Assembly: GCA_963762565.1 (NCBI GenBank)
Contig: CAVXLD010000007.1
Coordinates: 352,001 to 416,000, forward strand
Length of the DNA stretch: 64,000 nucleotides
Source of the DNA: an uncultured Verrucomicrobiae bacterium
Lineage (GTDB): Bacteria; Verrucomicrobiota; Verrucomicrobiia; Chthoniobacterales; JAFAMB01
Reading direction: 5' to 3'
In this document: positions 1-64,000 of the stretch, piece by piece
Layout: every line of letters begins with the position of its first letter
Numbering within the stretch: the stretch's first letter is position 1
Notes under the pieces: generated by a model
Told to the model about the DNA's origin: nothing
The model's database searches: none
The model's input: the letters and a program-made list of their open reading frames with translations, nothing else
Program-made: the position numbers and the translations under genes

Positions 1-496
1 GCCACGTCTGCAGTAACGGCTGCCGCTGGTTATTCGGCCAGGTCTTTACGGATACGGTTTGGTCGATACCGTTGAGGATGAGACCCATCGCTTCGCGATA
101 CAGTTCTTCGCGGACGGTATTGAATGGAATGGAGGTGGCATAATAGGTGCCCACCGAAGCAAAATGGATTTTTAGTTCGCCCGAAAGAAGGATTGAAGTG
201 AGCTCTAGGAACAGGGTGTCGCTAAACTTGGAATTCTCAACTTCGATACCGTCCTCTCCGTCGGTGACCAGTACCCAGCCATCTTCTAGAACCGCTAGGA
301 CCGTCGCCGGCGCGAAAATAGTCACGGGCCAGGCTGGTACCGGGGAGAGGTCATCCAGAGTGGAAAAAAGGGGAGAGTAAATGATTAAGCGAGCCTGCTT
401 GTTAGGTGGGATATTGTCTTTCAGCACGTGACGTAGTGGTTCTGGCAAATCGTCGACCGTCTGAACCTTAGTGGGGAAGTCAGTGTCGATGTTCAT
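1..496 (-). CDS. Hypothetical protein, runs off the left edge (partial)
   Basis: Manual translation: ATG at 496, MNIDTDFPTKVQTVDDLPEPLRHVLKDNIP..., open to position 1. Absent from the ORF track because it has no stop in the window. Confidence 0.7.
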   Translation of the reverse strand, partial: MNIDTDFPTKVQTVDDLPEPLRHVLKDNIPPNKQARLIIYSPLFSTLDDLSPVPAWPVTIFAPATVLAVLEDGWVLVTDGEDGIEVENSKFSDTLFLELTSILLSGELKIHFASVGTYYATSIPFNTVREELYREAMGLILNGIDQTVSVKTWPNNQRQPLLQTW

Positions 497-779
497 GCCT
501 TTTTCTAGCCTCGCACTTAGCCCGCTGCGACACGTCCTTTGGCTATAAGTATCCCTAAATTGTTCAGCGATCTTGGGTTAATAGCTGACTGCTAACCGTC
601 GATCCGTAACGAAACCTTTCACCTTTCACTTCTGACCTTTCACCGTTCCGGTGCCTCCTAGCTTCTAGATTTTAGCTCCTTCTCAGAAGGCCCCACAAAA
701 GAGGGTTAGGATTTGCCAGAAACGGTCTTGGGGTGCTACCGCGAGCTGGGATAGAGTGCCTTGTAGAGGTGAAAAGAAT

Positions 780-1043
780 ATGACCACTATCTTTGCCGAT
801 CCTCAAGACAAGCGAATCCAGAAAAAGGCTTCTTTCGCTGAAGGGTTCACCCATTTTGAATGGATGTACCTCTGTTCATATCGGTGGTTCTTAAAGAGTC
901 TGGCTCGAGCCGCCGAGAGTGGAGACTTTACCAAACTTCAAATCAGCGCCGAAAGAGCCCTGATAGAGGGTCACCTCCGCCGGCCAGATGGGACCTCGAA
1001 TGATGAGTTGACCCTTTGCCACGCTTGTGATTGGTACGAATAG
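780..1043 (+). CDS. Small hypothetical protein
   Basis: ATG at 780 preceded by GAGGTG; 87 aa ending CHACDWYE; no family recognised. Confidence 0.45.
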   Translation: MTTIFADPQDKRIQKKASFAEGFTHFEWMYLCSYRWFLKSLARAAESGDFTKLQISAERALIEGHLRRPDGTSNDELTLCHACDWYE

Positions 1044-1331
1044 CGGCTTGTCGCCTCAAATGGGTTTCACAAAAAGCGACGGCTGACGACCCGTTTTGGC
1101 TACGCAATCTAGTCTCCGCCTCGATCCGCCGATGGTCTTGATAAAGTGCGTCTGGCCGATGATTACGTTGACGGCGTCTGGTTTCTCGACTTTTACGGTG
1201 ATCAAATCCATTCGTCTGAGCGTCGACCTTCGCTAAGTAAAATGCGAGCCATTTTAGATTAAGCCAACTCTTGGTGAGGTTTAGACAATCCTTGCCCTGC
1301 CAGCCACGGGCATAATCCTAAATTCGAGAAT

Positions 1332-3416
1332 ATGATCACACCGTCCTTAGCGACAGACTTTCCTATAGGCGCCAGCATATGGATTGCCTTGATCTGCGCC
1401 TTGTTAGCGCTCGGAGTGGCTTTGTTTTTAGTGAGAATGGTCATCCGATCCTCACCGGGGAACGACAAGATGCGCCGAGTTGCCAGCGCGATCGAAGAAG
1501 GGGCCAAGGCTTACCTGAATAGGCAGCTTCTGTCCGTGGGCATTATTGCTGTTATTATCTTCTTCTTGCTCGGTTTTACCCGGGACTTTTTTACCGCGTT
1601 CGGCTTTGTCATCGGCGCAACCTGTTCTATGGCTGCCGGGTACATCGGGATGCGCGTAGCCGTGATCGCAAACTCGCGGGTAGCCCAGTTAGCCTCTAGC
1701 TCAAAGGAAGGCGCCGCGCGGATGTCTTTCAACGCCGGTGCTGTGACTGGTCTTCTCGTCGTGGGACTTGGTCTACTTTCGGTCGGGATCTTCTTTTTGA
1801 TCGGCGAACAGCTTTTCGGACGGGAAAAAGCGATCTCCAGTTTGGTGGGTTTAGCACTAGGCGCCAGTCTTATTAGCGTGTTTGCTCGTCTAGGAGGCGG
1901 GATCTACACTAAGGCCGCTGACGTTGGTGCGGACCTGGTAGGCAAGCTGGAGAGCAACTGGGAGGAGGATGATCCCAGGAATCCTGCCACCATCGCTGAC
2001 AATGTCGGTGATAACGTGGGAGACTGTGCTGGTATGGCTGCGGACGTGTTTGAAACGTACGCCATTAGTATCATCGGCACCATCCTAGTCGGATTTTTAA
2101 CCTTGGCCGAAACCCCGCAAGCCGTGATTTATCCCTTCTTATTGGCAGGGATATCGGTTCTGACCTCAATTGCTGGTATTTACTATGTTAATAAGAGGCA
2201 CGGAGATCCCGCCCGTCTATTGACTCAGGGGGTCATGGTGAGCAGCGCAATTTCTGCAGTCCTCTACTGGCCGGCCACTGTGATCTTGTTTCCTGCCAGC
2301 TTCAAGATTGGGGGCGAAACGCACACTTCCTTTCAAGTCTATCTCGCGACGTTGATCGGCTTAGCTATGACGGGAGTGATTGTGGCGATTACGAACTACT
2401 ATACGTCCAAAAATTTTGCTCCCGTCAGGGAGATCGCTCAAGCTTCCGAGACGGGGCACGCCACTAACATCATTGCGGGATTAGCCATGGGTCAACGGGC
2501 AACCGCGCTGCCTGTCGTTTTCATCGTGTTGGCTATCATGCTGAGTTACTCGGCTGCCGGTCTGTACGGAGTGGCGGTTGCGGTGACCAGCATGCTCTCC
2601 TCCGCCGGGATTATTATCTCACTGGATTCGTTCGGACCGATTACTGACAATGCCGGCGGTGTGGCGGTCATGAGCGGCATGTCTAAGGAAACCCGTGAGG
2701 TTACCGACAGTTTGGATGCAATTGGGAACACCACGAAAGCGGTGACAAAGGGTTACGCCATTGCTTCTGCCGGACTGGCGGCGTTGGTTCTCTTCGGTTC
2801 TTATGTAGCCGAACTAAAAGCGCATTTCGGATCGGCTGGTGGCAACGGAGTGAATTCGGCTGATTTTTCACTCGGGCGGCCCGAGGTCTTGATTGGACTC
2901 TTTATTGGAGGGCTGCTGCCGTTTCTCTTTAGCTCTTTCAGTATGAAAGCCGTGGGAAACGCAGCAGGGGCTGTGGTGAAGGAAGTGAGGCGTCAACTGG
3001 CCGAGAAACCAGGAATTATAAATGGGACGGAGCAGCCCGAGTACGGTGCGTGTGTCGACATTGTAACCAAAGCTGCGCTCCACGAAATGATCGTACCGGC
3101 GTTGTTACCGGTTATTTTTGTCGTGGTGGCAGCGTTTATGGGGCCTTTGGTCTTGGGAGGTATGCTAATTGGCACGATCGTGACCGGGTTATTTCTGGCG
3201 ATCTCAATGACTTCGGGGGGCGCTGCTTGGGATAATGCGAAGAAGTTTATCGAGGAAGGTAACCTTGGTGGAAAGGGTTCTCCTGCGCATCAGGCGTCAA
3301 TAACTGGCGACACCGTGGGGGATCCGTATAAAGACACCGCGGGTCCAGCGATCAATCCCGTCATTAAGGTCGCTAACATTCTTGCGATCTTGATCATTCC
3401 GATTGTGTTTCGGTAA
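1332..3416 (+). CDS. hppA: Membrane-bound H+-translocating pyrophosphatase, K+-independent type
   Basis: [27 protein letters not shown] and [10 protein letters not shown] motifs; GNTTKA (Lys at the K+-dependence position); many TM helices. Confidence 0.97.
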
Positions 3417-3537
3417 CGCTTGCCAGGCCGAAGCCGGCGGAGCTGGTCTCGATGCCATGGCGGACAGCCCATGGTGAAAGCTCGCCAAACAATGGGGGGT
3501 AATTACCAGCAACCTGGCGAGAGTAACCAAGAATCCT

Positions 3538-3957
3538 ATGAGACGCTTGGCTGCACCATTTCGTCCACCGACAACTCCAATCGGATTACCATTTGTTCAG
3601 CCGGAGACGGTGGCAGCGGCATTATTCTTACGACCCGCCATAGAAGAGCCTAAACCGGCGAGTTCGACGAACGGGCATTACCTACTGGAGATCGAACGTT
3701 TGAATCTCCATTTTGGCAATAAAATGGTTTTCGACAATTTTAATCTACAGGTCGCAGCCGGTGAATGTCTGGTGCTACTTGGGCCTAGCGGCATCGGAAA
3801 AAGCACCTTGCTACGGCTTTTGCTTGGAACGCTTCAACCCGAGAACGGCCGGATCTTGTTTGAAGACGTTGACATCGTCCATCTGGGCCGAGAGAAACTG
3901 AATCGACTGCGAACTAGGATCGGAATGGTTTTTCAATCGTCTGCCCTGATCAGTTAG
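3538..3957 (+). pseudogene. Truncated ABC ATPase (MlaF/Ttg2A-like)
   Basis: Walker A GPSGIGKS and Q-loop RIGMVFQSSALIS, then a stop; no signature or Walker B follows. Confidence 0.75.
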
Positions 3958-4155
3958 TTGTTGAATTTCTTGCCTCAGCCTCCGAAGAGCCTTCCCCCCC
4001 TTTGCTCGTGGAAGTCGGCGCGTAGCTATTATTTTCCCCAAATGGCTCACGCCGGCTTCCCGACGCATTGGCGGTTGACCGTGACCGGCACAAACGCAAG
4101 CCGGCCGGGAATGGCGGCTAACAGCAACTGTTCCGTCGTCGCCGGTAAGATCTGC

Positions 4156-5025
4156 CTATAATTCCCCTTCATTCGGCTGGTGAAAGACTAAGACAGGGCA
4201 GGGCGCATACTTCACGATGCGGTGCGCCTGACAAAACAGGTAGCCAAGAAAACCGGAATGATAACTCGCGGTAACGATCAAGTCCGCCTTCAGCTCCCGT
4301 GCTGCCTGCGTGGTCTGCTCGGCGACATCGCCGATGCGGAATTTGGCTCCACATCGCGGAAAGTTGTGACGCATCTTATCAGCAAAATGGGTCAGCTTTT
4401 GCTTTCGCCAATTGCGTGCTCGCTCGTACGCCTCGAGGCCGTCTTCGGCCGTGAATATTGGAATTGCCTCTGCCGGAAACACATGCAGGAAGGTAACGTA
4501 CGCTCCAAACGGCTTAGCCAATGCCAACGCATAGAAAGCAGTCTGTTCGGAATGGGCGGATAGGTCCACCGGGACAATGATCCTTCGAATATAAACTTTG
4601 CTCTCCTTGATCGATTCCGATTCGGGCTTAGGCTCAGCAGAAGGTGATGGCGCCGAGCTGAACCCTAGCGCCGAGCTTACCCGTGCCGGACCCCGAAACA
4701 CCGGGTTGAAGATAGCTCCAGCGAGCGGGTCAAACGGTCGTACGAGTATAGGAACGCCCGAGACGTCTGAATCAAACGCTGATAATTCTAAAGGCGTGGA
4801 ACACCGGGCACAATAGCCGGGTGCATACGAAACGACGTCTGGGTGCGCCGGGCAGACGTATTTTACGCCTCTACTTGGATCGCTCGTTTTATAACCGGTC
4901 TTCGTCCCGATTTCATGCCGGCACATTTTTGATCGGAAAAATCGCATCGGACCTCGTTTCAAAAGATAAGTATGGCCGATCAAAGCGATCTGATACCCAA
5001 TTCTTGGCGAATCGTTTTCGCCCAT
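4156..5025 (-). CDS. Universal stress protein with an N-terminal heavy-metal-binding-like motif (start uncertain: 5070/5025/4947)
   Basis: USP signatures RRIIVPVDLS...ADLIV...APCPVLV; upstream YVCPAHP-x6-PGYCARC. Confidence 0.75.
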   Translation of the reverse strand: MGENDSPRIGYQIALIGHTYLLKRGPMRFFRSKMCRHEIGTKTGYKTSDPSRGVKYVCPAHPDVVSYAPGYCARCSTPLELSAFDSDVSGVPILVRPFDPLAGAIFNPVFRGPARVSSALGFSSAPSPSAEPKPESESIKESKVYIRRIIVPVDLSAHSEQTAFYALALAKPFGAYVTFLHVFPAEAIPIFTAEDGLEAYERARNWRKQKLTHFADKMRHNFPRCGAKFRIGDVAEQTTQAARELKADLIVTASYHSGFLGYLFCQAHRIVKYAPCPVLVFHQPNEGEL

Positions 5026-5083
5026 TGGCGTGTTCGTGAGGCGCTTCGTTCTCGTCCTCCCAATGAACACCGTGCCGTCCCAT

Positions 5084-5312
5084 GCCCAGGGCCTGGAGGG
5101 GAGCCGCTTTGCAGTGCCGCAGTTCTATCGGATGGCAGCAGGCGGCTCCCGGGAATAACCCAGCGTGTACTTTTACCTGGCGGCCTCTTGTTGCGAAGGG
5201 ATCGATCGGCGCGGCCCATAGAACTGCCCAACCATGGGTCGTTCCCGGGAGCCGCTTGCTGCCAAATCGCAGAGCTGCCCCCTTTCAAAGCGGCTCCCCT
5301 CTAGGCGCTGGG
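5084..5312. repeat. REP-like doublet: ~78-bp imperfect inverted repeat with internal GGAGCCGC...GCGGCTCC palindromes
   Basis: 5084-5161 is the approximate reverse complement of 5236-5312. Confidence 0.8.
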
Positions 5313-5458
5313 CCGCTTCTGCGCGCTGCGTCTTTGCAAAACTGTCGGACCCTTATGTTAACGCCCAGTGACGGCCGCCCCGAGCACCAACCAAGAGTTA
5401 GGACTAGCCAATAGACAGTAAGTCAAAGCAGATCAGGTCAGCGTAAGCTAAGTCACTA

Positions 5459-6097
5459 ATGAACCTTGCCGATATCCGCACCGACTACCGCAGTGGCCGC
5501 TTGCGCCGCGAAGACCTGAAAGAGAATCCAATCGAACAATTTGAGGTTTGGTTGGGACAGGCGTGTCAGGCCGAGGTCACAGAACCGACTGCGATGGGCC
5601 TAGCCACTGCCGGCGCTGACGGACGGCCGCTTCTCCGGACGGTTCTGCTCAAAGGCCTCGACCACCGCGGCTTCATTTTTTTCACGAACCTGGAAAGTCG
5701 CAAGGCTCGCCAAATTCAAGAAAACCCAAGCGTATCACTTCTGTTCCAATGGCTCTCGCTCGCACGCCAAGTTATCGTCACGGGATCTGCGGCGAAGATC
5801 TCGGTTGCCGAATCGCTCAAGTATTTTGCCATCCGGCCACGCGGCAGTCAGCTAGCAGCCTGGGCGTCGAGACAAAGTAGCGCTATTTCCTCGCGCCGGC
5901 TCCTGGAGATGGAATGGGAACATTTAAAACAGAAGTTCGGCGCTGGTCAGATTCCGTTGCCCTCGTTTTGGGGAGGTTACCGGGTTGCACCTCAAACGAT
6001 CGAGTTCTGGCAGGGTGGCCATGATCGCTTGCATGACCGCTTCGAATATCAGCGCTACTCGGACGGTCCCTGGCAAATTGAGCGTTTGGCGCCATGA
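5459..6097 (+). CDS. pdxH: Pyridoxamine 5'-phosphate oxidase
   Basis: RTVLLK, FFTNLESRKA, WGGYRV, IEFWQG...RLHDR, terminal RLAP. Confidence 0.97.
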   Translation: MNLADIRTDYRSGRLRREDLKENPIEQFEVWLGQACQAEVTEPTAMGLATAGADGRPLLRTVLLKGLDHRGFIFFTNLESRKARQIQENPSVSLLFQWLSLARQVIVTGSAAKISVAESLKYFAIRPRGSQLAAWASRQSSAISSRRLLEMEWEHLKQKFGAGQIPLPSFWGGYRVAPQTIEFWQGGHDRLHDRFEYQRYSDGPWQIERLAP

Positions 6098-6118
6098 GAG
6101 GTTAACCACAGACCGAAT

Positions 6119-7870
6119 ATGCAGACCAACGCCCCAACCCGAAATATAATGCGGGACGTTTGGCAGACGGCCAAAGTCTATTGGGAGTCAGAAGAGAAAT
6201 GGTCCGCCTGGGGGCTGCTGGTCGCTATCGTCGCGCTGAACCTCGGAAACGTCTACATTAGCGTGCGTATCAACAATTGGAATAAAGACTTCTATGACGC
6301 GCTCCAGATTTTCAACGGCACCGAGGTGTTTCGGCAACTGGGCATCTTCTGCCTATTAGCTGGTTTCGCCGTCACCATATCTGCCAATGCGCTGTACTTG
6401 AACCAAATGCTGCAGATACGCTGGCGCCACTGGCTCACGCACCGATATGTGGACGGCTGGCTGGCCGACGGTGCTTACTATCGTCTTCGGTTTGGACATG
6501 GAACGGATAACCCGGATCAACGTATCGCCGAGGACGTCCAGCAGTTTGTTACCTATTTTATGACCTTATCGGTTGGACTGCTGACTTCTTTTGTCTCCTT
6601 GGTTTCTTTTCTGGTGATTCTCTGGGAGCTTTCAGGCCCTATGGCGATCCCGCTCGGTCGCTTCGGTATCCTACAGATCCCTGCCTATCTCGTGTGGGTG
6701 GCGTTGCTCACTGCCGGGATCGGAACCTGGCTGGCCATGAAAATTGGCCAACCCTTAGTACCATTGAACTACGCGCGGCAGCGCTTTGAGGGCGATTTTC
6801 GGTTTAGTCTGGCCCATTTACGAGAGAACGCCGAGAGCGTAGCTCTCTACGGCGGTGAGCGGGCAGAATTTCGGCTTTTTAAAGCACGCTTTCGAAATAT
6901 CGTTGAGAACTTCCGCCAGATCATGCAACGGCAGCGGCGCCTCAATTGGTTTACGTTAGGATATGCTCAATTGGCGGTAATAGTTCCGCTTGTGGTGGTC
7001 TCTCCCCGCTACTTCGCACGCCAAGTCGGGCTGGGTGGCTTGATGCAGGTAGCCAATGCCTTCGGCTACGTGCATAACTCGCTTGCTTTCATCATTAACG
7101 CGTATAGCGACATCGCTAACTGGCAGGCGGTGACCCAACGTTTAAGTAATTTCGAAAAGCGACTGCATGAAATTCAGACATCAGCACGTGCTGCCCAGCG
7201 GATTACGATTCAGCGCCAGGGTGCCGGCGTCGCCGTAGACAATCTGGATCTCGACCTGCCTGATGGGACCCCTCTTTTGCGAGATGTTTCCTTCGCCGCG
7301 AAATCCGGCGGCTCCGTCCTAGTCACCGGGCCATCAGGTGCAGGTAAGAGCGTCTTGTTGCGGGCAATTGCCGGAATTTGGCCGTTCGGACGTGGTCAGA
7401 TCCGACTTGGTGAAGGGCGCACACTCTTCATTCCGCAACTTCCCTATTTGCCGCTGGGGACGCTAGCCAACGCGTTACTTTACCCACTCGCCGACGAGAG
7501 CAGTTTTTCGCCGGAACTGCTCAGGGCAGCGCTAAGAGACGTTGGCCTTGGCGCGCTAGCCGGCGAACTAGACAGTGTTGAGAACTGGAGCCAACGCTTG
7601 TCGCAGGCCGAAGTGCAGCAACTCGCATTCGCCCGGGTTCTACTGGCCAAACCAGCCCTTATCTTTCTGGATGACGCGACATCTGCCCTCGATGACTCCT
7701 CAGAATCCCGACTCTACAATTTGTTACGCGCTGCCCCCTGGCGACCCACCATAGTGACGGCTAGCTACAAGAGCGCCTTACTCAAATTCTACGACGAAAT
7801 GTTAGACATATGCTCTTTCTGCCCGTCGCGAGAGCAAATGCCCGCCGACCAAAAACTAGCCCTGCTTTAG
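6119..7870 (+). CDS. Fused ABC transporter permease/ATPase, YddA/Rv1819c (ABCD-like) family, with degenerate NBD motifs
   Basis: DNPDQRIAED, EGDFRFSLAHLRENAESVALY, Walker A GPSGAGKS, LAFARVLL. Confidence 0.9.
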   Translation: MQTNAPTRNIMRDVWQTAKVYWESEEKWSAWGLLVAIVALNLGNVYISVRINNWNKDFYDALQIFNGTEVFRQLGIFCLLAGFAVTISANALYLNQMLQIRWRHWLTHRYVDGWLADGAYYRLRFGHGTDNPDQRIAEDVQQFVTYFMTLSVGLLTSFVSLVSFLVILWELSGPMAIPLGRFGILQIPAYLVWVALLTAGIGTWLAMKIGQPLVPLNYARQRFEGDFRFSLAHLRENAESVALYGGERAEFRLFKARFRNIVENFRQIMQRQRRLNWFTLGYAQLAVIVPLVVVSPRYFARQVGLGGLMQVANAFGYVHNSLAFIINAYSDIANWQAVTQRLSNFEKRLHEIQTSARAAQRITIQRQGAGVAVDNLDLDLPDGTPLLRDVSFAAKSGGSVLVTGPSGAGKSVLLRAIAGIWPFGRGQIRLGEGRTLFIPQLPYLPLGTLANALLYPLADESSFSPELLRAALRDVGLGALAGELDSVENWSQRLSQAEVQQLAFARVLLAKPALIFLDDATSALDDSSESRLYNLLRAAPWRPTIVTASYKSALLKFYDEMLDICSFCPSREQMPADQKLALL

Positions 7871-7927
7871 CTGTATTGGATGTTGTCTGCAAATTAGCTG
7901 CTACGTCTTCACGGGATGCAGCTTAAC

Positions 7928-8114
7928 TTCGTTCTCGTCCTCGTTCTTCGGACTTCGCCAACGTTCCGGTTGTGGAGCGCGCCTCGCTTGCGAGGCCGAC
8001 CCGAGCGGTTGGCAACATAGAGTACAGGCTTCGTCGGACAAGCTGTCCTCGAATCCGGCCGTGCGGGGTGATGATTCATGGGGTACTGGAGCGTGGGAGT
8101 CCTGCGCCAAGTCC
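7928..8114 (-). repeat. Dispersed ~190-bp intergenic repeat, copy 1
   Basis: Reverse complement aligns with 31991-32181 (shared GGCCTCGCAAGCGAGGCGCGCTCCACAACC, GAGGACGAGAACGAAG). Confidence 0.85.
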
Positions 8115-8283
8115 AAATTGTGCCCCCAGCCACAAGGGCTGGGCGATGCCGAAAGGCCAGCAGCAAGGGTCATATTTTATCATCACATTTTTCCCTGACC
8201 AACCCCTGGTTAGTATTCTTCAACGCAAGGTGAGTCAAATGTCACGCTCCGCGGCATGATCTTGGCGAGAAGGAAAGTTTAAG

Positions 8284-8784
8284 ATGAAAACCGTCACTGA
8301 AAAGTTAACCCAAAAAAAAGATTTGTCCGGTCGACCTGCCCCGATACCTCCGTTTAGCTTGAAACGCGTCCTGGCTCCGACGGATTTTTCGCCGAACTCG
8401 GAGAAAGCAGTGAGCTACGCAGTTCAACTAGCAAAACTGGTTGGAGCGAAGCTGACCTTGCTGCACGTGGTGCCTGAACCGTCCGCCCTCGACTATACTA
8501 TGGAAGGAATTCCAACCAAAGAAATTGAGGGATGGAAAAGGGAAGCCAAAAAGCTGCTGGCGGACGAGCTGTCGAGAGCAAAACTCGAATATGAAGATGT
8601 TGATTCAGTCCAGACCACTGCGCTTCACCCGTCTGACGAAATCATAGAGGTCGCAACCCGTCTCGCAGCCGATATAGTGGTGCTGTCGACGCATGGATAC
8701 AAGGGGTGGAAACACATGCTGCTAGGAAGTCACGCCGAAAAGATTTTTAAGGAAGCTCCTTGTCCAGTCCTGGTTGTCCGCTAA
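8284..8784 (+). CDS. Universal stress protein
   Basis: KRVLAPTDFS, STHG...LLGSHAEK, PCPVLVV. Confidence 0.93.
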   Translation: MKTVTEKLTQKKDLSGRPAPIPPFSLKRVLAPTDFSPNSEKAVSYAVQLAKLVGAKLTLLHVVPEPSALDYTMEGIPTKEIEGWKREAKKLLADELSRAKLEYEDVDSVQTTALHPSDEIIEVATRLAADIVVLSTHGYKGWKHMLLGSHAEKIFKEAPCPVLVVR

Positions 8785-9180
8785 TTACTGACCAGCACCG
8801 AGAAAACCGGTCTTTGATAAGCCTAGGCAAATGGCCGCAATAAATGCCAGGATCCATGGAGAAGCGTAAAATGGTAGCTAAATAAAAGGTCCAAGGCGTG
8901 GAGATTTCTTGTGGCTGTCACAATCAAATCGTCCGGTTCACCCCATTCGGAAACGGTGACAATTTAAGTAAGGTCGTTTTTTCAGCTAACAACCGGTCGC
9001 ACCCTTGTCGTGATCACCCATCGGGCCGGAAAAACCTGTTCGGTCTGGATGCGGTGCTGACTCTGTGCGACGGGCGGCTTGTTGCGTGAGACGCGAGACG
9101 CTGGAAAGATTTTAGCCTGGGTTGCTAGGCCCAGACTCCTTCGGCACAACATTCGTGCTTTCTGAACCGCGAAATTTGCG

Positions 9181-9663
9181 CTAGAAACCGGAATCCTCTC
9201 CTTTCGGTTTCAGACTGATGAGGTAAGCGACTAGATCGTTCAACTGGTCGTCGGTAAGCATATCCTTGAAACCCGGCATGTGCAGCGGCGGCGCCGGCCC
9301 ACTCGGATCCAGCTTCGGCTCATCAGGCACACCAATTTTAATCTTCTCGATCAGTTCGGGTTTGGTATAGCCGTCGGCCACCTTGTTAAGCGGGGGAATT
9401 TCCTGTCCCGATTGCGCATTAAAATTATGAACGCCGCCTTTGCCACCCGGACCGTGGCAGGTCTCGCAGCTGAATTCTTGGTAAATCTTTAATCCGCGTT
9501 GCAGCTCAGGACTCAGCGGCGCCGCCGAGGCCGAGGCTTCCGCTCCGGGCGGGACATTTTCTTTTTTCCGGCGTTGAGAATCGAGGTAGCCGGTTGCGAT
9601 AACAGACCCGACGAGAATCAAACCCATAATTCCAACCAGATATTTTTGCGCGTTGATGCTCAT
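9181..9663 (-). CDS. Membrane-anchored monoheme cytochrome c
   Basis: N-terminal TM helix, CETCH, distal MP motif (HMPGF). Confidence 0.88.
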   Translation of the reverse strand: MSINAQKYLVGIMGLILVGSVIATGYLDSQRRKKENVPPGAEASASAAPLSPELQRGLKIYQEFSCETCHGPGGKGGVHNFNAQSGQEIPPLNKVADGYTKPELIEKIKIGVPDEPKLDPSGPAPPLHMPGFKDMLTDDQLNDLVAYLISLKPKGEDSGF

Positions 9664-9677
9664 GCTTAAGTTCCAGT

Positions 9678-10712
9678 TCAACCGACAATCGCCTCCCAAA
9701 GCATGAACACGATCGTCATCAAAAAGCACGATGTCCCGACGATCACCCACAAATGCCTTCGAGGCGCGATTTTTTCCAGCGCGGCATCAATGAACGGCCA
9801 CAGAAACAGGCCGGCTACGAAGATCACACTTCCCCAGATTCCGACGGAGAGTGAGGTTAGCTTCAGCCAGCGATAGGTAGGAAAGAAGTACCACTCCGGA
9901 CGAATATGCCCAGGGGTATTGCCCGGTGTTGCCTGCGCACCGACGGTAGGCGGAAAGAACATAACGAAATTGACCAACGCGATCAGGATGACAAGACCGA
10001 CAATCATTTCCCGTAGCATATGGTCGGGAAAGAACGGATAGGTTTCTTGGCGTGGATCGCTTGGCAGTGGGGCCACTCCGTGCAAACGCACGAGGAGGAC
10101 GTGAGCGACAATCAGCAGCGTCATCATCGTGGGCAGCACACCGATATGGAAATCGTAAAACCTGCTGAGGGTGTTCGGATTTACTTCGGACCCGCCGCGC
10201 AGGAGATAAAGCAGTGGCTCGCCGATCACTGGCACGGCCGCAATCATGTTCGTGCCGATCGTGGTAGCCCAATAGGAGAGCTGGTCATAAACGAGCGAGT
10301 ACCCGGTAAATGCGAACGTCAGGGTGATCATAAAGAGCGCCACACCGAACATCCAGTTCAGCTCCCGCGGATTGCGGTAAGCGCGCGTGAAGAAGACGCG
10401 GATCATGTGCAGCAGCACGGTCACAATCATCAACTGAGAGGCGCCCTGATGGATACCGCGAATAAACCAACCCATGCGCACCTTGAAGGTGATGTTGCTG
10501 ACGCTAGCGTAAGCGTGGCTTGGAGATGGTACGTAGTAAAAAGTTAGTAAAATTCCCGTAACCGCGAGGATGCAGAAGAGTAGGGCCGGCGTTCCGCCCA
10601 GGCAAAAAACCCAGTTTTTCATATGAACGGGCAGCGGTTCGCGCAACGCCTTTCGGACGAGCTCCTGATCCACCGGCACTCGTTCCCCAATCCACCGGAG
10701 CGCACGCTTCAT
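9678..10712 (-). CDS. Cytochrome b of a Rieske/cyt b complex (b6-type, fused to subunit IV)
   Basis: Four heme His (RGIH...LLH; DFH...VAH), PEWY motif, NWVFCLGG; ATG at 10712 overlaps the Rieske stop (ATGA). Confidence 0.95.
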   Translation of the reverse strand: MKRALRWIGERVPVDQELVRKALREPLPVHMKNWVFCLGGTPALLFCILAVTGILLTFYYVPSPSHAYASVSNITFKVRMGWFIRGIHQGASQLMIVTVLLHMIRVFFTRAYRNPRELNWMFGVALFMITLTFAFTGYSLVYDQLSYWATTIGTNMIAAVPVIGEPLLYLLRGGSEVNPNTLSRFYDFHIGVLPTMMTLLIVAHVLLVRLHGVAPLPSDPRQETYPFFPDHMLREMIVGLVILIALVNFVMFFPPTVGAQATPGNTPGHIRPEWYFFPTYRWLKLTSLSVGIWGSVIFVAGLFLWPFIDAALEKIAPRRHLWVIVGTSCFLMTIVFMLWEAIVG

Positions 10713-11182
10713 GCCTGTTGCTCCTTGGGCGAATTCATGAGCACAAAAACCTGGCCGTCCCGCAATGTAACCTGAAGTTTTACCAATGGGCGCGGCGGCG
10801 GACCGGAAACGACATTTCCGTTCAAATCGTAAACCCCTTGATGGCACGGACAAATGAATCTCTTGTCCTCCGGATGCCATTGGACGGTGCAGCCCAGGTG
10901 AGTGCAAACAGCCGAAAAGGCATGAACTTCGTTCTCCGCTTTCTCTAAAATCACGGGACCCGCCGGCAACTGGATGAGCCGAACGCCGTCAGCTGGAATA
11001 TCCTCTGGTTTTCCTGCGGGCACCTCAACGAGTTTGACGGCCGGGATGACCGGATAAAGGTATTCCAGGAACCGATAAGCCAAGCTCCCCAAGCCCAGCA
11101 CCGTTCCTGCGCCGAGAACGATATTGGCTATGAAATCGCGGCGCGAGCCCAAAGCCACTTCGGATGGAGCCGGTTCTTCCAC
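10709..11182 (-). CDS. Rieske 2Fe-2S protein
   Basis: Tat motif SRRDFI, CTHLGC and CPCH boxes, GPPPRPL. Confidence 0.96.
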   Translation of the reverse strand: MEEPAPSEVALGSRRDFIANIVLGAGTVLGLGSLAYRFLEYLYPVIPAVKLVEVPAGKPEDIPADGVRLIQLPAGPVILEKAENEVHAFSAVCTHLGCTVQWHPEDKRFICPCHQGVYDLNGNVVSGPPPRPLVKLQVTLRDGQVFVLMNSPKEQQA

Positions 11183-11196
11183 GAAGCAGGCGTTCG

Positions 11197-11649
11197 TTAC
11201 TTGTACTTGTCGACGACCGCCTTGATCTTCGCTTCCGCAGCAGCCTTTTCCGCAGCCGAGATCGTCGCAAGTTTTGCATCAAGCATCGCCTTCTTGCGGA
11301 CGCTGGAGTCGTACACGAGGAAATCGTAAATCTTAGCGCCTGAGCCACCGTCAATTCCTGAGGCGGGCTTACTCATCATGCGGTGAATGTAGCGCGACCA
11401 CTCGTCTGGCAGTACAAAATCAGAGTTAATCGGGCGGCTCAACTTATGACACTGTGAGCACTTCTCGGTAAACACCGTGTAGTCTTGTTGGATGGCACCC
11501 GGATATTTCGAGACATTGATCGTCGCCGGGCCTTTGTCGAACTGTGCGATCCGAGCGTCAACTGCCTGAGCGAGCGCGAAGCCTGCCCCGATCACGGTGA
11601 CTGCAGACCCTAGCAGGAGGATGGTGGAGAGCTTGATTTTCATTGGCAT
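11197..11649 (-). CDS. Periplasmic monoheme cytochrome c (c551/P840-like family)
   Basis: Signal peptide ending ALA-Q, CSQCH, W...RMM distal Met. Confidence 0.85.
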   Translation of the reverse strand: MPMKIKLSTILLLGSAVTVIGAGFALAQAVDARIAQFDKGPATINVSKYPGAIQQDYTVFTEKCSQCHKLSRPINSDFVLPDEWSRYIHRMMSKPASGIDGGSGAKIYDFLVYDSSVRKKAMLDAKLATISAAEKAAAEAKIKAVVDKYK

Positions 11650-11670
11650 AATATTGGTATTTGCGGTCGT

Positions 11671-13152
11671 CTAAAATCCGTACGAAAGCTGGAAGACATA
11701 TTCGTTGGACGGAGCGACGATAGGGCCGCGGCTATGCACCCATTCGTAGTCGCCTTCCAATAGTAAGGTGTTAGTTAGATAGTAGACGTATCCAACCGTT
11801 TCACGTTGAGTTCTCGTCCCCAGACCGTCATCCACCCAATCAAAGCGGGCGACCAATTGAAGGTTGTTCAAGAACGGGAGATTCATGGTCTGATTTAAAG
11901 CTGCCAGCTTGAAAGCAGGCTGAATCCACCAACCTCGCGGAGCAAGCGTACCCATGTTGCTGGTCTGCCACCAGGTATTGATATACTCACCCTTAATTTC
12001 GAAGTAGGGACTGATGTGCACAGCGGCGTCGGCAACGATAGCTGACCAGTTTTTGTTCCCTTGGTTGTTCCAAGGACCCGTGTCACCCGAAATCCCGAGT
12101 TCCAAATCATAATTAGGTTTCAGCGGGAAGAACCACCCCAGCCGGCCACCGCCACCGACCGACGCGTGCTCATTCGCTGTCGTGCCATTGGATTGAATGC
12201 CGACATTACCAAAATCAAGATTCGGCAACACGTTGCCATTGCTGTCAATGGTTGTCGCTCTTCCGGTCCCGTCTACTGATCCCGGTCCGTTCGTTGCGTA
12301 CACGGAATAGGTTACCATCTGTCCGTTTTGCCCGATCGGAACGGAGCCCCGCAACTGGACGCCAATCCCAGTTTCCGGCAGGACGGCGCGTGGCAATGGA
12401 TCATCCGGTATCAAATTGAGCCAACCCGCATTTCGCTCAGTATAGGTACCCAAGGGCAGCAACATCTCGCCAGCGACAACCGTTACGTAATCATTAAGCA
12501 GATAGTCCAATTGGCCGAAACTGAGACTGATCGATGTCTGAGTGCCGATATTACCTGTTTGCCCGTTCGCCAGCGTTACCGCGCCGTTCTGCAACGTAAC
12601 GTCGAACCCGGCTTCGAAGAGGACGTTGTCTCCAGCCCGATACAAGAAAATCGGCGCGAAATCGGCCAGCGTAAAGGCGCTATGCTGCCCGGTGGTCTTG
12701 CCGAATTGAACCTCTGCGTCTCCGGCTAGAGTGAAGTTATGCGTCGCGAGGGACTCGGGAGAAATCGGAGCAACGGGCTGAATTTGGGTCACAGATACGG
12801 CCTTCTGTTCCGCCGCAGTCGCAGTATTTTGGGCTTCGCCTACCTGTTGCTGGAGTTTCTTTTGCATCTGGGCCGCCGCTTGTGCTTTGCGCTGGGCATC
12901 GGTAGCAGCTTTTTGCGTGTCCCCGACCTGCTGCTGTAATTGCTGGATTTTCTGCTGGTCCTGCTCGTGGATCTTCTGGTCTTCCTCGTGCGTCTGCTCC
13001 AGTTTCTGCATTTTTTCGCTGAGTTGCCGGACTTGTTCCTTCAAGGCATTGAAGTCGTCATCGCTGATCTCTGCCATCACCCGCGGCGGCGAGGACATAC
13101 CCATTACACAGCCAGCAACCAACAGTTCTAAGATTCTGGAACGAATTTTCAT
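11671..13152 (-). CDS. Outer-membrane beta-barrel (porin-like) protein with an N-terminal coiled coil
   Basis: Signal peptide, Q/E/K-rich coiled coil, alternating beta-strand pattern, C-terminal beta-signal YVFQLSYGF. Confidence 0.85.
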   Translation of the reverse strand: MKIRSRILELLVAGCVMGMSSPPRVMAEISDDDFNALKEQVRQLSEKMQKLEQTHEEDQKIHEQDQQKIQQLQQQVGDTQKAATDAQRKAQAAAQMQKKLQQQVGEAQNTATAAEQKAVSVTQIQPVAPISPESLATHNFTLAGDAEVQFGKTTGQHSAFTLADFAPIFLYRAGDNVLFEAGFDVTLQNGAVTLANGQTGNIGTQTSISLSFGQLDYLLNDYVTVVAGEMLLPLGTYTERNAGWLNLIPDDPLPRAVLPETGIGVQLRGSVPIGQNGQMVTYSVYATNGPGSVDGTGRATTIDSNGNVLPNLDFGNVGIQSNGTTANEHASVGGGGRLGWFFPLKPNYDLELGISGDTGPWNNQGNKNWSAIVADAAVHISPYFEIKGEYINTWWQTSNMGTLAPRGWWIQPAFKLAALNQTMNLPFLNNLQLVARFDWVDDGLGTRTQRETVGYVYYLTNTLLLEGDYEWVHSRGPIVAPSNEYVFQLSYGF

Positions 13153-13173
13153 TAGCGTTGGTTGGTTACTCTT

Positions 13174-13506
13174 CTAGTTTCCGGCTTCATCCTGGAGATA
13201 CTTCATGATCTCCCTGGCTTGCGCCGCGGGCAGGTTAGCCCGCACCCGCATGTGGATCATGATGGTTTTCCACTGGGCTGCCGTGAACTCCTTAGGGTAC
13301 CGTTCTTGGTGGCACCGGCTGCAGTTGATGGCGTACAGCGTGGCGCCGGAGAGGCCATTGGTCACCGCCGGCTTCTCCGGTGTAGTTTGCTGCGGTCCTG
13401 CTGAAACGAGAGGGCTGTTGACCACCCAAGTTGCTCCAGCAAAAATCGCGAGGCCGATAGCCAACAGCCGAGGCTTGAATGAACCAACGTGCTTGACGGT
13501 TTTCAT
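13174..13506 (-). CDS. Small periplasmic monoheme cytochrome c
   Basis: Hydrophobic leader, CSRCH, W...HM distal Met. Confidence 0.85.
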   Translation of the reverse strand: MKTVKHVGSFKPRLLAIGLAIFAGATWVVNSPLVSAGPQQTTPEKPAVTNGLSGATLYAINCSRCHQERYPKEFTAAQWKTIMIHMRVRANLPAAQAREIMKYLQDEAGN

Positions 13507-13844
13507 TGGGGCTAGAGTCGTTCTTCGCGTTCGGGGCAAAACGACTCCGCATCGGTGCCGGATGGTATCGCCCCTCGTGGGCTAACGGGGAAATTCCCTT
13601 TTATCCCTAAAGGAACCTACCCTGACAATTTTTCGGGTTTTGTACTCCACCCGAATTGCCTTTTTCTTGGCTTTTCTTGCTTAAACGAAACCCTCAAGGC
13701 GCGTGAGCCTGCGATGACCCGCATTCCCTGGACACTTTCCCACGTTTCGATAAAACTCGGCGCGGCAACAGATAGCCCTGGGCATGATCCGGAATGAAGA
13801 AACTCCGGCCCTCGAACGTTCACATCAGTTCGCTGGTCGCCGAT

Positions 13845-14729
13845 TTAGCTGATCTCAGGCAATCTAGACCGGTATTCTGTCGGAGAGAACCCGACCAGCT
13901 TACGAAAGATCCGGTTAAAGTGGGTAATCGTTTGGAAACCTGCCTCGTAAGCTATCTCGCTAACTCGCAGCCTTTTCTCCGACAACAAGACTTTCGCCTT
14001 CTCAATTCGGATACGGCTCAAGTAGTCAATGAAGGTTAGACCAGTTCCCTGTTTAAATACCCTGCAAAAATGAAACTCACTGACATTGAGGGCATGAGCA
14101 ATCTGTTCCAGCCTAATCGGTTCGGAGTGATGACTCGCCACATAATCTTTGGCGCGGGTAACCAGTGGCGAATCGACATTGGCGTGCTGGAGCGAAATCT
14201 GGTTGGCCACCAATGCCAGGTGTTCGGAGAAAATCTCCAAAAGTTGTACTGCTCCGTTATATAGACTGGATGAAACTACCCGTGAGCCCAGATACGCAGT
14301 TTTCAGGCGAGCCAAGTTCATGTTCGTACCTAGACTAGCTAAACGCGTAGCGATCTTCTTGAAGCGGCTTGGATTCGGAGCTCGCAGGAAGACTTGACCC
14401 GTCTGCAGAAACGCGATGACGTGGTCCATCAGCTTTACCGGCACGCTGGTAACCGTGAGTCCAGCGAAACATTTCGCCGCTCGTGTTTCCGTTGTCTTCG
14501 CGCCCAACGTCTGCTGTGTTTCTAAGCAGCTCGCGCAAGCCTGGTTACTCAGTGCAAGGATAGCGCAAAAAGGATTTTTATATTTGTTCCGAGGGAGGTG
14601 GATTTCCGACTCGTGTCCGACGGATGCGAGTCCCAAAGGTAACTTTGTTGTCTTTCCGAAGGCGACCTGATAATTTTGGTAAATTCGCGAACGGCTGAGC
14701 ACGTCCACGACGTCAGCACCGTTATTCAT
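13845..14729 (-). CDS. AraC-family regulator with a PocR-like sensor domain
   Basis: PFC...C..C...CFAGL-x4-VPV N-terminal pattern; C-terminal double HTH EIAYEAGFQTITHFNRIFRKLVGFSPTEYR. Confidence 0.88.
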   Translation of the reverse strand: MNNGADVVDVLSRSRIYQNYQVAFGKTTKLPLGLASVGHESEIHLPRNKYKNPFCAILALSNQACASCLETQQTLGAKTTETRAAKCFAGLTVTSVPVKLMDHVIAFLQTGQVFLRAPNPSRFKKIATRLASLGTNMNLARLKTAYLGSRVVSSSLYNGAVQLLEIFSEHLALVANQISLQHANVDSPLVTRAKDYVASHHSEPIRLEQIAHALNVSEFHFCRVFKQGTGLTFIDYLSRIRIEKAKVLLSEKRLRVSEIAYEAGFQTITHFNRIFRKLVGFSPTEYRSRLPEIS

Positions 14730-15112
14730 GATATGATCTATACCTCGGGCCACAGCGAAAGACTCATCACGGATTGGTCTGTTCTTATCGCTGGTTGCCT
14801 ATGCAGATTTTGGCCGGGCGACTTGGTTGGTCGTTGCCTCAATTCCCGCGATGGGTAGGTGGTTGAGTGAAGTCGTTGGTCGCGAAGTGCCAACCGCCAT
14901 CTGCGAAACAGCGAGCGAGTCGCCGCTACCAAAGGTCCGATTATGCTTGCCGATTGGACGAACGCTCGCTTAATGCGGATCCATTGTCCGCCAAGACGTC
15001 GAAATTCCGCGGATACGATCACAATCGCCTTGCGCGATGTTCCAGGAAGATCGGAAGCCTCGCCCTGCCAGTCTTGGGCGACCGCATCGAATCACTGGTC
15101 ACCAATCGCGAA

Positions 15113-17893
15113 TCATTTTTTCTCTAAGGCAGCTTGGGCTGCGGCCAAACGTGCAACCGGTATTCTGAAGGGACTGCAACTCACATAGTTTAGGCCGATT
15201 CGATGACAGAATTTTACGCTTTCCGGGTCGCCACCATGCTCACCACAGATCCCAAGTTCGATATCCGGACGTGTCTTGTGCGCCTGATCCCTGGCGAATT
15301 CCATTAGTTTCCCGACTCCCTGCTGATCGATCGTGGCGAATGGGTTATTCGCCAAGATCTCCAGTTCTTGATACTGAGGAAGGAACCCCCCGGAATCATC
15401 CCGACTCATACCCAACGTGGTCTGCGTGAGGTCGTTTGTTCCAAAGCTAAAAAACTCCGCCTCTTTGGCCAGCTCATCTGCAACCATGGCCCCGCGAGGT
15501 ATCTCCAGCATGATGCCAACCAGGTACTTGAATCTAACACTCTGTTCCTTGGCGACCTCTTTCGCTACGCGATGAACGATTTCGAATTGCAGACTCATCT
15601 CTCTGTAGAACCCAACTAACGGAATCATGATCTCGGGTTGCACTTTAATGCCGCTCTTGTGAACTTCGGCAACCGCTTCAAAAATTGCGCGAGCCTGCAT
15701 CTCCGTGACTTCGGGGTAGGCGATGCCAAGCCGGCAACCACGCAACCCTAGCATCGGATTGAACTCACGTAATTCCTCGACTCGATGCGCGATCCGCTCG
15801 AAAGAAACGCTCAATTTCTTAGCCAGATCTCTCTGCTGAGGTTCCGTATTCGGCAAAAACTCGTGCAGCGGCGGATCCAGGAATCGGATGGTCGTTGGCA
15901 GACCTTTCATTTCACGGAAGATTCCGACAAAATCAGCTCTCTGCAGCGGTAGTAGCTTGGCCAGCGCTGCCTTGCGTTCTTCTAGGGTTTCCGCCAAAAT
16001 CATCTCTCGCATTGAATCGATGCGATTGCCTTCGAAGAACATGTGTTCCGTGCGGCAAAGTCCAATGCCGGTGGCTCCGAAAGCGATCGCGACCGCGGCT
16101 TGGTTTGGCAAATCCGCATTGGCTCGCACTTCGAGTGTTCGCACTTGATCTGCCCAACGCATGAGCGAAGCGAATTCCTGGTAGACCTTGCTCTGTTTGG
16201 GATCGAGTTTCTTTTCCACCAGGACCTGTACGACCTCGGAAGCAGCGGTTTTCACTTCACCCGCGTAAACTTCGCCCGCCGTACCATCAATGGAAATATA
16301 GTCGCCTTGTTTGAGGGTTAGTTTTCCGGCGGTTAAGGTTTGAGCGGAATAATCGGTCTGCAGCGCTGACGCACCGCAAACACAGACCTTACCCATTTGC
16401 CGGGCCACGAGAGCCGCGTGCGAAGAGACCCCGCCTCGAGCCGTTAATATTCCCTGCGCGGCGATCATGCCCCGTAAGTCCTCCGGCGACGTTTCGATCC
16501 GGGCAAGAATCACTCTTTCGCCTTTTTGAGCCAATTCGACTGCTTCTTTGGCAGTGAACACCAGGCGGCCGGACGCAGCGCCTGGGCCGGCAGCTAGTCC
16601 GGTTGCGATCTTGGTTGTCTTACGAACGCTTTCCCGATCGAAGATAGGAGCCAAGAGATGACTCAATGAATCTGCCGGGATTCGCCGGATCGCTTCCTCT
16701 TTCGTAATTAGTTTCTCGGCCACCATATCCATGGCAATCCGGACCGCGGCAAAACCGGTTCTCTTTCCGTTTCTGGTCTGGAGGATGTAGAGCTTATTGT
16801 CTTCCACGGTGAATTCGAGATCCTGCATATCTCGGAAATGCTCTTCGAGTTTTGAGCGCACTTGCAATAGCTCTCGATGCGCCCTCGGCATCTCTTCAGC
16901 CAACTGAGCTACTGGGTGCGGTGTACGGACACCGGCCACCACATCTTCTCCCTGGGCGTTGATGAGATACTCACCGTAAAACACTTTTTCTCCCGTCGCC
17001 GGATCGCGGGTAAAAGCCACTCCGGTTGCGGAAGTGTCGCCACGGTTACCAAACACCATGGTCTGGACATTGACCGCCGTGCCCCATTCATGCGGGATGC
17101 CGTATTTGCGACGATAAACGATCGCTCGGTCATTGTTCCAAGAACCAAAGACGGCTCCAATGGCGCCCCATAACTGTTGGTCGGGATCTTGAGGGAAATT
17201 TTCCCCGGTCCGCTCCTTAATTAAGCGTTTGAACCGTTCTACCAGGATCTTCAAGTCGTCTGCGGACAGATCCGTGTCTTTCTCAGCGTTCGCGGATCGC
17301 TTGACCTCATCGATGATGGTTTCAAAGGGATCGTGATCTTCGCCGGCTCGTTTCTGGACACTCATCACGACATCGCCGTAGGTCTGCAAGAATCTGCGAT
17401 ACGAGTCCCAAGCAAACCGAGGATTATGGGTCTTTTCCGCCACGACTTCCACGACCTCGTCATTCATTCCGAGGTTCAAGATGGTGTCCATCATTCCGGG
17501 CATCGAGTCACGTGCTCCAGAACGGACGGAAACCAGCAGCGGATTGGCGCGATCTCCGAGCTTCTTACCTACGGATTTCTCGACTTTTGCCAACGCCTTT
17601 GCGACCTGAGCGGCAAGCTCAGGGGGATACTGTTTTTTGTTAGCGTAAAAGTAAGTGCATACTTCGGTGGTAATAGTGAATCCCGGAGGTACCGGCAATC
17701 CGATCCGCGTCATTTCGTGGAGGCCGGCGCCCTTGCCGCCTAACAGAGGTTTCATTGATCCTTTTCCATCGGCCTTACCATCGCCGAAAGAATAAACGTA
17801 GTGGCTTTCTTTTGGCGTGACGGGAGTGGTTCCCGCAGTCCGCGCGCGAGCGGGCGATTTCTTAGCGATCTTTTTTTTGAGTAGTTTGGACAT
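15113..17893 (-). CDS. ppdK: Pyruvate, phosphate dikinase
   Basis: [25 protein letters not shown] phospho-His, [18 protein letters not shown]. Confidence 0.98.
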
Positions 17894-18085
17894 AAGACGG
17901 GAGTTCTAAGGGAGATAAAGAAAAAGTTTCCAATCCAGGCTGTACTAACATGAACTAATTGCCTTGCGCCGACATTCCATCGATTGGCAATTGCTCGTCC
18001 TCCCTTGTCCCCCCCTGGGGCGAACTGCTAGCGTTGGTTAGTTTTCCTTGTCGTCAGATGTTTGCTGAGAGAGCATCTTCCAACA

Positions 18086-18645
18086 ATGTGGGTGAGCAAA
18101 AGCATTCATCGATTGGTACGATTTCGGCGGCGGACGCTCCTATTCCTAGCCGCGATGGGGCCGGGGATTATTACGATGATCGCGGACAACGATGCCGGTG
18201 GCATTTCCACTTATGCTCAAACTGGCGTGAGGACTGGGTTCAACTTGCTGTGGGCGTTCATTATCCTGGTGCCGATGGCGTACTACGTGCAGGAGATGAC
18301 GGTTCGTTTAGGTGCGGTCACTAAACGCGGTCACGCCGAGGCCATCTTTGACGGATTTGGAAAGTTCTGGGGCTGGTCTGCAGTGGGGAAAGGGTTTTAC
18401 AGTCCGAATTTCCATTTTAGCCAGACTTTCACCCCCGATCGCGTTGCTGACTTTGATCATGGCGAACATCGGTACCACCATCACTCCTTGGCAGATCTTT
18501 TTTCATCAGTCAGCGGTAGTAGACAAAGGTATGGACGTCGCCGACATCACGGCGGGCAAGATCGATACTTTTGTCGGCTCGCTGATGACCTGTGTAGTAG
18601 CAGTGTTTATCATTATTGCTACGGCCGGGGTCTTTCATTTTAATC
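18086..18645 (+). pseudogene. NRAMP/MntH-like divalent metal transporter remnant
   Basis: GPGIITMIADNDAGG...QEMTVRLG in one frame and ANIGTTITPWQIFFHQS in another; middle and C-terminal helices missing. Confidence 0.85.
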
Positions 18646-19023
18646 TCGATCAGGATCCGAAATGGCGGTTCGAGGAGTTCAAGGAGGGGAGTCAGGAGCT
18701 AGAATCCAGGAGCTAGGAGGTCTTGGGCGAGGGGGGCTCCTGGAGACGAAGAGCTAGGAGACGCTGGGTACATCCGTTCCAGGGGACGCCTGACCCCTGC
18801 AGTAATGGTCTATTTGGTAATCACTCTTCCTTGTTTCCGCTTTCTTACCTCGCGCCTTTGCGGCTTTGCGTGAGATGTTTCTCTGGTCCTAGCTCCTTCC
18901 TCCTTGCACTCCTCCTAGACCTGCCAGGACGTGGTGGCCCGCCAAGAGAAGAGATGAATTGATCAAGCCAGGTGGAGCGGTCGGTCGCTTGTTGGGACAG
19001 CGTTCCGTAACGGAAGGAAGAGC

Positions 19024-19572
19024 ATGATCAGCACAAGCGAAAAAGAGCCCAGCAAAGTTAATAGTCGACCTGCACGTCTGGCCAGATCGCGAGTCCCGTT
19101 TGGAGTGAGACATATCCTCGTGGCGATGGAATCGGATGAAAAGGTTCCGAGAGCGGTCGAGTACGCGAAACGATTTGCACGGCTTTGCCATTGTCAGCTG
19201 ACGCTGATGTCCGTCTACCGGGTCAAATACAGTTTCGCACCGTTGCACGGTTTGGAAGCAGTGAGGTCCATGGAGCAGGAGATGGACCAAGCATTTCAAG
19301 ACCTTGAGAGTCTCACGACGCAAGTCCGGCAAGGCTTCCAAGAGTGCGACGCTTGCTTTCGAGCAGGTATCCCAGACGACGAGATTTCTTGGACGGTTAA
19401 TGCCCTGGGCATCGACTTGATCGTGATCGGGAAACGCTGTGGGCAACCGACGCAGGATAAGTCTGACGGGATTAAGGCGGAGACGATAAGGCAGCGGACC
19501 GGCTGCCCGGTCATAGTGGTTCAGGAAGACAAACGGTCGTCAGGTCCCTCCGGGACGGGCTGCTTTTCCTAA
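19024..19572 (+). CDS. Universal stress protein
   Basis: RHILVA, IDLIVIG, GCPVIVV. Confidence 0.8.
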   Translation: MISTSEKEPSKVNSRPARLARSRVPFGVRHILVAMESDEKVPRAVEYAKRFARLCHCQLTLMSVYRVKYSFAPLHGLEAVRSMEQEMDQAFQDLESLTTQVRQGFQECDACFRAGIPDDEISWTVNALGIDLIVIGKRCGQPTQDKSDGIKAETIRQRTGCPVIVVQEDKRSSGPSGTGCFS

Positions 19573-19631
19573 CAGATTCCAGCCCCGAAAGCTTTCGGGG
19601 CTGGCTGCGTTCATTCAGTCCCTACGGGACG
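19544..19631. repeat. Single arm of the GTCCC-GTAG-GGAC REP family, with a perfect 26-bp palindrome, between convergent genes
   Basis: GTCCCTCCGGGAC ... CCAGCCCCGAAAGCTTTCGGGGCTGG (19579-19604) ... TTCATTCAGTCCCTACGGGAC. Confidence 0.8.
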
Positions 19632-19651
19632 TTAGTCGTAGATAGAACGGT

Positions 19652-20659
19652 TCAAAGAGCCTGAGAGTGGCGCCACGACGTTGCAATCCCGCGAACATAT
19701 TGCGCTCTTTCGAACGCTTCCGGGTTCGGGGATTTCATTTGACTCAAACTGCCTTTCAACTGTTCGACGGAGTCGTATTCGTGTTTCTCTAACCATTCCG
19801 CCAGCTCTTGTTCAATCAAAGTAAGAGAAGGTATGCCTCTCCGTAAGAGGATGGAGCAAAGCATGGTAACGTCGGCCCCTGCCATCAACATCTTAACCAC
19901 ATCCTGGCCGTGATGGATGCCACTGGTGGCTGCGAGGTCCGCCTTTACTCTGCCGTACAGCAGCGCGATCCAGCGCAAAGGCAAACGCATTGCCATGGGA
20001 GTACTTAGAAGAATATTTGGGCTAATCTCGAGCGATTCTAAATCGATATCTGGTTGGTAAAACCGGTTGAATAGAACCAAGGCATCGGCTCCTCGACTAA
20101 CCAACTGTTTTGCCATGTTAGCAAAACTGCTGAAGAAAGGGCTGACCTTTACGGCGATGGGGATCGCGACAGTCCTTTTGACGTGGGAAACGATGTCGAG
20201 ATATCTTCTTTCGACATCGTCTCCGGTTAGATCGAGGTCGGTCGGAATCCAATAGATATTGAGTTCGAGCCCATCGGCGCCTGCCTCCTCGATTCGTTTT
20301 GCATAATCGATCCAGCCGCCGGCGGTGGAACCGTTCAAACTAGCAATGATAGGAATCGAAACGGCTGCCTTAGCCGCCACAATTTCGTCGAGATAGCTCT
20401 CGGGCCCGACCGCTAACTCGTGCATCTCGGGAGTGTAGGTTAAAGCTTCCGCATAGCTCTCTGTCCCGTGAGTGAGATAGTGTAGAAATTGATGGCGCTC
20501 GAACGAGATATGTTCTTCGAACAACGAATGCATAACCACCGCAGCCGCACCGGCGTCTTCCATACGTTTGATATTGTCCAGGCTTTCGCTCAAGGGCGAG
20601 GCAGACGGTACCAGTGGGGTTCTTAGAGTTATTCCCAAATATGTCGTCTTTAGGTTCAT
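19652..20659 (-). CDS. Dihydroorotate dehydrogenase-like flavoprotein (PFOR-associated type)
   Basis: [39 protein letters not shown]. Confidence 0.88.
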
Positions 20660-20712
20660 GACAGGTGAAAGTTAGGGGTTAGCAGTTAGCAATTGGCGGT
20701 TCTTGTCGGCAG

Positions 20713-23700
20713 TCAGCGGTTAGGAATAGCTGTTGGAGATAGGTCATTAGTTTCTTTCGATCCGTTATTGGCGAGTTGCTGAAAGTGTTGCCAACGCTTC
20801 TGGATATTCTCCTGGGCTTGTAGGAATAAACGCCCGGCTTCTTCTGGTTTGCTCTTACTGAGCATTCTGAACCTGTTTTCCAACTTGAGATACTCGGATA
20901 CAGGCAATTTAGGAGCCGCCGAATCGATATGCAGCGGGTTTTCTCCTTTTGTGACCAGTGAGGGATTATAACGATAGAGCAACCACTGCCCTGTCTGGAC
21001 CGCAGCTTTTTGATTCTGCATCGCCGTGGTCATATTGATCCCGTGGGCGATGCAATGGCTGTAAGCGATGATCAGAGCGGGACCGTCGTAGGCCTCGGCT
21101 TCTAGAAATGACTTTAAGGTGTGTTCGTCTTTCGCGCCCATGGCAACACAGGCGACATAAATATTGCCGTAAGTCATGGAGATCAGTCCAAGGTCCTTCT
21201 TAGCAATGCGTTTGCCGCCCGCAGCGTATTTTGCGACTGCTCCCAGCGGAGTCGACTTGGAACATTGGCCGCCGGTGTTTGAATAAACCTCGGTATCCAG
21301 CAGCAAGACTTTCACGTTGCAGCCACTGGCGAGAACGTGATCGAGACCTCCGTAGCCGATGTCGTATCCCCAGCCGTCCCCACCAATTACCCAAACACTC
21401 TTGCGTACCAGGGTGTCAACCACAGGCAACAATTGCCGGGCAACCTCTGAGTCAGCCTTCTCCAACTCCCGCTTGAGCTGGGTGACTCGCGCGCGTTGTG
21501 CATACACGCCGGCGGCGTCCTTTTGATCTGCTGTGAGAATTTCCTCGACCAATTCAGCCCTGACCAGACCATCGAGTTGCCGCAGCAACTCGGCTGCGAA
21601 TTGAGATTGTTTGTCCAGAGACACTCGAAATCCCATGCCGAACTCGGCAGCGTCTTCGAATAGCGAGTTGGACCAGGCTGGTCCTAACCCATCGGCACCT
21701 GCTGCATAGGGAGTCGTTGGTAAGTTCCCGCCATAGATGGATGAACAACCGGTCGCATTCGCGATCAGCAACCGATCTCCGAACAGCTGGGTCAATAATT
21801 TAATATAGGGCGTCTCGCCACATCCGGCGCAAGCCCCGGAAAACTCGAAAAGCGGCTCGGCGACCTGCATGCCCCGGACATTCTCGAAGGAAAGCTGGGG
21901 GCGCTCCTGGTTAGGCAGAGCAGAGAAGAATTCCCAATTTTGACGTTCGGCGTCACGCAACTCGGAATGAGAGCGCATATTGATTGCCTTCAGCCGTGCT
22001 TCGCTCTTGTTGCGCGCCGGACAAACATCGACGCAAATGCCGCAACCAGTGCAATCCTCAGTGGAGACTTGCAACGTGTAGTTGAGCCCCTTCCATTCAG
22101 GAAGTCTGGCCTGGTTGGATTTGAACGAATCCGGCGCCGAAGTCAGAAATGACGGCTCGTAAACCTTACTTCTAATCACCGCGTGCGGACAAACTAAGAC
22201 GCACTTTCCGCACTGGATGCAGATGTCCGGATCCCAAACCGGCACTTCGAGGGCCAGATTCCGTTTCTCCCAGCGGGCAGTTCCCGTAGGATAGGTTCCA
22301 TCTACAGGCAATGCGCTGACGGGGACTTCGTCTCCGTGCCCGGCGATCAGTTTGCCGAGCACATCTCGAATGAATGGTGGCGCTTTGGTTACTGCGGCTG
22401 GTTCGAGCTCGGGTCGGGGAGTGACTTCTTCAGGAATATGAACTTCGAACAAGTACGTGAGAGTGTGGTCGACCGCGTTCAGGTTCGTCTGTACGATGTC
22501 GGCGCCTTTTTTTCCGTAAGTCTTACGAATCGAGTCTTTGATTGCGGACATCGCTTCTTGGCTGGGAAGCACGCCGGAGATGGCGAAGAAACAGGTCTGC
22601 ATGATCGTGTTGATCCTGCCGCCCATCCCGGTCTCATGAGCCACCTTATGTGCGTCGATCACAAAGAAGTGCGGCCGTTTTTCGATGAGTTGTTTCTGCA
22701 CCGATTCCGGCAGACGGCTCCAGACCTCGTCGGGGCCGAATGGCGTATTCAAAAGGAACGTCCCGTGTGGCGCGACCTTGTCTACGACATCGTAGCGTTC
22801 AAGAAAACCAGGCTGGTGACAGCCGACGAAATTTGCTTCGCTGACTAAATAAGTTGAACGAATTGGGCGGGGGCCAAACCGCAGATGCGAGATCGTCATC
22901 GCTCCGGATTTCTTGGAGTCGTAGACGAAATAACCTTGAGCGTAGTTGGGGGTATTTTCTCCGATGATCTTGATGGACTCCTTATTCGCGCCGACGGTGC
23001 CGTCAGATCCGAGCCCGTAAAAGACCGCTCGCACGACATCACTGGATTCTACCGAAAAGGAAGCATCATAGACCAGACTCGTTCCGGTAACGTCGTCATT
23101 GATCCCAATGGTAAAATGATTTTTCGGGATCGGTTCCTTCAAATTGTCCAACGCCGCCTTGACCATGGCCGGCGTGAATTCTTTCGAAGATAAACCGTAC
23201 CTTCCGCCAACGATCCGCAACTCGGTTCTGTTAGCTTCTTGCAGAGCATTAACGCAATCCAAGTAAAGCGGTTCACCAGCGCTACCCGGTTCCTTAGTTC
23301 GATCCAAAACTGCAATCGCTTTGACGGTGGATGGCAGGGCTCGAACGAAGCCGGGAGAGTCGAAAGGCCGGTATAGGCGAACTTTCAAAACCCCGACCTT
23401 CTCCCCCTGAGAATTCAAGAAATCCGCAGTCTCTTCTGCTGCTTCTCCGCCGGAGCCCATTATAACGATCACTCGCTCGGCATCGGCTGCCCCCTGATAG
23501 TCGAAGAGATGGTACTGGCGTCCGGTAAGAGCGGCGAAACGATCCATCGCGTCCTGTACGATATGCGGACACGCCTGATAAAATTGGTTAGCAGCTTCTC
23601 TCGCCTGGAAATAAACGTCCGGGTTCTGAGCAGTACCGCGGATAACTGGATGATCGGGAGACAAGGCGCGAGCTCGATGCGCGCGAACCCATTCTTCCTT

Positions 23701-24288
23701 GATCATGGTCCGCATAGTCTCGGGGGAAAGGATTTCGATCTTGGCGATTTCGTGCGAGGTACGGAATCCGTCGAAAAAGAAAAGGAATGGTACGCGCGAT
23801 TCAAGGGTTGCGGCGTGAGCAATCAAGGAAAAATCCTGTGCTTCCTGAACTGAAGCCGCAGAAAGCATGGCAAAGCCGGTTGCCCGCGCGGCCATAACAT
23901 CGCTATGATCGCCAAAGATGGAGAGGGCTTGGCCGGCTAATGACCTGGCGGCTACATGCAAAACGAACGGTGTTAGCTCACCCGCGATTTTGTAGAGGTT
24001 CGGGATCATGAGTAACAATCCCTGCGAAGCCGTAAACGTTGTGCTGAGAGAGCCGGTTTGAAGCGCGCCATGGATTGCACCGGCGGCTCCGCCTTCGCTT
24101 TGCATTTCAATGACGGCAGGAACGGTACCCCACAGATTCTTTTTACCGGCAGCAGCCCAAGCGTCCGCTGACTCGCCCATGGGGGAGGCTGGGGTAATGG
24201 GAAAAAGGGCGATCACTTCATTGAGTTGATAGGCGACCCGTGCCGCCGCTTCATTTCCGTCGATTGTGGCAAAAGATTTCGGGTTCAT
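20713..24288 (-). CDS. nifJ: Pyruvate:ferredoxin (flavodoxin) oxidoreductase, homodimeric
   Basis: PITP, EMQSEGGAAG, two CxxCxxCxxxCP ferredoxin motifs, GACAGCGE, GGDGW. Confidence 0.97.
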   Translation of the reverse strand: MNPKSFATIDGNEAAARVAYQLNEVIALFPITPASPMGESADAWAAAGKKNLWGTVPAVIEMQSEGGAAGAIHGALQTGSLSTTFTASQGLLLMIPNLYKIAGELTPFVLHVAARSLAGQALSIFGDHSDVMAARATGFAMLSAASVQEAQDFSLIAHAATLESRVPFLFFFDGFRTSHEIAKIEILSPETMRTMIKEEWVRAHRARALSPDHPVIRGTAQNPDVYFQAREAANQFYQACPHIVQDAMDRFAALTGRQYHLFDYQGAADAERVIVIMGSGGEAAEETADFLNSQGEKVGVLKVRLYRPFDSPGFVRALPSTVKAIAVLDRTKEPGSAGEPLYLDCVNALQEANRTELRIVGGRYGLSSKEFTPAMVKAALDNLKEPIPKNHFTIGINDDVTGTSLVYDASFSVESSDVVRAVFYGLGSDGTVGANKESIKIIGENTPNYAQGYFVYDSKKSGAMTISHLRFGPRPIRSTYLVSEANFVGCHQPGFLERYDVVDKVAPHGTFLLNTPFGPDEVWSRLPESVQKQLIEKRPHFFVIDAHKVAHETGMGGRINTIMQTCFFAISGVLPSQEAMSAIKDSIRKTYGKKGADIVQTNLNAVDHTLTYLFEVHIPEEVTPRPELEPAAVTKAPPFIRDVLGKLIAGHGDEVPVSALPVDGTYPTGTARWEKRNLALEVPVWDPDICIQCGKCVLVCPHAVIRSKVYEPSFLTSAPDSFKSNQARLPEWKGLNYTLQVSTEDCTGCGICVDVCPARNKSEARLKAINMRSHSELRDAERQNWEFFSALPNQERPQLSFENVRGMQVAEPLFEFSGACAGCGETPYIKLLTQLFGDRLLIANATGCSSIYGGNLPTTPYAAGADGLGPAWSNSLFEDAAEFGMGFRVSLDKQSQFAAELLRQLDGLVRAELVEEILTADQKDAAGVYAQRARVTQLKRELEKADSEVARQLLPVVDTLVRKSVWVIGGDGWGYDIGYGGLDHVLASGCNVKVLLLDTEVYSNTGGQCSKSTPLGAVAKYAAGGKRIAKKDLGLISMTYGNIYVACVAMGAKDEHTLKSFLEAEAYDGPALIIAYSHCIAHGINMTTAMQNQKAAVQTGQWLLYRYNPSLVTKGENPLHIDSAAPKLPVSEYLKLENRFRMLSKSKPEEAGRLFLQAQENIQKRWQHFQQLANNGSKETNDLSPTAIPNR

Positions 24289-24417
24289 GGCTTCTCGTAG
24301 AAGTTATCCCGGTGGTTGCGATTGGCTTACCGCGGATTGGCCAAACCTGATTCTCTTTTGTGGGGGGCCGTGTGCGGCCAGGTAATTCATTGCCGGGTCT
24401 GCGTGCAAAAAAGGGAC

Positions 24418-24759
24418 CCGTCCCGTAGGGACTGAATGATGGTAGCCAGGCAGTTCACTGCCTGGAACCTCCCGCCCAAGACGATACCGTCTCGTAGAGA
24501 CGGTATGATTTAATGGCCCTCCTAATCGTGTTCAGGTCGATTTTTAGCGCTAACGCATGGAGACTGGTATCGGGTTTGGAGGAAATCGAAACGCGAGGCA
24601 ACTCACAAACGCTCGGCAGAACGCGCTTTCGAGCCCGCGTGCCAGCACGATTACGTGACCGTTAACTAATCATACCGTCTCTACGAGACGGTATCGACTT
24701 GGGTGCGGGTTCCAGGCAGTGAACTGCCAGGCTACGATCACTTAGTCCCTACGGGACGG
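24418..24759. mobile_element. Non-autonomous MITE/REPIN-like element with ~90-bp inverted arms
   Basis: Arms CCGTCCCGTAGGGACTGAATGATGGTAGCCAGGCAGTTCACTGCCTGG...ACCGTCTCGTAGAGACGGTATGAT at both ends; core homologous to 44009-44334. Confidence 0.85.
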
Positions 24760-24919
24760 ATGCCTCGTTTGGGCAAATCGAGGTCGATCAACTGTGCAGC
24801 CACGGGTCATTCATGTCCTCGGGCGCAATCCGACACTCTTGGCACAGCCATGTCTCGGACCTGAATACTACTATGTCTTCAACGCCCCCTACCGATCACC
24901 AATCACTGGTCACTGATCA

Positions 24920-27682
24920 CTAATCACCTGCACTACCCCCTGGCCTTTCCCCGTCGAGATACATCTCCGCCAGCATTACCTCGGTCATACGATCATAATT
25001 GACCTCGAAGCCAACTTTCCGGGAGACGTCTCGCATGCCATAATTATCGGGTAATATATGCCCGATAATGCGGTTAACACCTTCCTGCCGGCCGATATCT
25101 ACCAGCAGCGTCAGGAGGCGGGTCCCTAATCCTTTTCCCTGGAACTGATCGCTAACCAAGAGGGCAAACTGAGCTTCATCCCCGCTATGCGCTTTGATCA
25201 ATCTGCCGGTCGCAATGATCTCATCCTCTTTCGTTTCCGGATTTTGACGAATCGCAACTAGTGCAATCTCCCGGTCGTAGTCGTTGAAACAAATTCGAGT
25301 TAATCGTTCATGCGCTACTCGTTTTTCGAGCTTGGATACGCCGAAGTAGCGAAAATGCACGGTTTCTTCGGACAAAGTGCCATGAAATCGTACCATCAAA
25401 GGTTCGTCCTCCGGCCGGATCGGCCTGAGTGTCACTGGGGTTCCATCTTTCAATGTCCAGGTGCTGGCATACTGTTGCGGGTAAGGCCGAATCGCGAGCG
25501 GCGGTAAGTCTTTCTTCGCCATACCTGACTCGTGCAAAACGATCCTGGCATCGAGAGCTAGCAGCTGGTCGGACGAGACCACCAGTGGATTCACATCGAT
25601 TTCTTTGATCCAACGTTGTTCGGCTACTAATAAGCTGAACTGCACCAGCACACGTTCCAATTCTGCCAAATCGACAGCGGCTCTGCCGCGTACGCCTTGC
25701 AGGGCAGTGTAGATATGGGTTCGCTCTATCAGCCTCCGAGCTAACGTCGCATTCAGGGGCGGCAATCCTAACGCATAGTCCTTCATGACCTCAACTAGTT
25801 GCCCTCCTGATCCGAACAAAAGTACCGGACCAAATTGTGCATCGATACTGCTGCCAAGGATCAATTCATAACCCTCTGCTTTGACCATAGGTTCGACCGT
25901 AACTCCGAGAAATGCTCCCGGTTTGTCCCTGACCGCGTCCTCGATTTGCCGGTAAGCACGCCGAATTTCGTCTTCGCTTTGCAGGTTCAATTTGACGCCG
26001 CCAACATCAGTCTTGTGGGTAATAACCTCGGAACACAATTTCAGAACTACCGTTTTACCTAGCTTCTTCGCTCCCTGTACGGCTTCTTCCTCGTTACGGG
26101 CAATGAGAGTTTTGACCGTCGGTATGTCATAAGCTTCCAGTACCTCTTTTGATTCTACCTCGGTCAGAAGCGTGCGATTGCTCTTTCGCACTTCCTTGAG
26201 GATCTTTTCCGCTCGCAAACGGTTTGATGAATCATCGGACCATTTGCTGGAAAGGGCCGGCGTTTCGTAAAGCAGGCGCAGGTTGTCGCTGTAGCGCCAC
26301 ATGTAACAAAAAGTTCGAGCGGCGGCATCCGGGAACTGGAAAGTTGGTATACCACCTGCATTGAGGATGGCTTCACCTTCGGCAACCTTAGCGGCCCCCA
26401 TCCAGCTAGCCAAAATCGGTTTCCCGGAGAGATTCTTAAAGCCGGCCAGTCCTTTAGCGATCGCGGTAGAATCGGTCATTGCTTGAGGCGTCACAATGGC
26501 CAAGACACCATCGATGTTGGGATCGGCACTAACAATTTCAATGGCTTTGATGTATCGTTCCGCATCGGCATCGCCGAGCACATCCACGGGATTGTTGCGG
26601 CTCCAATGGCTGGGGAGCAGCGCATTGAGCTGCTGAAAGCTTTCAGCGGATAGCTGGGCAATTTCTCCGCCTTCTTCCGCCAACATATCCGTGGCCAGCA
26701 CAGCGGGTCCGCCGGCATTGGTTACCAATGCCAAGCGGGGGCCTTCAGGTCGCGGTTGCTTGCTCAGTACTTCTGCCATCGAAAACAGATCCTCGATGGT
26801 CTTTACTCGCAGCACGCCGACTCGCCGAAAGGCCGCTTCCAACACGGCGTCGTTACCGGTAAGCGTGCCCGTATGGGAAGCGACTGCTTTGGCGGCGGCC
26901 TCCGTACAGCCGGCCTTTATTACGATAATTGGTTTGCGCAGGGCCGTCTCGCGAGCGGCGGAAAGGAACGATCGAGCGTCGCCCACTGATTCCATGTAAA
27001 TGAGGATACTTCTGGTATGGGGATCCTGTGCCAGGTAATCGATTAAATCTCCCCAGGTTACGTCCAACATCGACCCGGTGGAAATAAATGCGCTAAATCC
27101 AACCTGCTCGCGAATGCTCCAATCCAGTACGGATGTGCACAGGGCCCCGCTTTGGCTGATGAAGGCGACATTTCCCTTTAGAGCCATGCTATCGGCGAAG
27201 GTGGCGTTCAAACCCAGATTCGGCATCATGACCCCGAGGCAATTCGGCCCAATGATCCGCATATCGCCTTGGCGTGCTACTATCTCTTGCTCCAATTTTA
27301 TCCCGTCAGCGCCGATTTCTTTGAATCCGGCGGTAATGATGACTGCACCATTCACTCCGGCGGCGGCACATTCGCTGATCAGGTTCGGGACAGTTGGAGC
27401 AGGCGTAGCGATGATGGCCAGGTCGACGGGCTGAGGTGTGTCGCTAATCTTGGCGAAGGTGTTCACTCCTAACACCGTGGCTCGCTTGGGGTTGATAGGA
27501 TAAACGTCTCCGCTGAACGGACGGAGATTCTCCATCAAGGTACGCCCAACGCTGTTCTCTGTTTCAGTCGCGCCGATCACTGCAACGGCTCGAGGATTCA
27601 ACATGGCATCCAGCCTGGACCGACGGTGGTCAATGCGGCGACGGAATGGCTTGGTAACAGGCGAAGCTGATGTCGTGCTCAT
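24920..27682 (-). CDS. Acetate-CoA ligase (ADP-forming)-like protein fused to a GNAT domain (Pat/Pka family), copy 1
   Basis: CoA-binding domain, [25 protein letters not shown]-grasp [18 protein letters not shown]. Confidence 0.93.
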
Positions 27683-27935
27683 AGTGACTAATATCAGTTG
27701 TTTACTTCAAGCGGCTTATCCGAGATTGCTTAAATGTCTGCCGATTTTGGCGACCAAAATCCGGTTATGATGATGGCAAAAACTCGACGAATCGAGAATA
27801 AAAGCGAGCATTACCCGCTTTCTCTTTTGTGGAAGTAAATAGCAGCCCACATATGGCCAATCTATGGCCAGACAGGCATAGGCTAGACAACCTATTTTCA
27901 AAGTAAGGGGCTTTTGCTCGAAACTAACAATGTAG

Positions 27936-29246
27936 ATGAAATCAATGAATACACCTGTTTGCGAAACACCGACAGGCGTTGCGCCGGCGGCAATCCCGAA
28001 TTGCTGGACCAGGGCAGAGCCGCGGTGGAAAGATATCGTTCGCCCATATAGCAAAAAGGAAGTTGAACGGCTCCAAGGAACGGTAAAGATCGAACATACC
28101 TTGGCGCGATTGGGCGCCGAGCGGCTCTGGAAGCTGCTCCAGGAGGAGGATTACGTGGCGGCACTAGGAGCGCTGACGGGAAATCAAGCGGTCCAGCAGG
28201 TTCAGGCTGGCCTAAAGGCTGTCTACCTCAGTGGGTGGCAAGTCGCGGCAGATGCCAATCTCGCAGGCCAAATGTATCCCGACCAGAGTTTGTATCCAGC
28301 CAACAGCGTGCCGGCCGTCGTTAAGCGAATCAACAATGCGTTGCTCCGGGCGGACCAGATTTGTCATCTGGAGGGAAAACATCAGACCCATTGGCTAGCG
28401 CCGATCGTCGCTGATGCCGAAGCCGGATTCGGTGGACCGCTGAATGTCTTTGAATTGGTTAAATCGATGATCGAGGCGGGTGCTGCCGGAGTTCATCTGG
28501 AGGATCAACTCGCCGCCGAAAAGAAGTGTGGCCACATGGGCGGAAAGGTCCTAATTCCAACTCAGCACGCGATTAAACATCTGATTGCGGCCAGGTTGGC
28601 AGCGGACGTCTGCCAAGTTCCAACTGTGCTCCTGGCCAGAACTGATGCGAACGCGGCTAATCTTCTGACAAGTGATGTGGACGAGCGAGATAAGCATTTC
28701 ATCACCGGTGAACGAACCGCGGAGGGATTCTATCGAGTTCGTGCCGGAATCGATCAAGCCATTGATCGCGGACTTTCTTACGCTCCTTATGCGGATCTGC
28801 TCTGGTGTGAAACCGGCGAGCCGAATCTGGCTGATGCCAAGCGATTTGCCGAAGCAGTGCATCAGCAGTATCCGGGCAAAGTACTGGCTTATAACTGCTC
28901 GCCGTCATTTAACTGGAAAAAGAAACTTGATGATGCGGCGATCGCGCGGTTCCAGCGCGAGCTTGGGGCGATGGGATACAAGTTCCAGTTCATCACCCTG
29001 GCCGGTTTTCACGCGTTGAACTACAGCATGTTTACCCTGGCCCGAGGTTACCGAGAGCGCGGTATGGCCGCCTACGCCGAGTTGCAGGAGGCCGAGTTTG
29101 CCGCCGAGGCGGATGGATATACCGCCACGCGGCACCAACGGGAGGTCGGTACCGCGTATTTCGACGAGGTAAGCCAGGTCATCTCCGAAGGCGAATCTTC
29201 GACAACGGCGTTACATGGGTCTACCGAATTAGAACAATTCCATTAG
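27936..29246 (+). CDS. aceA: Isocitrate lyase
   Basis: [23 protein letters not shown] catalytic motif, [10 protein letters not shown]. Confidence 0.98.
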
Positions 29247-30977
29247 TTGAACTGCGAACTGCAATCCGGGAAACTGACTGATAGCCGGTTGGCGGCTCTC
29301 TGCGCGACCGCTGCCTACCGGGCATTTCTAAGGTATCGCGCTGAGTTTCACACGATTACCCGGCGAGCTGCAGACCGGTTTTTGCGTCGTGACTGGCCGG
29401 GGGCCTACTCAGATGCGGCAGAGCGCCTCGGTCTATATAGCCAGGTACTGGACGAGCTAGTCGCTGCTATTCACGGGTTGATGGGCAATCGTCTCGAAGA
29501 AAAAACTGTCTGGGTTGCAATCAAAGCGGTTTACTCATCCTTGATCACCTTTTGCGACGATTGGGAAATTGCTGAGAGTTTTTTCAACTCTTTGACCCGG
29601 CGTGTTTTCACCACCGTCGGCGTCAATCAGCAGATCGAGTTTGTTGACAGCGACTTTGATGCTCCACCTACCGGGTCTTCCGGCACAGGGCAACGAGTTT
29701 ATCAGGGAGGCGCACCTCCAGTGTTACTGGGAGCGATCTTAACTGATTTGGGTTTTCCCGCGGAATATTATGCCGACTTGACCGCGGCGGTCACGGCTGC
29801 TGCTGCTCGTTTAGAGATTGAATTGGGGGGTACCGTCACTCGGATTGAGATGGTGGAAAATGTCTTCTTTCGCGGAAAGAGCGCTTATTTGGTGGGCGCC
29901 GCGTTTCGGGGCGACGATCAACGCGGCTTTCCTATCGGACTCGCATTGCTGCACCGCCAGACTGGAATAACCCTCGACGCTTTGCTCGTGGGCGAAGATG
30001 ACATCGCCATCCTTTTCAGCTTCACTCGTTCATACTTCCGGGTGGATGCGACACAGCCCTACGAGCTGGTGCGTTTTTTAAAATCGCTGATGCCCCGCAA
30101 GCCTTTGGCAGAACTCTATACTGCAATCGGTTACAATAAACACGGCAAAACCGAATTTTACCGTGACTTCCTGCACCACCTTGACGTCTCCGAAGACCAA
30201 CTCGAGAAAGCTGAAGGAGAGCGGGGAATGGTAATGGCCGTTTTCACTCTTCCCTCCTATGATGTCGTCTTTAAGCTGATCAAGGATCGATTCGACTACC
30301 CAAAGGACTCTTCTAGATCAGAGGTGATGCGCAAGTACCGCTTGGTCTTTGAGCATGACCGCGCCGGACGGTTAGTTGAGGCATATGAATTTGAGCATCT
30401 ACGAATTCCAAGCGACCGCTTCCGGCCGGAGTTACTCGAAGAGCTGCAGCGCGGTGCGGCGAGTACGGTTACTATCGAGGACAGTGATGTCGTGATTAAG
30501 CATGTTTATGTCGAGCGCCGGGTGCGACCACTGAACCTCTATCTTGCGGAAACGAACGAACTCGCTGCTCGCGCTGCGGTGCTTGATTATGGCCAGGCGG
30601 TTAAAGACCTTGCCGCGACGAACATTTTTCCAGGAGACCTCCTTCTGAAGAACTTTGGCGTCACGCGACACGGACGTGTGGTTTTCTACGATTATGACGA
30701 GCTCTGCTGGCTGACCGATTGCAATTTTCGTGAGCTACCGGCAGCCACTAGCTATGAAGAAGAGATCGCAAGCGAGCCGTGGTTCTTCGTACATGAAAAC
30801 GACATTTTCCCGGAAGAATTTCTGCGCTTCCTAGGCTTCCGCCCGGATCTAGTTAAAATCTTGGTTGCCTACCATGGCGACTTGTTCGAAGCCGCGGCCT
30901 GGCGACGCGTGCAGAGCGCTCTTCTGGCTGGAAATATCCTGGACATCTTCCCGTACAGTGCGGACAAACGGCTGTAA
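29247..30977 (+). CDS. aceK: Isocitrate dehydrogenase kinase/phosphatase
   Basis: AESFFNS, FSFTRSYF, KHGKTEFYR, NIFPGDLLLKNFG, VFYDYDE. Confidence 0.96.
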   Translation: MNCELQSGKLTDSRLAALCATAAYRAFLRYRAEFHTITRRAADRFLRRDWPGAYSDAAERLGLYSQVLDELVAAIHGLMGNRLEEKTVWVAIKAVYSSLITFCDDWEIAESFFNSLTRRVFTTVGVNQQIEFVDSDFDAPPTGSSGTGQRVYQGGAPPVLLGAILTDLGFPAEYYADLTAAVTAAAARLEIELGGTVTRIEMVENVFFRGKSAYLVGAAFRGDDQRGFPIGLALLHRQTGITLDALLVGEDDIAILFSFTRSYFRVDATQPYELVRFLKSLMPRKPLAELYTAIGYNKHGKTEFYRDFLHHLDVSEDQLEKAEGERGMVMAVFTLPSYDVVFKLIKDRFDYPKDSSRSEVMRKYRLVFEHDRAGRLVEAYEFEHLRIPSDRFRPELLEELQRGAASTVTIEDSDVVIKHVYVERRVRPLNLYLAETNELAARAAVLDYGQAVKDLAATNIFPGDLLLKNFGVTRHGRVVFYDYDELCWLTDCNFRELPAATSYEEEIASEPWFFVHENDIFPEEFLRFLGFRPDLVKILVAYHGDLFEAAAWRRVQSALLAGNILDIFPYSADKRL

Positions 30978-31033
30978 CGAGCGTGTGGGCGTTGGGCGCG
31001 TATGGACGAACGGGCAGCGCGGCGGGACGCATC

Positions 31034-31273
31034 GGTAGGGCGAGGCTCCCGAAAGACCTGGACGCGTTGCCAGGGTGTAGAGTGATCCATACGGCGTTCG
31101 TAATATTAGGCCGACAGGCGCGCCGAGCCGTTCACCCCAGACGTGCCACCGTCCAACGCGAAGCCACATCGGTCACCGCGGCTCGGCCGGTTTTCGGCGT
31201 AGCGGGCGAATCGGCCAATCAACCGCATCATCTCCGCACAAGCTGCCAGTGTATTCGGGAGCCTCGCCCTACC
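31034..31273. repeat. GTAG-type REP doublet
   Basis: GGTAGGGCGAGGCTCCCGAA (31034-31053) and its perfect reverse complement (31254-31273). Confidence 0.8.
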
Positions 31274-31346
31274 AGCGTTTCGTGCCGCGCCGCCCAACAT
31301 GCCCACCTGCCGATCCGCCGACACGCCCGGCATGTTCCCCAACGCG

Positions 31347-31898
31347 CTACAATATGACTTCCGGCGGCACACCCAGCTGATTGCGGGCCGCGAACCAATC
31401 GGACTCTGCATCCCCAGGGTAACTCCCGCCCCCTTGGACCCGTCGCGCCCAAATCGAGAATGCAAGGTTCTGCACCTTAGCGCGCAATTCCTCCATTTTT
31501 GATTGAGCCACCTCCGATTTCAGTTCTTCGAGAGCGGTGTAATCCTCAAGTGTGCTCAGGTCGCCCAACGGCTTCTCTTCCACGACGGCCTGAATCGCGC
31601 GTCGCACAATCTTGCCAGACCGGGTTCGCGGCAGCTGTTTAACAATGTGGATTGCAACCGGACGCGCAATCGCCCCGAGACGCCCGAGAATAATTTGAAT
31701 GATCTCATTCTTCAGTTCCGGTTCCTCTTTTAGCGAGCCTTGACGAACAACAGCGAAGCAATGAATTACTTGCCCTTTTATCTCGTCGTCGAGGAAAGGA
31801 GTTTTCCAATGGATTGCTTCCGCCTGGCCTTGCCAAAAGGAAGTCGGATCGGTTACTGACCAGTTATACAATTCACTATAAGAGCTCGAGTCGTTCAT
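31347..31898 (-). pseudogene. prpE: Internally deleted propionate/acetate-CoA ligase (PrpE-like), in frame, with a DUF2934-like tail
   Basis: N-terminal FW...A..IHWKTPF joined directly to C-domain DEIKGQ...LPRTRSGKIVRR...GDLSTLED; tail AFSIW...GDAESDWFAARNQL. Confidence 0.75.
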
Positions 31899-31990
31899 GG
31901 GAAAGCGCACCCTTCACGTTTCGTTTATTTGCTTCCGCCTTTGGCAGTGGTAGGAACTGCGATTCCCTCACCGTGAGGCGGATGCTTTTC

Positions 31991-32181
31991 GGACTTGGCG
32001 CAGTACTCCAACACTCCCACACTCCATCGCTCCGCGTGGCCGCATTCGAGGACAGCCTGTCCGACGAAGCCTATGCCCTATGTTGCCGACCGCTCGAAGT
32101 CGGCCTCGCAAGCGAGGCGCGCTCCACAACCAGGCGTTGGCGAAGTCGGAAGAACGACGACGAGGACGAGAACGAAGCGCC
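31991..32181 (+). repeat. Dispersed ~190-bp intergenic repeat, copy 2
   Basis: Homologous to 7928-8114 in the opposite orientation. Confidence 0.85.
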
Positions 32182-32363
32182 TTGTGATGCGTTGGGCATG
32201 CGATGCTGCTCTGTTCATTAGGCGAACGAAGCGCCTAAAAAGGCGAAACTAGACGTCTAAACTGGACAACGAACCAAACCTTCGATTCAATGAATAACCA
32301 CGATTCCGGCTTGGTTTGACTGGAAGCCTGGCCCCCCGGCAGATCTGGAAAGAGCGACCTCAG

Positions 32364-32855
32364 ATGAGCAAAGGACGTAAGATTCGCTGCTACGACTATG
32401 TCAACCATCCCTATGAAGAGGTCCGCAGCGCGTTGAGCGAAGACGCTCCAGCGGTATTTCAGGCGGCCACCAAAGCCGCAGCCTCCCGCGCTCAATCGAT
32501 CGCCTCCGAACTACGGATCGATATCCGAGGGATCGGCATCGAGGCCGATATTCGGGTTTCGGTCAAGAACATTGAGGTGAAGGAGCGCCAAGGCATGTCG
32601 GGACCGAAGACCCGGTTGCAGCTTGAATGGGAGGCCGCGAGGATGGCCCACCTTTTTCCACTGATGAAAGCGGACCTGTTCATCTATCCAATAACCGCGA
32701 CTGAAACCCAGTTGGATTTCAATGGTTTCTATGAGGCACCTCTCGGTCCTCTGGGAAAGGCCATGAACGCAATGGTCGGGCACCGCATTGCGGAGTTGTG
32801 CGTTCACCGCTTCGTTAGCGACGTCGCGGAGTATCTTCGGAAAACGCTTAGCTAG
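32364..32855 (+). CDS. Hypothetical protein (possibly SRPBCC/START-like fold)
   Basis: Protein-like composition; C-terminal YEAPLGPLGKAMNAMVGHRIAE helix; fold assignment is a guess. Confidence 0.7.
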   Translation: MSKGRKIRCYDYVNHPYEEVRSALSEDAPAVFQAATKAAASRAQSIASELRIDIRGIGIEADIRVSVKNIEVKERQGMSGPKTRLQLEWEAARMAHLFPLMKADLFIYPITATETQLDFNGFYEAPLGPLGKAMNAMVGHRIAELCVHRFVSDVAEYLRKTLS

Positions 32856-33699
32856 GCGCGCGGCGCAAGAACTCTGCGACAATCGCAATCTGAGTCGAGT
32901 CCATGAGCGCCGGCGCGTGGCCGATCCTCGGAAACTCGACCAGTTCTGCACGCGGCCCGCGTTGGGTCATTTCCTGCGCGATTGGCGCAGGTAGAACGTC
33001 GGAATTGACCCCATGGAGCAACAGGACGGGGCAGCGAACGCGGTCGTATACCGACCATAAATCCACGTCCTGGTTAATCGCGAGGAAAGGCTGGGCGATG
33101 GCAGGATCAAAGGCGAGACTGAATTTGTTGTTGCCTATGGGTCGCGCGCTGTAACGCGCGAGATGGCGCCAATTCTTGTCGGTCAGATCACCGAACGGGC
33201 TGTAGATCTCGCGCAGGTGTTTTTCGACGCCTTCGAGATCATCGAAAACCGGATTGTGTCCGAGATATGCGCCGATGCGCCGGAGCGCGGCGAGTGGAAT
33301 GAACGGCCCGGCGTCATTGATGACCAGCCGTCCAATCGGCGTGTTCGTTTCCGCTGCCAGCAGCATGCCGATGAGGCCACCCATCGAGGTGCCAATCCAA
33401 TCGACCGATTCGGCGCCGGTGCGCGCAATGAGGGCGGTCATGTCCATAAGATATTGCGAGTAAATATAATCCCCGGGATTGGTGAGCCAGTTGCTCTTGC
33501 CGCGGCCGACAACGTCGGGGCAGAACACGTGTCTCCCATCAGCCTCGAGCGCCCGGGCGAGATAATCGAAATCGCGCCCGTTGCGAACAAGGCCATGCAC
33601 ACAGATCACCGGGGGCTGCGATGATGCCTCGCCCCATTCGGTATAGGCAATGCGATGAAAACCGCGGGGCCCATATCCGTAGAAGTATTTTTCGCGCAT
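32848..33699 (-). CDS. Alpha/beta hydrolase
   Basis: CVHGL, PDVVGRG, nucleophile GTSMGG, GHAP catalytic His. Confidence 0.92.
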   Translation of the reverse strand: MREKYFYGYGPRGFHRIAYTEWGEASSQPPVICVHGLVRNGRDFDYLARALEADGRHVFCPDVVGRGKSNWLTNPGDYIYSQYLMDMTALIARTGAESVDWIGTSMGGLIGMLLAAETNTPIGRLVINDAGPFIPLAALRRIGAYLGHNPVFDDLEGVEKHLREIYSPFGDLTDKNWRHLARYSARPIGNNKFSLAFDPAIAQPFLAINQDVDLWSVYDRVRCPVLLLHGVNSDVLPAPIAQEMTQRGPRAELVEFPRIGHAPALMDSTQIAIVAEFLRRAPS

Positions 33700-33882
33700 G
33701 CTGAGTATCCGTTTGGCGTTTGGCGTTTGGCGTTCGGCGTTTCGCGAGATTGGGATGGCGCTTGGGGCTAAGGATTGCACCTAAAAACCAACCCAGCACG
33801 TACCCTAGCCAATAATGATGAGCCCAGGATAGTGATGCTCGCTAGCAAGCGCCGAACGCCAAGCGCCGAACGCCAAACGCTA

Positions 33883-34276
33883 TCAACCCTTCGAACCCTT
33901 GATCTCTTGCAAAGTCCGTTCCGCTTCGGTTGCGCTCTCGTAGATATGCGGAGCAACGCCGCGTTTCTCCAGTGCGTCGCCTAGCTTCATGCGGAGGAAC
34001 CCGCTGTGGCGTGTAGCGCGTCACTCTCGCGCAATATTTATCCACCAGGCCACGCACCATGGCGGAGTAGCTGTCGAGCAATTCAGATTCTATCGTGAAA
34101 TTGTCATAGTTCACAATCGCGTAGACACGCTTGCCAAGCGGCGCGAGACGATCGACAGCGATCTGCCAGACGCGCTCGATATCGTCCTGATTGCGGATGG
34201 CAAAACGCTCAAAATTGATAAAGAAATGATTAGTCCCTTCGTCGTAGCTGAACCGCTGTTCGAGCGGGATCGATAG
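33883..34276 (-). pseudogene. C-terminal remnant of an acyl-CoA:acetate/propionate CoA-transferase
   Basis: Manual translation PLEQRFSYDEGTNHFFINFE...VYAIVNYDNF...VTRYT, frameshift, then SGFLRMKLGDALEKRGVAPHIYES; no start, catalytic domains absent. Confidence 0.7.
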
Positions 34277-34294
34277 CCGGTGCTTTTTCCCAGC

Positions 34295-34987
34295 TCAGCT
34301 CAGGTGATTACGCCCGGGATTTTCCAAAGGACTAACCCCGGTGATCACACCAAGGATTTCCCAAAGCACGCGTGCAGGCGTTTGGGTGGCGTCTATCTGG
34401 TGAATCAACGCCGGATCGTAATAGTCCAGGATGGGCTTGGTTTCGATGTCGTAAGTCTCTAGCCGTTTGTGGATGACGGCCTCGTTGGCATCATCCAGGC
34501 GATTGTCTTTAAGCGCGCGCTTCTTAAGCCGCTTGACCAGTTCTGAGCGATCGGGACAGGCCAAGTGGAAGATTTTTAGCACGTCAATCCGCGATGTCAT
34601 AAGCTTCGCCTGCTTCAGATTCCTGGGAATGCCGTCTAGCACTAAAGTATCCAGTTCGGGTTTGAACCGGTGAGTTTCCACTGCGCCTACAATCGACTCT
34701 CGCCACAATTCGAGGGAAAGCTCGTCCGGCACGAGTTCGCCCCGTCCGGAGTAATAGATGAATGCCTGACCAAGTTGAGTGCGCGTATCGATGGAGCGGA
34801 ATACTTCGCCGCATGCGCAGTGGAAAAAGCGTGGAACCGAGCCAAGCGCCTTACCCTGCGTGCCTTTGCCGCTCCCGGGCGGGCCGAAGAGAAGATAAGT
34901 GCGGTAGAGGCCGGAACAACCGTTCTGTAAGGTCTGGGGTGCAGAGTTAGCGCCTCCCAGCGGAGGCGCGAGGACCGTATAATTCAT
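34295..34987 (-). CDS. adk: Adenylate/nucleoside monophosphate kinase
   Basis: GPPGSGKGTQ, GELVPDE, LDGIPR, RLDD. Confidence 0.85.
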   Translation of the reverse strand: MNYTVLAPPLGGANSAPQTLQNGCSGLYRTYLLFGPPGSGKGTQGKALGSVPRFFHCACGEVFRSIDTRTQLGQAFIYYSGRGELVPDELSLELWRESIVGAVETHRFKPELDTLVLDGIPRNLKQAKLMTSRIDVLKIFHLACPDRSELVKRLKKRALKDNRLDDANEAVIHKRLETYDIETKPILDYYDPALIHQIDATQTPARVLWEILGVITGVSPLENPGRNHLS

Positions 34988-35061
34988 GTAGTTTGCATTG
35001 GCTGCGTTTTGGAATTTCAAGACATAATGATCAAACGACCACGGCATGGCGCACAAAGGGT

Positions 35062-36201
35062 TTACCGCTGCTCGATCGGAATGACGGGACGGGCGTCCGG
35101 TCCAATGTAGTCAGCACTTGGACGGATCAATTTATTATTGGCGCGCTGTTCCTTGACGTGGGCGGACCAGCCGGTTACCCGCGATAACACGAAGATCGGA
35201 GTAAACAACGGCGTTGGAATACCCATGAAGTGGTAGGCAGAAGCCGAATAGAAGTCTGCGTTTGCAAAGAGCCCTTTTTTCTCTTTCATGATTCGTTCGA
35301 TCTCCTCGGAAACCGCGAACAGATAGCCGTCAGCTTCCTTTGCCGAAGGCGCGAGTTTGCGGGCGCATTCCTTGATGATGGCATTGCGCGGGTCAGAATA
35401 GCGGTAGACGGCGTGCCCAAACCCCATGATCTTTTCTTTCCGCTCCAAGGTGTCAAAGATGGCGTCGCGTGCTTCTCGCGAAGTCTTGAATTTTGAGATC
35501 ATCGCCATCGCGGCTTCATTCGCCCCTCCGTGTAGCGGTCCGCGTAAAGTACCGATCGCCCCGGTGATGCAGGAGTAGAAATCCGAAAGCGTCGCGGCGC
35601 AGACTCGCGCCGTAAATGTGGAAGCGTTGAACTCGTGCTCGGCATAGAGAATCAGCGAGGTGTCCATGCAACGCTGATGATCAGCGGGAGGCTTCACCTC
35701 GTTGAGTAAGGTCAGCAAGTCGCCCGCCAATGTATCCTCATCGGTCTCGGTCTCGATTCGTTTGCCGCCATGGTGAGCAAAGTGATACCAGTAGCAAAGC
35801 ATGGAGGGCAGACTGGCCAGTAACCGCTCAGCGATGGCATCTTGCTGCATGAAAGCGAACTCCGGTTCCAGTACGCCTAGCATCGATGTGCCGGTCCGGA
35901 GCACGTCCATCGGCTGGGTTTCCCTGGGAATGCGCTCCAGCACTTCTTTGAGCGCCGGCGGCAGAAGTCGCAACCTTTTCAGCCGTTGCTTGAAATCGTG
36001 CAGCTCTTGCCGGTCTGGCAGGTTACCATTCAACAGGAGGTGCGCGACCTCTTCGAAAGTGGTGTTTTCCGCGAGGTCCTCAATATTATAACCGCGGTAA
36101 GTCAGGCCCACACCTTCCTTACCGACGGTGCAAATAGCGGTCGAACCTGCGGATTGTCCGCGCAGCCCGCCCGGGGAACTGATTGGCTTAGCGTCGCTCA
36201 T
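35062..36201 (-). CDS. prpC: 2-methylcitrate synthase
   Basis: GLRGQSAG.TAICTVG, YAEHEFNASTF, GPLHGGANE, GFGH, KLIRPSADY. Confidence 0.9.
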   Translation of the reverse strand: MSDAKPISSPGGLRGQSAGSTAICTVGKEGVGLTYRGYNIEDLAENTTFEEVAHLLLNGNLPDRQELHDFKQRLKRLRLLPPALKEVLERIPRETQPMDVLRTGTSMLGVLEPEFAFMQQDAIAERLLASLPSMLCYWYHFAHHGGKRIETETDEDTLAGDLLTLLNEVKPPADHQRCMDTSLILYAEHEFNASTFTARVCAATLSDFYSCITGAIGTLRGPLHGGANEAAMAMISKFKTSREARDAIFDTLERKEKIMGFGHAVYRYSDPRNAIIKECARKLAPSAKEADGYLFAVSEEIERIMKEKKGLFANADFYSASAYHFMGIPTPLFTPIFVLSRVTGWSAHVKEQRANNKLIRPSADYIGPDARPVIPIEQR

Positions 36202-36463
36202 TTAATTACAACTGTTTTGTTTTAAGTATAAAATAACCGTACCTATTCAATTCGCGTGAGGATCTCTGCTCACCGCCTCTCGCGCATTCAATCCTGCAGA
36301 CTCAGATCAACCTCCGTCGTGGAGGTCGCAGTAGGGCTCGAATTATTCACCGGGGGATTGGGCCGTTGCCGTAAATAAGATCAATGAAGCTTCGGCAGGC
36401 GGACATCGGAATTACTTTGTTTAAGTCGGAGCGATAGGTTATAGCTATTGCCGTTCTCCCCCT

Positions 36464-37402
36464 ATGGAACTTCGCCACGCGCGGTATTTCGTCGCAGTTG
36501 CCGAAGAACTCAATTTCCGGCGTGCCGCCGCGCGTCTTCGTCTGGCCCAGCCATCGCTCAGCACGCAGATTCGCTTGTTAGAAGAAGACGTCGGAGTTCA
36601 ACTGCTTGAGCGAGACAGTCATAAAGTCGAATTGACTCCTGCGGGCCAGAGCTTTCTCGAAGGGTGCCGAAGGCTGCTTCAGGATGCCGACAGCTACGCG
36701 GTCACGGCGCGCCAGATTGCTCGCGGGGAGAGCATACCTCTGTCAATCGGCTTTGTTCCTTCGCTCGCTCACGGGCTGCTGCCGAGCGTTCTGCGGCGTT
36801 TTCGGCAACGATTTCCAGACGTAAAACTTCTTCTGAATGAAATGGATTCAACGGCTCAAATCGAGCAGATCGCCGGGAATCGCATTGACCTGGGCTTAAT
36901 CGGGCTTGGGTTACCGAAAGCGATGCCGGAACTGGAAATTGTCGTGGTAGCCGAAGAGCGCTTGGTGGCGGCCATCCCCCAGGATCATCCCCTGGCGCGG
37001 AGACCGCGGAAGGTAATCCCATTAAAGACCTTGGCGGCTGAACATTTTCTGCTCGGTTCGAGATTGAACGCACCGGTATTCAATCCCTGGATTATCGTCT
37101 TATGCCAGCAGGCTGGATTTCAGCCCCACGTACTTCAAGAGTCGGGCCAACCAATGACGGTGCTGAACTACGTCGCGGCGGGTCTAGGGATAACTATTTT
37201 GCCGGAACAATTCAGTCGTTTAGTGACGGCCGGCATCCGTTTTATACCATTAGCTCGGCCGACACCCGGGTATCGCTATTGCGCGGCTCGTATGCGGCAC
37301 AATCGCAATCCAGTTGTGGCAAATTTTATCCGGATCGCCGGCGAGGTTGGTAAGGGCGTTCGAGGCAGCGGCGAAGCCGTTTGTCCCGTAGGGACTAAAT
37401 GA
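36464..37402 (+). CDS. LysR-family regulator, divergent from prpC
   Basis: MELRHARYFVAVAEELNFRRAA...AQPSLSTQIRLLEE HTH. Confidence 0.95.
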   Translation: MELRHARYFVAVAEELNFRRAAARLRLAQPSLSTQIRLLEEDVGVQLLERDSHKVELTPAGQSFLEGCRRLLQDADSYAVTARQIARGESIPLSIGFVPSLAHGLLPSVLRRFRQRFPDVKLLLNEMDSTAQIEQIAGNRIDLGLIGLGLPKAMPELEIVVVAEERLVAAIPQDHPLARRPRKVIPLKTLAAEHFLLGSRLNAPVFNPWIIVLCQQAGFQPHVLQESGQPMTVLNYVAAGLGITILPEQFSRLVTAGIRFIPLARPTPGYRYCAARMRHNRNPVVANFIRIAGEVGKGVRGSGEAVCPVGTK

Positions 37403-38411
37403 GGATAGCCAGGCAATTTATTGCCGGGATGCGTGTAAAAAGTCGTCCCGTCCCAGCGGGACGGTATGATTCAGTCGGTTAACGGCGTCCTGAGATCCAA
37501 GGCATAGTCAGGGTAAAGACCACACCGTCCCTCCGGGACGGGACGTTTTTTTCTAACCTATTCCAGGCAATGAATTGCCAGGCTAGTGCGCCGTGGAACG
37601 CGCATCACAGCAGGTGAGAGTCCTGCATTGTTAAACCGTGAAAGAACAAGAAGTACAAACTAAGGGCGTCGTCGAGAGGCGGGGTCTGAAGCAACCGAGT
37701 ACGAGACACCTAGTCCGCAACGCAAGTGAACACGATTCGGCAAGGCAAGCTGGTGAGCCTGCTAGCCAAGAGCGAAACCAAGTCCGCCAAGAGCGGAACC
37801 AGTGGCATTCACAGAGCACGGGAAAGGATGGCCATTGGAGCTTGTCGGGTGGTTGGTGGTGGAATGGGAGTCGAAGTGATGAGCGGTTAACACGGGAGAA
37901 CCACGTAGAGAACGAGACTGGCGTTCATTCCGCTGAGAGGGCAAAGAGGGCGGACAAAGAACCAGGCTACGTGGAAGTCAGAGCGTCCATAGTAGCGAAG
38001 AAGCGGGGTAACGCCCGTGGAGCCAAGGGACGTAGGAAGATAGAACGAATCAGGTCAGCCGGAAGGAAGAAACCCCCGTTAGTGATCAACCTCTTGAGAG
38101 CTCGATCTATACAAGGGTGGAGAACTCTGTCCCGCGAAGGGAGCACAGAGGAATACCTTCCAGCCAACACTGATCCATTGCTGGCAGGCTGCCGCAAACG
38201 GCAGTCAGACACCAGGGAAAAGCAAGCCCGATGTCGCCGAACCTCGAACTTTCTCGTTGAGGTTCCCAGGTTCAATTCGGCATGTCAGTCTCACTGTAGA
38301 CCCTATCGACTGGAGAGCCGGATGCGGGAAAACCGCCTGTCCGGTTCGGAGGGAGGGGCGGCTCCAATACAGTCGTCCCTACCCCTATCCTTCATTCAGT
38401 CCCTTCGGGAC
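37383..38411. repeat. REP/MITE element of the GTCCC-GTAG-GGAC family, right arm interrupted by the intron
   Basis: Left arm from 37383; right arm up to 37585 plus 38389-38411 rejoins as its reverse complement. Confidence 0.85.
37586..38388 (+). mobile_element. ORF-less group II intron (IIB-like), 803 nt
   Basis: 5' GTGCG; D3-like GAAGCGGGGTAACGCCCGTGGAGCCAAGGG; D5 GAGCCGGATGCGGGAAAACCGCCTGTCCGGTTC with AGC triad; D6 with bulged A38381; 3' AT. Confidence 0.9.
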
Positions 38412-38456
38412 GGATCCTGCGGTTCAAGGGACACCACCGTTTTTTCAACAGCCCGC

Positions 38457-39365
38457 TTATGCGGCTGGACGCCAGCCAGCATCAGCCCAAAGTTCGCCGC
38501 TGACGGCGGCGTTGGTTAACATAAAACAGATGGCATCGGCAATTTCCTCCGGCTTGATCAACCGTTTCAGTTGCGTTTGCGGAATCACTTTGGTGCGAAT
38601 GTAATCTTCGCCAAGGGCCCGCACCATGGGGGTGTCGGTAAACCCGGGATGGATCACGCTGCAGCGGACCCCGTAATACATGGCCTCCGCCATGAGTGTA
38701 GAAGCAGCGCCTTCCAAACCTGCTTTAGTTGAGGAGTAAGAGATCTGCCCCGCATTGCCAACTGAGGCAATCGAACCAAGGAAAACGACGGCTCCTTGCA
38801 ATCCTTCCTCAGGCTGCCAGCGTTTGAGCCCGCGAGACACCCGATCCTTTGCCACTGCGGCTACAAGCTCGATCGCCCAATAAATCGGAGCGATCATATT
38901 GATTTCCACCACCTTGCGAAAATCATCCATCGGGTACATCACCACTTGGCCGCTCTGTTTATCGACTCTTACTGCCAGGGCGTCTTTGGTGATAGCCGCC
39001 GCCGGCACACAGATGCGCGGCAGGCCTGCCTTCGCCATGATATCGGCGTAAACTTCCTGCCGGAAAGCCGTATCGGTCGTGTCCCCACGATAGGCGATGG
39101 CGACCGCACGGCCAAACTCCGTATTGAGGTCGCGGGCCACTTGCGCAACCCGGTCACTGAAATCCACCATGGCGATACCAGCTGCCCCGCGCCTTGCCAT
39201 GTCGAGAGCCAAAGCTTGACCAATGCCGCCGGCGGCTCCCGTGATAACGGCAACTTGTCCTTTGATCGTTTGCATATGTAGAACGCTATCTGACGTCTCC
39301 AGGGTGCCAGCTTTCTGGCTAGCGAGGCCCGGCTCCTCGATAGTTCCAGGAATAATCGAGTTCAT
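38457..39365 (-). CDS. Short-chain dehydrogenase/reductase (3-oxoacyl reductase-like), copy 1 (alternative start 39275)
   Basis: TGAAGGIG, YSSTK, PGFTDTPM. Confidence 0.88.
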   Translation of the reverse strand: MNSIIPGTIEEPGLASQKAGTLETSDSVLHMQTIKGQVAVITGAAGGIGQALALDMARRGAAGIAMVDFSDRVAQVARDLNTEFGRAVAIAYRGDTTDTAFRQEVYADIMAKAGLPRICVPAAAITKDALAVRVDKQSGQVVMYPMDDFRKVVEINMIAPIYWAIELVAAVAKDRVSRGLKRWQPEEGLQGAVVFLGSIASVGNAGQISYSSTKAGLEGAASTLMAEAMYYGVRCSVIHPGFTDTPMVRALGEDYIRTKVIPQTQLKRLIKPEEIADAICFMLTNAAVSGELWADAGWRPAA

Positions 39366-39429
39366 AACTTTAAATTACAATCCTCTGATTGGTTGTCTCG
39401 ATTTTTTTGCATTAGCGTCAGTCTTTTTT

Positions 39430-39439
39430 TGCGATTGCA
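39430..39439. promoter_or_regulatory. Candidate PhaR box upstream of phaR/SDR
   Basis: TGCGATTGCA (TGC-N4-GCA) in the divergent intergenic region. Confidence 0.5.
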
Positions 39440-39524
39440 GTATGATTTTGACAAAGGAGGGCGACCGGCCGAAGCTTGGTGGTCCCTGACATCGACGGGG
39501 AGCCGTTCTTTGGAAAGCGACAAC

Positions 39525-40154
39525 ATGGCGAATAGCACGGACAACGACGAACCTCGAACCCTGGAAATCCGGAAATACCAAAACCGGCGCTACTACGATA
39601 GCACTCGCAGTCAACACCTCAGCCTGCAGCAAATTCACAAGTTAATCATCGAGGGATACAATATCCGGGTGTTGGACGCCAAGACCAACGAGGATATCAC
39701 AGCAAAGGTTCTCACACAGATTCTCCTCGAATACGAGCCGGTTAAATTGACGATGTTCTCTAACGAATTGCTGACTCGAGCGATTCGTGTAAACGACCGA
39801 TTGCTTAAAGATTTCGTTGACGTTTACTTTCGCCAGGCGTTCGAGGCATTCTGTGGATCACAACGGCATGTCGATCAGATGCTGCGACAGGCTCATCATT
39901 TAACCTCCTTCCTGCCCGCAGCGGCATCAGCAGCCAATCTCTTCCGGCCATGGGTGCCCCTGACCACGCCGTTCTCGCCGCAGCCGGCGCCGGGCAGCGA
40001 ATCAGGCGCGGATACCGGCGCCGCCGCGGTGCAAAACGAGATTGCTGCGCTGCGCGAAGAGGTTTCGAAATTAAAGGCCCAATTAAAGCCGGCTGGACGG
40101 CCGCGGGGCAAAAAAAAGAACAGAGACAATCGAGGGATAGCAAATAGCAAATAG
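39525..40154 (+). CDS. phaR: PHA synthesis regulator PhaR
   Basis: IRKYQNRRYYDSTRSQHLSL...V.DAKTNEDIT..VLTQILLE (PHB_acc_N pattern). Confidence 0.88.
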   Translation: MANSTDNDEPRTLEIRKYQNRRYYDSTRSQHLSLQQIHKLIIEGYNIRVLDAKTNEDITAKVLTQILLEYEPVKLTMFSNELLTRAIRVNDRLLKDFVDVYFRQAFEAFCGSQRHVDQMLRQAHHLTSFLPAAASAANLFRPWVPLTTPFSPQPAPGSESGADTGAAAVQNEIAALREEVSKLKAQLKPAGRPRGKKKNRDNRGIANSK

Positions 40155-40216
40155 CGGGTAGCAAATACTAGTGTCCCTCTCGAAGGTGTTTCCGAAGGAC
40201 CTGCTATTTGCTATTT

Positions 40217-41728
40217 ATGGTCAAACCGGAGCAAACTCATCCCAGTAACCTTAGTACCGCCGCGGATCTGGTAGAATTTCTGACGCTGGAGGCTTGGATT
40301 CCCTCGGCGCACGCTCGCTGGCTCCCGGTTATTAAGGCACTACTGGAAGCCTTTCTGCAGCGGTTTGACTCGGCGTTGCTGGCCCAGCTACTCGACCATC
40401 AGCACACCCTTCCGCCGACCGCGCCGGCCGCTGTGCGCGCCGCCCGAATGGCACGGGAACTAACCGCGTTGCACAAGATCTGTCAGATGCTGGCTCGGAA
40501 CCCGCGGCTTCCAGCAGAGGCTCGGGCAGCGCTCGCGCCCTTGGAAAGCTTGCCACCCGAAGCAATTCCGGATAGCTCCGTTCAGGAAGCCATTGCTCTA
40601 GTTAGAGAGATGCGCCCCGATTTGGAGCTGGACCCGCAGAATCCGAGAGTGGCTCGGGGAAGCGTGGCCGACGTGTTCCGGCTCCGGCATCGAACTTCTG
40701 AAGGCACCGTCATGGCGTTCAAGACCGTGCGGGCCGACGCAATGCTTCGGATTCAAAACGAAGCCGCTGTGTTGATGGAAATGGTTCATGATGCTCCGGC
40801 CGTAGGCGCCCTGGCGGGACCCAATTTCGCAGCTGCACTAGGAGAAGCGCTTCGAGATGCGGCAACTGCGCTTCTCCGCGAAATCGACTTCGCCGGGGAG
40901 GCAGCGAATCTGCAGGAGGCGCGCGCCTTTTATAAATCAAATCGGCGCATCCGCGTTCCTGCACCCGTCGGGGTTCCACTCGATCGCGGAATCTATATGG
41001 AGTTTGTCGAGGCCGCACCGCTTTTCGAGGCTCCGCTCGACGCCGAATCTCGGCGCGATGCTGCCCGGTTGGTCTTTCGACGCCTGCTTCTCGATCCGCT
41101 GTTTTCGGGACTTTCCGAGTCCATTTTTCACGCCGATCCACATGCTGGGAACCTGATGGTGCAAACGCAGAAGCATCGGCCGCTTACGCTGGTGCTCCTG
41201 GATTGGAGCCAAGCCGGCCGGCTTTCCGCGTCGTTACGCCATGCGCTCATTGAACTTTGCCTTTACTGCTTTACCGGCGAAGAGCCGTCGCCCGACCTCC
41301 TGATGCGCCTACTGGAGAGCAATCAGACAGAAATTCGGATCTCGCTGCCTGCGGGAGACGATCCACTGGAGGTTGCGTTTGAAATCGTACAACAACTTGC
41401 GCTGCAGGGCCATCCGGTGCCGCTCGATCTTCTCCTCATGCGCAAATCGTTTATGACGCTGGACGGAATCACGCGCCAGCTCGACCCTGATTTCAATCCT
41501 TGGCAGGAAACGCTTGCCTATGGGTCTGAAATGTTTGCCAGTGAAGCGGTCTTCCGGGGCTGGAGCCTGCCATTCCCATGGCTCGACCGGACCGACTTCT
41601 ATCGTTCCGGGCTCTCCAACCGAGCGCTAGCGGTTCATTTGACCCGTACGATCCCTAAATTTTGTGCAACTGCACAAAATTTGCTGGCCCATTTCCGAAA
41701 TCCATGGGATGTTCATTTAGAGGCCTAG
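40217..41728 (+). CDS. ABC1/UbiB (AarF) atypical kinase
   Basis: KICQML (KxGQ-like), GSVADV, AFK, REIDF.GEA.N, FHADPHAGN, LLDW. Confidence 0.85.
   Translation: MVKPEQTHPSNLSTAADLVEFLTLEAWIPSAHARWLPVIKALLEAFLQRFDSALLAQLLDHQHTLPPTAPAAVRAARMARELTALHKICQMLARNPRLPAEARAALAPLESLPPEAIPDSSVQEAIALVREMRPDLELDPQNPRVARGSVADVFRLRHRTSEGTVMAFKTVRADAMLRIQNEAAVLMEMVHDAPAVGALAGPNFAAALGEALRDAATALLREIDFAGEAANLQEARAFYKSNRRIRVPAPVGVPLDRGIYMEFVEAAPLFEAPLDAESRRDAARLVFRRLLLDPLFSGLSESIFHADPHAGNLMVQTQKHRPLTLVLLDWSQAGRLSASLRHALIELCLYCFTGEEPSPDLLMRLLESNQTEIRISLPAGDDPLEVAFEIVQQLALQGHPVPLDLLLMRKSFMTLDGITRQLDPDFNPWQETLAYGSEMFASEAVFRGWSLPFPWLDRTDFYRSGLSNRALAVHLTRTIPKFCATAQNLLAHFRNPWDVHLEA
41657..41682. promoter_or_regulatory. 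Perfect palindrome, candidate PhaR operator upstream of phasin 1
   Basis: AAATTTTGTGCA-AC-TGCACAAAATTT. Confidence 0.7.
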
Positions 41729-41782
41729 GGATTACCGAAAGCCTCACACCGAAAACCAAAAAACTAACTTAAAGAGATACAT

Positions 41783-42253
41783 ATGAGTGCAACCCATAGC
41801 AAAAAGGCAACTGGGACAACGCCCGAGACGTTTAATGACGTCTTTCGTGAGGCGATGCTTTGTTACGAAAAAGCCCTGAAGTCGGGCATTCAATTGCAAG
41901 AGGAATCAGTGAACATGTGGAAAGACCTGCTCACTAAACTTGGCTCCCCTGAGGAGTTCCGAGGCAAACTGGAAGCGATGACCGCAGAGATATTCCCAAC
42001 GACCCGCAAGCGGATGGAGGAATTTGTCGAGACGTTCAACCAGGCGAGCAATCAGACCATTGATCTGTTCGAGAAAACGATGGGCGTTTATCAGGCGTCC
42101 TCGGTAACCGATGCGCAGCACCGTGTGCAAGATCTGATCGAAAGCTCGCTGAGCACCCTGCGGGTTAACGTGCACAGCGCTCTCAACACAAACGCGAAAA
42201 TCATCAGTTCGTGGAAGGAACTTGTTGATCGTTTCGGTCCGGCCGTGAAGTAA
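41783..42253 (+). CDS. Phasin-like amphipathic helical protein, copy 1
   Basis: Small, all-helical, first gene before phaEC and behind a candidate PhaR box; function inferred from context. Confidence 0.6.
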   Translation: MSATHSKKATGTTPETFNDVFREAMLCYEKALKSGIQLQEESVNMWKDLLTKLGSPEEFRGKLEAMTAEIFPTTRKRMEEFVETFNQASNQTIDLFEKTMGVYQASSVTDAQHRVQDLIESSLSTLRVNVHSALNTNAKIISSWKELVDRFGPAVK

Positions 42254-42295
42254 CCAACGAGCAGCTGAAACGGAGCTGGTGATAGAACAAATCCT

Positions 42296-42835
42296 ATGAG
42301 CGGTGATATAAACAAGGGCTTCGAGCAGGTAACCGCGTTCCAGAAGCTCTGGCTGGATTCCTTCGGGAAGATGGCGGACGTCTGGTCTCAATATTCACCA
42401 GGTTCTCCGCCTATCGACGAAATGCGGAAGATGCGGGGCGGGATGCTGCAGGTGCTGGCCGAAATCTGGGATGAATACATGCGCACGCCTCAATTCATGG
42501 AAATGATGAAGGCGTCGCTGAACGGCGCCCTCGACCTCAAACGCATGGCTCGGGAAGGCATGAACCGGGTGCATGAACAATTCGAAAACCCCAGCAAAGA
42601 GGATATCGATGGCGTGTTGCTGGCGATCCGGCATGTGGAACGACGGCTCTTAGAGCGACTCGAAGGGCTCGATGACCGGGTAGCAAACCTGGACGAAAAA
42701 ATCGATCGAGTCGATCAGCGGATCGCTAAACAGGAGCATGCTGTCACCAGCCGGAGAGCGACTCCGGAGACGAGGGAACAGAAAACAAACGCTAAGGCGC
42801 CAAAGAGAAGGCGCGGTAAAGCTTCCTCCGGATAG
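42296..42835 (+). CDS. phaE: PHA synthase PhaE-like subunit (short type), copy 1
   Basis: Directly upstream of phaC; PSKEDID.V...I..VERR C-terminal motif followed by a coiled coil. Confidence 0.7.
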   Translation: MSGDINKGFEQVTAFQKLWLDSFGKMADVWSQYSPGSPPIDEMRKMRGGMLQVLAEIWDEYMRTPQFMEMMKASLNGALDLKRMAREGMNRVHEQFENPSKEDIDGVLLAIRHVERRLLERLEGLDDRVANLDEKIDRVDQRIAKQEHAVTSRRATPETREQKTNAKAPKRRRGKASSG

Positions 42836-42856
42836 GCGAACCGGGTTCCCGCTGAA

Positions 42857-43951
42857 ATGGACCAGAAAACTAGCGATGGGGCAGATTGGGAGGCTTGGCA
42901 GGCTTCCTTTGTGGACGAGGCATTCACGAATTTAAGGCGAATCACCAGCATTCCGTTCCTGCCGGAGAAAATGGACCGAGTCCGCAAAGGCGTGACTCCG
43001 CGCGAAGTGGTTTACGAGGAAGACCGGCTGAGAGTTTACCATTACCTCGGAGAGAGTGAACCCAGATTCAAGACGCCGCTCTGTTTCGTGTTTGCCCTGG
43101 TGAACCGGCCATACATCATGGATCTGAAGGAAGGCCGGAGCATCATCGCGCATTACGTTAAAGCCGGCTTCGATACCTATCTGATCGACTGGGGTACGCC
43201 GACGCGAGCCGAACGTTTCCTGACAACAGATGACTATGTCAACGGCTACATGCTGAACGTCGTCAACTATCTGCGGGAAAGGACCGGCTCAAGTAAGATC
43301 AACCTCTTAGGTTACTGCATGGGTGGCACCTTGAGCACGATGTTTACCGCCATCCACCAGAAGCTGATTAAGAATTTGGTGCTGCTGACCACCGGGATTG
43401 ATTACTCAACGCGCGACGGCCTGCTTAATCTGTGGACCGATCCACGTTACTTCGATGTCGATAAATTCGTCGATACCATGGGCAATATCCCAGCGGAGTT
43501 TCTTCAGGTCGCGTTTCTCATGTTGAAGCCCATCGCCAACCTGGTGGAAAAGCCCATTAACCTGATGGAAAACATTCACCGAGACGAATTTGTCGATGAT
43601 TACCTCTACATGGAAACGTGGCTGAACGACAACATTCCTGTGCCGGGCGAGGTCTATCGCGAGTTTGCGAAATATCTCTTTCAACAAAACTTGCTGGTGA
43701 AGAATCGAATGCCCTTGGGCCGGCACCTGGTTGATTTGCGCAAGATCACCTGTCCACTGTTGAACCTGATGGCCCGTAACGACCACCTGGTGCCATGTTC
43801 CCAGACCGAGCCGCTAAACGATTTGGTCAGTTCCAAGGACAAAGAAAAGATCATCTGGCCAGCCGGGCACATCGGATTGGCTGTCAGTTCAAAGGCTCAA
43901 AAGGAGCTATGGCCGCGGGCGGTAGAATGGCTCAGCCGGCGTACCGACTGA
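42857..43951 (+). CDS. phaC: Class III poly(3-hydroxyalkanoate) synthase, copy 1
   Basis: TPREVVY, ALVNRPYIMDL, lipase box GYCMGG, catalytic D (NDHLV) and H (GHIG); 364 aa. Confidence 0.95.
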   Translation: MDQKTSDGADWEAWQASFVDEAFTNLRRITSIPFLPEKMDRVRKGVTPREVVYEEDRLRVYHYLGESEPRFKTPLCFVFALVNRPYIMDLKEGRSIIAHYVKAGFDTYLIDWGTPTRAERFLTTDDYVNGYMLNVVNYLRERTGSSKINLLGYCMGGTLSTMFTAIHQKLIKNLVLLTTGIDYSTRDGLLNLWTDPRYFDVDKFVDTMGNIPAEFLQVAFLMLKPIANLVEKPINLMENIHRDEFVDDYLYMETWLNDNIPVPGEVYREFAKYLFQQNLLVKNRMPLGRHLVDLRKITCPLLNLMARNDHLVPCSQTEPLNDLVSSKDKEKIIWPAGHIGLAVSSKAQKELWPRAVEWLSRRTD

Positions 43952-44008
43952 CTGATCGATCCTAGCCAGGCAATTTATTGTCTGGTGTGCATGCGCAAGA
44001 AGGGACCT

Positions 44009-44334
44009 CGTCCCGTAGGAACTGAATGATCGTAGCCAGGCAGTTCACTGCCTGGAACCTCGCACCTAAGTCGGACCCGTCTCCTAGAGACGGTATGATT
44101 GGTGGCTCGTCCTCGTGCTCGTTGAGCGCTAACGCACAGGGACTGGTGTCGTGATTGGAGAAAATCGAATCGCTGGGCAACTCTCGAACGCTCGGCAGAA
44201 CACGCTTTCGAACACGAGCAGGAACACGCGATCCATTAACTAATCATACCGTCTCTACGAGACGGGATCGATCTAGGCGGGAAGTTCCAGGCAGTGAACT
44301 GCCTGGCTATCGATCACTTAGTCCCTACGGGACG
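44009..44334. mobile_element. MITE/REPIN-like element, second full copy, with extra outer arms (43963-43985, 44356-44403)
   Basis: Same arms and same internal core as 24418-24759. Confidence 0.85.
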
Positions 44335-44429
44335 GACACCGCCCTTTGCAGCATCCCAGGCAGTTGAAACTGCCTGGCCACCATCATTAGTCCCTACGGG
44401 ACGAAATCCGTGACCCGGAGCTCTTGCTA

Positions 44430-45173
44430 TTACATATAAGCGCCGCCATTGACGTTGATCTGTTGGCCGGTGATGTAGTCGCCGTCTGCTACCAGGAACA
44501 GGACCGCTTTGGCCACTTCTTCAGGATGCGCGAAACGGCCCATTGGGATCCTACCCTTGATGATCGTCTGCAGTACCGGCGATACGGCGTCAAACATGTC
44601 GGTTTCAGTATAGCCGGGACAAACAGCATTCACCGTAATCCCGGAATTCACCAACTCAGCCGCGGCCGTCCGGGTAAAAGCGATGATTCCGCCTTTGCTA
44701 GCGCTGTAGTTAGCCTGGCCCAGCGCCGGGATCTGGCCGTTCAATGAGCTGATGTTGACAATCCGGCCGTAACTTTGGGCGGTCATGATCGGGATAACCG
44801 CCGAGGTGCAGTAAAAGCACCCGTTAAGATTCGTCTGGATCACCTGGATCCACTGATCGTCGGTCATTCGAGGCAGCAAAGAGTCGCGGGTGATGCCGGC
44901 ATTGTTCACCAGGATGTCCAGATGAGTGAACTCCTTGGCAACATCCTCCACCATCGTCCGGACTTCCTTCGAATTGCTGATGTCTGCTTTGTAGATGATA
45001 GCAATACCACCTAATTCGTGGATCTCTTCCGCCACTTGCTTCGCCTTGCTATCGCTGCTGGAATAATTAATCGCCACTTTGGCGCCCTCGCGGGCAAGTT
45101 CGATAGCGATTGCCCGCCCGATTCCGCGTGAAGCGCCGGTAACCAGCGCTGTTTTTCCTTCAACTCTTCTCAT
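44430..45173 (-). CDS. phaB: Acetoacetyl-CoA reductase
   Basis: TGASRGIG, NNAGITRD, GQANYSASKGG, NVNGGAYM; next to thiolase and phaC. Confidence 0.85.
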   Translation of the reverse strand: MRRVEGKTALVTGASRGIGRAIAIELAREGAKVAINYSSSDSKAKQVAEEIHELGGIAIIYKADISNSKEVRTMVEDVAKEFTHLDILVNNAGITRDSLLPRMTDDQWIQVIQTNLNGCFYCTSAVIPIMTAQSYGRIVNISSLNGQIPALGQANYSASKGGIIAFTRTAAAELVNSGITVNAVCPGYTETDMFDAVSPVLQTIIKGRIPMGRFAHPEEVAKAVLFLVADGDYITGQQINVNGGAYM

Positions 45174-45236
45174 GAGACTCTCTTTCTTATCTTAGTGTTC
45201 TTTCGGTTGTGTTTCTGTTGCTTGACGGGTGGCCCC

Positions 45237-46418
45237 TTACGGGCGCTCAAAAATCGCCGCGATCCCTTGACCACCGCCGATGCACATCGTGACCAGCGCC
45301 CGCTTGCCGCCGGTCCGAGCGAGCTCGTACAGCGCTTTGATCGTCAGGATAGCTCCGGTAGCTCCGAGAGGGTGACCCAGCGATATGCCGCTGCCGTTGG
45401 GATTGGTGCGGTCCGCCGGAAAATTGAGTTCGCGGCAGACAGCCAGTGCCTGGGCGGCAAACGCTTCGTTAACCTCGAACACATCGATATCGTCAAGACC
45501 GAAACCGGTCTTTTTGAGCAGCTTTTGGACGGCCGGCACTGGTCCGATGCCCATATGCTTGGGATCGACGCCGGCATAGGCATAGTCAACAAAGCGGCCG
45601 ATCGGCTTCAGACCCCGCCTCTTGGCGTACTCGCCATCCGCCAGCACAAGCGCGGCCGCCGCATCATTGATGCTGGATGCGTTCCCCGCTGTCACGGTGC
45701 CTTCGGGATCAAATATAGTGGGCAGCTTGGCGAGCTTCTCGACGGTACTGCCCCGCCGCACGGTCTCGTCGGTCACGAAGGGCACTCTCTCCCGCTTGGC
45801 CCGGATCTCGATCGGAACGATCTGCGCCTTGAAGAATCCTTGATCGATGGCGCAACCGGCTCGCCGATGGCTTTCCACCGCCAGCGCGTCCTGATCCTGC
45901 CGGGAAACTTTGTACGTTTTAGCGACGTTTTCCGCGGTCACGCCCATGTGATAGTCGTCAAAAGGGTCGGTCAGGGCTCCAACCATCATATCGACCATCT
46001 TCGTGTCATTCATCCGGGCGCCGAAACGCATCGCTGCCGAGCTGTAAGGAGCACGACTCATATTCTCGGCTCCTCCGGCAACGGTCACGACGGCGTCGTC
46101 CAGCATGATCGTCTGGGCGCACGTAATGATCGCTTGCAGGCCGCTGCCGCAGAGCCGATTCAAAGTCAGGGCGGGGGTCTCGTCAGGCAGACCGCCCTTG
46201 ATCCCGGCAACCCGCGCTATGTAAGCATCATGCGCATCAGTGTGAATGATGTTTCCGAAGACGACATGACCGACGTCCTTGACGTCGACTCCCGAGCGGG
46301 CGACGGCTTCCCGTACGCAGGTTGCCGCCATCTCGCTGGGTGGGGTATCTTTTAAGCTGCCGCCGTAACCGCCGATTGCCGTCCGAACTCCGCTAAGGAC
46401 AAAAATTTCTCGTTTCAT
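45237..46418 (-). CDS. phaA: Beta-ketothiolase (BktB-like)
   Basis: NRLCGSG, NEAFA, GHPLGATG, CIGGGQG; RTAIGGYGGSLKD and NPNGSGISLGHP resemble BktB. Confidence 0.9.
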   Translation of the reverse strand: MKREIFVLSGVRTAIGGYGGSLKDTPPSEMAATCVREAVARSGVDVKDVGHVVFGNIIHTDAHDAYIARVAGIKGGLPDETPALTLNRLCGSGLQAIITCAQTIMLDDAVVTVAGGAENMSRAPYSSAAMRFGARMNDTKMVDMMVGALTDPFDDYHMGVTAENVAKTYKVSRQDQDALAVESHRRAGCAIDQGFFKAQIVPIEIRAKRERVPFVTDETVRRGSTVEKLAKLPTIFDPEGTVTAGNASSINDAAAALVLADGEYAKRRGLKPIGRFVDYAYAGVDPKHMGIGPVPAVQKLLKKTGFGLDDIDVFEVNEAFAAQALAVCRELNFPADRTNPNGSGISLGHPLGATGAILTIKALYELARTGGKRALVTMCIGGGQGIAAIFERP

Positions 46419-46882
46419 AATAATCTAGGTAAGAACGTTGTTTACTTCTTAAATTTGGTTTTAGAACGCTTCGCGGCCCTGTGCCTAGTCCCCATCGCTG
46501 CGAGCCGCTGATGCGCGCGATCATGTTCAAGTGATTAAACCAGTTAACTGAAGATCAGCTGCACCGGGCTTGTTGGATGCAGACCATCTTTTGCTCTCTG
46601 AGCATTGTGCGATAACCCGAGCCAGGAGACTAGATCCGGCCAAGCGTAGTTGAACGACGCGAGGTAGCCGCTGGCTGATCGACGCTCATCACCTCACCAT
46701 CTTTTTCCTTTGGATAACCTTATTTTGCCAACGCACAACGATCCAAAAAGTAAGAGGAAAATCGCTTCGTCTGTTTGTCCAGGGGGAGATCGGCATCTAA
46801 CCGCTATATAAAGGTATTCTTGCGGCCGAATGAGCGTCTATACCGGCATTAATCGGATCAACGGCCAGTTCATTTAGAAATG

Positions 46883-46898
46883 TTGTGCAAATGCAAAA
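46883..46898. promoter_or_regulatory. Candidate PhaR operator upstream of phasin 2
   Basis: TTGTGCAAATGCAAAA, at a similar distance from the start as the copy-1 palindrome. Confidence 0.65.
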
Positions 46899-46995
46899 AC
46901 TTATTGTGTATTTAGCGTAGGCGTGACATGTTCATTCAGAAGCCCAGGAATCAACCGAAGGCTTGAGAACTAAAATTAACCAGAAAGAAAAGAAC

Positions 46996-47469
46996 ATGAG
47001 TGCGACCGAGACAAAAAAGGCAACCGGTGGTGCGACTCCGGAGCCCGTCAATGACCTCTTTCGCGAAGCGCTACGCAGCTACGAGAAGGCCCTCAAGTCG
47101 GGTATTCAACTGCAAGAAGAATCAGTGAACCTGTGGAAAGACCTGTTAACTAAGCTGGGCTCCCCCGAGGAGTTCCGGGCGAAGTTAGAGTCGATGAACG
47201 CGGACATATTTCCATTGGCACGCAAACGCATGGAGGAGTTTGTCGGGATATTCAACCGCACGAGCAATCAGACGGTTGATCTGTTCGAGAAGACGATGGG
47301 CGTTTATCAGGCTGCCTCGGTGACCGATGCGCAGCGACGTGTCCAGGATCTGATCGAAAGTTCGTTGAACACCGTACGAGTGAACGTGCACAGTGCTTTG
47401 AACACGAACGCCAAGATCATCACTTCGTGGAAGGAACTCGTAGATCGTTTCGTTCCCGTGGCAAAGTGA
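46996..47469 (+). CDS. Phasin-like protein, copy 2
   Basis: Close paralogue of 41783..42253. Confidence 0.6.
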   Translation: MSATETKKATGGATPEPVNDLFREALRSYEKALKSGIQLQEESVNLWKDLLTKLGSPEEFRAKLESMNADIFPLARKRMEEFVGIFNRTSNQTVDLFEKTMGVYQAASVTDAQRRVQDLIESSLNTVRVNVHSALNTNAKIITSWKELVDRFVPVAK

Positions 47470-47593
47470 AGGCTAAGCCGACAAGAGCTCTTGGCAAAGC
47501 AATGCTCAATAAAATCTGGCTCTGTGGGTCCCTTCGGGTAGCAGAAATCCGGCTGCCCGAAGCCCCGGGGCTAGCAACTTAGAACAGATCCCT

Positions 47594-48136
47594 ATGAGCG
47601 ATAAAATGAACAACGGCTTCGAGCAGGTCGCCGTTTTCCAAAAACTGTGGACCGACTCCTTGGCGAAGATGTCCGAAGTCTGGACTCAATATTCGCCGGG
47701 TTCGCCACCTATCGATGAGATGCGCAGGATGCGCGGCGGAATGTTGCAAGTATTCGCGGAAACCTGGGATGAATACATGCGCACGCCTCAATTCATGGAA
47801 ATGATGAAGGCATCGCTGAACGGCGCCCTCGACTTCAAACGCATGGCTCGCGAAGGCATGAACCGGGTGCATGAGCAATTCGAAAATCCCAGCAAAGAGG
47901 ATATCGATGGCGTGTTGCTGGCGATCCGACATGTAGAACGACGGCTCTTAGAGCGACTGGAAGGGCTCGATGACCGGGTAGCAAACCTGGACGAAAAAAT
48001 CGATCGGGTCGATCGACGGATCGTTAAACAGGAGCACGCGACCGAACAGCAGGCGCAGACTTTAGAGACTAAGACACAGAAACCGGCGGCTGCACCCGTT
48101 AAGGGAACAGACGCCAAACCCTCACCCAACAAATGA
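47594..48136 (+). CDS. phaE: PhaE-like subunit, copy 2
   Basis: Close paralogue of 42296..42835; stop overlaps the phaC start (ATGA). Confidence 0.7.
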   Translation: MSDKMNNGFEQVAVFQKLWTDSLAKMSEVWTQYSPGSPPIDEMRRMRGGMLQVFAETWDEYMRTPQFMEMMKASLNGALDFKRMAREGMNRVHEQFENPSKEDIDGVLLAIRHVERRLLERLEGLDDRVANLDEKIDRVDRRIVKQEHATEQQAQTLETKTQKPAAAPVKGTDAKPSPNK

Positions 48137-49251
48137 GCACAACTGTTTCTCCTGAAATGGATAAGAATACTAGCGATGGCGCTGACTGGGGGGCCTGGCA
48201 GGCTTCCTTTCTGAACGAGACGTTCACGAACCTAAGGCGAATTACCAGCATCCCTTTTCTGGCAGAAAAAATCGAGCGAGTCCGCAAAGGTGTGACTCCG
48301 CGCGAAATTGTTTACGAGGAAGACCGGCTAAAGGTTTACCGCTACCTCGGTGAGAGTGAACCCAAGTTCAAAACCTCACTCTGTTTCGTGTTTGCTCTGG
48401 TAAACCGGCCATACATCATGGATCTGAAGGAAGGCCGGAGTATCATCGCGCAGTACGTTAAAGCCGGCTTCGATACTTACCTGATCGACTGGGGTACGCC
48501 GACGCGAGCGGAACGTTTTCTGACAACGGATGACTATGTCAACGGCTACATGCTGAACGTCGTCAACTATCTGCGGGAAAGGACCGGCTCAGCTAAGGTT
48601 AACCTATTGGGTTACTGCATGGGAGGAACATTAAGCACCATGTTTACTGCCATTCACCAGGATCTGGTGAAGAACTTGGTGTTGCTGACGACCGGCATTG
48701 ACTACGCGGCCCGCGATAGTCTGATCAGTCTGTGGACCGATCCACGCTACTTTGACGTCGATAAGTTCGTCGATGTCATGGGCAACATCCCCGCTGAATT
48801 CCTGCAACCGGGATTTCAAATGTTGAAGCCCATCGCCAACCTGGTGGAGAAGCCCATCAGCCTGATGGAAAACATTCACCGCGAGGAATTCGTCGACGAC
48901 TATCTCCATATGGAAACGTGGTTGAACGACAACATTCCTGTGCCGGGCGAGGTGTATCGCGAATTTGCGAAATATCTCTTTCAACAAAACCTGCTGGTGA
49001 AGAACCGCCTGCCGTTGGGCCGACACATTGTCGATTTGCGAAAGATCACCTGTCCACTGCTGAACCTGATGGCCCGCAATGACCACTTGGTTCCATGTTC
49101 GCAGACTGAGGTGTTAAACGACCTGGTCAGCTCTAAGGATAAAGAAAAGATCATCTGGCCAGCCGGGCACATCGGGTTAGCTGTTAGTTCCAAGGCTCAA
49201 AAGGAGCTCTGGCCGCGGGCCGTCGATTGGCTTGCTCAGCGGACTGATTGA
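48133..49251 (+). CDS. phaC: Class III PHA synthase, copy 2
   Basis: GYCMGG, NDHLV, GHIG; close paralogue of copy 1. Confidence 0.95.
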   Translation: MSTTVSPEMDKNTSDGADWGAWQASFLNETFTNLRRITSIPFLAEKIERVRKGVTPREIVYEEDRLKVYRYLGESEPKFKTSLCFVFALVNRPYIMDLKEGRSIIAQYVKAGFDTYLIDWGTPTRAERFLTTDDYVNGYMLNVVNYLRERTGSAKVNLLGYCMGGTLSTMFTAIHQDLVKNLVLLTTGIDYAARDSLISLWTDPRYFDVDKFVDVMGNIPAEFLQPGFQMLKPIANLVEKPISLMENIHREEFVDDYLHMETWLNDNIPVPGEVYREFAKYLFQQNLLVKNRLPLGRHIVDLRKITCPLLNLMARNDHLVPCSQTEVLNDLVSSKDKEKIIWPAGHIGLAVSSKAQKELWPRAVDWLAQRTD

Positions 49252-50075
49252 TTGTGAATATAGAAGGTCAAGTCGCGGTAATTACCGGTGCCGGCAGCGG
49301 CATCGGTCAAGCGGTTGCCGTCAGTCTGGCTAAGCGGGGCGTCAAAGCGCTGGGACTGGTGGACCGGAGTGAGTCCGTCCGGACAGTCGCCGAGATTATC
49401 AATGAGGAGAACGGCGGTGGGAAAAAGATCGCCGAAGCTTTCCTCGGCGACACCACCGACGAAGTATTTCAGAAGCAGACCTTTGACCGGATCGTTGGCG
49501 AGTATGGTACCCCCACCATCTGCGTTCCCGCTGCAGGGATCACGCGCGACCAAATTGCGACCAAGATCGATAAGGCAACCGGGCAGGCTCTTGTTTACCC
49601 ACGCGAAACCTTTCGTCTTGTGGTTGAGGTTAACCTGATCGCGCCCATCTATTGGGCGTTGGAGATGGTGGGGCGGATCGCAGAGGCGCGTCACCGCAGT
49701 GGCCTTGGCCGATGGAAACCGGAGGAAGGAATACAGGGATCGGTGGTTTTCATCGGCTCAATCTCGTCGCAAGGTATACCCGGCCAGATCGCTTATGCTT
49801 CTACCAAGGCGGGACTCGAAGGGGCCGAGGCGACACTGACCAAAGAGGCGATCTTCTATGGCGTCCATGCCGCGATCGTTCACCCGGGGTTTACCAACAC
49901 GCCGATGGTCCGGGTACTGGGCGAAGAATACATCAAAAAGAACATCTTACCTTACACCCGGTTGGGCCGGCTGATCGAACCTTTTGAAATCGCCGATGCG
50001 ATCTGCTTCCTGATCAGCAATTCCGAGGTCAGCGGGCGCCTTTGGGCAGACGCCGGTTGGCATCCACCTTTCTGA
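49248..50075 (+). CDS. Short-chain dehydrogenase/reductase, copy 2
   Basis: TGAGSGIG, YASTK; paralogue of 38457..39365; overlaps the phaC2 stop. Confidence 0.88.
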   Translation: MIVNIEGQVAVITGAGSGIGQAVAVSLAKRGVKALGLVDRSESVRTVAEIINEENGGGKKIAEAFLGDTTDEVFQKQTFDRIVGEYGTPTICVPAAGITRDQIATKIDKATGQALVYPRETFRLVVEVNLIAPIYWALEMVGRIAEARHRSGLGRWKPEEGIQGSVVFIGSISSQGIPGQIAYASTKAGLEGAEATLTKEAIFYGVHAAIVHPGFTNTPMVRVLGEEYIKKNILPYTRLGRLIEPFEIADAICFLISNSEVSGRLWADAGWHPPF

Positions 50076-50092
50076 ATTCAGCGCTGCATTAG

Positions 50093-50353
50093 TCAGGTCT
50101 GCAACCCGTAGGTGTTGCGGAGGTACCGCGCATATTCCGGCGATACCAGATCGTTGGCTAACAATACCTCAGCAACTTTGACGCCTACGCTCTTTTCATC
50201 CGGGGACACAAACTGTTGCTCCCTCAACAGCGTCTCGATTGCTTCGACCACAGCGAGCAATTCGTTCCGCGTGAGCTCAGGCAACGAGTAGGTCTTATCT
50301 GCCGGAGCCACGTCAGCAGCCACAGAATGGCTAACCGCGTCATTCGTTTTCAT
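50093..50353 (-). CDS. Small hypothetical protein
   Basis: 86 aa, ATG start, protein-like composition. Confidence 0.5.
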   Translation of the reverse strand: MKTNDAVSHSVAADVAPADKTYSLPELTRNELLAVVEAIETLLREQQFVSPDEKSVGVKVAEVLLANDLVSPEYARYLRNTYGLQT

Positions 50354-50939
50354 ATGCTTGCAAATACAATTCTACATACGGGCTGAGTGAGGTTTGGCTC
50401 GACGGCTTTTGGTGAAGATGCACTCTGTTTTGCTGCGAGTGACTATAGCGGGTCGTTCCGTCGGCTGCCTGGCGGCTGTCGGACCCAGCGCTGGGAGCGA
50501 TCGCGCCCTCGCGATCCGTCGTTCCCGAAGCCCAGCGCTTTTGTGCTTCGAGGGTTCTCACGCGCCTAGCGACCTGGAACGTCTTCGCGGCGCGCGAGGA
50601 TCCGACGTCGCCGGTTCGTCGAAGAAAATGACCCTAGACCGATGGCTATGTCGGACAGGCAGCGCGCCCTCCCGGGTCTGGGTCGATGGTACAATGCCTT
50701 AGGCTGACGCGCATGGGCGGCTTGCCAAGCCGCTGCCGGATCGCGCCGTTCTCTTTGTCCGCCATAGCCTTAGCGACGGAGGACGGCCCTGCGCAGGCGG
50801 GAGTGAGGCACGCTCCACGGTTAGCGGTCTTACTGATGCGTGTGCAAATAAATGGACAGAGGACAAAAGAGGGAAGGTAACCGCCAAACCGCGCTAAGAC
50901 CGGGGCGTCAAGGCAATGGTACTGCCTCTCAAGAGTTGT

Positions 50940-52397
50940 ATGAGCCATTTAGCAAGAAACCTGCACGTCTCGGAAGATTTTCCTCCTGTCTCAACCGCAG
51001 CCTGGGACGCCGCCATCCAAGTCGATCTGAAGGGGGCTGATTACGACAAGAAGCTGCTTTGGAAGTCGGATGAAGGAATCTCAGTTCGTCCGTACTTCCG
51101 GCGAGAGGACATCAAGGATCTAGAATCACAGATCGAGTCGATACCGGGAACCTTTCCGTTCGTTCGCGGACGCGGCTCGCAAAGCTGGAAGCAGGTGGAA
51201 TCTCCAGGAGAGATTCCGGTCGATGCGATCCGGATTGACGCTATTCATGACCGGGGCGGAACCATCGTTCAGGAGCTTGGTTACGGAATCGCGTTAGGCG
51301 TGGAAAAACTCATGGAACGGCTACAGGCAGGCAACAGCGTCGATGAGGCGCCCAAGAGTATCCGTTTTGTGTTTGCAATTGGTTCGAATTATTTTTTTGA
51401 GATCGCTAAATTGCGCGCGGCGCGGTCGCTTTGGGCGCGCGCTGTCTGGGCCTTCGGACCGCAGGATGAGTTGTCCTGTTTGATGAAGATCCATGCCTGC
51501 ACCGCTTTGTCGGACAAAAGTATCTATGATCCATTCGCGAACGTTCTACGCGCCACTACTGAGGCGATGGCGGCGGTGGTTGGCGGCTGCGATTTCTTGG
51601 AGATCAGGCCGTTCTGCTTCGCCGACCGGCTGGCGGTGAATATACAGAGATTGCTGAGAGAGGAGTCGCACCTGGATAGCGTAGCGGATCCAGCGGGTGG
51701 ATCCTACTATGTAGAATGGCTCACTGATGCGCTTGCCCACAAAGGCTGGGAACTCTTCCAGCAGGTAGAGGCGGAAGGCGGGTATACAAAGGCCGGTGCC
51801 TCCATTGAGAGTGCTCTAGCGCAATCGCGAGCCGCCAAAGAAAAAGCATTTTCATCCCGGCGGAGCACGCTGGTGGGCGTGAACAATTACCCTGACCTCA
51901 AGGAAACCAGCGCAAAGCCTATCGAAACGGCAACAGGCATCTGGCGCGCGGCGAGCGCCTTCGAGCGGATTCGCCTTCGAACGGAAGCTTATACTCGCGA
52001 ACGAGGGAAACGACCTAAAGTGCTGTTACTTGAACGAGGTGACCTGACGATGAGGCAGGCCCGTTCGCAGTTCAGCCAAAACTTCTTCGGATGCGCCGGA
52101 TTCGAGATCGAGATCTCGCACGAACACCAACATTCCGATGCAGACCTGATCGTACTCTGCAGCTCAGATCCCGAGTACCTGGCCCTAGCTGAAGAAGTTT
52201 GTCCGAACGTAAGGCAGCCGGTTGTAGTTGCCGGTGATCCTAAAGCTCAGCTTGATCAATTGAAAGCGGCAGGCGTTCAGGGGTTCATCCACATCCGCAC
52301 GGACGCAACAACCGCCCTAACCGAGTGGCAGCAGCGACTCGGCATTGGGGAACAAACCGCAAGCCATGGCAACCATAACCAGACCGAATTTCACTAG
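50940..52397 (+). CDS. mutA: Methylmalonyl-CoA mutase small (non-catalytic) subunit, short form
   Basis: FPPVS...[38 protein letters not shown]; no DxHxxG. Confidence 0.88.
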
Positions 52398-54597
52398 GAT
52401 CCCCTTGGATAACAGCGCCCATCCCCGGCGACCACAGAAGGCCGTTTGCGGATGGATGAGCCAAGAACCAATCCCTATCAAAGCTTACTACACGGCCGAT
52501 GATCTTGCCGGATTAGAGCATCTTGATTACGCCGCCGGCATTCCGCCGTTTCTCCGGGGGCCTTATTCGACAATGTACGCGCTCCGGCCTTGGACGGTTC
52601 GGCAGTATGCGGGGTTTTCAACGGCCGAAGAGTCAAACGCGTTCTATCACCGCAACCTGGCAGCCGGGCAGAAAGGTCTCTCGGTGGCGTTCGACTTGCC
52701 GACCCACCGGGGATACGACTCGGATCATGAGCGGGTGGTAAGCGACGTCGGCAAAGCCGGGGTAGCGATCGACACGGTCGAGGATATGAAGATTCTCTTC
52801 AACGAGATTCCTCTCGATCAGATGTCGGTTTCAATGACCATGAGCGGCGCGGTTCTGCCGGTAATGGCTTTCTATATCATTGCGGCCGAGGAGCAGGGCG
52901 TCCGGCCACAGCAGCTGAGCGGAACGATCCAGAATGACATTCTAAAGGAATTCATGGTCCGCAATACCTATATCTATCCGCCAGCACCGTCGATGAGGAT
53001 TGTCGGGGATGTCTTCCGTTACACCTCGGCGAACATGCCGAAATTCAACTCTATTTCGATCAGCGGGTATCACATGCACGAAGCAGGCGCAACCACCGAC
53101 CTCGAATTAGCTTATACGTTGGCCGACGGTCTGGAGTACTTGCGGACCGGCATCGCTGCGGGCCTTGATATCGACGATTTCGCGCCGCGCCTTAGCTTTT
53201 TCTGGGGCATTGGGATGAACCATTTCATGGAGATTGCCAAAATGCGGGCAGCGCGGGTGCTTTGGGCCAAGATCGTGAAAGGGTTCAATCCAAAGAAGGC
53301 AAAATCGATGGCTCTCCGCACTCACTCGCAAACCTCTGGCTGGAGTCTGACGGCTCAAGACACATCAAACAACGTAGTGAGAACCTGTATTGAAGCGATG
53401 GCAGCGGCCTTCGGGCATACTCAGTCCCTGCACACGAACGCCTTGGATGAAGCCATAGCGTTGCCAACCGACTATTCGGCACGCATTGCCCGGAACACTC
53501 AGCTCTACTTCCAGCAGGAGACAGACATTACCCATGTGGTGGATCCCTGGGCCGGTAGCTACTATGTGGAGGCGCTTACCGATGCACTGATGCAAAAAGC
53601 TTGGCACCTGATAAACGAAGTAGAGGCGCATGGTGGAATGACGAAGGCGATCGAAATCGGGCTACCGAAGCTGCGCATCGAGGAGGCCGCCGCCCGCCGC
53701 CAAGCGCACATTGATTCTGGCGAAGAAGTCATTGTCGGAGTGAACAAGTATCGTCTGAAAATTGAAGACACCCTGAACACTTTAGAAGTAGACGACCGCG
53801 CGGTGCGCGATCGTCAGATCGGACGCCTGAATGAAGTGAAGAAAGCTCGTAACCAAAGGGCGGTGGACGAAGCTCTGCGGGCGCTGACCGAGACTGCGGA
53901 AACCGGCAAAGGCAACCTGTTGGAGCGTTCTGTAAATGCGGCTCGGGTGCGAGCGACGCTAGGCGAGATCTCTATGGCCATGGAAAAAGTGTTCGGGCGT
54001 TATCAGGCTGCCAGCAAGACGATCAGCGGTGTTTATGCGCAAGCAAACCAGGGAGATGCCGCCTTCAAAAAAGCACAAGAGATGTCCAACGAGTTTGCTA
54101 AGCACGAAGGACGCCGCCCTCGCATCCTCATCGCAAAGGCAGGCCAGGACGGCCATGACCGCGGAGCGAAGGTGGTTGCCACGGCTTTTGCTGATATTGG
54201 TTTCGATGTTGACGTCGGGCCGCTGTTTGCTACGCCGGCCGAGGTCGCGCGAAACGCGGTCGAGAATGACGTTCATATTGTCGGCATATCCACATTGGCT
54301 GCCGGTCACAAGACCATCATCCCCGAAGTGGTCACCGAACTCAAGAAACAGGGGCGCCCTGATATCAAAGTGGTTGTAGGCGGCGTCATTCCGCAACCGG
54401 ACTACGAATTTCTGTACCAAGCCGGAGCGATAGCTGTGTTCGGACCAGGCACTGACATCCCTCAGTGTGCGCAAGAGATTCTGACTATTTTGATGGGAGT
54501 CGATCCGACAAAACTTAACACCTCCGATCGTAACGGTAATGGGATCGGTGGGCAGGAACGGTCGTTAGCAGAGAGTAACGCTGCCGGCCACCTGTAA
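52366..54597 (+). CDS. mutB: Methylmalonyl-CoA mutase large subunit (B12-binding)
   Basis: RQYAGF (Tyr specificity residue), RIARNTQ, DGHDRG cobalamin motif. Confidence 0.97.
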
Positions 54598-54602
54598 AAA
54601 AG

Positions 54603-55679
54603 ATGATCACGACCAATATTCGCGAGGGAAAGGCTGGCTCAGGAAAGCAGGACATCAAGCGGCTCCCGGTTGAATATTACGTCCGCGGCATAGTCAATGG
54701 AGATCGGGCTGTGATGGGCCGGGCGCTCTCCGTGATTGAAAGTGATTTACCATCCGATGAAGCTCTAGCTGAACAAATCCTGGATGGGGTGCTCCCGCAC
54801 ACCGGGAAATCGCGGCGGATCGGCATTACCGGTGTGCCGGGAAGCGGTAAGAGTACGTTTATTGATGCGCTCGGTATGTATCTCCTGCTGGAGCGCGGCG
54901 AAAAAGTCGCGGTGTTGAGCGTGGATCCTTCCAGTCCGATCTCTGGAGGCAGTATCCTCGGTGACAAGACTCGCATGGAGCGACTGAGCGGGCAGCCTGG
55001 TGCCTTTATCCGTCCCTCGCCGACGCGCGGCTGTCTCGGTGGCGTGGCCCGGCGCACCCGCGAATGCATGCTGCTTTGCGAAGCCGCAGGATACCAGAAC
55101 GTTTTGATCGAAACCGTGGGCGTAGGCCAATCGGAAATTGAGGTCGGCTCAATGACCGACTTTTTTTTGCTCCTGATGATTCCCGGAGCTGGCGACGAGC
55201 TTCAAGGCATCAAGCGCGGCATTATCGAGATGGTGGATGGTCTCGTGATCAACAAAGCTGATGGCAAGAATTTAAGCGCGGCAGACCTGGCTCGAGGACA
55301 GTACGAAAACGCACTGCGGCTGTTTGCGCCAAGCCGGCCGGGATGGACGGCTCGAGTACTCACTTGTTCGGCTCTAGAAAACAGAGGTATCCGCGAAGTC
55401 TGGCAGATGATCTTAGATCAGCTGACTCAACAGGAATCGGGCGGCCAATTGCAACGCCGGCGTCAAGCGCACGCGTTGAGCTGGATGCATCAATTGATTT
55501 CGTTGGGTCTTCAGGAAGTCTTTCAGAGTGCTCCCGCGGTGCAAGAGCGCCTAGCCTGGTTGGAGCGTTCGGTCGGCGACGGCACCATCAGCCCATTCAC
55601 GGCAGCACGCGAACTGCTGGAGGTCTATCACGATTGGGGTCCAGGAACGCCAACGGACTCCGGCGTGCTTCGACGGTGA
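54603..55679 (+). CDS. meaB: Mutase-associated GTPase MeaB/ArgK
   Basis: GVPGSGKST, VDPSS..SGGSILGDKTRM, ETVGVGQSE, NKAD. Confidence 0.96.
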   Translation: MITTNIREGKAGSGKQDIKRLPVEYYVRGIVNGDRAVMGRALSVIESDLPSDEALAEQILDGVLPHTGKSRRIGITGVPGSGKSTFIDALGMYLLLERGEKVAVLSVDPSSPISGGSILGDKTRMERLSGQPGAFIRPSPTRGCLGGVARRTRECMLLCEAAGYQNVLIETVGVGQSEIEVGSMTDFFLLLMIPGAGDELQGIKRGIIEMVDGLVINKADGKNLSAADLARGQYENALRLFAPSRPGWTARVLTCSALENRGIREVWQMILDQLTQQESGGQLQRRRQAHALSWMHQLISLGLQEVFQSAPAVQERLAWLERSVGDGTISPFTAARELLEVYHDWGPGTPTDSGVLRR

Positions 55680-55756
55680 AACTATTGTAGCGATTCACTT
55701 TTTTTTTGCCGGCGGCAAAATAAACACCCTTTCAAACCAACTAGGAGGACAAGAAT

Positions 55757-56551
55757 ATGACCGAGGTAACTGCAAAGCTTGTGCAATCGAGCGCGAAAGA
55801 CCAGATCGGCACCATCACGCTGAACGACCCCAAAACCCTCAATTCCCTGAGTAGTGCTCTGATCAAAGATTTGCTGGACGCCCTGGACAGCTTTCGCGAG
55901 AACGGCGTACGGGTCGCGATCCTGCGGGCTCCTGCCGGTTCAAAGACGTGGTCGGCCGGACACAACGTCGGTGAACTCCCGAAGCATGCCCGTGACCCGC
56001 TCACCTATAGCGATCCGCTTAGAGTAGCAATTCGCAAGATCCAGGAGTATCCGTCCCCCGTACTGGCGATGATCGAAGGAGGTGTCTGGGGTGGCGCATG
56101 CGAATTGGCAATGGCCTGCGATATGGTCATAGCGGCGGAGAGCGCGACCTTCGCCATTACTCCTGCTCGGTTAGGTGTTCCCTACAACATTGGCGGTGTC
56201 CAGAACCTGATCGGCTCTGTGCCAATGGTAGTGGTAAAGGAAATGCTTTTCCGGGCTAAGCCGATCAGTGCGCAACGGGCGTACGAAGTTGGAATTGCGA
56301 ACTATGTCGCTGCTGCTGACCAACTGGAATCCAAGACGCTTGAGTTCGCCCAAGATATGTTAGCCAATTCACCACTGGTTATTACCTTGCTGAAGGAAGA
56401 GACTCACGTGTTAGCGCATGCTTATGCTCTTAGCGCTGAAACCTTCGAACGTATTCAATCCGTACGCCGCCGGATCTACGACAGTGACGACTACCAGGAA
56501 GGAATCCGGTCGTTTTTCGAAAAACGGAAGCCGATCTTTGAGGGTAGATAG
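55757..56551 (+). CDS. scpB: Methylmalonyl-CoA decarboxylase (crotonase fold, biotin-independent)
   Basis: SAGH..ELP...RDPL.Y.DPLR, EGGVWGGACE, GVPYN, YDSDDYQEG resemble E. coli ScpB/YgfG. Confidence 0.88.
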   Translation: MTEVTAKLVQSSAKDQIGTITLNDPKTLNSLSSALIKDLLDALDSFRENGVRVAILRAPAGSKTWSAGHNVGELPKHARDPLTYSDPLRVAIRKIQEYPSPVLAMIEGGVWGGACELAMACDMVIAAESATFAITPARLGVPYNIGGVQNLIGSVPMVVVKEMLFRAKPISAQRAYEVGIANYVAAADQLESKTLEFAQDMLANSPLVITLLKEETHVLAHAYALSAETFERIQSVRRRIYDSDDYQEGIRSFFEKRKPIFEGR

Positions 56552-56583
56552 CCTCAGCAAAAACCGTCACCAGCGCGTGTATT

Positions 56584-56667
56584 GTCCCGTAGGGACAGAA
56601 CGATAGTAGCCAGGCACGTTGTGCCTGGGATGGGTAAAAAGACGGCTCGTCCCGTAGGGACGATTGA
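56584..56667 (+). repeat. REP arm on the left flank of the transposase
   Basis: GTCCCGTAGGGACAGAACGATAGTAGCCAGGCAC...GTGCCTGGGATG...GTCCCGTAGGGACG. Confidence 0.88.
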
Positions 56668-56675
56668 GACGCGCA

Positions 56676-57128
56676 TTAGTCCAGGGCGTATTTCTCCTCA
56701 AAATCCAATCCGTGCCGTTTCAGAATAGCCAAATACTCTTCCCGAAAGGTCCGAGTGCGATGATGCTCCGGTTGGTTTTGGATGTATGCCATCGTCTCCG
56801 AAAGCTGGGAGGTGCTGACGCTGAAAGCGCCGTAGCCCTCTTGCCAACTAAAGTTACGGAATTGCCGAAAATTCTGGTGGATCCAGGCCGAGGATCCACC
56901 CTTGATCAATTGAATGGCTTTAGCAACGGACAGTGTCGTCGGCATCGATAGGAGCAGATGAACGTGGTCTGCGACCCCACCGACGCATCTTGGTTTGATG
57001 CCGTTTTGTTTGGCGATGCCGCCTAGGAAAGGCCATAGACGTTCTCTAAGTTCAGGGTTCAGAACCGGGACGCGCTCTTTGGTGGTGAAAACACAATGGA
57101 TGTTCAGAGAGAAAAACGTATTCGGCAT
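56676..57128 (-). CDS. tnpA: IS200/IS605-family HUH (Y1) transposase, REP-associated
   Basis: HCVFTTKER, DHVHLL (HUH), WQEGYGAFSVS, catalytic YIQNQPEHH. Confidence 0.93.
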   Translation of the reverse strand: MPNTFFSLNIHCVFTTKERVPVLNPELRERLWPFLGGIAKQNGIKPRCVGGVADHVHLLLSMPTTLSVAKAIQLIKGGSSAWIHQNFRQFRNFSWQEGYGAFSVSTSQLSETMAYIQNQPEHHRTRTFREEYLAILKRHGLDFEEKYALD

Positions 57129-57258
57129 AGACTAGAGATTATCCGAGATCACCAGATAAAGAAACATATTTTATTACTGTGTTTACGATGCAAACCGGCG
57201 ACCGAAATTTTAACTGTCCCAACGGGCGAGATGTTCGCAATTTACCGTTCGGCCGGAA

Positions 57259-57344
57259 TCAAGCGTCCCTACGGGACGCGATTCTTTCTCTGGCGCATCC
57301 CAGGCACTTCGTGCCTGGCTACTATCGTTCTGTCCCTACGGGAC
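57259..57344 (-). repeat. REP arm on the right flank of the transposase (inverted)
   Basis: Near reverse complement of 56584-56667. Confidence 0.88.
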
Positions 57345-57414
57345 GCGATCGTAGTCGACAACGGCTAAGAGGGTAGGTCGAGGTCCGATGTCTCGGTTGA
57401 ATCCCGAAAGCGCT

Positions 57415-58293
57415 TTATGGCTTCCGCCAGTGTTTGCCGACCTTATCGACGAACCGGCGCGGTTTCTCCGCCCAAATCTTGTGGCCAAGTGGTATTGAAA
57501 CGCAACGATGCTTACGGCTCTCGTTGTCTAAACAACGAAGAACCCGTTTCACCGCTTCGGGTTCACTAAAAGCATCGGGATTTTTCTGCAGCCGCAATCT
57601 TAAAACCGAAATATCGTGATCGAGTCCTAGTTCCTCTTGCAACTTGGTAAGATCCGAAATCATTCGATGCAGCCGCTTTGGCCAGACCGACTCGAGAAAC
57701 TGAAGTTCATAGTAGAGATTCTTGGCCCTAATCCGCCAGCGATGAAACGCTTCGTCTTGCCCCTGTTTGCAGGCGATATGCATTCGCTTACGGCCCTGGC
57801 GATAAACAGTGTGTAAACCAGTTTCTACCAGCTCACGTTCGTTTCCACGAAACTTCCAGCGATGCAGGTTACGCCTGGTTAACTGCAGATCCATTCTGAC
57901 CCCGGCTATGGATTGATCCAAATCCTTCGATGGTGGGTAGCTGCGGTTGAAGCCGGCAAGCGCCGCAGCCACAGCTGCTTTCTCCGTCGAGTCTGAGACT
58001 GGTAGTGTCTGCAGAGTTTCGCGGGCAGCGTCGGTGTCCCGGGTAAAGCCCAGACGGCGGGCGGCGGCTTTAAGGCGCGCGTTTTCGCGATCGAACAGCT
58101 CCGGAATAGCGGGACGAATGAGGCGCAGTAACGCCCGTAAACCTTTAATAGAGGTGCGGAGCTGATGTAACGATTCTTGGGTTGCCATCTGCCCCATGCT
58201 ATCTGTGGCCGAGTCGACGAGAGCGTCAACTACTCGAAGTAGTTCCGCTCTTAGTGGCTCTTGAGCGTTGAGGGAAAGATTTGCTGCCTTCAT
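57415..58293 (-). CDS. CHAD domain protein
   Basis: LHQLRTSIKGLRALLRL, LG.TRD.D, FHRWRIRAKNLYY, LQEELGLDHD. Confidence 0.88.
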   Translation of the reverse strand: MKAANLSLNAQEPLRAELLRVVDALVDSATDSMGQMATQESLHQLRTSIKGLRALLRLIRPAIPELFDRENARLKAAARRLGFTRDTDAARETLQTLPVSDSTEKAAVAAALAGFNRSYPPSKDLDQSIAGVRMDLQLTRRNLHRWKFRGNERELVETGLHTVYRQGRKRMHIACKQGQDEAFHRWRIRAKNLYYELQFLESVWPKRLHRMISDLTKLQEELGLDHDISVLRLRLQKNPDAFSEPEAVKRVLRCLDNESRKHRCVSIPLGHKIWAEKPRRFVDKVGKHWRKP

Positions 58294-58342
58294 CCTTGAA
58301 TGATTCTTTAAACCAACTGAGTGCGTGGGTAGTCAGCCGATC

Positions 58343-61072
58343 CTAGTCGATCCTAAAGTCAGCTCGCATGGCACTATTATAGCGGTCGTAGTTAACCTCG
58401 AAGCCGAGTCTTTTCGACACCTGTTGCATCACATAGTTCTCCGGCAGAATCAGTGAGGTTAACCGTTTAACTCCTTCCTGCCGGCCAATTTCGACCAAGC
58501 GAGAGAGTAATTTGGTCCCAAGCCCACGTCCTTGAAACGAATCGCTAATAACGATGGCGAACTCCGCTTCATTCAAGCCCGACATTTTGACCAACCGCCC
58601 TACGCCAATAATCTCCTCGGCTTTTGTAGCAGGGTTTTGGTGAACGGCCACTAACGCGATCTCGCGAGCATAGTCGTTGAAACAGATTTTGGTTAGGCGG
58701 TCATGCGCCACTCTCTGGTCCAGGCTGGGGAAGCCGAAGTATCGCAAGCCCACGGTATCTTCCGATAACGTACCGTGGAACTTCACCATTAACGGTTCAT
58801 CCTCAGGCCGGATGGCTCTGAGCGTGATCGGAGTTCCATCATTCAGATTCCAACTACTGGTATATTGCTGCGGGTAGGGCCGAATCGCCAGGCGAGGAAG
58901 ATCTTTCTCTGTTTTGGTCGATTCATGCAGCACCATCCGGGCATCAAGAGCCAGGATCTGACCGCCCGAGATTACCAGCGGATTAATATCAATTTCTTTG
59001 ATCCATCGTTCCCCGGCTACTAGCAAACTGAACTCAACCAATATTCTTTCGAGTTCGGCGAGATCCGCGGCATGCTTGCCCTTACTTCCTCGCAAAGCGG
59101 CGTAGATATGAGTCCGTTCGATTAGCCTGCGAGCCAAGGTGGCGTTTAACGGCGGCAGGCCCAGAGCGTAATCCCTTATGACCTCGACCAGTTGACCGCC
59201 AGATCCGAACAAAAGAACCGGCCCGAATTGCGCATCGATACTGCTGCCAAGTATCAATTCGTAACCTTCCGACTTGATCATGGGTTCGACGGTGACTCCG
59301 CGAAATGCTACTGGTTGGTTCCGGAACACTTCCTCAATTTGCCGATAAGCCAGCCGAACTTCGCTCTCGGTTTCTAGATCCAGTTTAACACCACCAGCGT
59401 CGGCCTTGTGGGTAATCGTTTCAGAATAAAGTTTCAACACCACGGCGCAGCCTAGCTCTCTCGCAGCCTGCACTGCCTCGTCTTCGCTGGCAGCGATCAG
59501 TGTCCTTACCGTCGGTATCCCGTACGCCTCTAGAACTTCTTTCGATTCGACCTCGGTTAAGAGCGTGCGATTCTTTTTGCGTACCTCCTCAATGACTTTC
59601 TCCGCGCGTGAACGGCCTGCTAGCGCATCGGTCCACTTGCCTGAGAGGGCGGGAGTTTCATAGAGCGCACGCAGATTGTCACTGTACCGCCACATGTAAC
59701 AAAAGGTGCGAGCAGCAGCGTCTGGAAACTGGAACGTCGGTATTCCGCATGCGGTCAGGATGGCTTCACCCTCAGCGACGTCCGCTGCTCCCATCCAGCT
59801 TGCCAGGATCGGCTTCTCGGAGAGGTTTTGGAATGTTTCTAATCCTTTCGCGATTGCGGTTGGATCTGTCTTCACTTGCGGAGTCACAATCGCCAGTACG
59901 CCGTCGACATTGGGATCGGCCGTCGCTATTTCAATCGCTTTGAGATAACGACTCGCGTCTGCATCGCGAAGAACATCCACCGGATTGTTTGCTCTCCAGT
60001 GGCCGGGAAGGATCGCATTCAATCTTTTCATGCTTTCACGAGAAAGTTGAGCAATTTCGCCACCTTCAGCTGCCAACATATCGGTAGCGAGGATGCCCGG
60101 TCCAGCGGCGTTCGTGACCACGGCCAAACGGGGGCCTTTTGGTCGTGGTTGTTTGCTCAATACTTCTGCCATACAGAAAAGGTCTTCGATGGTCTTGACT
60201 CGCAGGACACCTACTCGGCGGAAAGCGGCTTCTATTACCGCATCATCGCCACTGAGCGCGCCTGTGTGAAATGCGACTGCTCTGGCCGCGGCCTCAGTAC
60301 TGCCGGCTTTGATCACGATAATGGGTTTTCGCAGGGCTATTTCTCGTGCTGCCGACAGAAAGGACCGGGCATCATCGAGCGACTCCATATAAAGGAGGAT
60401 ACTTTGCGTGTGGAAGTCATGACCGATGCAGTCAATCAGATCTCCCCAACCGACATCGAGCATCGAACCGGTAGAAAGAAAAGCACTAAATCCGACCTTT
60501 TGGCGAATACTCCAGTCCAGCACCGATGTACACAAAGCGCCGCTTTGGCTGATGAAAGCAACATCCCCATTCAACGCCATCTTTCTGGCAAAGGTGGCGT
60601 TCAACTTCAGGCTCGGAATCATGAGTCCGATGCCGTTCGGCCCGATGATCCGCATGTCCCCACGGCGTTCTTGAATTTCTTGTTCAAGCTTTACCCCGCC
60701 GTCGTCGCTCTCTCTAAACCCGGCCGAAATGATGACCGCGCCTTTCACTCCCATCGCGGAGCACTCGCTGACCACATTTGGAACAGTCCCTGCCGGAGTC
60801 GCAATGACCGCCAAATCAACTGGTTCAGGCACCTCGTCAATCTTAGCGAACGCTTTAACGCCCAGAACGCTTGTTCGCTTCAGGTTGACCGGATAAACCG
60901 TTCCATCGAACGAGCTCAGGTTCTCCATTAACGTGCGGCCAACACTATTTTCTTTTTCAGTGGCGCCGATCAAAGCGATCCGCCGAGGATTAAACATTAT
61001 TTCCAGTCTCGACCTACGCTGATCGAGGGGCAGAAGAGGGGGGCTTGCATAGGGAGGTGATAGCGCGGTCAT
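58343..61072 (-). CDS. ACD-like/GNAT fusion (Pat/Pka family), copy 2
   Basis: Full-length paralogue of 24920..27682; FHTG, QGRGLG. Confidence 0.93.
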
Positions 61073-61219
61073 AACAAGAGAAATTTGAAGCTATTTGCGG
61101 ACCCCGGCTCATCTCGGGTTGTCCAAGGGTGGACCGATTTTGGCGTTCCGGTTGGGACGAGGACGACGACGAGTAACCCAGAAGCGGGCAGGCGCTTGAA
61201 GGGTGAGCAATGAACAGCT

Positions 61220-61338
61220 GGGGAGGGCGCGCGTCCCCGCGCGCCGCGAGGACGTGTGCTGCCTAAAGCTATACTATCGCCCACAAACTCGCCACGCGCT
61301 GGGCTTCGATACGGATCGCGGGGACGCGATCCCTCCCC
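61220..61338. repeat. REP-like doublet
   Basis: GGGGAGGGCGCGCGTCCCCGCG and near reverse complement CGCGGGGACGCGATCCCTCCCC. Confidence 0.7.
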
Positions 61339-61386
61339 AGAAACGGCCCCCCGTGTTCATTAGGAGAACGAGGACGATCCACCGAA

Positions 61387-63054
61387 TTACAGCGGCAAAG
61401 TAAGGATCAGGATTTGGACCAGAAACACCCGCATGATCATGACAAGAGGATACACCGCCGCGTAAGCGGTGAGCGGACGGTCTGACTCCGTGAAACTAGT
61501 GGCAAAGGCTAAAGCGGGAGGATCGGTCATGCTGCCGGCCAGAACACCACAGAGGGTCGGAAAATCGATACACAGAAACTTTCGGGCAACGAAGCCGACG
61601 GCAAGAAGTGGGACCAGGGTAAGACAAGCGCCCCCCAACAACCAGGCCAAGCCGTTGCCGGAAAACAAGACTTCCAAAAAATGACCTCCCGCTTTCAACC
61701 CGACACAGGCAAGAAAAAGCGCAATACCAATTTCTCTGATCACGAGATTGGCGGCGGGGGTCATGTACCAAATCAATGGGCCTACTCTGCCGACTCGGCT
61801 TAAGCAGAGCGCCACAATGAGTGGTCCGCCAGCCAACCCTAGCCGCACCGGCGCCGGCATGCCGGGCAATACGATCGGCAGACTGCCAAGAACCACACCC
61901 AACATCAATCCTACAAACACGGGAACAATGTGCGGTAAATTTAAGGCCTCGAGCTTGTTCCCCACGATTTCACCGACCTTGCCTACACCAGCAGTGGATC
62001 CTACCACAAACAGCGAATCACCAAATTGCAAACGCGCGTGTTCAGTAGCGGGGAATTCGATCCCTGCTCGAGTGATCCGAGTCACAACCGTGCCATAAGA
62101 GTGTTCAAAGTTCAGTTCTCTCAACGTTTTTCCCAACACTGCCCGCTTGGTCACATACAATCGTTCGGTGGTGAGTTCGCTTGGGACATCGGCCAAACTG
62201 ATGGCACTCTTTGTACCGATGATCGTTTCGAACTCTGCCAGTTTAGCTCGGGCGCCAACGAGTCGCACGGAATCTCCGACGCGAATCACTGAGCCGACTT
62301 CGGGTACTACCACTTTGCCGTTACGACAAAGCCGGGAGAAGACGATGTCCGCCTCGGTTACAAAGGGCAAATCGCGGATCGGGACACCGTCGAGGTTTGG
62401 GTTTCGAACCTCGATATCAAGGAAATCGGTTGTGGATGTGTCTCCATTGGAGTCGCCAAGCGCGTTTGGTTCGAGACCAGATGATGCGGAGAACGTTCTT
62501 CGGAATAACAACATCGAAAGGATAATCCCGACCACTCCAAAGGGATAGGCAATGGCGTAAGCCATTCCCAATAGATCGCCACTTCCGGCAGGGACTCCTT
62601 TGACGGTCAGCAATGCTGCCTGGCCCGCAGCTAAACTCGGAGTGTTGGTAGTGGCCCCGGAAAACAACCCTGCGACTGCCGGCACAGAGAAGTGAAGCAA
62701 GAAACGATACCCGACGACAAGAATGCCGCCCAAAAGAACAATGCTTGCTCCGAGAATGTTAAGTTCCAGTCCTTGCCTTTTTAATGAGGAAAAGAAACTC
62801 GGTCCGACCTGAAGACCGACGGTGTAAACAAAGAGAATTAGCCCGAAATCTCGGGCGAATTCGAGGATGCTGGTATCGATGTGTAGTCCAGCCTGACCTA
62901 GAAAAAGACCGGCAAACAAGACGCCGGCTGTCCCCAACCGTACGCCCCGGACGCCAGGACTGCCGAGGGCTAAGCCCACAGCAATGACCAAGCTTAGAGC
63001 GAGAACAGCCTTAGCGACTGCTCCCTGGGCCAAATAATCGATCCAATCAAACAT
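61387..63054 (-). CDS. AspT/YidE/YbjL-family transporter with two TrkA-C domains
   Basis: GLILFVYTVGLQVGP.FF, SGATTNTP, LGLAGGPL, GSMTDPPALAFA, YAAVYP. Confidence 0.92.
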   Translation of the reverse strand: MFDWIDYLAQGAVAKAVLALSLVIAVGLALGSPGVRGVRLGTAGVLFAGLFLGQAGLHIDTSILEFARDFGLILFVYTVGLQVGPSFFSSLKRQGLELNILGASIVLLGGILVVGYRFLLHFSVPAVAGLFSGATTNTPSLAAGQAALLTVKGVPAGSGDLLGMAYAIAYPFGVVGIILSMLLFRRTFSASSGLEPNALGDSNGDTSTTDFLDIEVRNPNLDGVPIRDLPFVTEADIVFSRLCRNGKVVVPEVGSVIRVGDSVRLVGARAKLAEFETIIGTKSAISLADVPSELTTERLYVTKRAVLGKTLRELNFEHSYGTVVTRITRAGIEFPATEHARLQFGDSLFVVGSTAGVGKVGEIVGNKLEALNLPHIVPVFVGLMLGVVLGSLPIVLPGMPAPVRLGLAGGPLIVALCLSRVGRVGPLIWYMTPAANLVIREIGIALFLACVGLKAGGHFLEVLFSGNGLAWLLGGACLTLVPLLAVGFVARKFLCIDFPTLCGVLAGSMTDPPALAFATSFTESDRPLTAYAAVYPLVMIMRVFLVQILILTLPL

Positions 63055-63181
63055 TGTCTAGATGTGCTATCAATCAACGCTCTTGCCACAAGGGTGGGGA
63101 ATGACGATCAGCCGGTTAGTTGGGGAACCGTCTTGGGTCGTCCCATCATTGGCTGCATGACTGACTTATTTATGTAATCAG

Positions 63182-63679
63182 CTATTTTACCACCACGGTC
63201 GGACAAGGCGCGTGCTCAAGACTTTTCTCTGCGTAACTACCAAGCAGGAAATGCTGCCAGCCAGTTAACCCGTGCGTCGAAAGCACAAGAAGATCCGCGG
63301 GCAAGTCAGAGGCAACCTTAACGATTTCGTCTCGCGGCGAAATGGCCGTTCGCTGAATACTGTCCACTTTTAGGTACTGTCGCCTGGCTGCCTCCACCTG
63401 TTGCGAAAGTCGCTTGGCGGCTTCGCGTTGCCATCCAGCGATTTCTGCCGATGGTATTCCTTCCATTGGATAGTTTAGGGCCGATGGCTCAGGCACAACG
63501 TGCAGAATGGTAAGATGCGCCCCTAGGCCCTTAGCCAACTGAAGTGCGCAATTAACTGCTTGTAAGGCGTTGGGAGAAAAGTCGGTTGCGACTAGAATTC
63601 GTTTAAATTTGAATTGCCTATTATCGGACCGACGAGAGTGGTCTGGTACATGATTCAGGACATTGATCGCTTCGCTCAT
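63182..63679 (-). CDS. Universal stress protein (paralogue of 8284..8784)
   Basis: KRILVATDFS, HVVPEPSAL.Y.MEGIP, STHG...LLGSYAEK. Confidence 0.92.
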   Translation of the reverse strand: MSEAINVLNHVPDHSRRSDNRQFKFKRILVATDFSPNALQAVNCALQLAKGLGAHLTILHVVPEPSALNYPMEGIPSAEIAGWQREAAKRLSQQVEAARRQYLKVDSIQRTAISPRDEIVKVASDLPADLLVLSTHGLTGWQHFLLGSYAEKSLEHAPCPTVVVK

Positions 63680-63825
63680 ACTATTATGACCCTTTCTCGC
63701 AGAGATTGCTCTATAAAACGTCGACCTGCTCTCCACGGATTGGCGGGGACTACCCACCCTTTGGCTGCTGAGATTCGCCCGCATCGCTACAAGAGGCGTT
63801 GCGGACTCGAGCCGCCTGACAACGC

Positions 63826-63999
63826 TTACGCCTTTGGCCCAGAATTCACAACTTCCGGGCTGGCCTGCTGCCCAAATTTCTCGAAGTTCTTTCGAAATAG
63901 GGCAGCGAGTTTCGCAGCGGTTTCCCGATAAGCTTTCTCATCCGTCCAGGTCTTAGTCGGTCGCAGGATTTCGTCTGGCACCCCAGGGCATTTCGTAAC
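63826..63999 (-). CDS. pckA: PEP carboxykinase (ATP), C-terminal end only
   Basis: Manual translation CPGVPDEILRPTKTWTDEKAYRETAAKLAALFRKNFEKF...GPKA*. Confidence 0.8.
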   Translation of the reverse strand, partial: VTKCPGVPDEILRPTKTWTDEKAYRETAAKLAALFRKNFEKFGQQASPEVVNSGPKA

Positions 64000-64000
64000 T

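Follow-up and report, generated by a model that had tools for sequence, protein, structure and literature searches.

What does a porin gene do between genes for c-type cytochromes, in line with a Rieske/cytochrome b complex? The question arises in a stretch of 64,000 nucleotides from an uncultured Verrucomicrobiae bacterium (hereafter the window), where the original prediction described six co-oriented genes with short gaps as a candidate electron conduit. The six genes are confirmed. All lie on the minus strand at 9181-13506, in the order cytc1, porin, cytc2, Rieske, cyt b, and cytc3, with intergenic gaps of 21, 21, 14, -4 (an ATGA overlap), and 14 nt. The rest of the window resembles that of an ordinary heterotroph, with genes for PFOR, the glyoxylate shunt, PHB, and methylmalonyl-CoA.

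Eighty related loci were found by searching with the porin, all from metagenome-assembled genomes (MAGs); the labels of about nine are non-verrucomicrobial and doubtful, and the others belong to one phylum. cytc1 adjoins porin in 78 of the 80, upstream within 260 nt in 71 loci and downstream in 7, and in the remaining two a contig end cuts inside porin. The pair is maintained down to 46% porin identity, and in two assemblies with two copies each (L028 and L029; L027 and L052) every copy has its cytc1. A CxxCH-bearing frame comes next after porin in 74 of 76 loci and cytc2 specifically in 50 of 77, while a stricter ORF scan found two CxxCH motifs in 16 of 57 downstream ORFs; the downstream partners of the pair are of at least four types. 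The contiguous six-gene order is found again in L003, L007, and L008, and from porin onward in L013, in which cytc1 is not visible because the contig ends inside porin. Given this recurrence and the pairing in 78 of 80 loci, the arrangement is not due to chance.

Natural fusions also occur within the superfamily of this porin. A class I cytochrome c is joined to the porin in P0248 and P0201, as read from their sequences, and, as judged by length and precomputed Pfam annotation only, in P0274-P0277, P0279-P0281, P0283, P0328, P0331, and P0346. In P0218 a heme-less cytc1-like domain is fused to the porin, in P0271 and P0272 cytc1 is fused behind a class I cytochrome, and P0203 has an N-terminal AMIN (peptidoglycan-associated) domain where others have the cytochrome.

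Of the 80 loci, 37 have Rieske and cyt b on the same strand (33 of the 62 with at least 6 kb of downstream sequence); in the other 43 they were not found in the available flanks. The conserved unit is cytc1, porin, and the following cytochrome, not porin with Rieske/b, which is a frequent but not obligatory neighbor. The expected conservation of porin beside the Rieske/b genes thus holds as a common association, not as a rule, and the neighboring complexes are of two different, unrelated types. One is the type seen in the window; the other, the type-B operon, accompanies the porin module in 30 of 62 loci and adds genes for CcsBA, a multiheme cytochrome c, and a GltD-like FAD/FeS subunit to Rieske and cyt b. 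In L055, COX2 and COX1 join Rieske/b, cytochromes, porin, and cytc1. An AraC-family protein with a PocR sensory domain (13845-14753, minus strand; Pfam HTH_18, 4.9e-24; PocR, 4.9e-16) is a possible regulator of the operon; its gene is co-oriented with cytc1 and lies some 340 nt upstream of it. Of the 68 loci with enough flank, 25 have a homolog no more than 2.5 kb upstream.

The porin gene (11671-13152, minus strand) encodes a putative outer-membrane protein of 493 aa with an N-terminal signal peptide (signal peptides here and below, and the cytc3 anchor, were assigned by eye from the translations) and the C-terminus ...SYGF. No Pfam or NCBIfam family matched it. Its AF2 model (mean pLDDT 74.5) is a 16-strand β-barrel with an L3-like loop at residues 232-260, preceded by a helix (31-109) that forms an 80-residue periplasmic, coiled-coil-like stalk. 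Foldseek matches in the PDB include OmpU (4.2e-12), OprO (4rjw, 4rjx; 1.4e-11), and OprP (2.3e-11), as well as OmpM1 and DcaP. Atlas neighbors bear Porin_O_P, the porin matches 725 representative clusters at E≤1e-3, the relative P0158 passes the Pfam Porin_O_P cut-off (27 bits versus 20.9), and precomputed annotation places PF07396 on several relatives of P0248. By its model, the porin falls into the OprO/OprP/OmpU class of 16-strand barrels. It has 16 strands, a long L3 loop, and a C-terminal aromatic residue in common with OprO/OprP and OmpU/OmpC, whereas OprO/OprP belong to Pfam Porin_O_P and the window porin itself lacks a Pfam match. The coiled-coil porins OmpM1 and DcaP are alike in fold, and some of these known porins also have an N-terminal periplasmic helix. 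To our knowledge, none of OprO/OprP, OmpU/OmpC, OmpM1, and DcaP holds a cytochrome.

Read from its ATG, cytc1 (13174-13506, minus strand) encodes a secreted monoheme cytochrome c of 110 aa, which a TTG at 13539 would lengthen by 11 aa; the mature part is about 74 aa long, and the protein carries a single CSRCH motif. It matches Pfam DHC (9.2e-5; 23.9 bits, cut-off 22.2) and, below the cut-offs, NCBIfam TorC C-terminal (1.2e-7) and SorB (5.1e-5); Foldseek matches to 2blf_B and 2fwt have weak E-values (0.2 to 1). All 79 aligned cytc1 sequences contain CxxCH, and G54, C62, R64, C65, H66, R69, E73, W79, H85, M86, and R89 are invariant. A small class I-like heme domain is common to cytc1 and to SorB (the cytochrome subunit of sulfite dehydrogenase), the TorC C-terminal domain, and Rhodobacter DHC. 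These proteins either dock to a molybdoenzyme or are diheme proteins of the periplasm, and the cytc1 scores fall below the equivalog cut-offs. None of its nearest families comprises outer-membrane cytochromes; they are periplasmic proteins or subunits of enzymes, which counts against a role of cytc1 as part of a cytochrome-porin.

The contact between porin and a cytochrome proposed in the original prediction was recovered for cytc1. Its predicted complex with the porin reached an ipSAE of 0.92 in each of three runs, as compared with 0.00, 0.00, and 0.01 for three controls, with 96-108 contacts, a partner pLDDT of 83, and at least 87% of contacts agreeing between runs. Of 157 solved complexes, 116 reach this ipSAE mark, as do 2 of 215 mismatched pairs; the counts are only approximate for the present pair because custom alignments were used and heme was included. 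Heme was present and unscored, and the porin was modeled as a monomer, its structural relatives being trimers. On strands 1-10 and 14/15 the porin residues in contact are alternate, lumen-facing positions at the periplasmic end; residues 239-245 of the L3-like loop also take part. Together with the DSSP string of the separate AF2 model, this contact list places cytc1, by prediction, in the periplasmic mouth of the barrel and against the L3-like loop. Within the barrel, conservation peaks at the contact residues: their mean is 0.84 versus 0.68 for the rest (Mann-Whitney p = 3e-5), and 26 of 46 contact positions are at least 90% conserved, as compared with 95 of 318 other barrel positions (Fisher p = 4e-4).

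The remaining genes encode two further cytochromes c, a Rieske protein, and a cytochrome b. cytc2 (11197-11649, minus strand; 150 aa) is a secreted monoheme cytochrome c with a CSQCH motif and a C-terminal amphipathic helix. It has no Pfam family; its profile (50 sequences) matches the heme domain of Chlorobaculum cytochrome c-z (3a9f, 5.5e-4; 7uea_C, 6.2e-4), and it distantly resembles cytc1 (hhalign probability 68%, E 5e-5). cytc2 is probably a periplasmic shuttle. The Rieske 2Fe-2S subunit (10709-11182, minus strand; Pfam Rieske, 5.4e-13) has a twin-arginine signal/anchor (SRRDF) and the motifs CTHLGC...CPCH, and scores below the cut-off for NCBIfam b6f PetC (4.7e-21). cyt b (9678-10712, minus strand; 344 aa) consists of a b6 part fused to a subunit-IV-like part (Pfam Cytochrome_B, 1.3e-48; Cytochrom_B_C, 3.4e-8; NCBIfam ExtP, 1.2e-66; cytochrome b6, 2.5e-58). 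It contains PEWY, His pairs 13 and 14 residues apart, and a CxGG motif (FCLGG), the meaning of which is taken from the available text of PMC5600118. cytc3 (9181-9663, minus strand; 160 aa) is a class I monoheme cytochrome c with an N-terminal hydrophobic membrane anchor, one CETCH, and the end ...SLKPKGEDSGF (Pfam Cytochrom_C, 2.7e-11), and type-B and type-C operons of related loci also end with this domain. The type-B operons are like the Rieske/cyt b complexes that contain an NAD(P)-binding FeS subunit in anammox planctomycetes, for which NAD(P)H generation has been proposed (PMC12954380; PMC5600118, as far as available), whereas the window's complex is without the FeS subunit. The available text of these two papers makes no mention of porin in connection with such complexes; in that of PMC5600118, "porin" and "outer membrane" have 0 occurrences each.

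On balance, we favor the reading that cytc1 and porin together encode a two-component cytochrome-porin, wired via cytc2 and cytc3 to the b6-type Rieske/b complex. It builds on the observed gene order and its conservation, the computed folds, and the control-checked predicted interface on the conserved lumen face; heme incorporation and an outer-membrane location of the barrel are inferred. First, the monoheme cytc1 (74 residues) would enter the barrel from the periplasm and seat in its mouth against the L3-like loop. This would match the geometry proposed for Cyc2, a 16-strand barrel that carries its heme on the periplasmic side. From outside, a small redox-active solute would then enter the pore and exchange electrons with the cytc1 heme; since one periplasmic-side heme cannot span the membrane, the solute would have to pass the L3 constriction or come close to it. 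The most likely solutes would be dissolved Fe(II)/Fe(III) complexes, with small quinone-like humic compounds a possibility, although no metal site was identified for the cytc1-porin model and we know of no iron or humic phenotype in these lineages. Electrons would pass via soluble cytc2 to membrane-anchored cytc3, which would link them to the b6-type Rieske/cytochrome b complex, the quinone pool, and terminal oxidases encoded elsewhere. The otherwise heterotrophic gene content of the window and the 43 loci in whose flanks Rieske/b was not found count against this model. Inward flow, in which an external donor is oxidized as in Cyc2 systems, is tentatively and slightly preferred, and outward flow from quinol to an external soluble acceptor is a little more doubtful still. 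A 16-strand barrel with a single heme, predicted at its periplasmic mouth, could not wire the cell to solid minerals. With solid minerals excluded, only a soluble substrate delivered through the pore fits, and of the conduit originally proposed, to the cell surface or to a porin-delivered substrate, the latter part stands.

By architecture and fold, cytc1 and porin look like a two-gene analog of Cyc2. Cyc2, Cyt572, and Cyc2PV-1, the fused Fe(II) oxidases of Acidithiobacillus, Leptospirillum, and Mariprofundus, are described in the available text of the sources as one c-type heme joined to an OprO-like 16-strand barrel, with the heme at the periplasmic face (PMC13741234, PMC5566968), and a 2026 review finds the Cyc2 barrel superimposable on OprO (4RJX) (PMC13741234, available part). 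In these proteins the cytochrome precedes the barrel, as cytc1 precedes porin in 71 of 78 loci, and cytochromes, a bc complex, or an oxidase are encoded nearby, as in the present loci. Unlike Cyc2, the window has two genes, each with its own signal peptide, its porin bears an 80-residue N-terminal helix, and its cytc1 is of the SorB/DHC type. Separate adjacent genes for a barrel and an inserting periplasmic cytochrome are known from MtrAB/MtoAB/PioAB, Geobacter Omb-Oma-Omc, and the verrucomicrobial porin-octaheme cluster (He et al., 2017). However, these systems have barrels of at least 20 strands and multiheme (8-10 heme) membrane-spanning wires for solid substrates, according to the available text of PMC5615132 and PMC5566968, whereas the window has 16 strands and one heme.

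The original prediction knew of no characterized example, and for a porin in a Rieske/b cluster a partly characterized precedent exists: the available text of PMC5877670 describes extHIJKLMNOPQS of Geobacter sulfurreducens as encoding the OprP-like porin ExtI, the small ExtJ, the Rieske protein ExtO, the b6-type cyt b ExtP, the subunit-IV-like ExtQ, and the c-type cytochrome ExtS. Both clusters encode an OprP-like porin with Rieske, b6-type cyt b, and a c-type cytochrome. The ext cluster differs in its four multiheme cytochromes, its selenoprotein, and its rhodanese; ExtJ, unlike cytc1, is not reported as a cytochrome there (PMC5877670, available part). The window proteins score below the ExtP and ExtS cut-offs (224.5 versus 290 bits; 15.3 versus 100).

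The strongest rival, which we consider unlikely, resembles this precedent: an ExtI-like diffusion porin would admit a soluble respiratory substrate (an oxyanion or metal chelate), cytc1 and cytc2 would be free periplasmic redox carriers fed by Rieske/b, and the predicted plug would be a modeling artifact or transient docking. ExtI, itself weakly OprP-like and encoded with Rieske/cyt b, has been implicated in selenite/tellurite reduction (PMC5877670, available part). Consistent with this are the OprO/OprP/OmpU class of the barrel, relatives that reach the Porin_O_P cut-off, ExtP as the best NCBIfam score of cyt b, and the normal service of SorB/TorC-type cytochromes to periplasmic enzymes. However, the module contains no conserved periplasmic catalytic enzyme (molybdoenzyme, multicopper oxidase, or reductase), plain co-regulation leaves unexplained why one particular 74-residue cytochrome should adjoin porin almost invariably, and the specific interface on the conserved lumen face would likewise go unexplained.

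It is less probable still that cytc1 acts as a regulatory cork in a plugged or redox-gated porin, and/or that the coiled coil tethers the envelope as in OmpM/DcaP, with function lying outside net electron flow. The long helix 31-109, the structural likeness to OmpM1 and DcaP, and the AMIN domain that replaces the cytochrome in P0203 fit such a role, and the heme-less fusion P0218 implies that a cytc1-like domain can persist without redox chemistry. Against this, CxxCH, H85, and M86 are invariant in 79 of 79 cytc1 sequences, and the second cytochrome after porin and the respiratory neighbors point to electron transfer. We know of no redox-gated porin. Finally, a housekeeping porin carried along by synteny in a respiratory island within one phylum is very improbable: predicted sigma-70 promoters and terminators at 8700-15200 are at shuffle level (4 versus 3.9 and 7 versus 8.1 in shuffles), which speaks neither for nor against a single transcript, and locus counts are inflated by shared ancestry because the loci come from one phylum or doubtfully labeled bins, but the pair survives inversion, changes of downstream partner, and duplication within genomes, cytochrome-porin fusions exist, and the interface prediction is specific.

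Overall, the original interpretation is partly supported. The monoheme, two-protein form of the iron-oxidizing cytochrome-porins looks undescribed, and if the two-component cytochrome-porin reading is true, the respiration of a soil-type Verrucomicrobium could connect to extracellular dissolved iron or compounds like it.

The six genes of the cytochrome operon lie close together on the minus strand (9181-13539), with successive gaps of 21, 21, 14, -4, and 14 nt, and the original prediction of co-oriented genes with short gaps is confirmed by the translations, the gaps, and the Pfam and NCBIfam assignments. First comes cytc1 (13174-13506; CSRCH), followed by the porin gene (11671-13152), which encodes 493 residues ending in ...SYGF, then cytc2 (11197-11649; CSQCH), the Rieske protein (10709-11182), cytochrome b (9678-10712; 344 residues), whose first 4 nt overlap the end of the Rieske gene, and cytc3 (9181-9663; CETCH), an anchored class I cytochrome. 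Each of the three cytochromes contains one CxxCH in its translation. The cytc1 and porin reading frames, 21 nt apart, each begin with their own N-terminal hydrophobic signal, and the mature products measure 74 and 466 residues. The Rieske protein and cytc3 are confirmed by Pfam and NCBIfam, while neither database assigns a family to the porin or cytc2. The Rieske protein bears an SRRDF twin-arginine motif and the cluster ligands CTHLGC and CPCH, and cytochrome b has PEWY, His pairs at spacings of 13 and 14, and FCLGG, an instance of the CxGG motif that has been linked to heme cn (PMC5600118). Pfam and NCBIfam describe this cytochrome b as b6-type with a subunit-IV part; judged by its ligands, two His pairs, motifs, and subunit-IV part, the Rieske/cytochrome b pair qualifies as a b6-type complex. 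An AraC/PocR regulator gene (13845-14753, minus strand) lies upstream of the operon, and a scan for promoters and terminators around it (8700-15200) returned counts at shuffle level.

The remainder of the window carries genes of ordinary heterotrophic metabolism, and the porin relatives place the organism in Verrucomicrobiota. Four universal stress protein (USP) genes occur within the 64 kb (4156-5070, minus; 8284-8784, plus; 19024-19572, plus; 63182-63784, minus); one of them has a heavy-metal-binding-like motif at its N-terminus, and another comes immediately after the cytochrome operon on its downstream side. Between pdxH and the USP/HMBD gene, the spacer holds an inverted repeat overlapped by spurious ORFs, with arms of 79 nt (5084-5162 and 5235-5313) that are 78% complementary and 72 nt apart. 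Beside ppdK, a gene for an Nramp (MntH-like Mn/Fe) transporter appears broken (18062-18716, plus): two ORFs that overlap in different reading frames cover no more of the 357-position profile than 1-62 and 158-230, and are probably a pseudogene remnant. Two further short ORFs are likely gene remnants, namely a 187-aa ORF comprising only the N-terminus and C-terminal domain of acetyl-CoA synthetase (31347-31910, minus) and a 139-aa ABC ATPase fragment (3538-3957, plus). An IS200-like Y1 transposase gene (56676-57128, minus) is situated between methylmalonyl-CoA/enoyl-CoA genes and a CHAD-domain gene, and two paralogues of about 910 aa (24920-27682 and 58343-61072, both minus) combine ADP-forming acyl-CoA synthetase domains with GNAT, as in Pat-like protein acetyltransferases.

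Sequence comparison of the porin with the PDB returned coiled-coil noise alone, and the window porin does not match Pfam Porin_O_P (PF07396) even at E<=1. Its AF2 model, built from 27 sequences (mean pLDDT 74.5; 85-94 across most of the barrel), contains a helix at residues 31-109, then 16 long strands, with a long loop (232-260) at the L3 position. Foldseek matches in the PDB are OmpU (4.2e-12), OprO (4rjw, 1.4e-11; 4rjx, 4.3e-11), and OprP (2.3e-11), together with OmpC, Omp32, and the coiled-coil porins OmpM1 and DcaP. In a language-model atlas the porin adjoins clusters with Porin_O_P, PF07396 being present in 60-68% of members, and the distantly related P0158 (E 4e-44 against the window porin) scores 27 bits on Porin_O_P against a cut-off of 20.9. 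Taken together, the predicted fold, the structural matches, the atlas position, and this relative place the porin among the 16-strand diffusion porins, as a divergent member that carries a periplasmic stalk. The family is large, with 725 representative clusters at E<=1e-3. The porin is thus no sheath of the Mtr type.

Across 79 sequences the cytc1 consensus is LTGAELYAINCNRCHPERYPTEFTAAQWKTIMLHMRVRANLP, and C62, R64, C65, H66, R69, E73, W79, H85, M86, and R89 are invariant. cytc1 scores 23.9 bits against Pfam DHC (cut-off 22.2), with further resemblance to SorB and to TorC's C-terminal heme domain. Its AF2 model exceeds a pLDDT of 90 over residues 50-110, and its closest structural matches, at weak E-values, are SorB (2blf_B) and the DHC of Rhodobacter (2fwt; 59 columns at an rmsd of 2.2 Å). 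The single cytc2 sequence found no match in the PDB; its profile alone reached Chlorobaculum cytochrome c-z, in the heme domain (3a9f, 5.5e-4; 7uea_C, 6.2e-4). Cytochrome c-z receives its electrons straight from a Rieske/b complex devoid of cytochrome c1. cytc1 and cytc2 are themselves distantly alike (hhalign probability 68%).

The contact between porin and cytochrome that the original prediction called for is predicted for cytc1. When mature porin (residues 28-493; 77-row alignment) was modeled with cytc1 (residues 37-110; 79 rows) and heme, the interface score ipSAE was 0.92 in all three runs, against 0.00, 0.00, and 0.01 for the controls, with 96-108 contacts, a partner pLDDT of 83, and contact agreement of at least 87% between runs. 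Among solved complexes, 116 of 157 pass the mark set for this score, as do 2 of 215 mismatched pairs; these counts are only a rough guide to cytc1 and its porin because the modeling used custom alignments and included a ligand. We know of no solved complex of this kind, so the high score is unlikely to reflect memorisation by the predictor. The prediction supports, rather than shows, binding of cytc1 to the porin. On the AF2 strand list, the contacts fall where strands 1-10 and 14/15 end on the periplasmic side, and contacting residues alternate there (170/172, 178/180, 216/218, 224/226, 268/270/272, 279/281/283, 343/345, 349/351, and 377/379), and further contacts involve periplasmic turns and loop residues 239-245. 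On the other side, the interface takes in residues 50-96 of cytc1, nearly its whole folded part. From the contact and strand lists, we read the model as cytc1 corking the periplasmic mouth of the barrel, in contact with the L3-like loop at its tip. Mean conservation is 0.84 for the 46 interface residues vs 0.68 for the 318 other barrel residues (p = 3e-5), and positions conserved at 90% or more make up 26 of the 46 and 95 of the 318, respectively (p = 4e-4).

A profile scan limited to one genome per species yielded 166 porin relatives, of which the best 80 (46-79% identity), nearly all from verrucomicrobial MAGs, were analyzed. The scan used an alignment of the closer porin set, a first and more diverse set being too variable, and the 80 loci thus reach down to about 46% identity only. 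About nine carry non-verrucomicrobial labels, which may be binning errors. Neighbors were located by tblastn with the window proteins as queries. In these best 80 of 166, cytc1 adjoins the porin in 78 loci (71 directly upstream, 7 directly downstream), and in the remaining two (L013 and L024) the contig end falls inside the porin. Two assemblies contain the pair in two copies (L028 and L029; L027 and L052). Of 77 loci with sufficient flanking sequence, 50 have cytc2 after the porin, and a CxxCH-bearing reading frame follows it within 1.3 kb in 74 of 76; a follower other than cytc2 is often diheme, two CxxCH occurring in 16 of 57 downstream ORFs under a stricter ORF scan.

The original prediction also expected the porin to be conserved beside Rieske/b genes, and this holds in part: 37 of 80 loci carry Rieske and cytochrome b on the same strand, yet these genes are not obligatory. 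Among the 62 loci with at least 6 kb of downstream sequence, the contiguous order of the window recurs after the porin in three (L003, L007, and L008). In 30, cytc2 is followed by a 640-residue GltD-like FAD/FeS protein, a different Rieske/b pair (31-50% identity to that of the window), a multiheme cytochrome, a cytc3 homologue, and CcsBA. Another 10 have cytc2 and lack a Rieske/b pair; next in line is typically an anchored diheme cytochrome with a cytc3 domain, as read in L012, and in 19 cytc2 is absent after the porin. One locus (L055) shows the order Rieske/b, cytochromes, porin, cytc1, COX2, COX1. From these counts, the conserved core is cytochrome-porin-cytochrome, and complex III genes of two kinds are frequent neighbors. 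The window arrangement was considered as the ancestral one and rejected, since the close relatives L001 and L004-L006 (69-76% porin identity) have the GltD-type operon after cytc2. Two features of L004 lie at 17174-18856 and 21079-21483. The CcsBA-like cytochrome c assembly gene after the GltD-type operon seems to be interrupted by an opposite-strand ORF that resembles a transposase by eye, and of a window-type cytochrome b no more than a remnant is kept, about 10 kb downstream of the porin (residues 216-308 of the window protein; 80% identity). In some loci that lack a Rieske/b pair, other genes stand beside the module, namely a TonB-like protein and two PQQ-type beta-propellers (L046, 12236-16115), a VIT1 iron/manganese transporter (L030, 7899-8597), or an oxidase resembling NorB that bears a cytochrome c domain (L078, 16880-19114).

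Natural fusions also occur in the porin superfamily. In two clusters read in sequence (P0248 and P0201), a class I cytochrome c leads through a linker or coiled coil into the barrel; the best NCBIfam model for these cytochrome domains is 'cytochrome 579', far below cut-off. Eleven more cytochrome-porin clusters were assigned by length and precomputed Pfam (P0274-P0277, P0279-P0281, P0283, P0328, P0331, and P0346). A cytc1-like domain without CxxCH is fused to the porin in P0218, and an AMIN domain takes the place of the cytochrome in P0203. In P0271 and P0272, a class I cytochrome is fused ahead of the cytc1 domain. Such fusions lend support to cytochromes being physically associated with porins of this family, and they also suggest a short heme relay hanging from the plugged domain. 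From the variety of fused forms, the N-terminal stalk of the porin seems to act generally as an adaptor to which periplasmic modules are joined. A search for longer proteins containing cytc1 gave no cytc1-porin fusion among four matches. The sole candidate, P0273, is a frameshifted read-through, and P0270 is an over-long ORF call.

Few routes are known by which electrons cross the Gram-negative outer membrane: multiheme conduits of the Mtr type, the Pcc complexes of Geobacter, and the Cyc2 family of fused proteins. Cyc2 has been proposed to form a 16-strand barrel that can be superimposed on OprO, presents its heme on the periplasmic side, and has Fe(II) sites in its interior (PMC13741234), and its cytochrome domain is described as a plug (PMC5566968). 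The window porin likewise has an OprO-like 16-strand barrel by AF2 and Foldseek, with a single heme predicted at its periplasmic side, but the two parts are separate ORFs rather than the one polypeptide of Cyc2. As in the MtrAB type, adjacent separate genes encode the barrel and a periplasmic cytochrome that is predicted to insert into it; unlike that type, which has at least 20 strands and 8-10 hemes, the module has 16 strands and one CxxCH per cytochrome. A published verrucomicrobial porin-cytochrome cluster with at least 20 strands and eight hemes (PMC5615132) is a different system. In Geobacter, ExtI is clustered with the Rieske protein ExtO and cytochrome b ExtP (PMC5877670). The window differs from that cluster, reaching 224.5 bits for ExtP (cut-off 290) and 15.3 for ExtS (cut-off 100), with no rhodanese ExtH or multiheme ExtKL/M/N between 8284 and 14753. 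Porins are not mentioned in a review of bc-complex operon structures (PMC5600118), and literature searches at the level of main texts found no description of the module. On computational evidence, we class it as a two-component monoheme cytochrome-porin.

Because the predicted geometry matches that proposed for Cyc2, the module is proposed to be a split, two-gene analogue. A pore-accessible solute would exchange electrons with the cytc1 heme in the porin, and soluble cytc2 and anchored cytc3 would carry electrons to or from the Rieske/b complex and oxidases. A redox module of this split kind, working in either direction, is somewhat favored. Inward flow, taken by itself, is a tentative reading. 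To our knowledge, the only characterised proteins with the cytc1-porin geometry are Fe(II) oxidases. The L055 locus, moreover, resembles the rus operon in combining cytochrome-porin, cytochromes, and oxidase, and the NAD(P)-linked Rieske/b operons could drive an uphill transfer of electrons, since NAD(P)H generation has been proposed for complexes of this sort (PMC12954380). Outward flow is a slightly less likely reading; for it count the usual position of the module at the head of operons for quinol-oxidising complexes and the stress-protein genes that flank it in the window.

Against the split cytochrome-porin stand three other explanations. A plain substrate porin served by free periplasmic carriers is improbable, set beside the predicted plug and its conserved interface, though a free-carrier porin role has been suggested for Geobacter ExtI, beside ExtO and ExtP (PMC5877670). 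A small chance is given to a porin that is plugged or gated by redox state, or that tethers the envelope, readings that would share the predicted cork and the stalk. Mere synteny of the porin with respiratory genes is very improbable beside the near-constant adjacency of cytc1 and the natural fusions.

Surveys that follow iron and humic cycling by marker genes depend on the Mtr, Pcc, and Cyc2 families, and a two-gene monoheme device from a different cytochrome family would escape them. Lineages carrying the module are abundant in soils, peat, and humic lakes, where such Verrucomicrobiota are regarded as plain polysaccharide degraders. The module is directly testable, its parts being small, its predicted interface residues specific and conserved, and its operon offering candidate periplasmic and inner-membrane partners. 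Should the link to NAD(P)-binding Rieske/b complexes be true, it would bear on the role of such complexes outside anammox bacteria. Tentatively, and as a possibility that we would not yet bet on, these Verrucomicrobiota may possess a phylum-wide, unrecognised two-component monoheme cytochrome-porin that is redox-active toward dissolved iron or humic quinones and that, where it heads NAD(P)-linked Rieske/b operons, would feed electrons from external donors uphill to NAD(P)H as a lithoheterotrophic supplement; together with the fused class I cytochrome-OprP-like porins, it would then imply that devices with a cytochrome in a small porin arose several times, independently of Cyc2.

Follow-up and report, generated by a model that had tools for sequence, protein, structure and literature searches.

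An ORF-less group II intron, IIC-like in its apparent targeting, inserted between the two hairpins of an Acido-Lenti-1-type REP arm

Canonical group II introns of class C (IIC) have domains I to III (D1-D3) that are smaller than ~450 nt, and the intron RmInt1 recognises a long, sequence-specific site with the use of EBS2. The Rfam motif Acido-Lenti-1 is often seen near group II introns and reverse transcriptase (RT) genes. Three target specificities of these introns, namely homing sites, terminators and attC, are named in the accessible part of the review by Zimmerly and Semper (2015, PMC4424553), which ascribes targeting of hairpin motifs to class C alone and describes the insertion of introns with an RT devoid of an endonuclease domain (En-less) into the lagging-strand template. 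Choice of a site by EBS1 pairing plus an adjacent hairpin, the IIC kind of choice, is known already. For group II introns and REPs, the literature searched, outside which most subscription journals lay, yielded only a table entry, 'Group II intron 2/9', among the REP-associated elements of P. putida KT2440 in the accessible part of Tobes and Pareja (2006, PMC1525189); a REP target and its spread over phyla appear to be undescribed in that literature. The supplements of Weinberg 2010 contain the seed alignment of Acido-Lenti-1, and no text tying the motif to introns was found in them.

The window, that is, the whole 64-kb stretch of DNA that was analysed, carries an 803-nt group II intron (Table 1) with the boundary signature of such introns (5' GUGYG, 3' AY), the sequence reading GTGCG at 37586 and AT at 38387-38388. 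Domains V and VI match the Rfam family Intron_gpII (RF00029) at 38313-38388 with 54.8 bits (gathering score 40, E 5e-8), the sole Rfam family to reach its gathering score in the whole window, and the 5' part of the intron matches group-II-D1D4-4 at 29.7 bits, under the threshold of 49. In a consensus fold of the intron with seven relatives (8 sequences), D1, D2 and D3 are closed and 33 of the 121 pairs show compensatory double changes, indicating that D1, of ~310 nt, is complete. The unpaired A of domain VI is likely the branch point through which the intron would splice, judging from its place in the Rfam alignment. A search with the 444-aa RT of the lineage as query found no RT remnant in either of the two intron copies described here. 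One long mechanical ORF crosses the intron (37638-38519, 293 aa), and we consider it spurious, as it has no Pfam family above threshold and is missing from an ORF-less relative. The original prediction had claimed an ORF-less intron with complete ends and no RT motifs, and had named the Infernal models and the completeness of D1 as points on which it could be checked; it is borne out by the domain V/VI match, the closed D1 and the RT search, with the D1-D4 match staying sub-threshold.

Table 1. Coordinates (window positions) of the intron, its domains and the REPIN in which it lies
Feature	Position	Strand	Basis
Left REP arm: hairpin 1, GGCTA, linker, hairpin 2	37383..37428	-	Structural scan; Acido-Lenti-1 18.8 bits, full model, gathering score 37
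REPIN interior, two inverted GC hairpins (37444-37463, 37525-37545)	37444..37545	.	Sequence, folding
5' exon: hairpin 1 of the right arm + CTA; IBS1 AGGCTA, 37580-37585	37563..37585	+	Acido-Lenti-1 partial match, 12.6 bits
ORF-less group II intron	37586..38388	+	Ends, Rfam, folds, second copy
Domain I, closing helix 37591-37595 / 37893-37897	37591..37897	+	Consensus fold, coordinate mapping
EBS1 TAGCCA, loop of D1 hairpin 37757-37773	37763..37768	+	Covariation with 5' exon; folds
Domain II	37900..37978	+	Consensus fold
Domain III, best-conserved stretch, ~90% identity across genera	37983..38033	+	Consensus fold, genome comparison
Domain IV remnant without RT gene; first ~50 nt alignable to RT-bearing relatives	38034..38312	+	Alignment
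Domain V, AGC at 38316-38318	38315..38347	+	Rfam alignments, MFE fold
Domain VI, unpaired A at 38381, 7 nt before the 3' end	38350..38386	+	Rfam alignment, sequence
3' exon: linker and hairpin 2 of the right arm; first base C, candidate IBS3	38389..38411	+	Sequence, structural scan

The flanks of the intron are the two halves of one arm, which matches the reverse complement of the left arm at 37383-37428, and target duplication is absent. Scores for Acido-Lenti-1 (RF01687) at this REPIN lie under the gathering score, as does that of a neighbouring arm in the window (24419-24465; full model, 30.3 bits), while the genome holds at least 30 matches at or above the gathering score (37-51 bits) and at least 86 at E <= 1, with 150 of 1452 candidates scored. 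A strict scan for arms, defined as an 8-bp stem with GG at its end that is followed by CT(A/G), a linker and a hairpin of 5 bp, gave 83 arms in the genome against 4 in the reversed-genome control; it was used in place of a loose structural scan, dropped because its 694 hits were mostly false. The arms pair in one orientation, with 22 (-,+) pairs against 0 (+,-); 18 of these pairs span 210-338 bp and four span 677-773 bp. Each of the four long pairs encloses an open frame of ~116-167 aa. The long pair in the window (56584-57344; ORF 56679-57131, - strand), the sole one of the four run against family libraries, matches Y1_Tnp at 99.7 bits and, in NCBIfam, transpos_IS200 at 72.5 bits against 55, REP_Tyr_transpos reaching only 24.6 against 80. 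The repeat has the many copies, the inverted doublets and the arms flanking a Y1 transposase gene by which REPs and REPINs with a RAYT-like Y1 transposase are recognised. Because the arms form inverted doublets and a Y1_Tnp gene lies between arms, what had been predicted as a 'REP/MITE arm' is the repeat of an IS200-like single-strand-DNA transposase: the REP part of that description stands, whereas a classical MITE with TIRs and TSDs it is not.

Two genes converge on the REPIN: on one side a LysR regulator (36464-37402, +), the final codons of which extend into the left REP arm, and on the other a short-chain dehydrogenase (38457-39365, -). The intron is oriented as the LysR gene and is found downstream of the second of the inner hairpins, which is followed by a T run and is terminator-like. 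An IS110-family element was also seen inside a REPIN of the same genome.

The arms of the subfamily that the intron could enter are numerous and mostly empty. There are 37 empty arms of this subfamily, of which 20 end in AGGCTA and 17 in TGGCTA before the insertion point, divided 19/18 between the strands, and the base at +1 is C in 35 of the 37. Occupancy is low, with 2 filled of 39 compatible arms.

Recognition of this position may be traced to EBS1. In 12 delimited relatives (11 complete and one more) EBS1 was taken as the 6-nt loop that follows GAGCCTGC; at 37763-37768 this loop, TAGCCA, is left unpaired by the consensus fold and by the MFE fold alike. Among these relatives, six of the seven distinct EBS1 loops pair over 5-6 bp with their own exons: TAGCCA with (A/T)GGCTA (two introns in the host assembly, G000, and two in G022), CCCTGT with ACAGGG (two in G027), GTAGGA with TCCTAT or CCCTAC (two loci), GAGTGA with GCACTC (two in G017) and TAGGGA with GCCCTA (G023). 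The sole misfit is a decayed sibling intron in the host assembly, with CTCTTA against the exon GAGGGAT. A wider set comprised 32 loci with enough intron after GGCTA, of which four were set aside (three of an unalignable family, one rearranged); among the matches listed, the loop, read by eye, starts with TAGY in 22 of the remaining 28 and with TGGC in 3, the misfits to the pairing being L251, L260 and L270. A strict test for TAGCY in the wide set, passed by only 9 of 32, was rejected, as the alignment shows that the loop often pairs through G-U or over just 4 bp. This covariation argues that the EBS1-IBS1 pairing of TAGCCA with (A/T)GGCTA, proposed in the original prediction from the TAGCCA at 37763, is real.

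A second pairing could not be found in the same manner. No run of five or more alignment columns that pairs with exon positions -14 to -7 is common to all relatives, by one column test and one consensus fold, which a non-homologous or short EBS2 could escape. The EBS2 candidate GGCAAGGCAAG (37741-37751), with its GGCAAG stretch (37742-37752), was rejected, since the consensus fold places it within a D1 helix and the G022 introns with the same target have other sequence there. EBS3 was not located in the 803-nt intron.

The element is not confined to this locus. Intron matches occur in 25 of 61 genomes, that is, the host assembly (15 contigs, 93.7% complete) and 60 relatives. The second copy in the host assembly, C7:320316-321118, has 4 substitutions in 803 nt and no indels. 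In two fragmented genomes of the same genus (G003 and G004) an intron of ~90% identity stands at many contig ends; six of the seven readable 5' junctions have TGCC(A/T)GGCTA before the intron and lie in REP arms, the seventh following GGGCTA outside an arm, and all five readable 3' junctions run into an arm linker and hairpin 2, in varied sequences. Recurrence at one REP position is therefore seen across different arms and different genomes. The original prediction had read a precise insertion into an arm, free of target duplication, from the sequence of the window, and had proposed asking whether other copies sit after GGCTA in REP arms; the insertion is confirmed, and the other copies do sit there but for the one after GGGCTA.

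The RT genes of the lineage are decayed in the host. A sibling intron of 1914 nt (C7:605990-607903), outside REP arms, has its RT frame in at least five pieces with six stops, and an RT fragment of the lineage on contig C12 carries stops, and the 1.6 kb retrieved there gave no D5/D6 match that reaches the gathering score. The only intact group II RT of the assembly (C11, 453 aa) is 34-38% identical to the lineage RT; it was rejected as the cognate helper on account of this low identity, a weak D5 (39.3 bits) and the lack of a recognisable D1-D4, although it may conceivably have helped the copies to move. Genomes with the intron vary in their RT. The host has lineage RT pseudogenes only, and two REP-targeting copies; G003 has an intact 467-aa frame in an intron with EBS1 AGATGA, with at least four 5' junctions and four 3' junctions; in G004 (84% complete) an RT was not found with the lineage query, and there are at least three 5' junctions; and G022, of the same family, has an intact RT and two delimited ORF-less copies in REP arms. 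RT-encoding siblings, which the original prediction had expected, do exist, intact in G003 and G022, but the closest ones in the host genome are pseudogenes. This distribution of RT status and copy numbers would fit dependence on an RT acting in trans, as had also been proposed. There is no intact cognate RT in the 93.7%-complete host assembly, yet its two copies differ by just 4 nt, and since both lineage RT genes are pseudogenes these copies, though recently acquired, are probably stranded.

A single D4 remnant is common to the ORF-less introns of G022 and G027, yet their EBS1 loops are of three kinds, which suggests that retargeting followed the loss of the ORF, by analogy with TeI3.

One may ask whether the intron is simply a dead relic, an immobile and perhaps non-splicing remnant that is carried along. 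This is possible but doubtful. The cognate RT genes have decayed, the 37 compatible arms stand empty, and the terminator-like hairpin upstream means that transcription may be low; against these observations, every domain is intact, as is the D5/D6 consensus, the two copies have nearly the same sequence, and the intron is multi-copy in same-genus genomes, one of them with an intact RT. Such a reading concerns the present state of the intron and is compatible with the origin that we favour, namely insertion by reverse splicing.

A different origin would be spread at the DNA level, in which a REPIN together with its intron was moved by the Y1 transposase, or in which gene conversion took place between REPINs, with no reverse splicing. 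REPINs supply homology for recombination, the copies are 99.5% identical, an intact cognate RT was not found in the assembly, and both copies have the same 23 nt of 3' exon, as gene conversion would give; arm variants that are one base apart, however, occur elsewhere in the genome, and weaken the argument from the 3' exons. Over the last 23 nt of the 5' exon, directly beside the intron, the copies have 4 mismatches, and further out they are unrelated; the REPIN interiors and outer flanks are unrelated between the copies, and the REPIN of the second copy is without a good left arm. Many different arms are filled in G003 and G004, and EBS1 fits the site and covaries with it across relatives, all of which speaks against movement as DNA and makes this origin improbable. 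Contig C7 bears three introns of the lineage, every one of them on the + strand, which has positive GC skew in 30 of 33 20-kb windows. Such a placement would agree, if weakly, with insertion into the lagging-strand template; near the two REP-arm copies the skew is close to zero (-0.018 to +0.013), which leaves little force in the strand argument.

The insertion sites of the family lie behind hairpins. In all but two of the listed target types a hairpin is present just upstream of the insertion site; in 5 of 8 types there is a perfectly paired stem, of 5 bp or more, whose end lies 2-8 nt upstream, against 5% of random positions in the host genome. A sample of the wider family was drawn with a pattern that constrains the intron sequence alone and leaves the exon free (at least 121 loci). 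Among the matches listed from this sample, the same criterion (2-8 nt) holds for 90 of 116 unique 30-nt 5' exons, and a hairpin ending 0-14 nt upstream is found in 102 of 117 unique 5' exons against a background of 10%, the distances peaking at 3-5 nt. Again among the matches listed, T-rich tails resembling those of intrinsic terminators occur in 17 of 117 unique 5' exons (15 of the 17 with a stem), and exons ending in GCTA make up 16 of 116 in this exon-unselected sample, with a hairpin in 16 of 16.

The RT of the lineage points in the same direction. Intact RTs, found in metagenomes, are of 444 aa and contain RVT_1 and GIIM only, with no endonuclease domain. When the lineage RT was compared with solved RTs, among which classes D, E and F are not represented, the GsI-IIC RT (5e-61) and 7uim (2e-60) came before TeI4h (8.5e-45) and LtrA (5e-37). 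The entry 7uim is titled 'Group II intron reverse transcriptase/maturase', and we take it to be the RT of a IIC intron. Because the sites have hairpins, EBS2 was not found and the En-less RT is nearest to solved IIC RTs, we read the lineage as IIC-like in its working: it would act like a hairpin-targeting IIC intron retargeted to REPs, its membership of class C being open to doubt. The claim of the original prediction that the intron is IIB-like and not of the hairpin-targeting IIC type is, on the same three grounds, not upheld.

Features of the intron that are unlike IIC are the match to D1D4-4, the ~450-nt D1-D3 and the AGC in D5. The accessions of Firmicute IIC hosts (B. halodurans, O. iheyensis, G. 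kaustophilus) presumably belong with group-II-D1D4-1, near which they stand in the seed file, a link drawn from file position. Conventional IIB homing, in which EBS1, EBS2 and EBS3 would read a long unique site that the repeat contains by chance, is very improbable: the AGC, a D1-D3 above the textbook IIC size, an Rfam D1D4-4 type unlike that of Firmicute IIC introns and a GGCAAG that could pair with the exon TTGCC would agree with it, whereas the GGCAAG is paired inside D1 and replaced in the same-target G022 introns, exon positions -14 to -7 have no pairing column across relatives, the stems of hairpin 1 are wholly different between filled arms in other phyla with the site fixed, the lineage has an En-less RT whose best solved matches are IIC RTs, and terminator-like targets occur within the same family.

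Relatives of the intron are found well beyond the family of the host. A first scan of the sequence collection, with a 16-nt junction pattern, was unspecific, 1 of 80 fetched loci being a real junction. GGCTA followed by the 5' end of the family was found at no fewer than 118 loci, many at contig ends, and the phyla among the matches listed include Planctomycetota, Verrucomicrobiota, Lentisphaerae, Acidobacteriota, Desulfobacterota and others. Among the matches listed, 54 of the 78 loci having at least 30 nt of exon show a stem that ends exactly at GG with at least 7 of 8 Watson-Crick pairs. Since the stems differ from locus to locus, the constant part is only GGCTA, which was itself imposed by the search. 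Acido-Lenti-1 matches at the gathering score lie 100-280 nt upstream at 6 of 20 tested loci, five of them on the opposite strand, and an opposite-strand match upstream is the partner arm of the doublet. Three loci carry introns of ORF-less size (624, 708 and 941 nt), and a D5/D6 match confirms the one of 624 nt.

Taken together, we consider it quite probable that the element is a non-autonomous, IIC-like, hairpin-targeting intron that was reverse-spliced into a REP and moved by an En-less RT in trans. According to this model, the EBS1 loop UAGCCA would pair with (A/U)GGCUA, which hardly varies and stands at the 3' foot of hairpin 1 in the REP, a pairing that would place the ORF-less intron, as it inserts by reverse splicing, between the two hairpins of the REP. 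The hairpin just upstream would replace EBS2, as in IIC introns. Copying would then need an En-less RT/maturase supplied in trans, and would presumably be primed by nascent DNA at the replication fork, if published work on En-less introns can be carried over.

Because relatives in many phyla sit at the same REP spot, the lineage seems to live on the repeats of another mobile-DNA system. We are inclined, with some reserve, towards a broader proposal, in which an IIC-like lineage extending over several phyla is specialised on the invariant GCUA linker of Acido-Lenti-1-type REPs, a fourth target class, and in which the derivatives that lost the ORF survive, and change their target, as 'retro-MITEs' dependent on an RT. 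If this is true, REP repeats would join homing sites, terminators and attC as natural targets of group II introns, and, by pairing with the one part of a repeat that keeps its sequence while the stems change freely, the retroelement would acquire dozens of landing sites in each genome, neutral and symmetric between the strands. The closeness of the orphan Rfam motif Acido-Lenti-1 to introns and RT genes would also be accounted for. The lineage may serve as a natural test system for the way in which En-less introns read DNA hairpins, and for the survival of ORF-less introns after the decay of their RT.

Among known systems, bacterial class C introns, including IIC-attC, are among the closest, as far as the accessible part of the review goes (Zimmerly and Semper 2015, PMC4424553): they share with the present lineage an RT that is En-less, an insertion point that follows a DNA hairpin by a few nt on its 3' side and does not lie in a long unique homing site, and a short EBS1-IBS1 pairing, EBS2 not having been found here; the target described there is a terminator or attC, whereas here it is an Acido-Lenti-1 REP. 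The likeness extends to the RT, closest to solved IIC RTs, and to members of the same 5'-sequence family that follow terminator-like hairpins with T runs, while the insertion here falls between two hairpins of one motif and the 5' part of D1 matches another Rfam model than that of Firmicute IIC introns. Robart 2007 and Quiroga 2008 are listed among the references of that review.

The ORF-less TeI3 of Thermosynechococcus elongatus, as described in the accessible part of Mohr, Ghanem and Lambowitz (2010, PMC2882425), resembles the present intron in the deletion of the ORF from domain IV, in good EBS/IBS pairing at its sites, in being a small derivative spread by an RT in trans, and in the divergence of EBS into families, to which the three EBS1 loops of the G022 and G027 introns correspond. 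TeI3 and TeI4 belong to IIB1, their IEP contains En, and their genome encodes intact IEPs (PMC2882425), whereas the RT here is En-less and decayed in the host assembly, and a hairpin repeat serves as the target. RmInt1 of Sinorhizobium meliloti, according to what is accessible of PMC1802570, is likewise an En-less intron with its homing site in a multicopy mobile element (ISRm2011-2), but it has its own RT, and the intron described here is ORF-less. The use of REPs as landing pads for mobile elements is shared with the REP-targeting IS elements of Tobes and Pareja (2006, PMC1525189); in the accessible part of that study the group II introns at REPs are a minority of 2/9 for which a mechanism is not given, whereas here a base-paired REP would be the target of a whole lineage.

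The REP arms that carry the (A/T)GGCTA site occur in the window also as gene-less doublets, or REPINs, whose GGCTA sites are empty (see table). At another place in the source genome (G000:C3:84733-86600, locus L326) a REPIN of this same target subfamily encloses an IS110-family transposase gene of 424 aa (DEDD_Tnp_IS110, 92.7 bits; Transposase_20, 41.6 bits), and mobile elements of at least two kinds therefore use these REPs as insertion targets. Additional repeat families may serve as targets in the wider intron family, as in the sample collected by intron sequence only (loci L328-L448) other 5' exon ends that recurred after hairpins, among the matches listed, were ...CCTA (15), ...GCTC (8) and ...GGAATGA/ATGA (5).

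Table. Repeat and transposase features in the window
Feature	Position	Strand	Remarks
REPIN (gene-less REP doublet), target subfamily	24420-24757		GGCTA sites empty
REPIN (gene-less REP doublet), target subfamily	44010-44333		GGCTA sites empty
REP/Y1 transposase element, 761 bp	56584-57344		two inverted REP arms enclosing transposase ORF
IS200-like Y1 transposase ORF, 151 aa	56679-57131	minus	between the inverted REP arms

ORF-less introns of ∼745 nt in two related genomes (L056-L059 and L062; G022 and G027) share one domain IV remnant and carry three different EBS1 loops with three different targets, which suggests that they were retargeted once the RT gene was gone. The sole intact group II RT/maturase of the source assembly (G000:C11:224501-225999, L010; 453 aa; TIGR04416, 382 bits) has a weak domain V behind it, scoring 39.3 bits, and domains I-IV could not be recognised on its upstream side; this locus may be a 5'-truncated intron from another lineage, or an intron-like RT.

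At the intron itself, a 293-aa open frame (37638-38519) spans almost the entire intron and continues beyond its 3' end. Having no family match above threshold and no conservation among relatives, it is regarded as spurious and probably reflects the base composition of the strand, which is rich in purines. The final codons and stop of the LysR-type regulator gene (36464-37402) lie within the left REP arm (37383-37428), and the 3' end of this gene thus comes from the repeat.

The REP-flanked Y1 transposase element, which three further elements resemble elsewhere in the source genome, is the RAYT-like partner of the REP family that hosts the intron.
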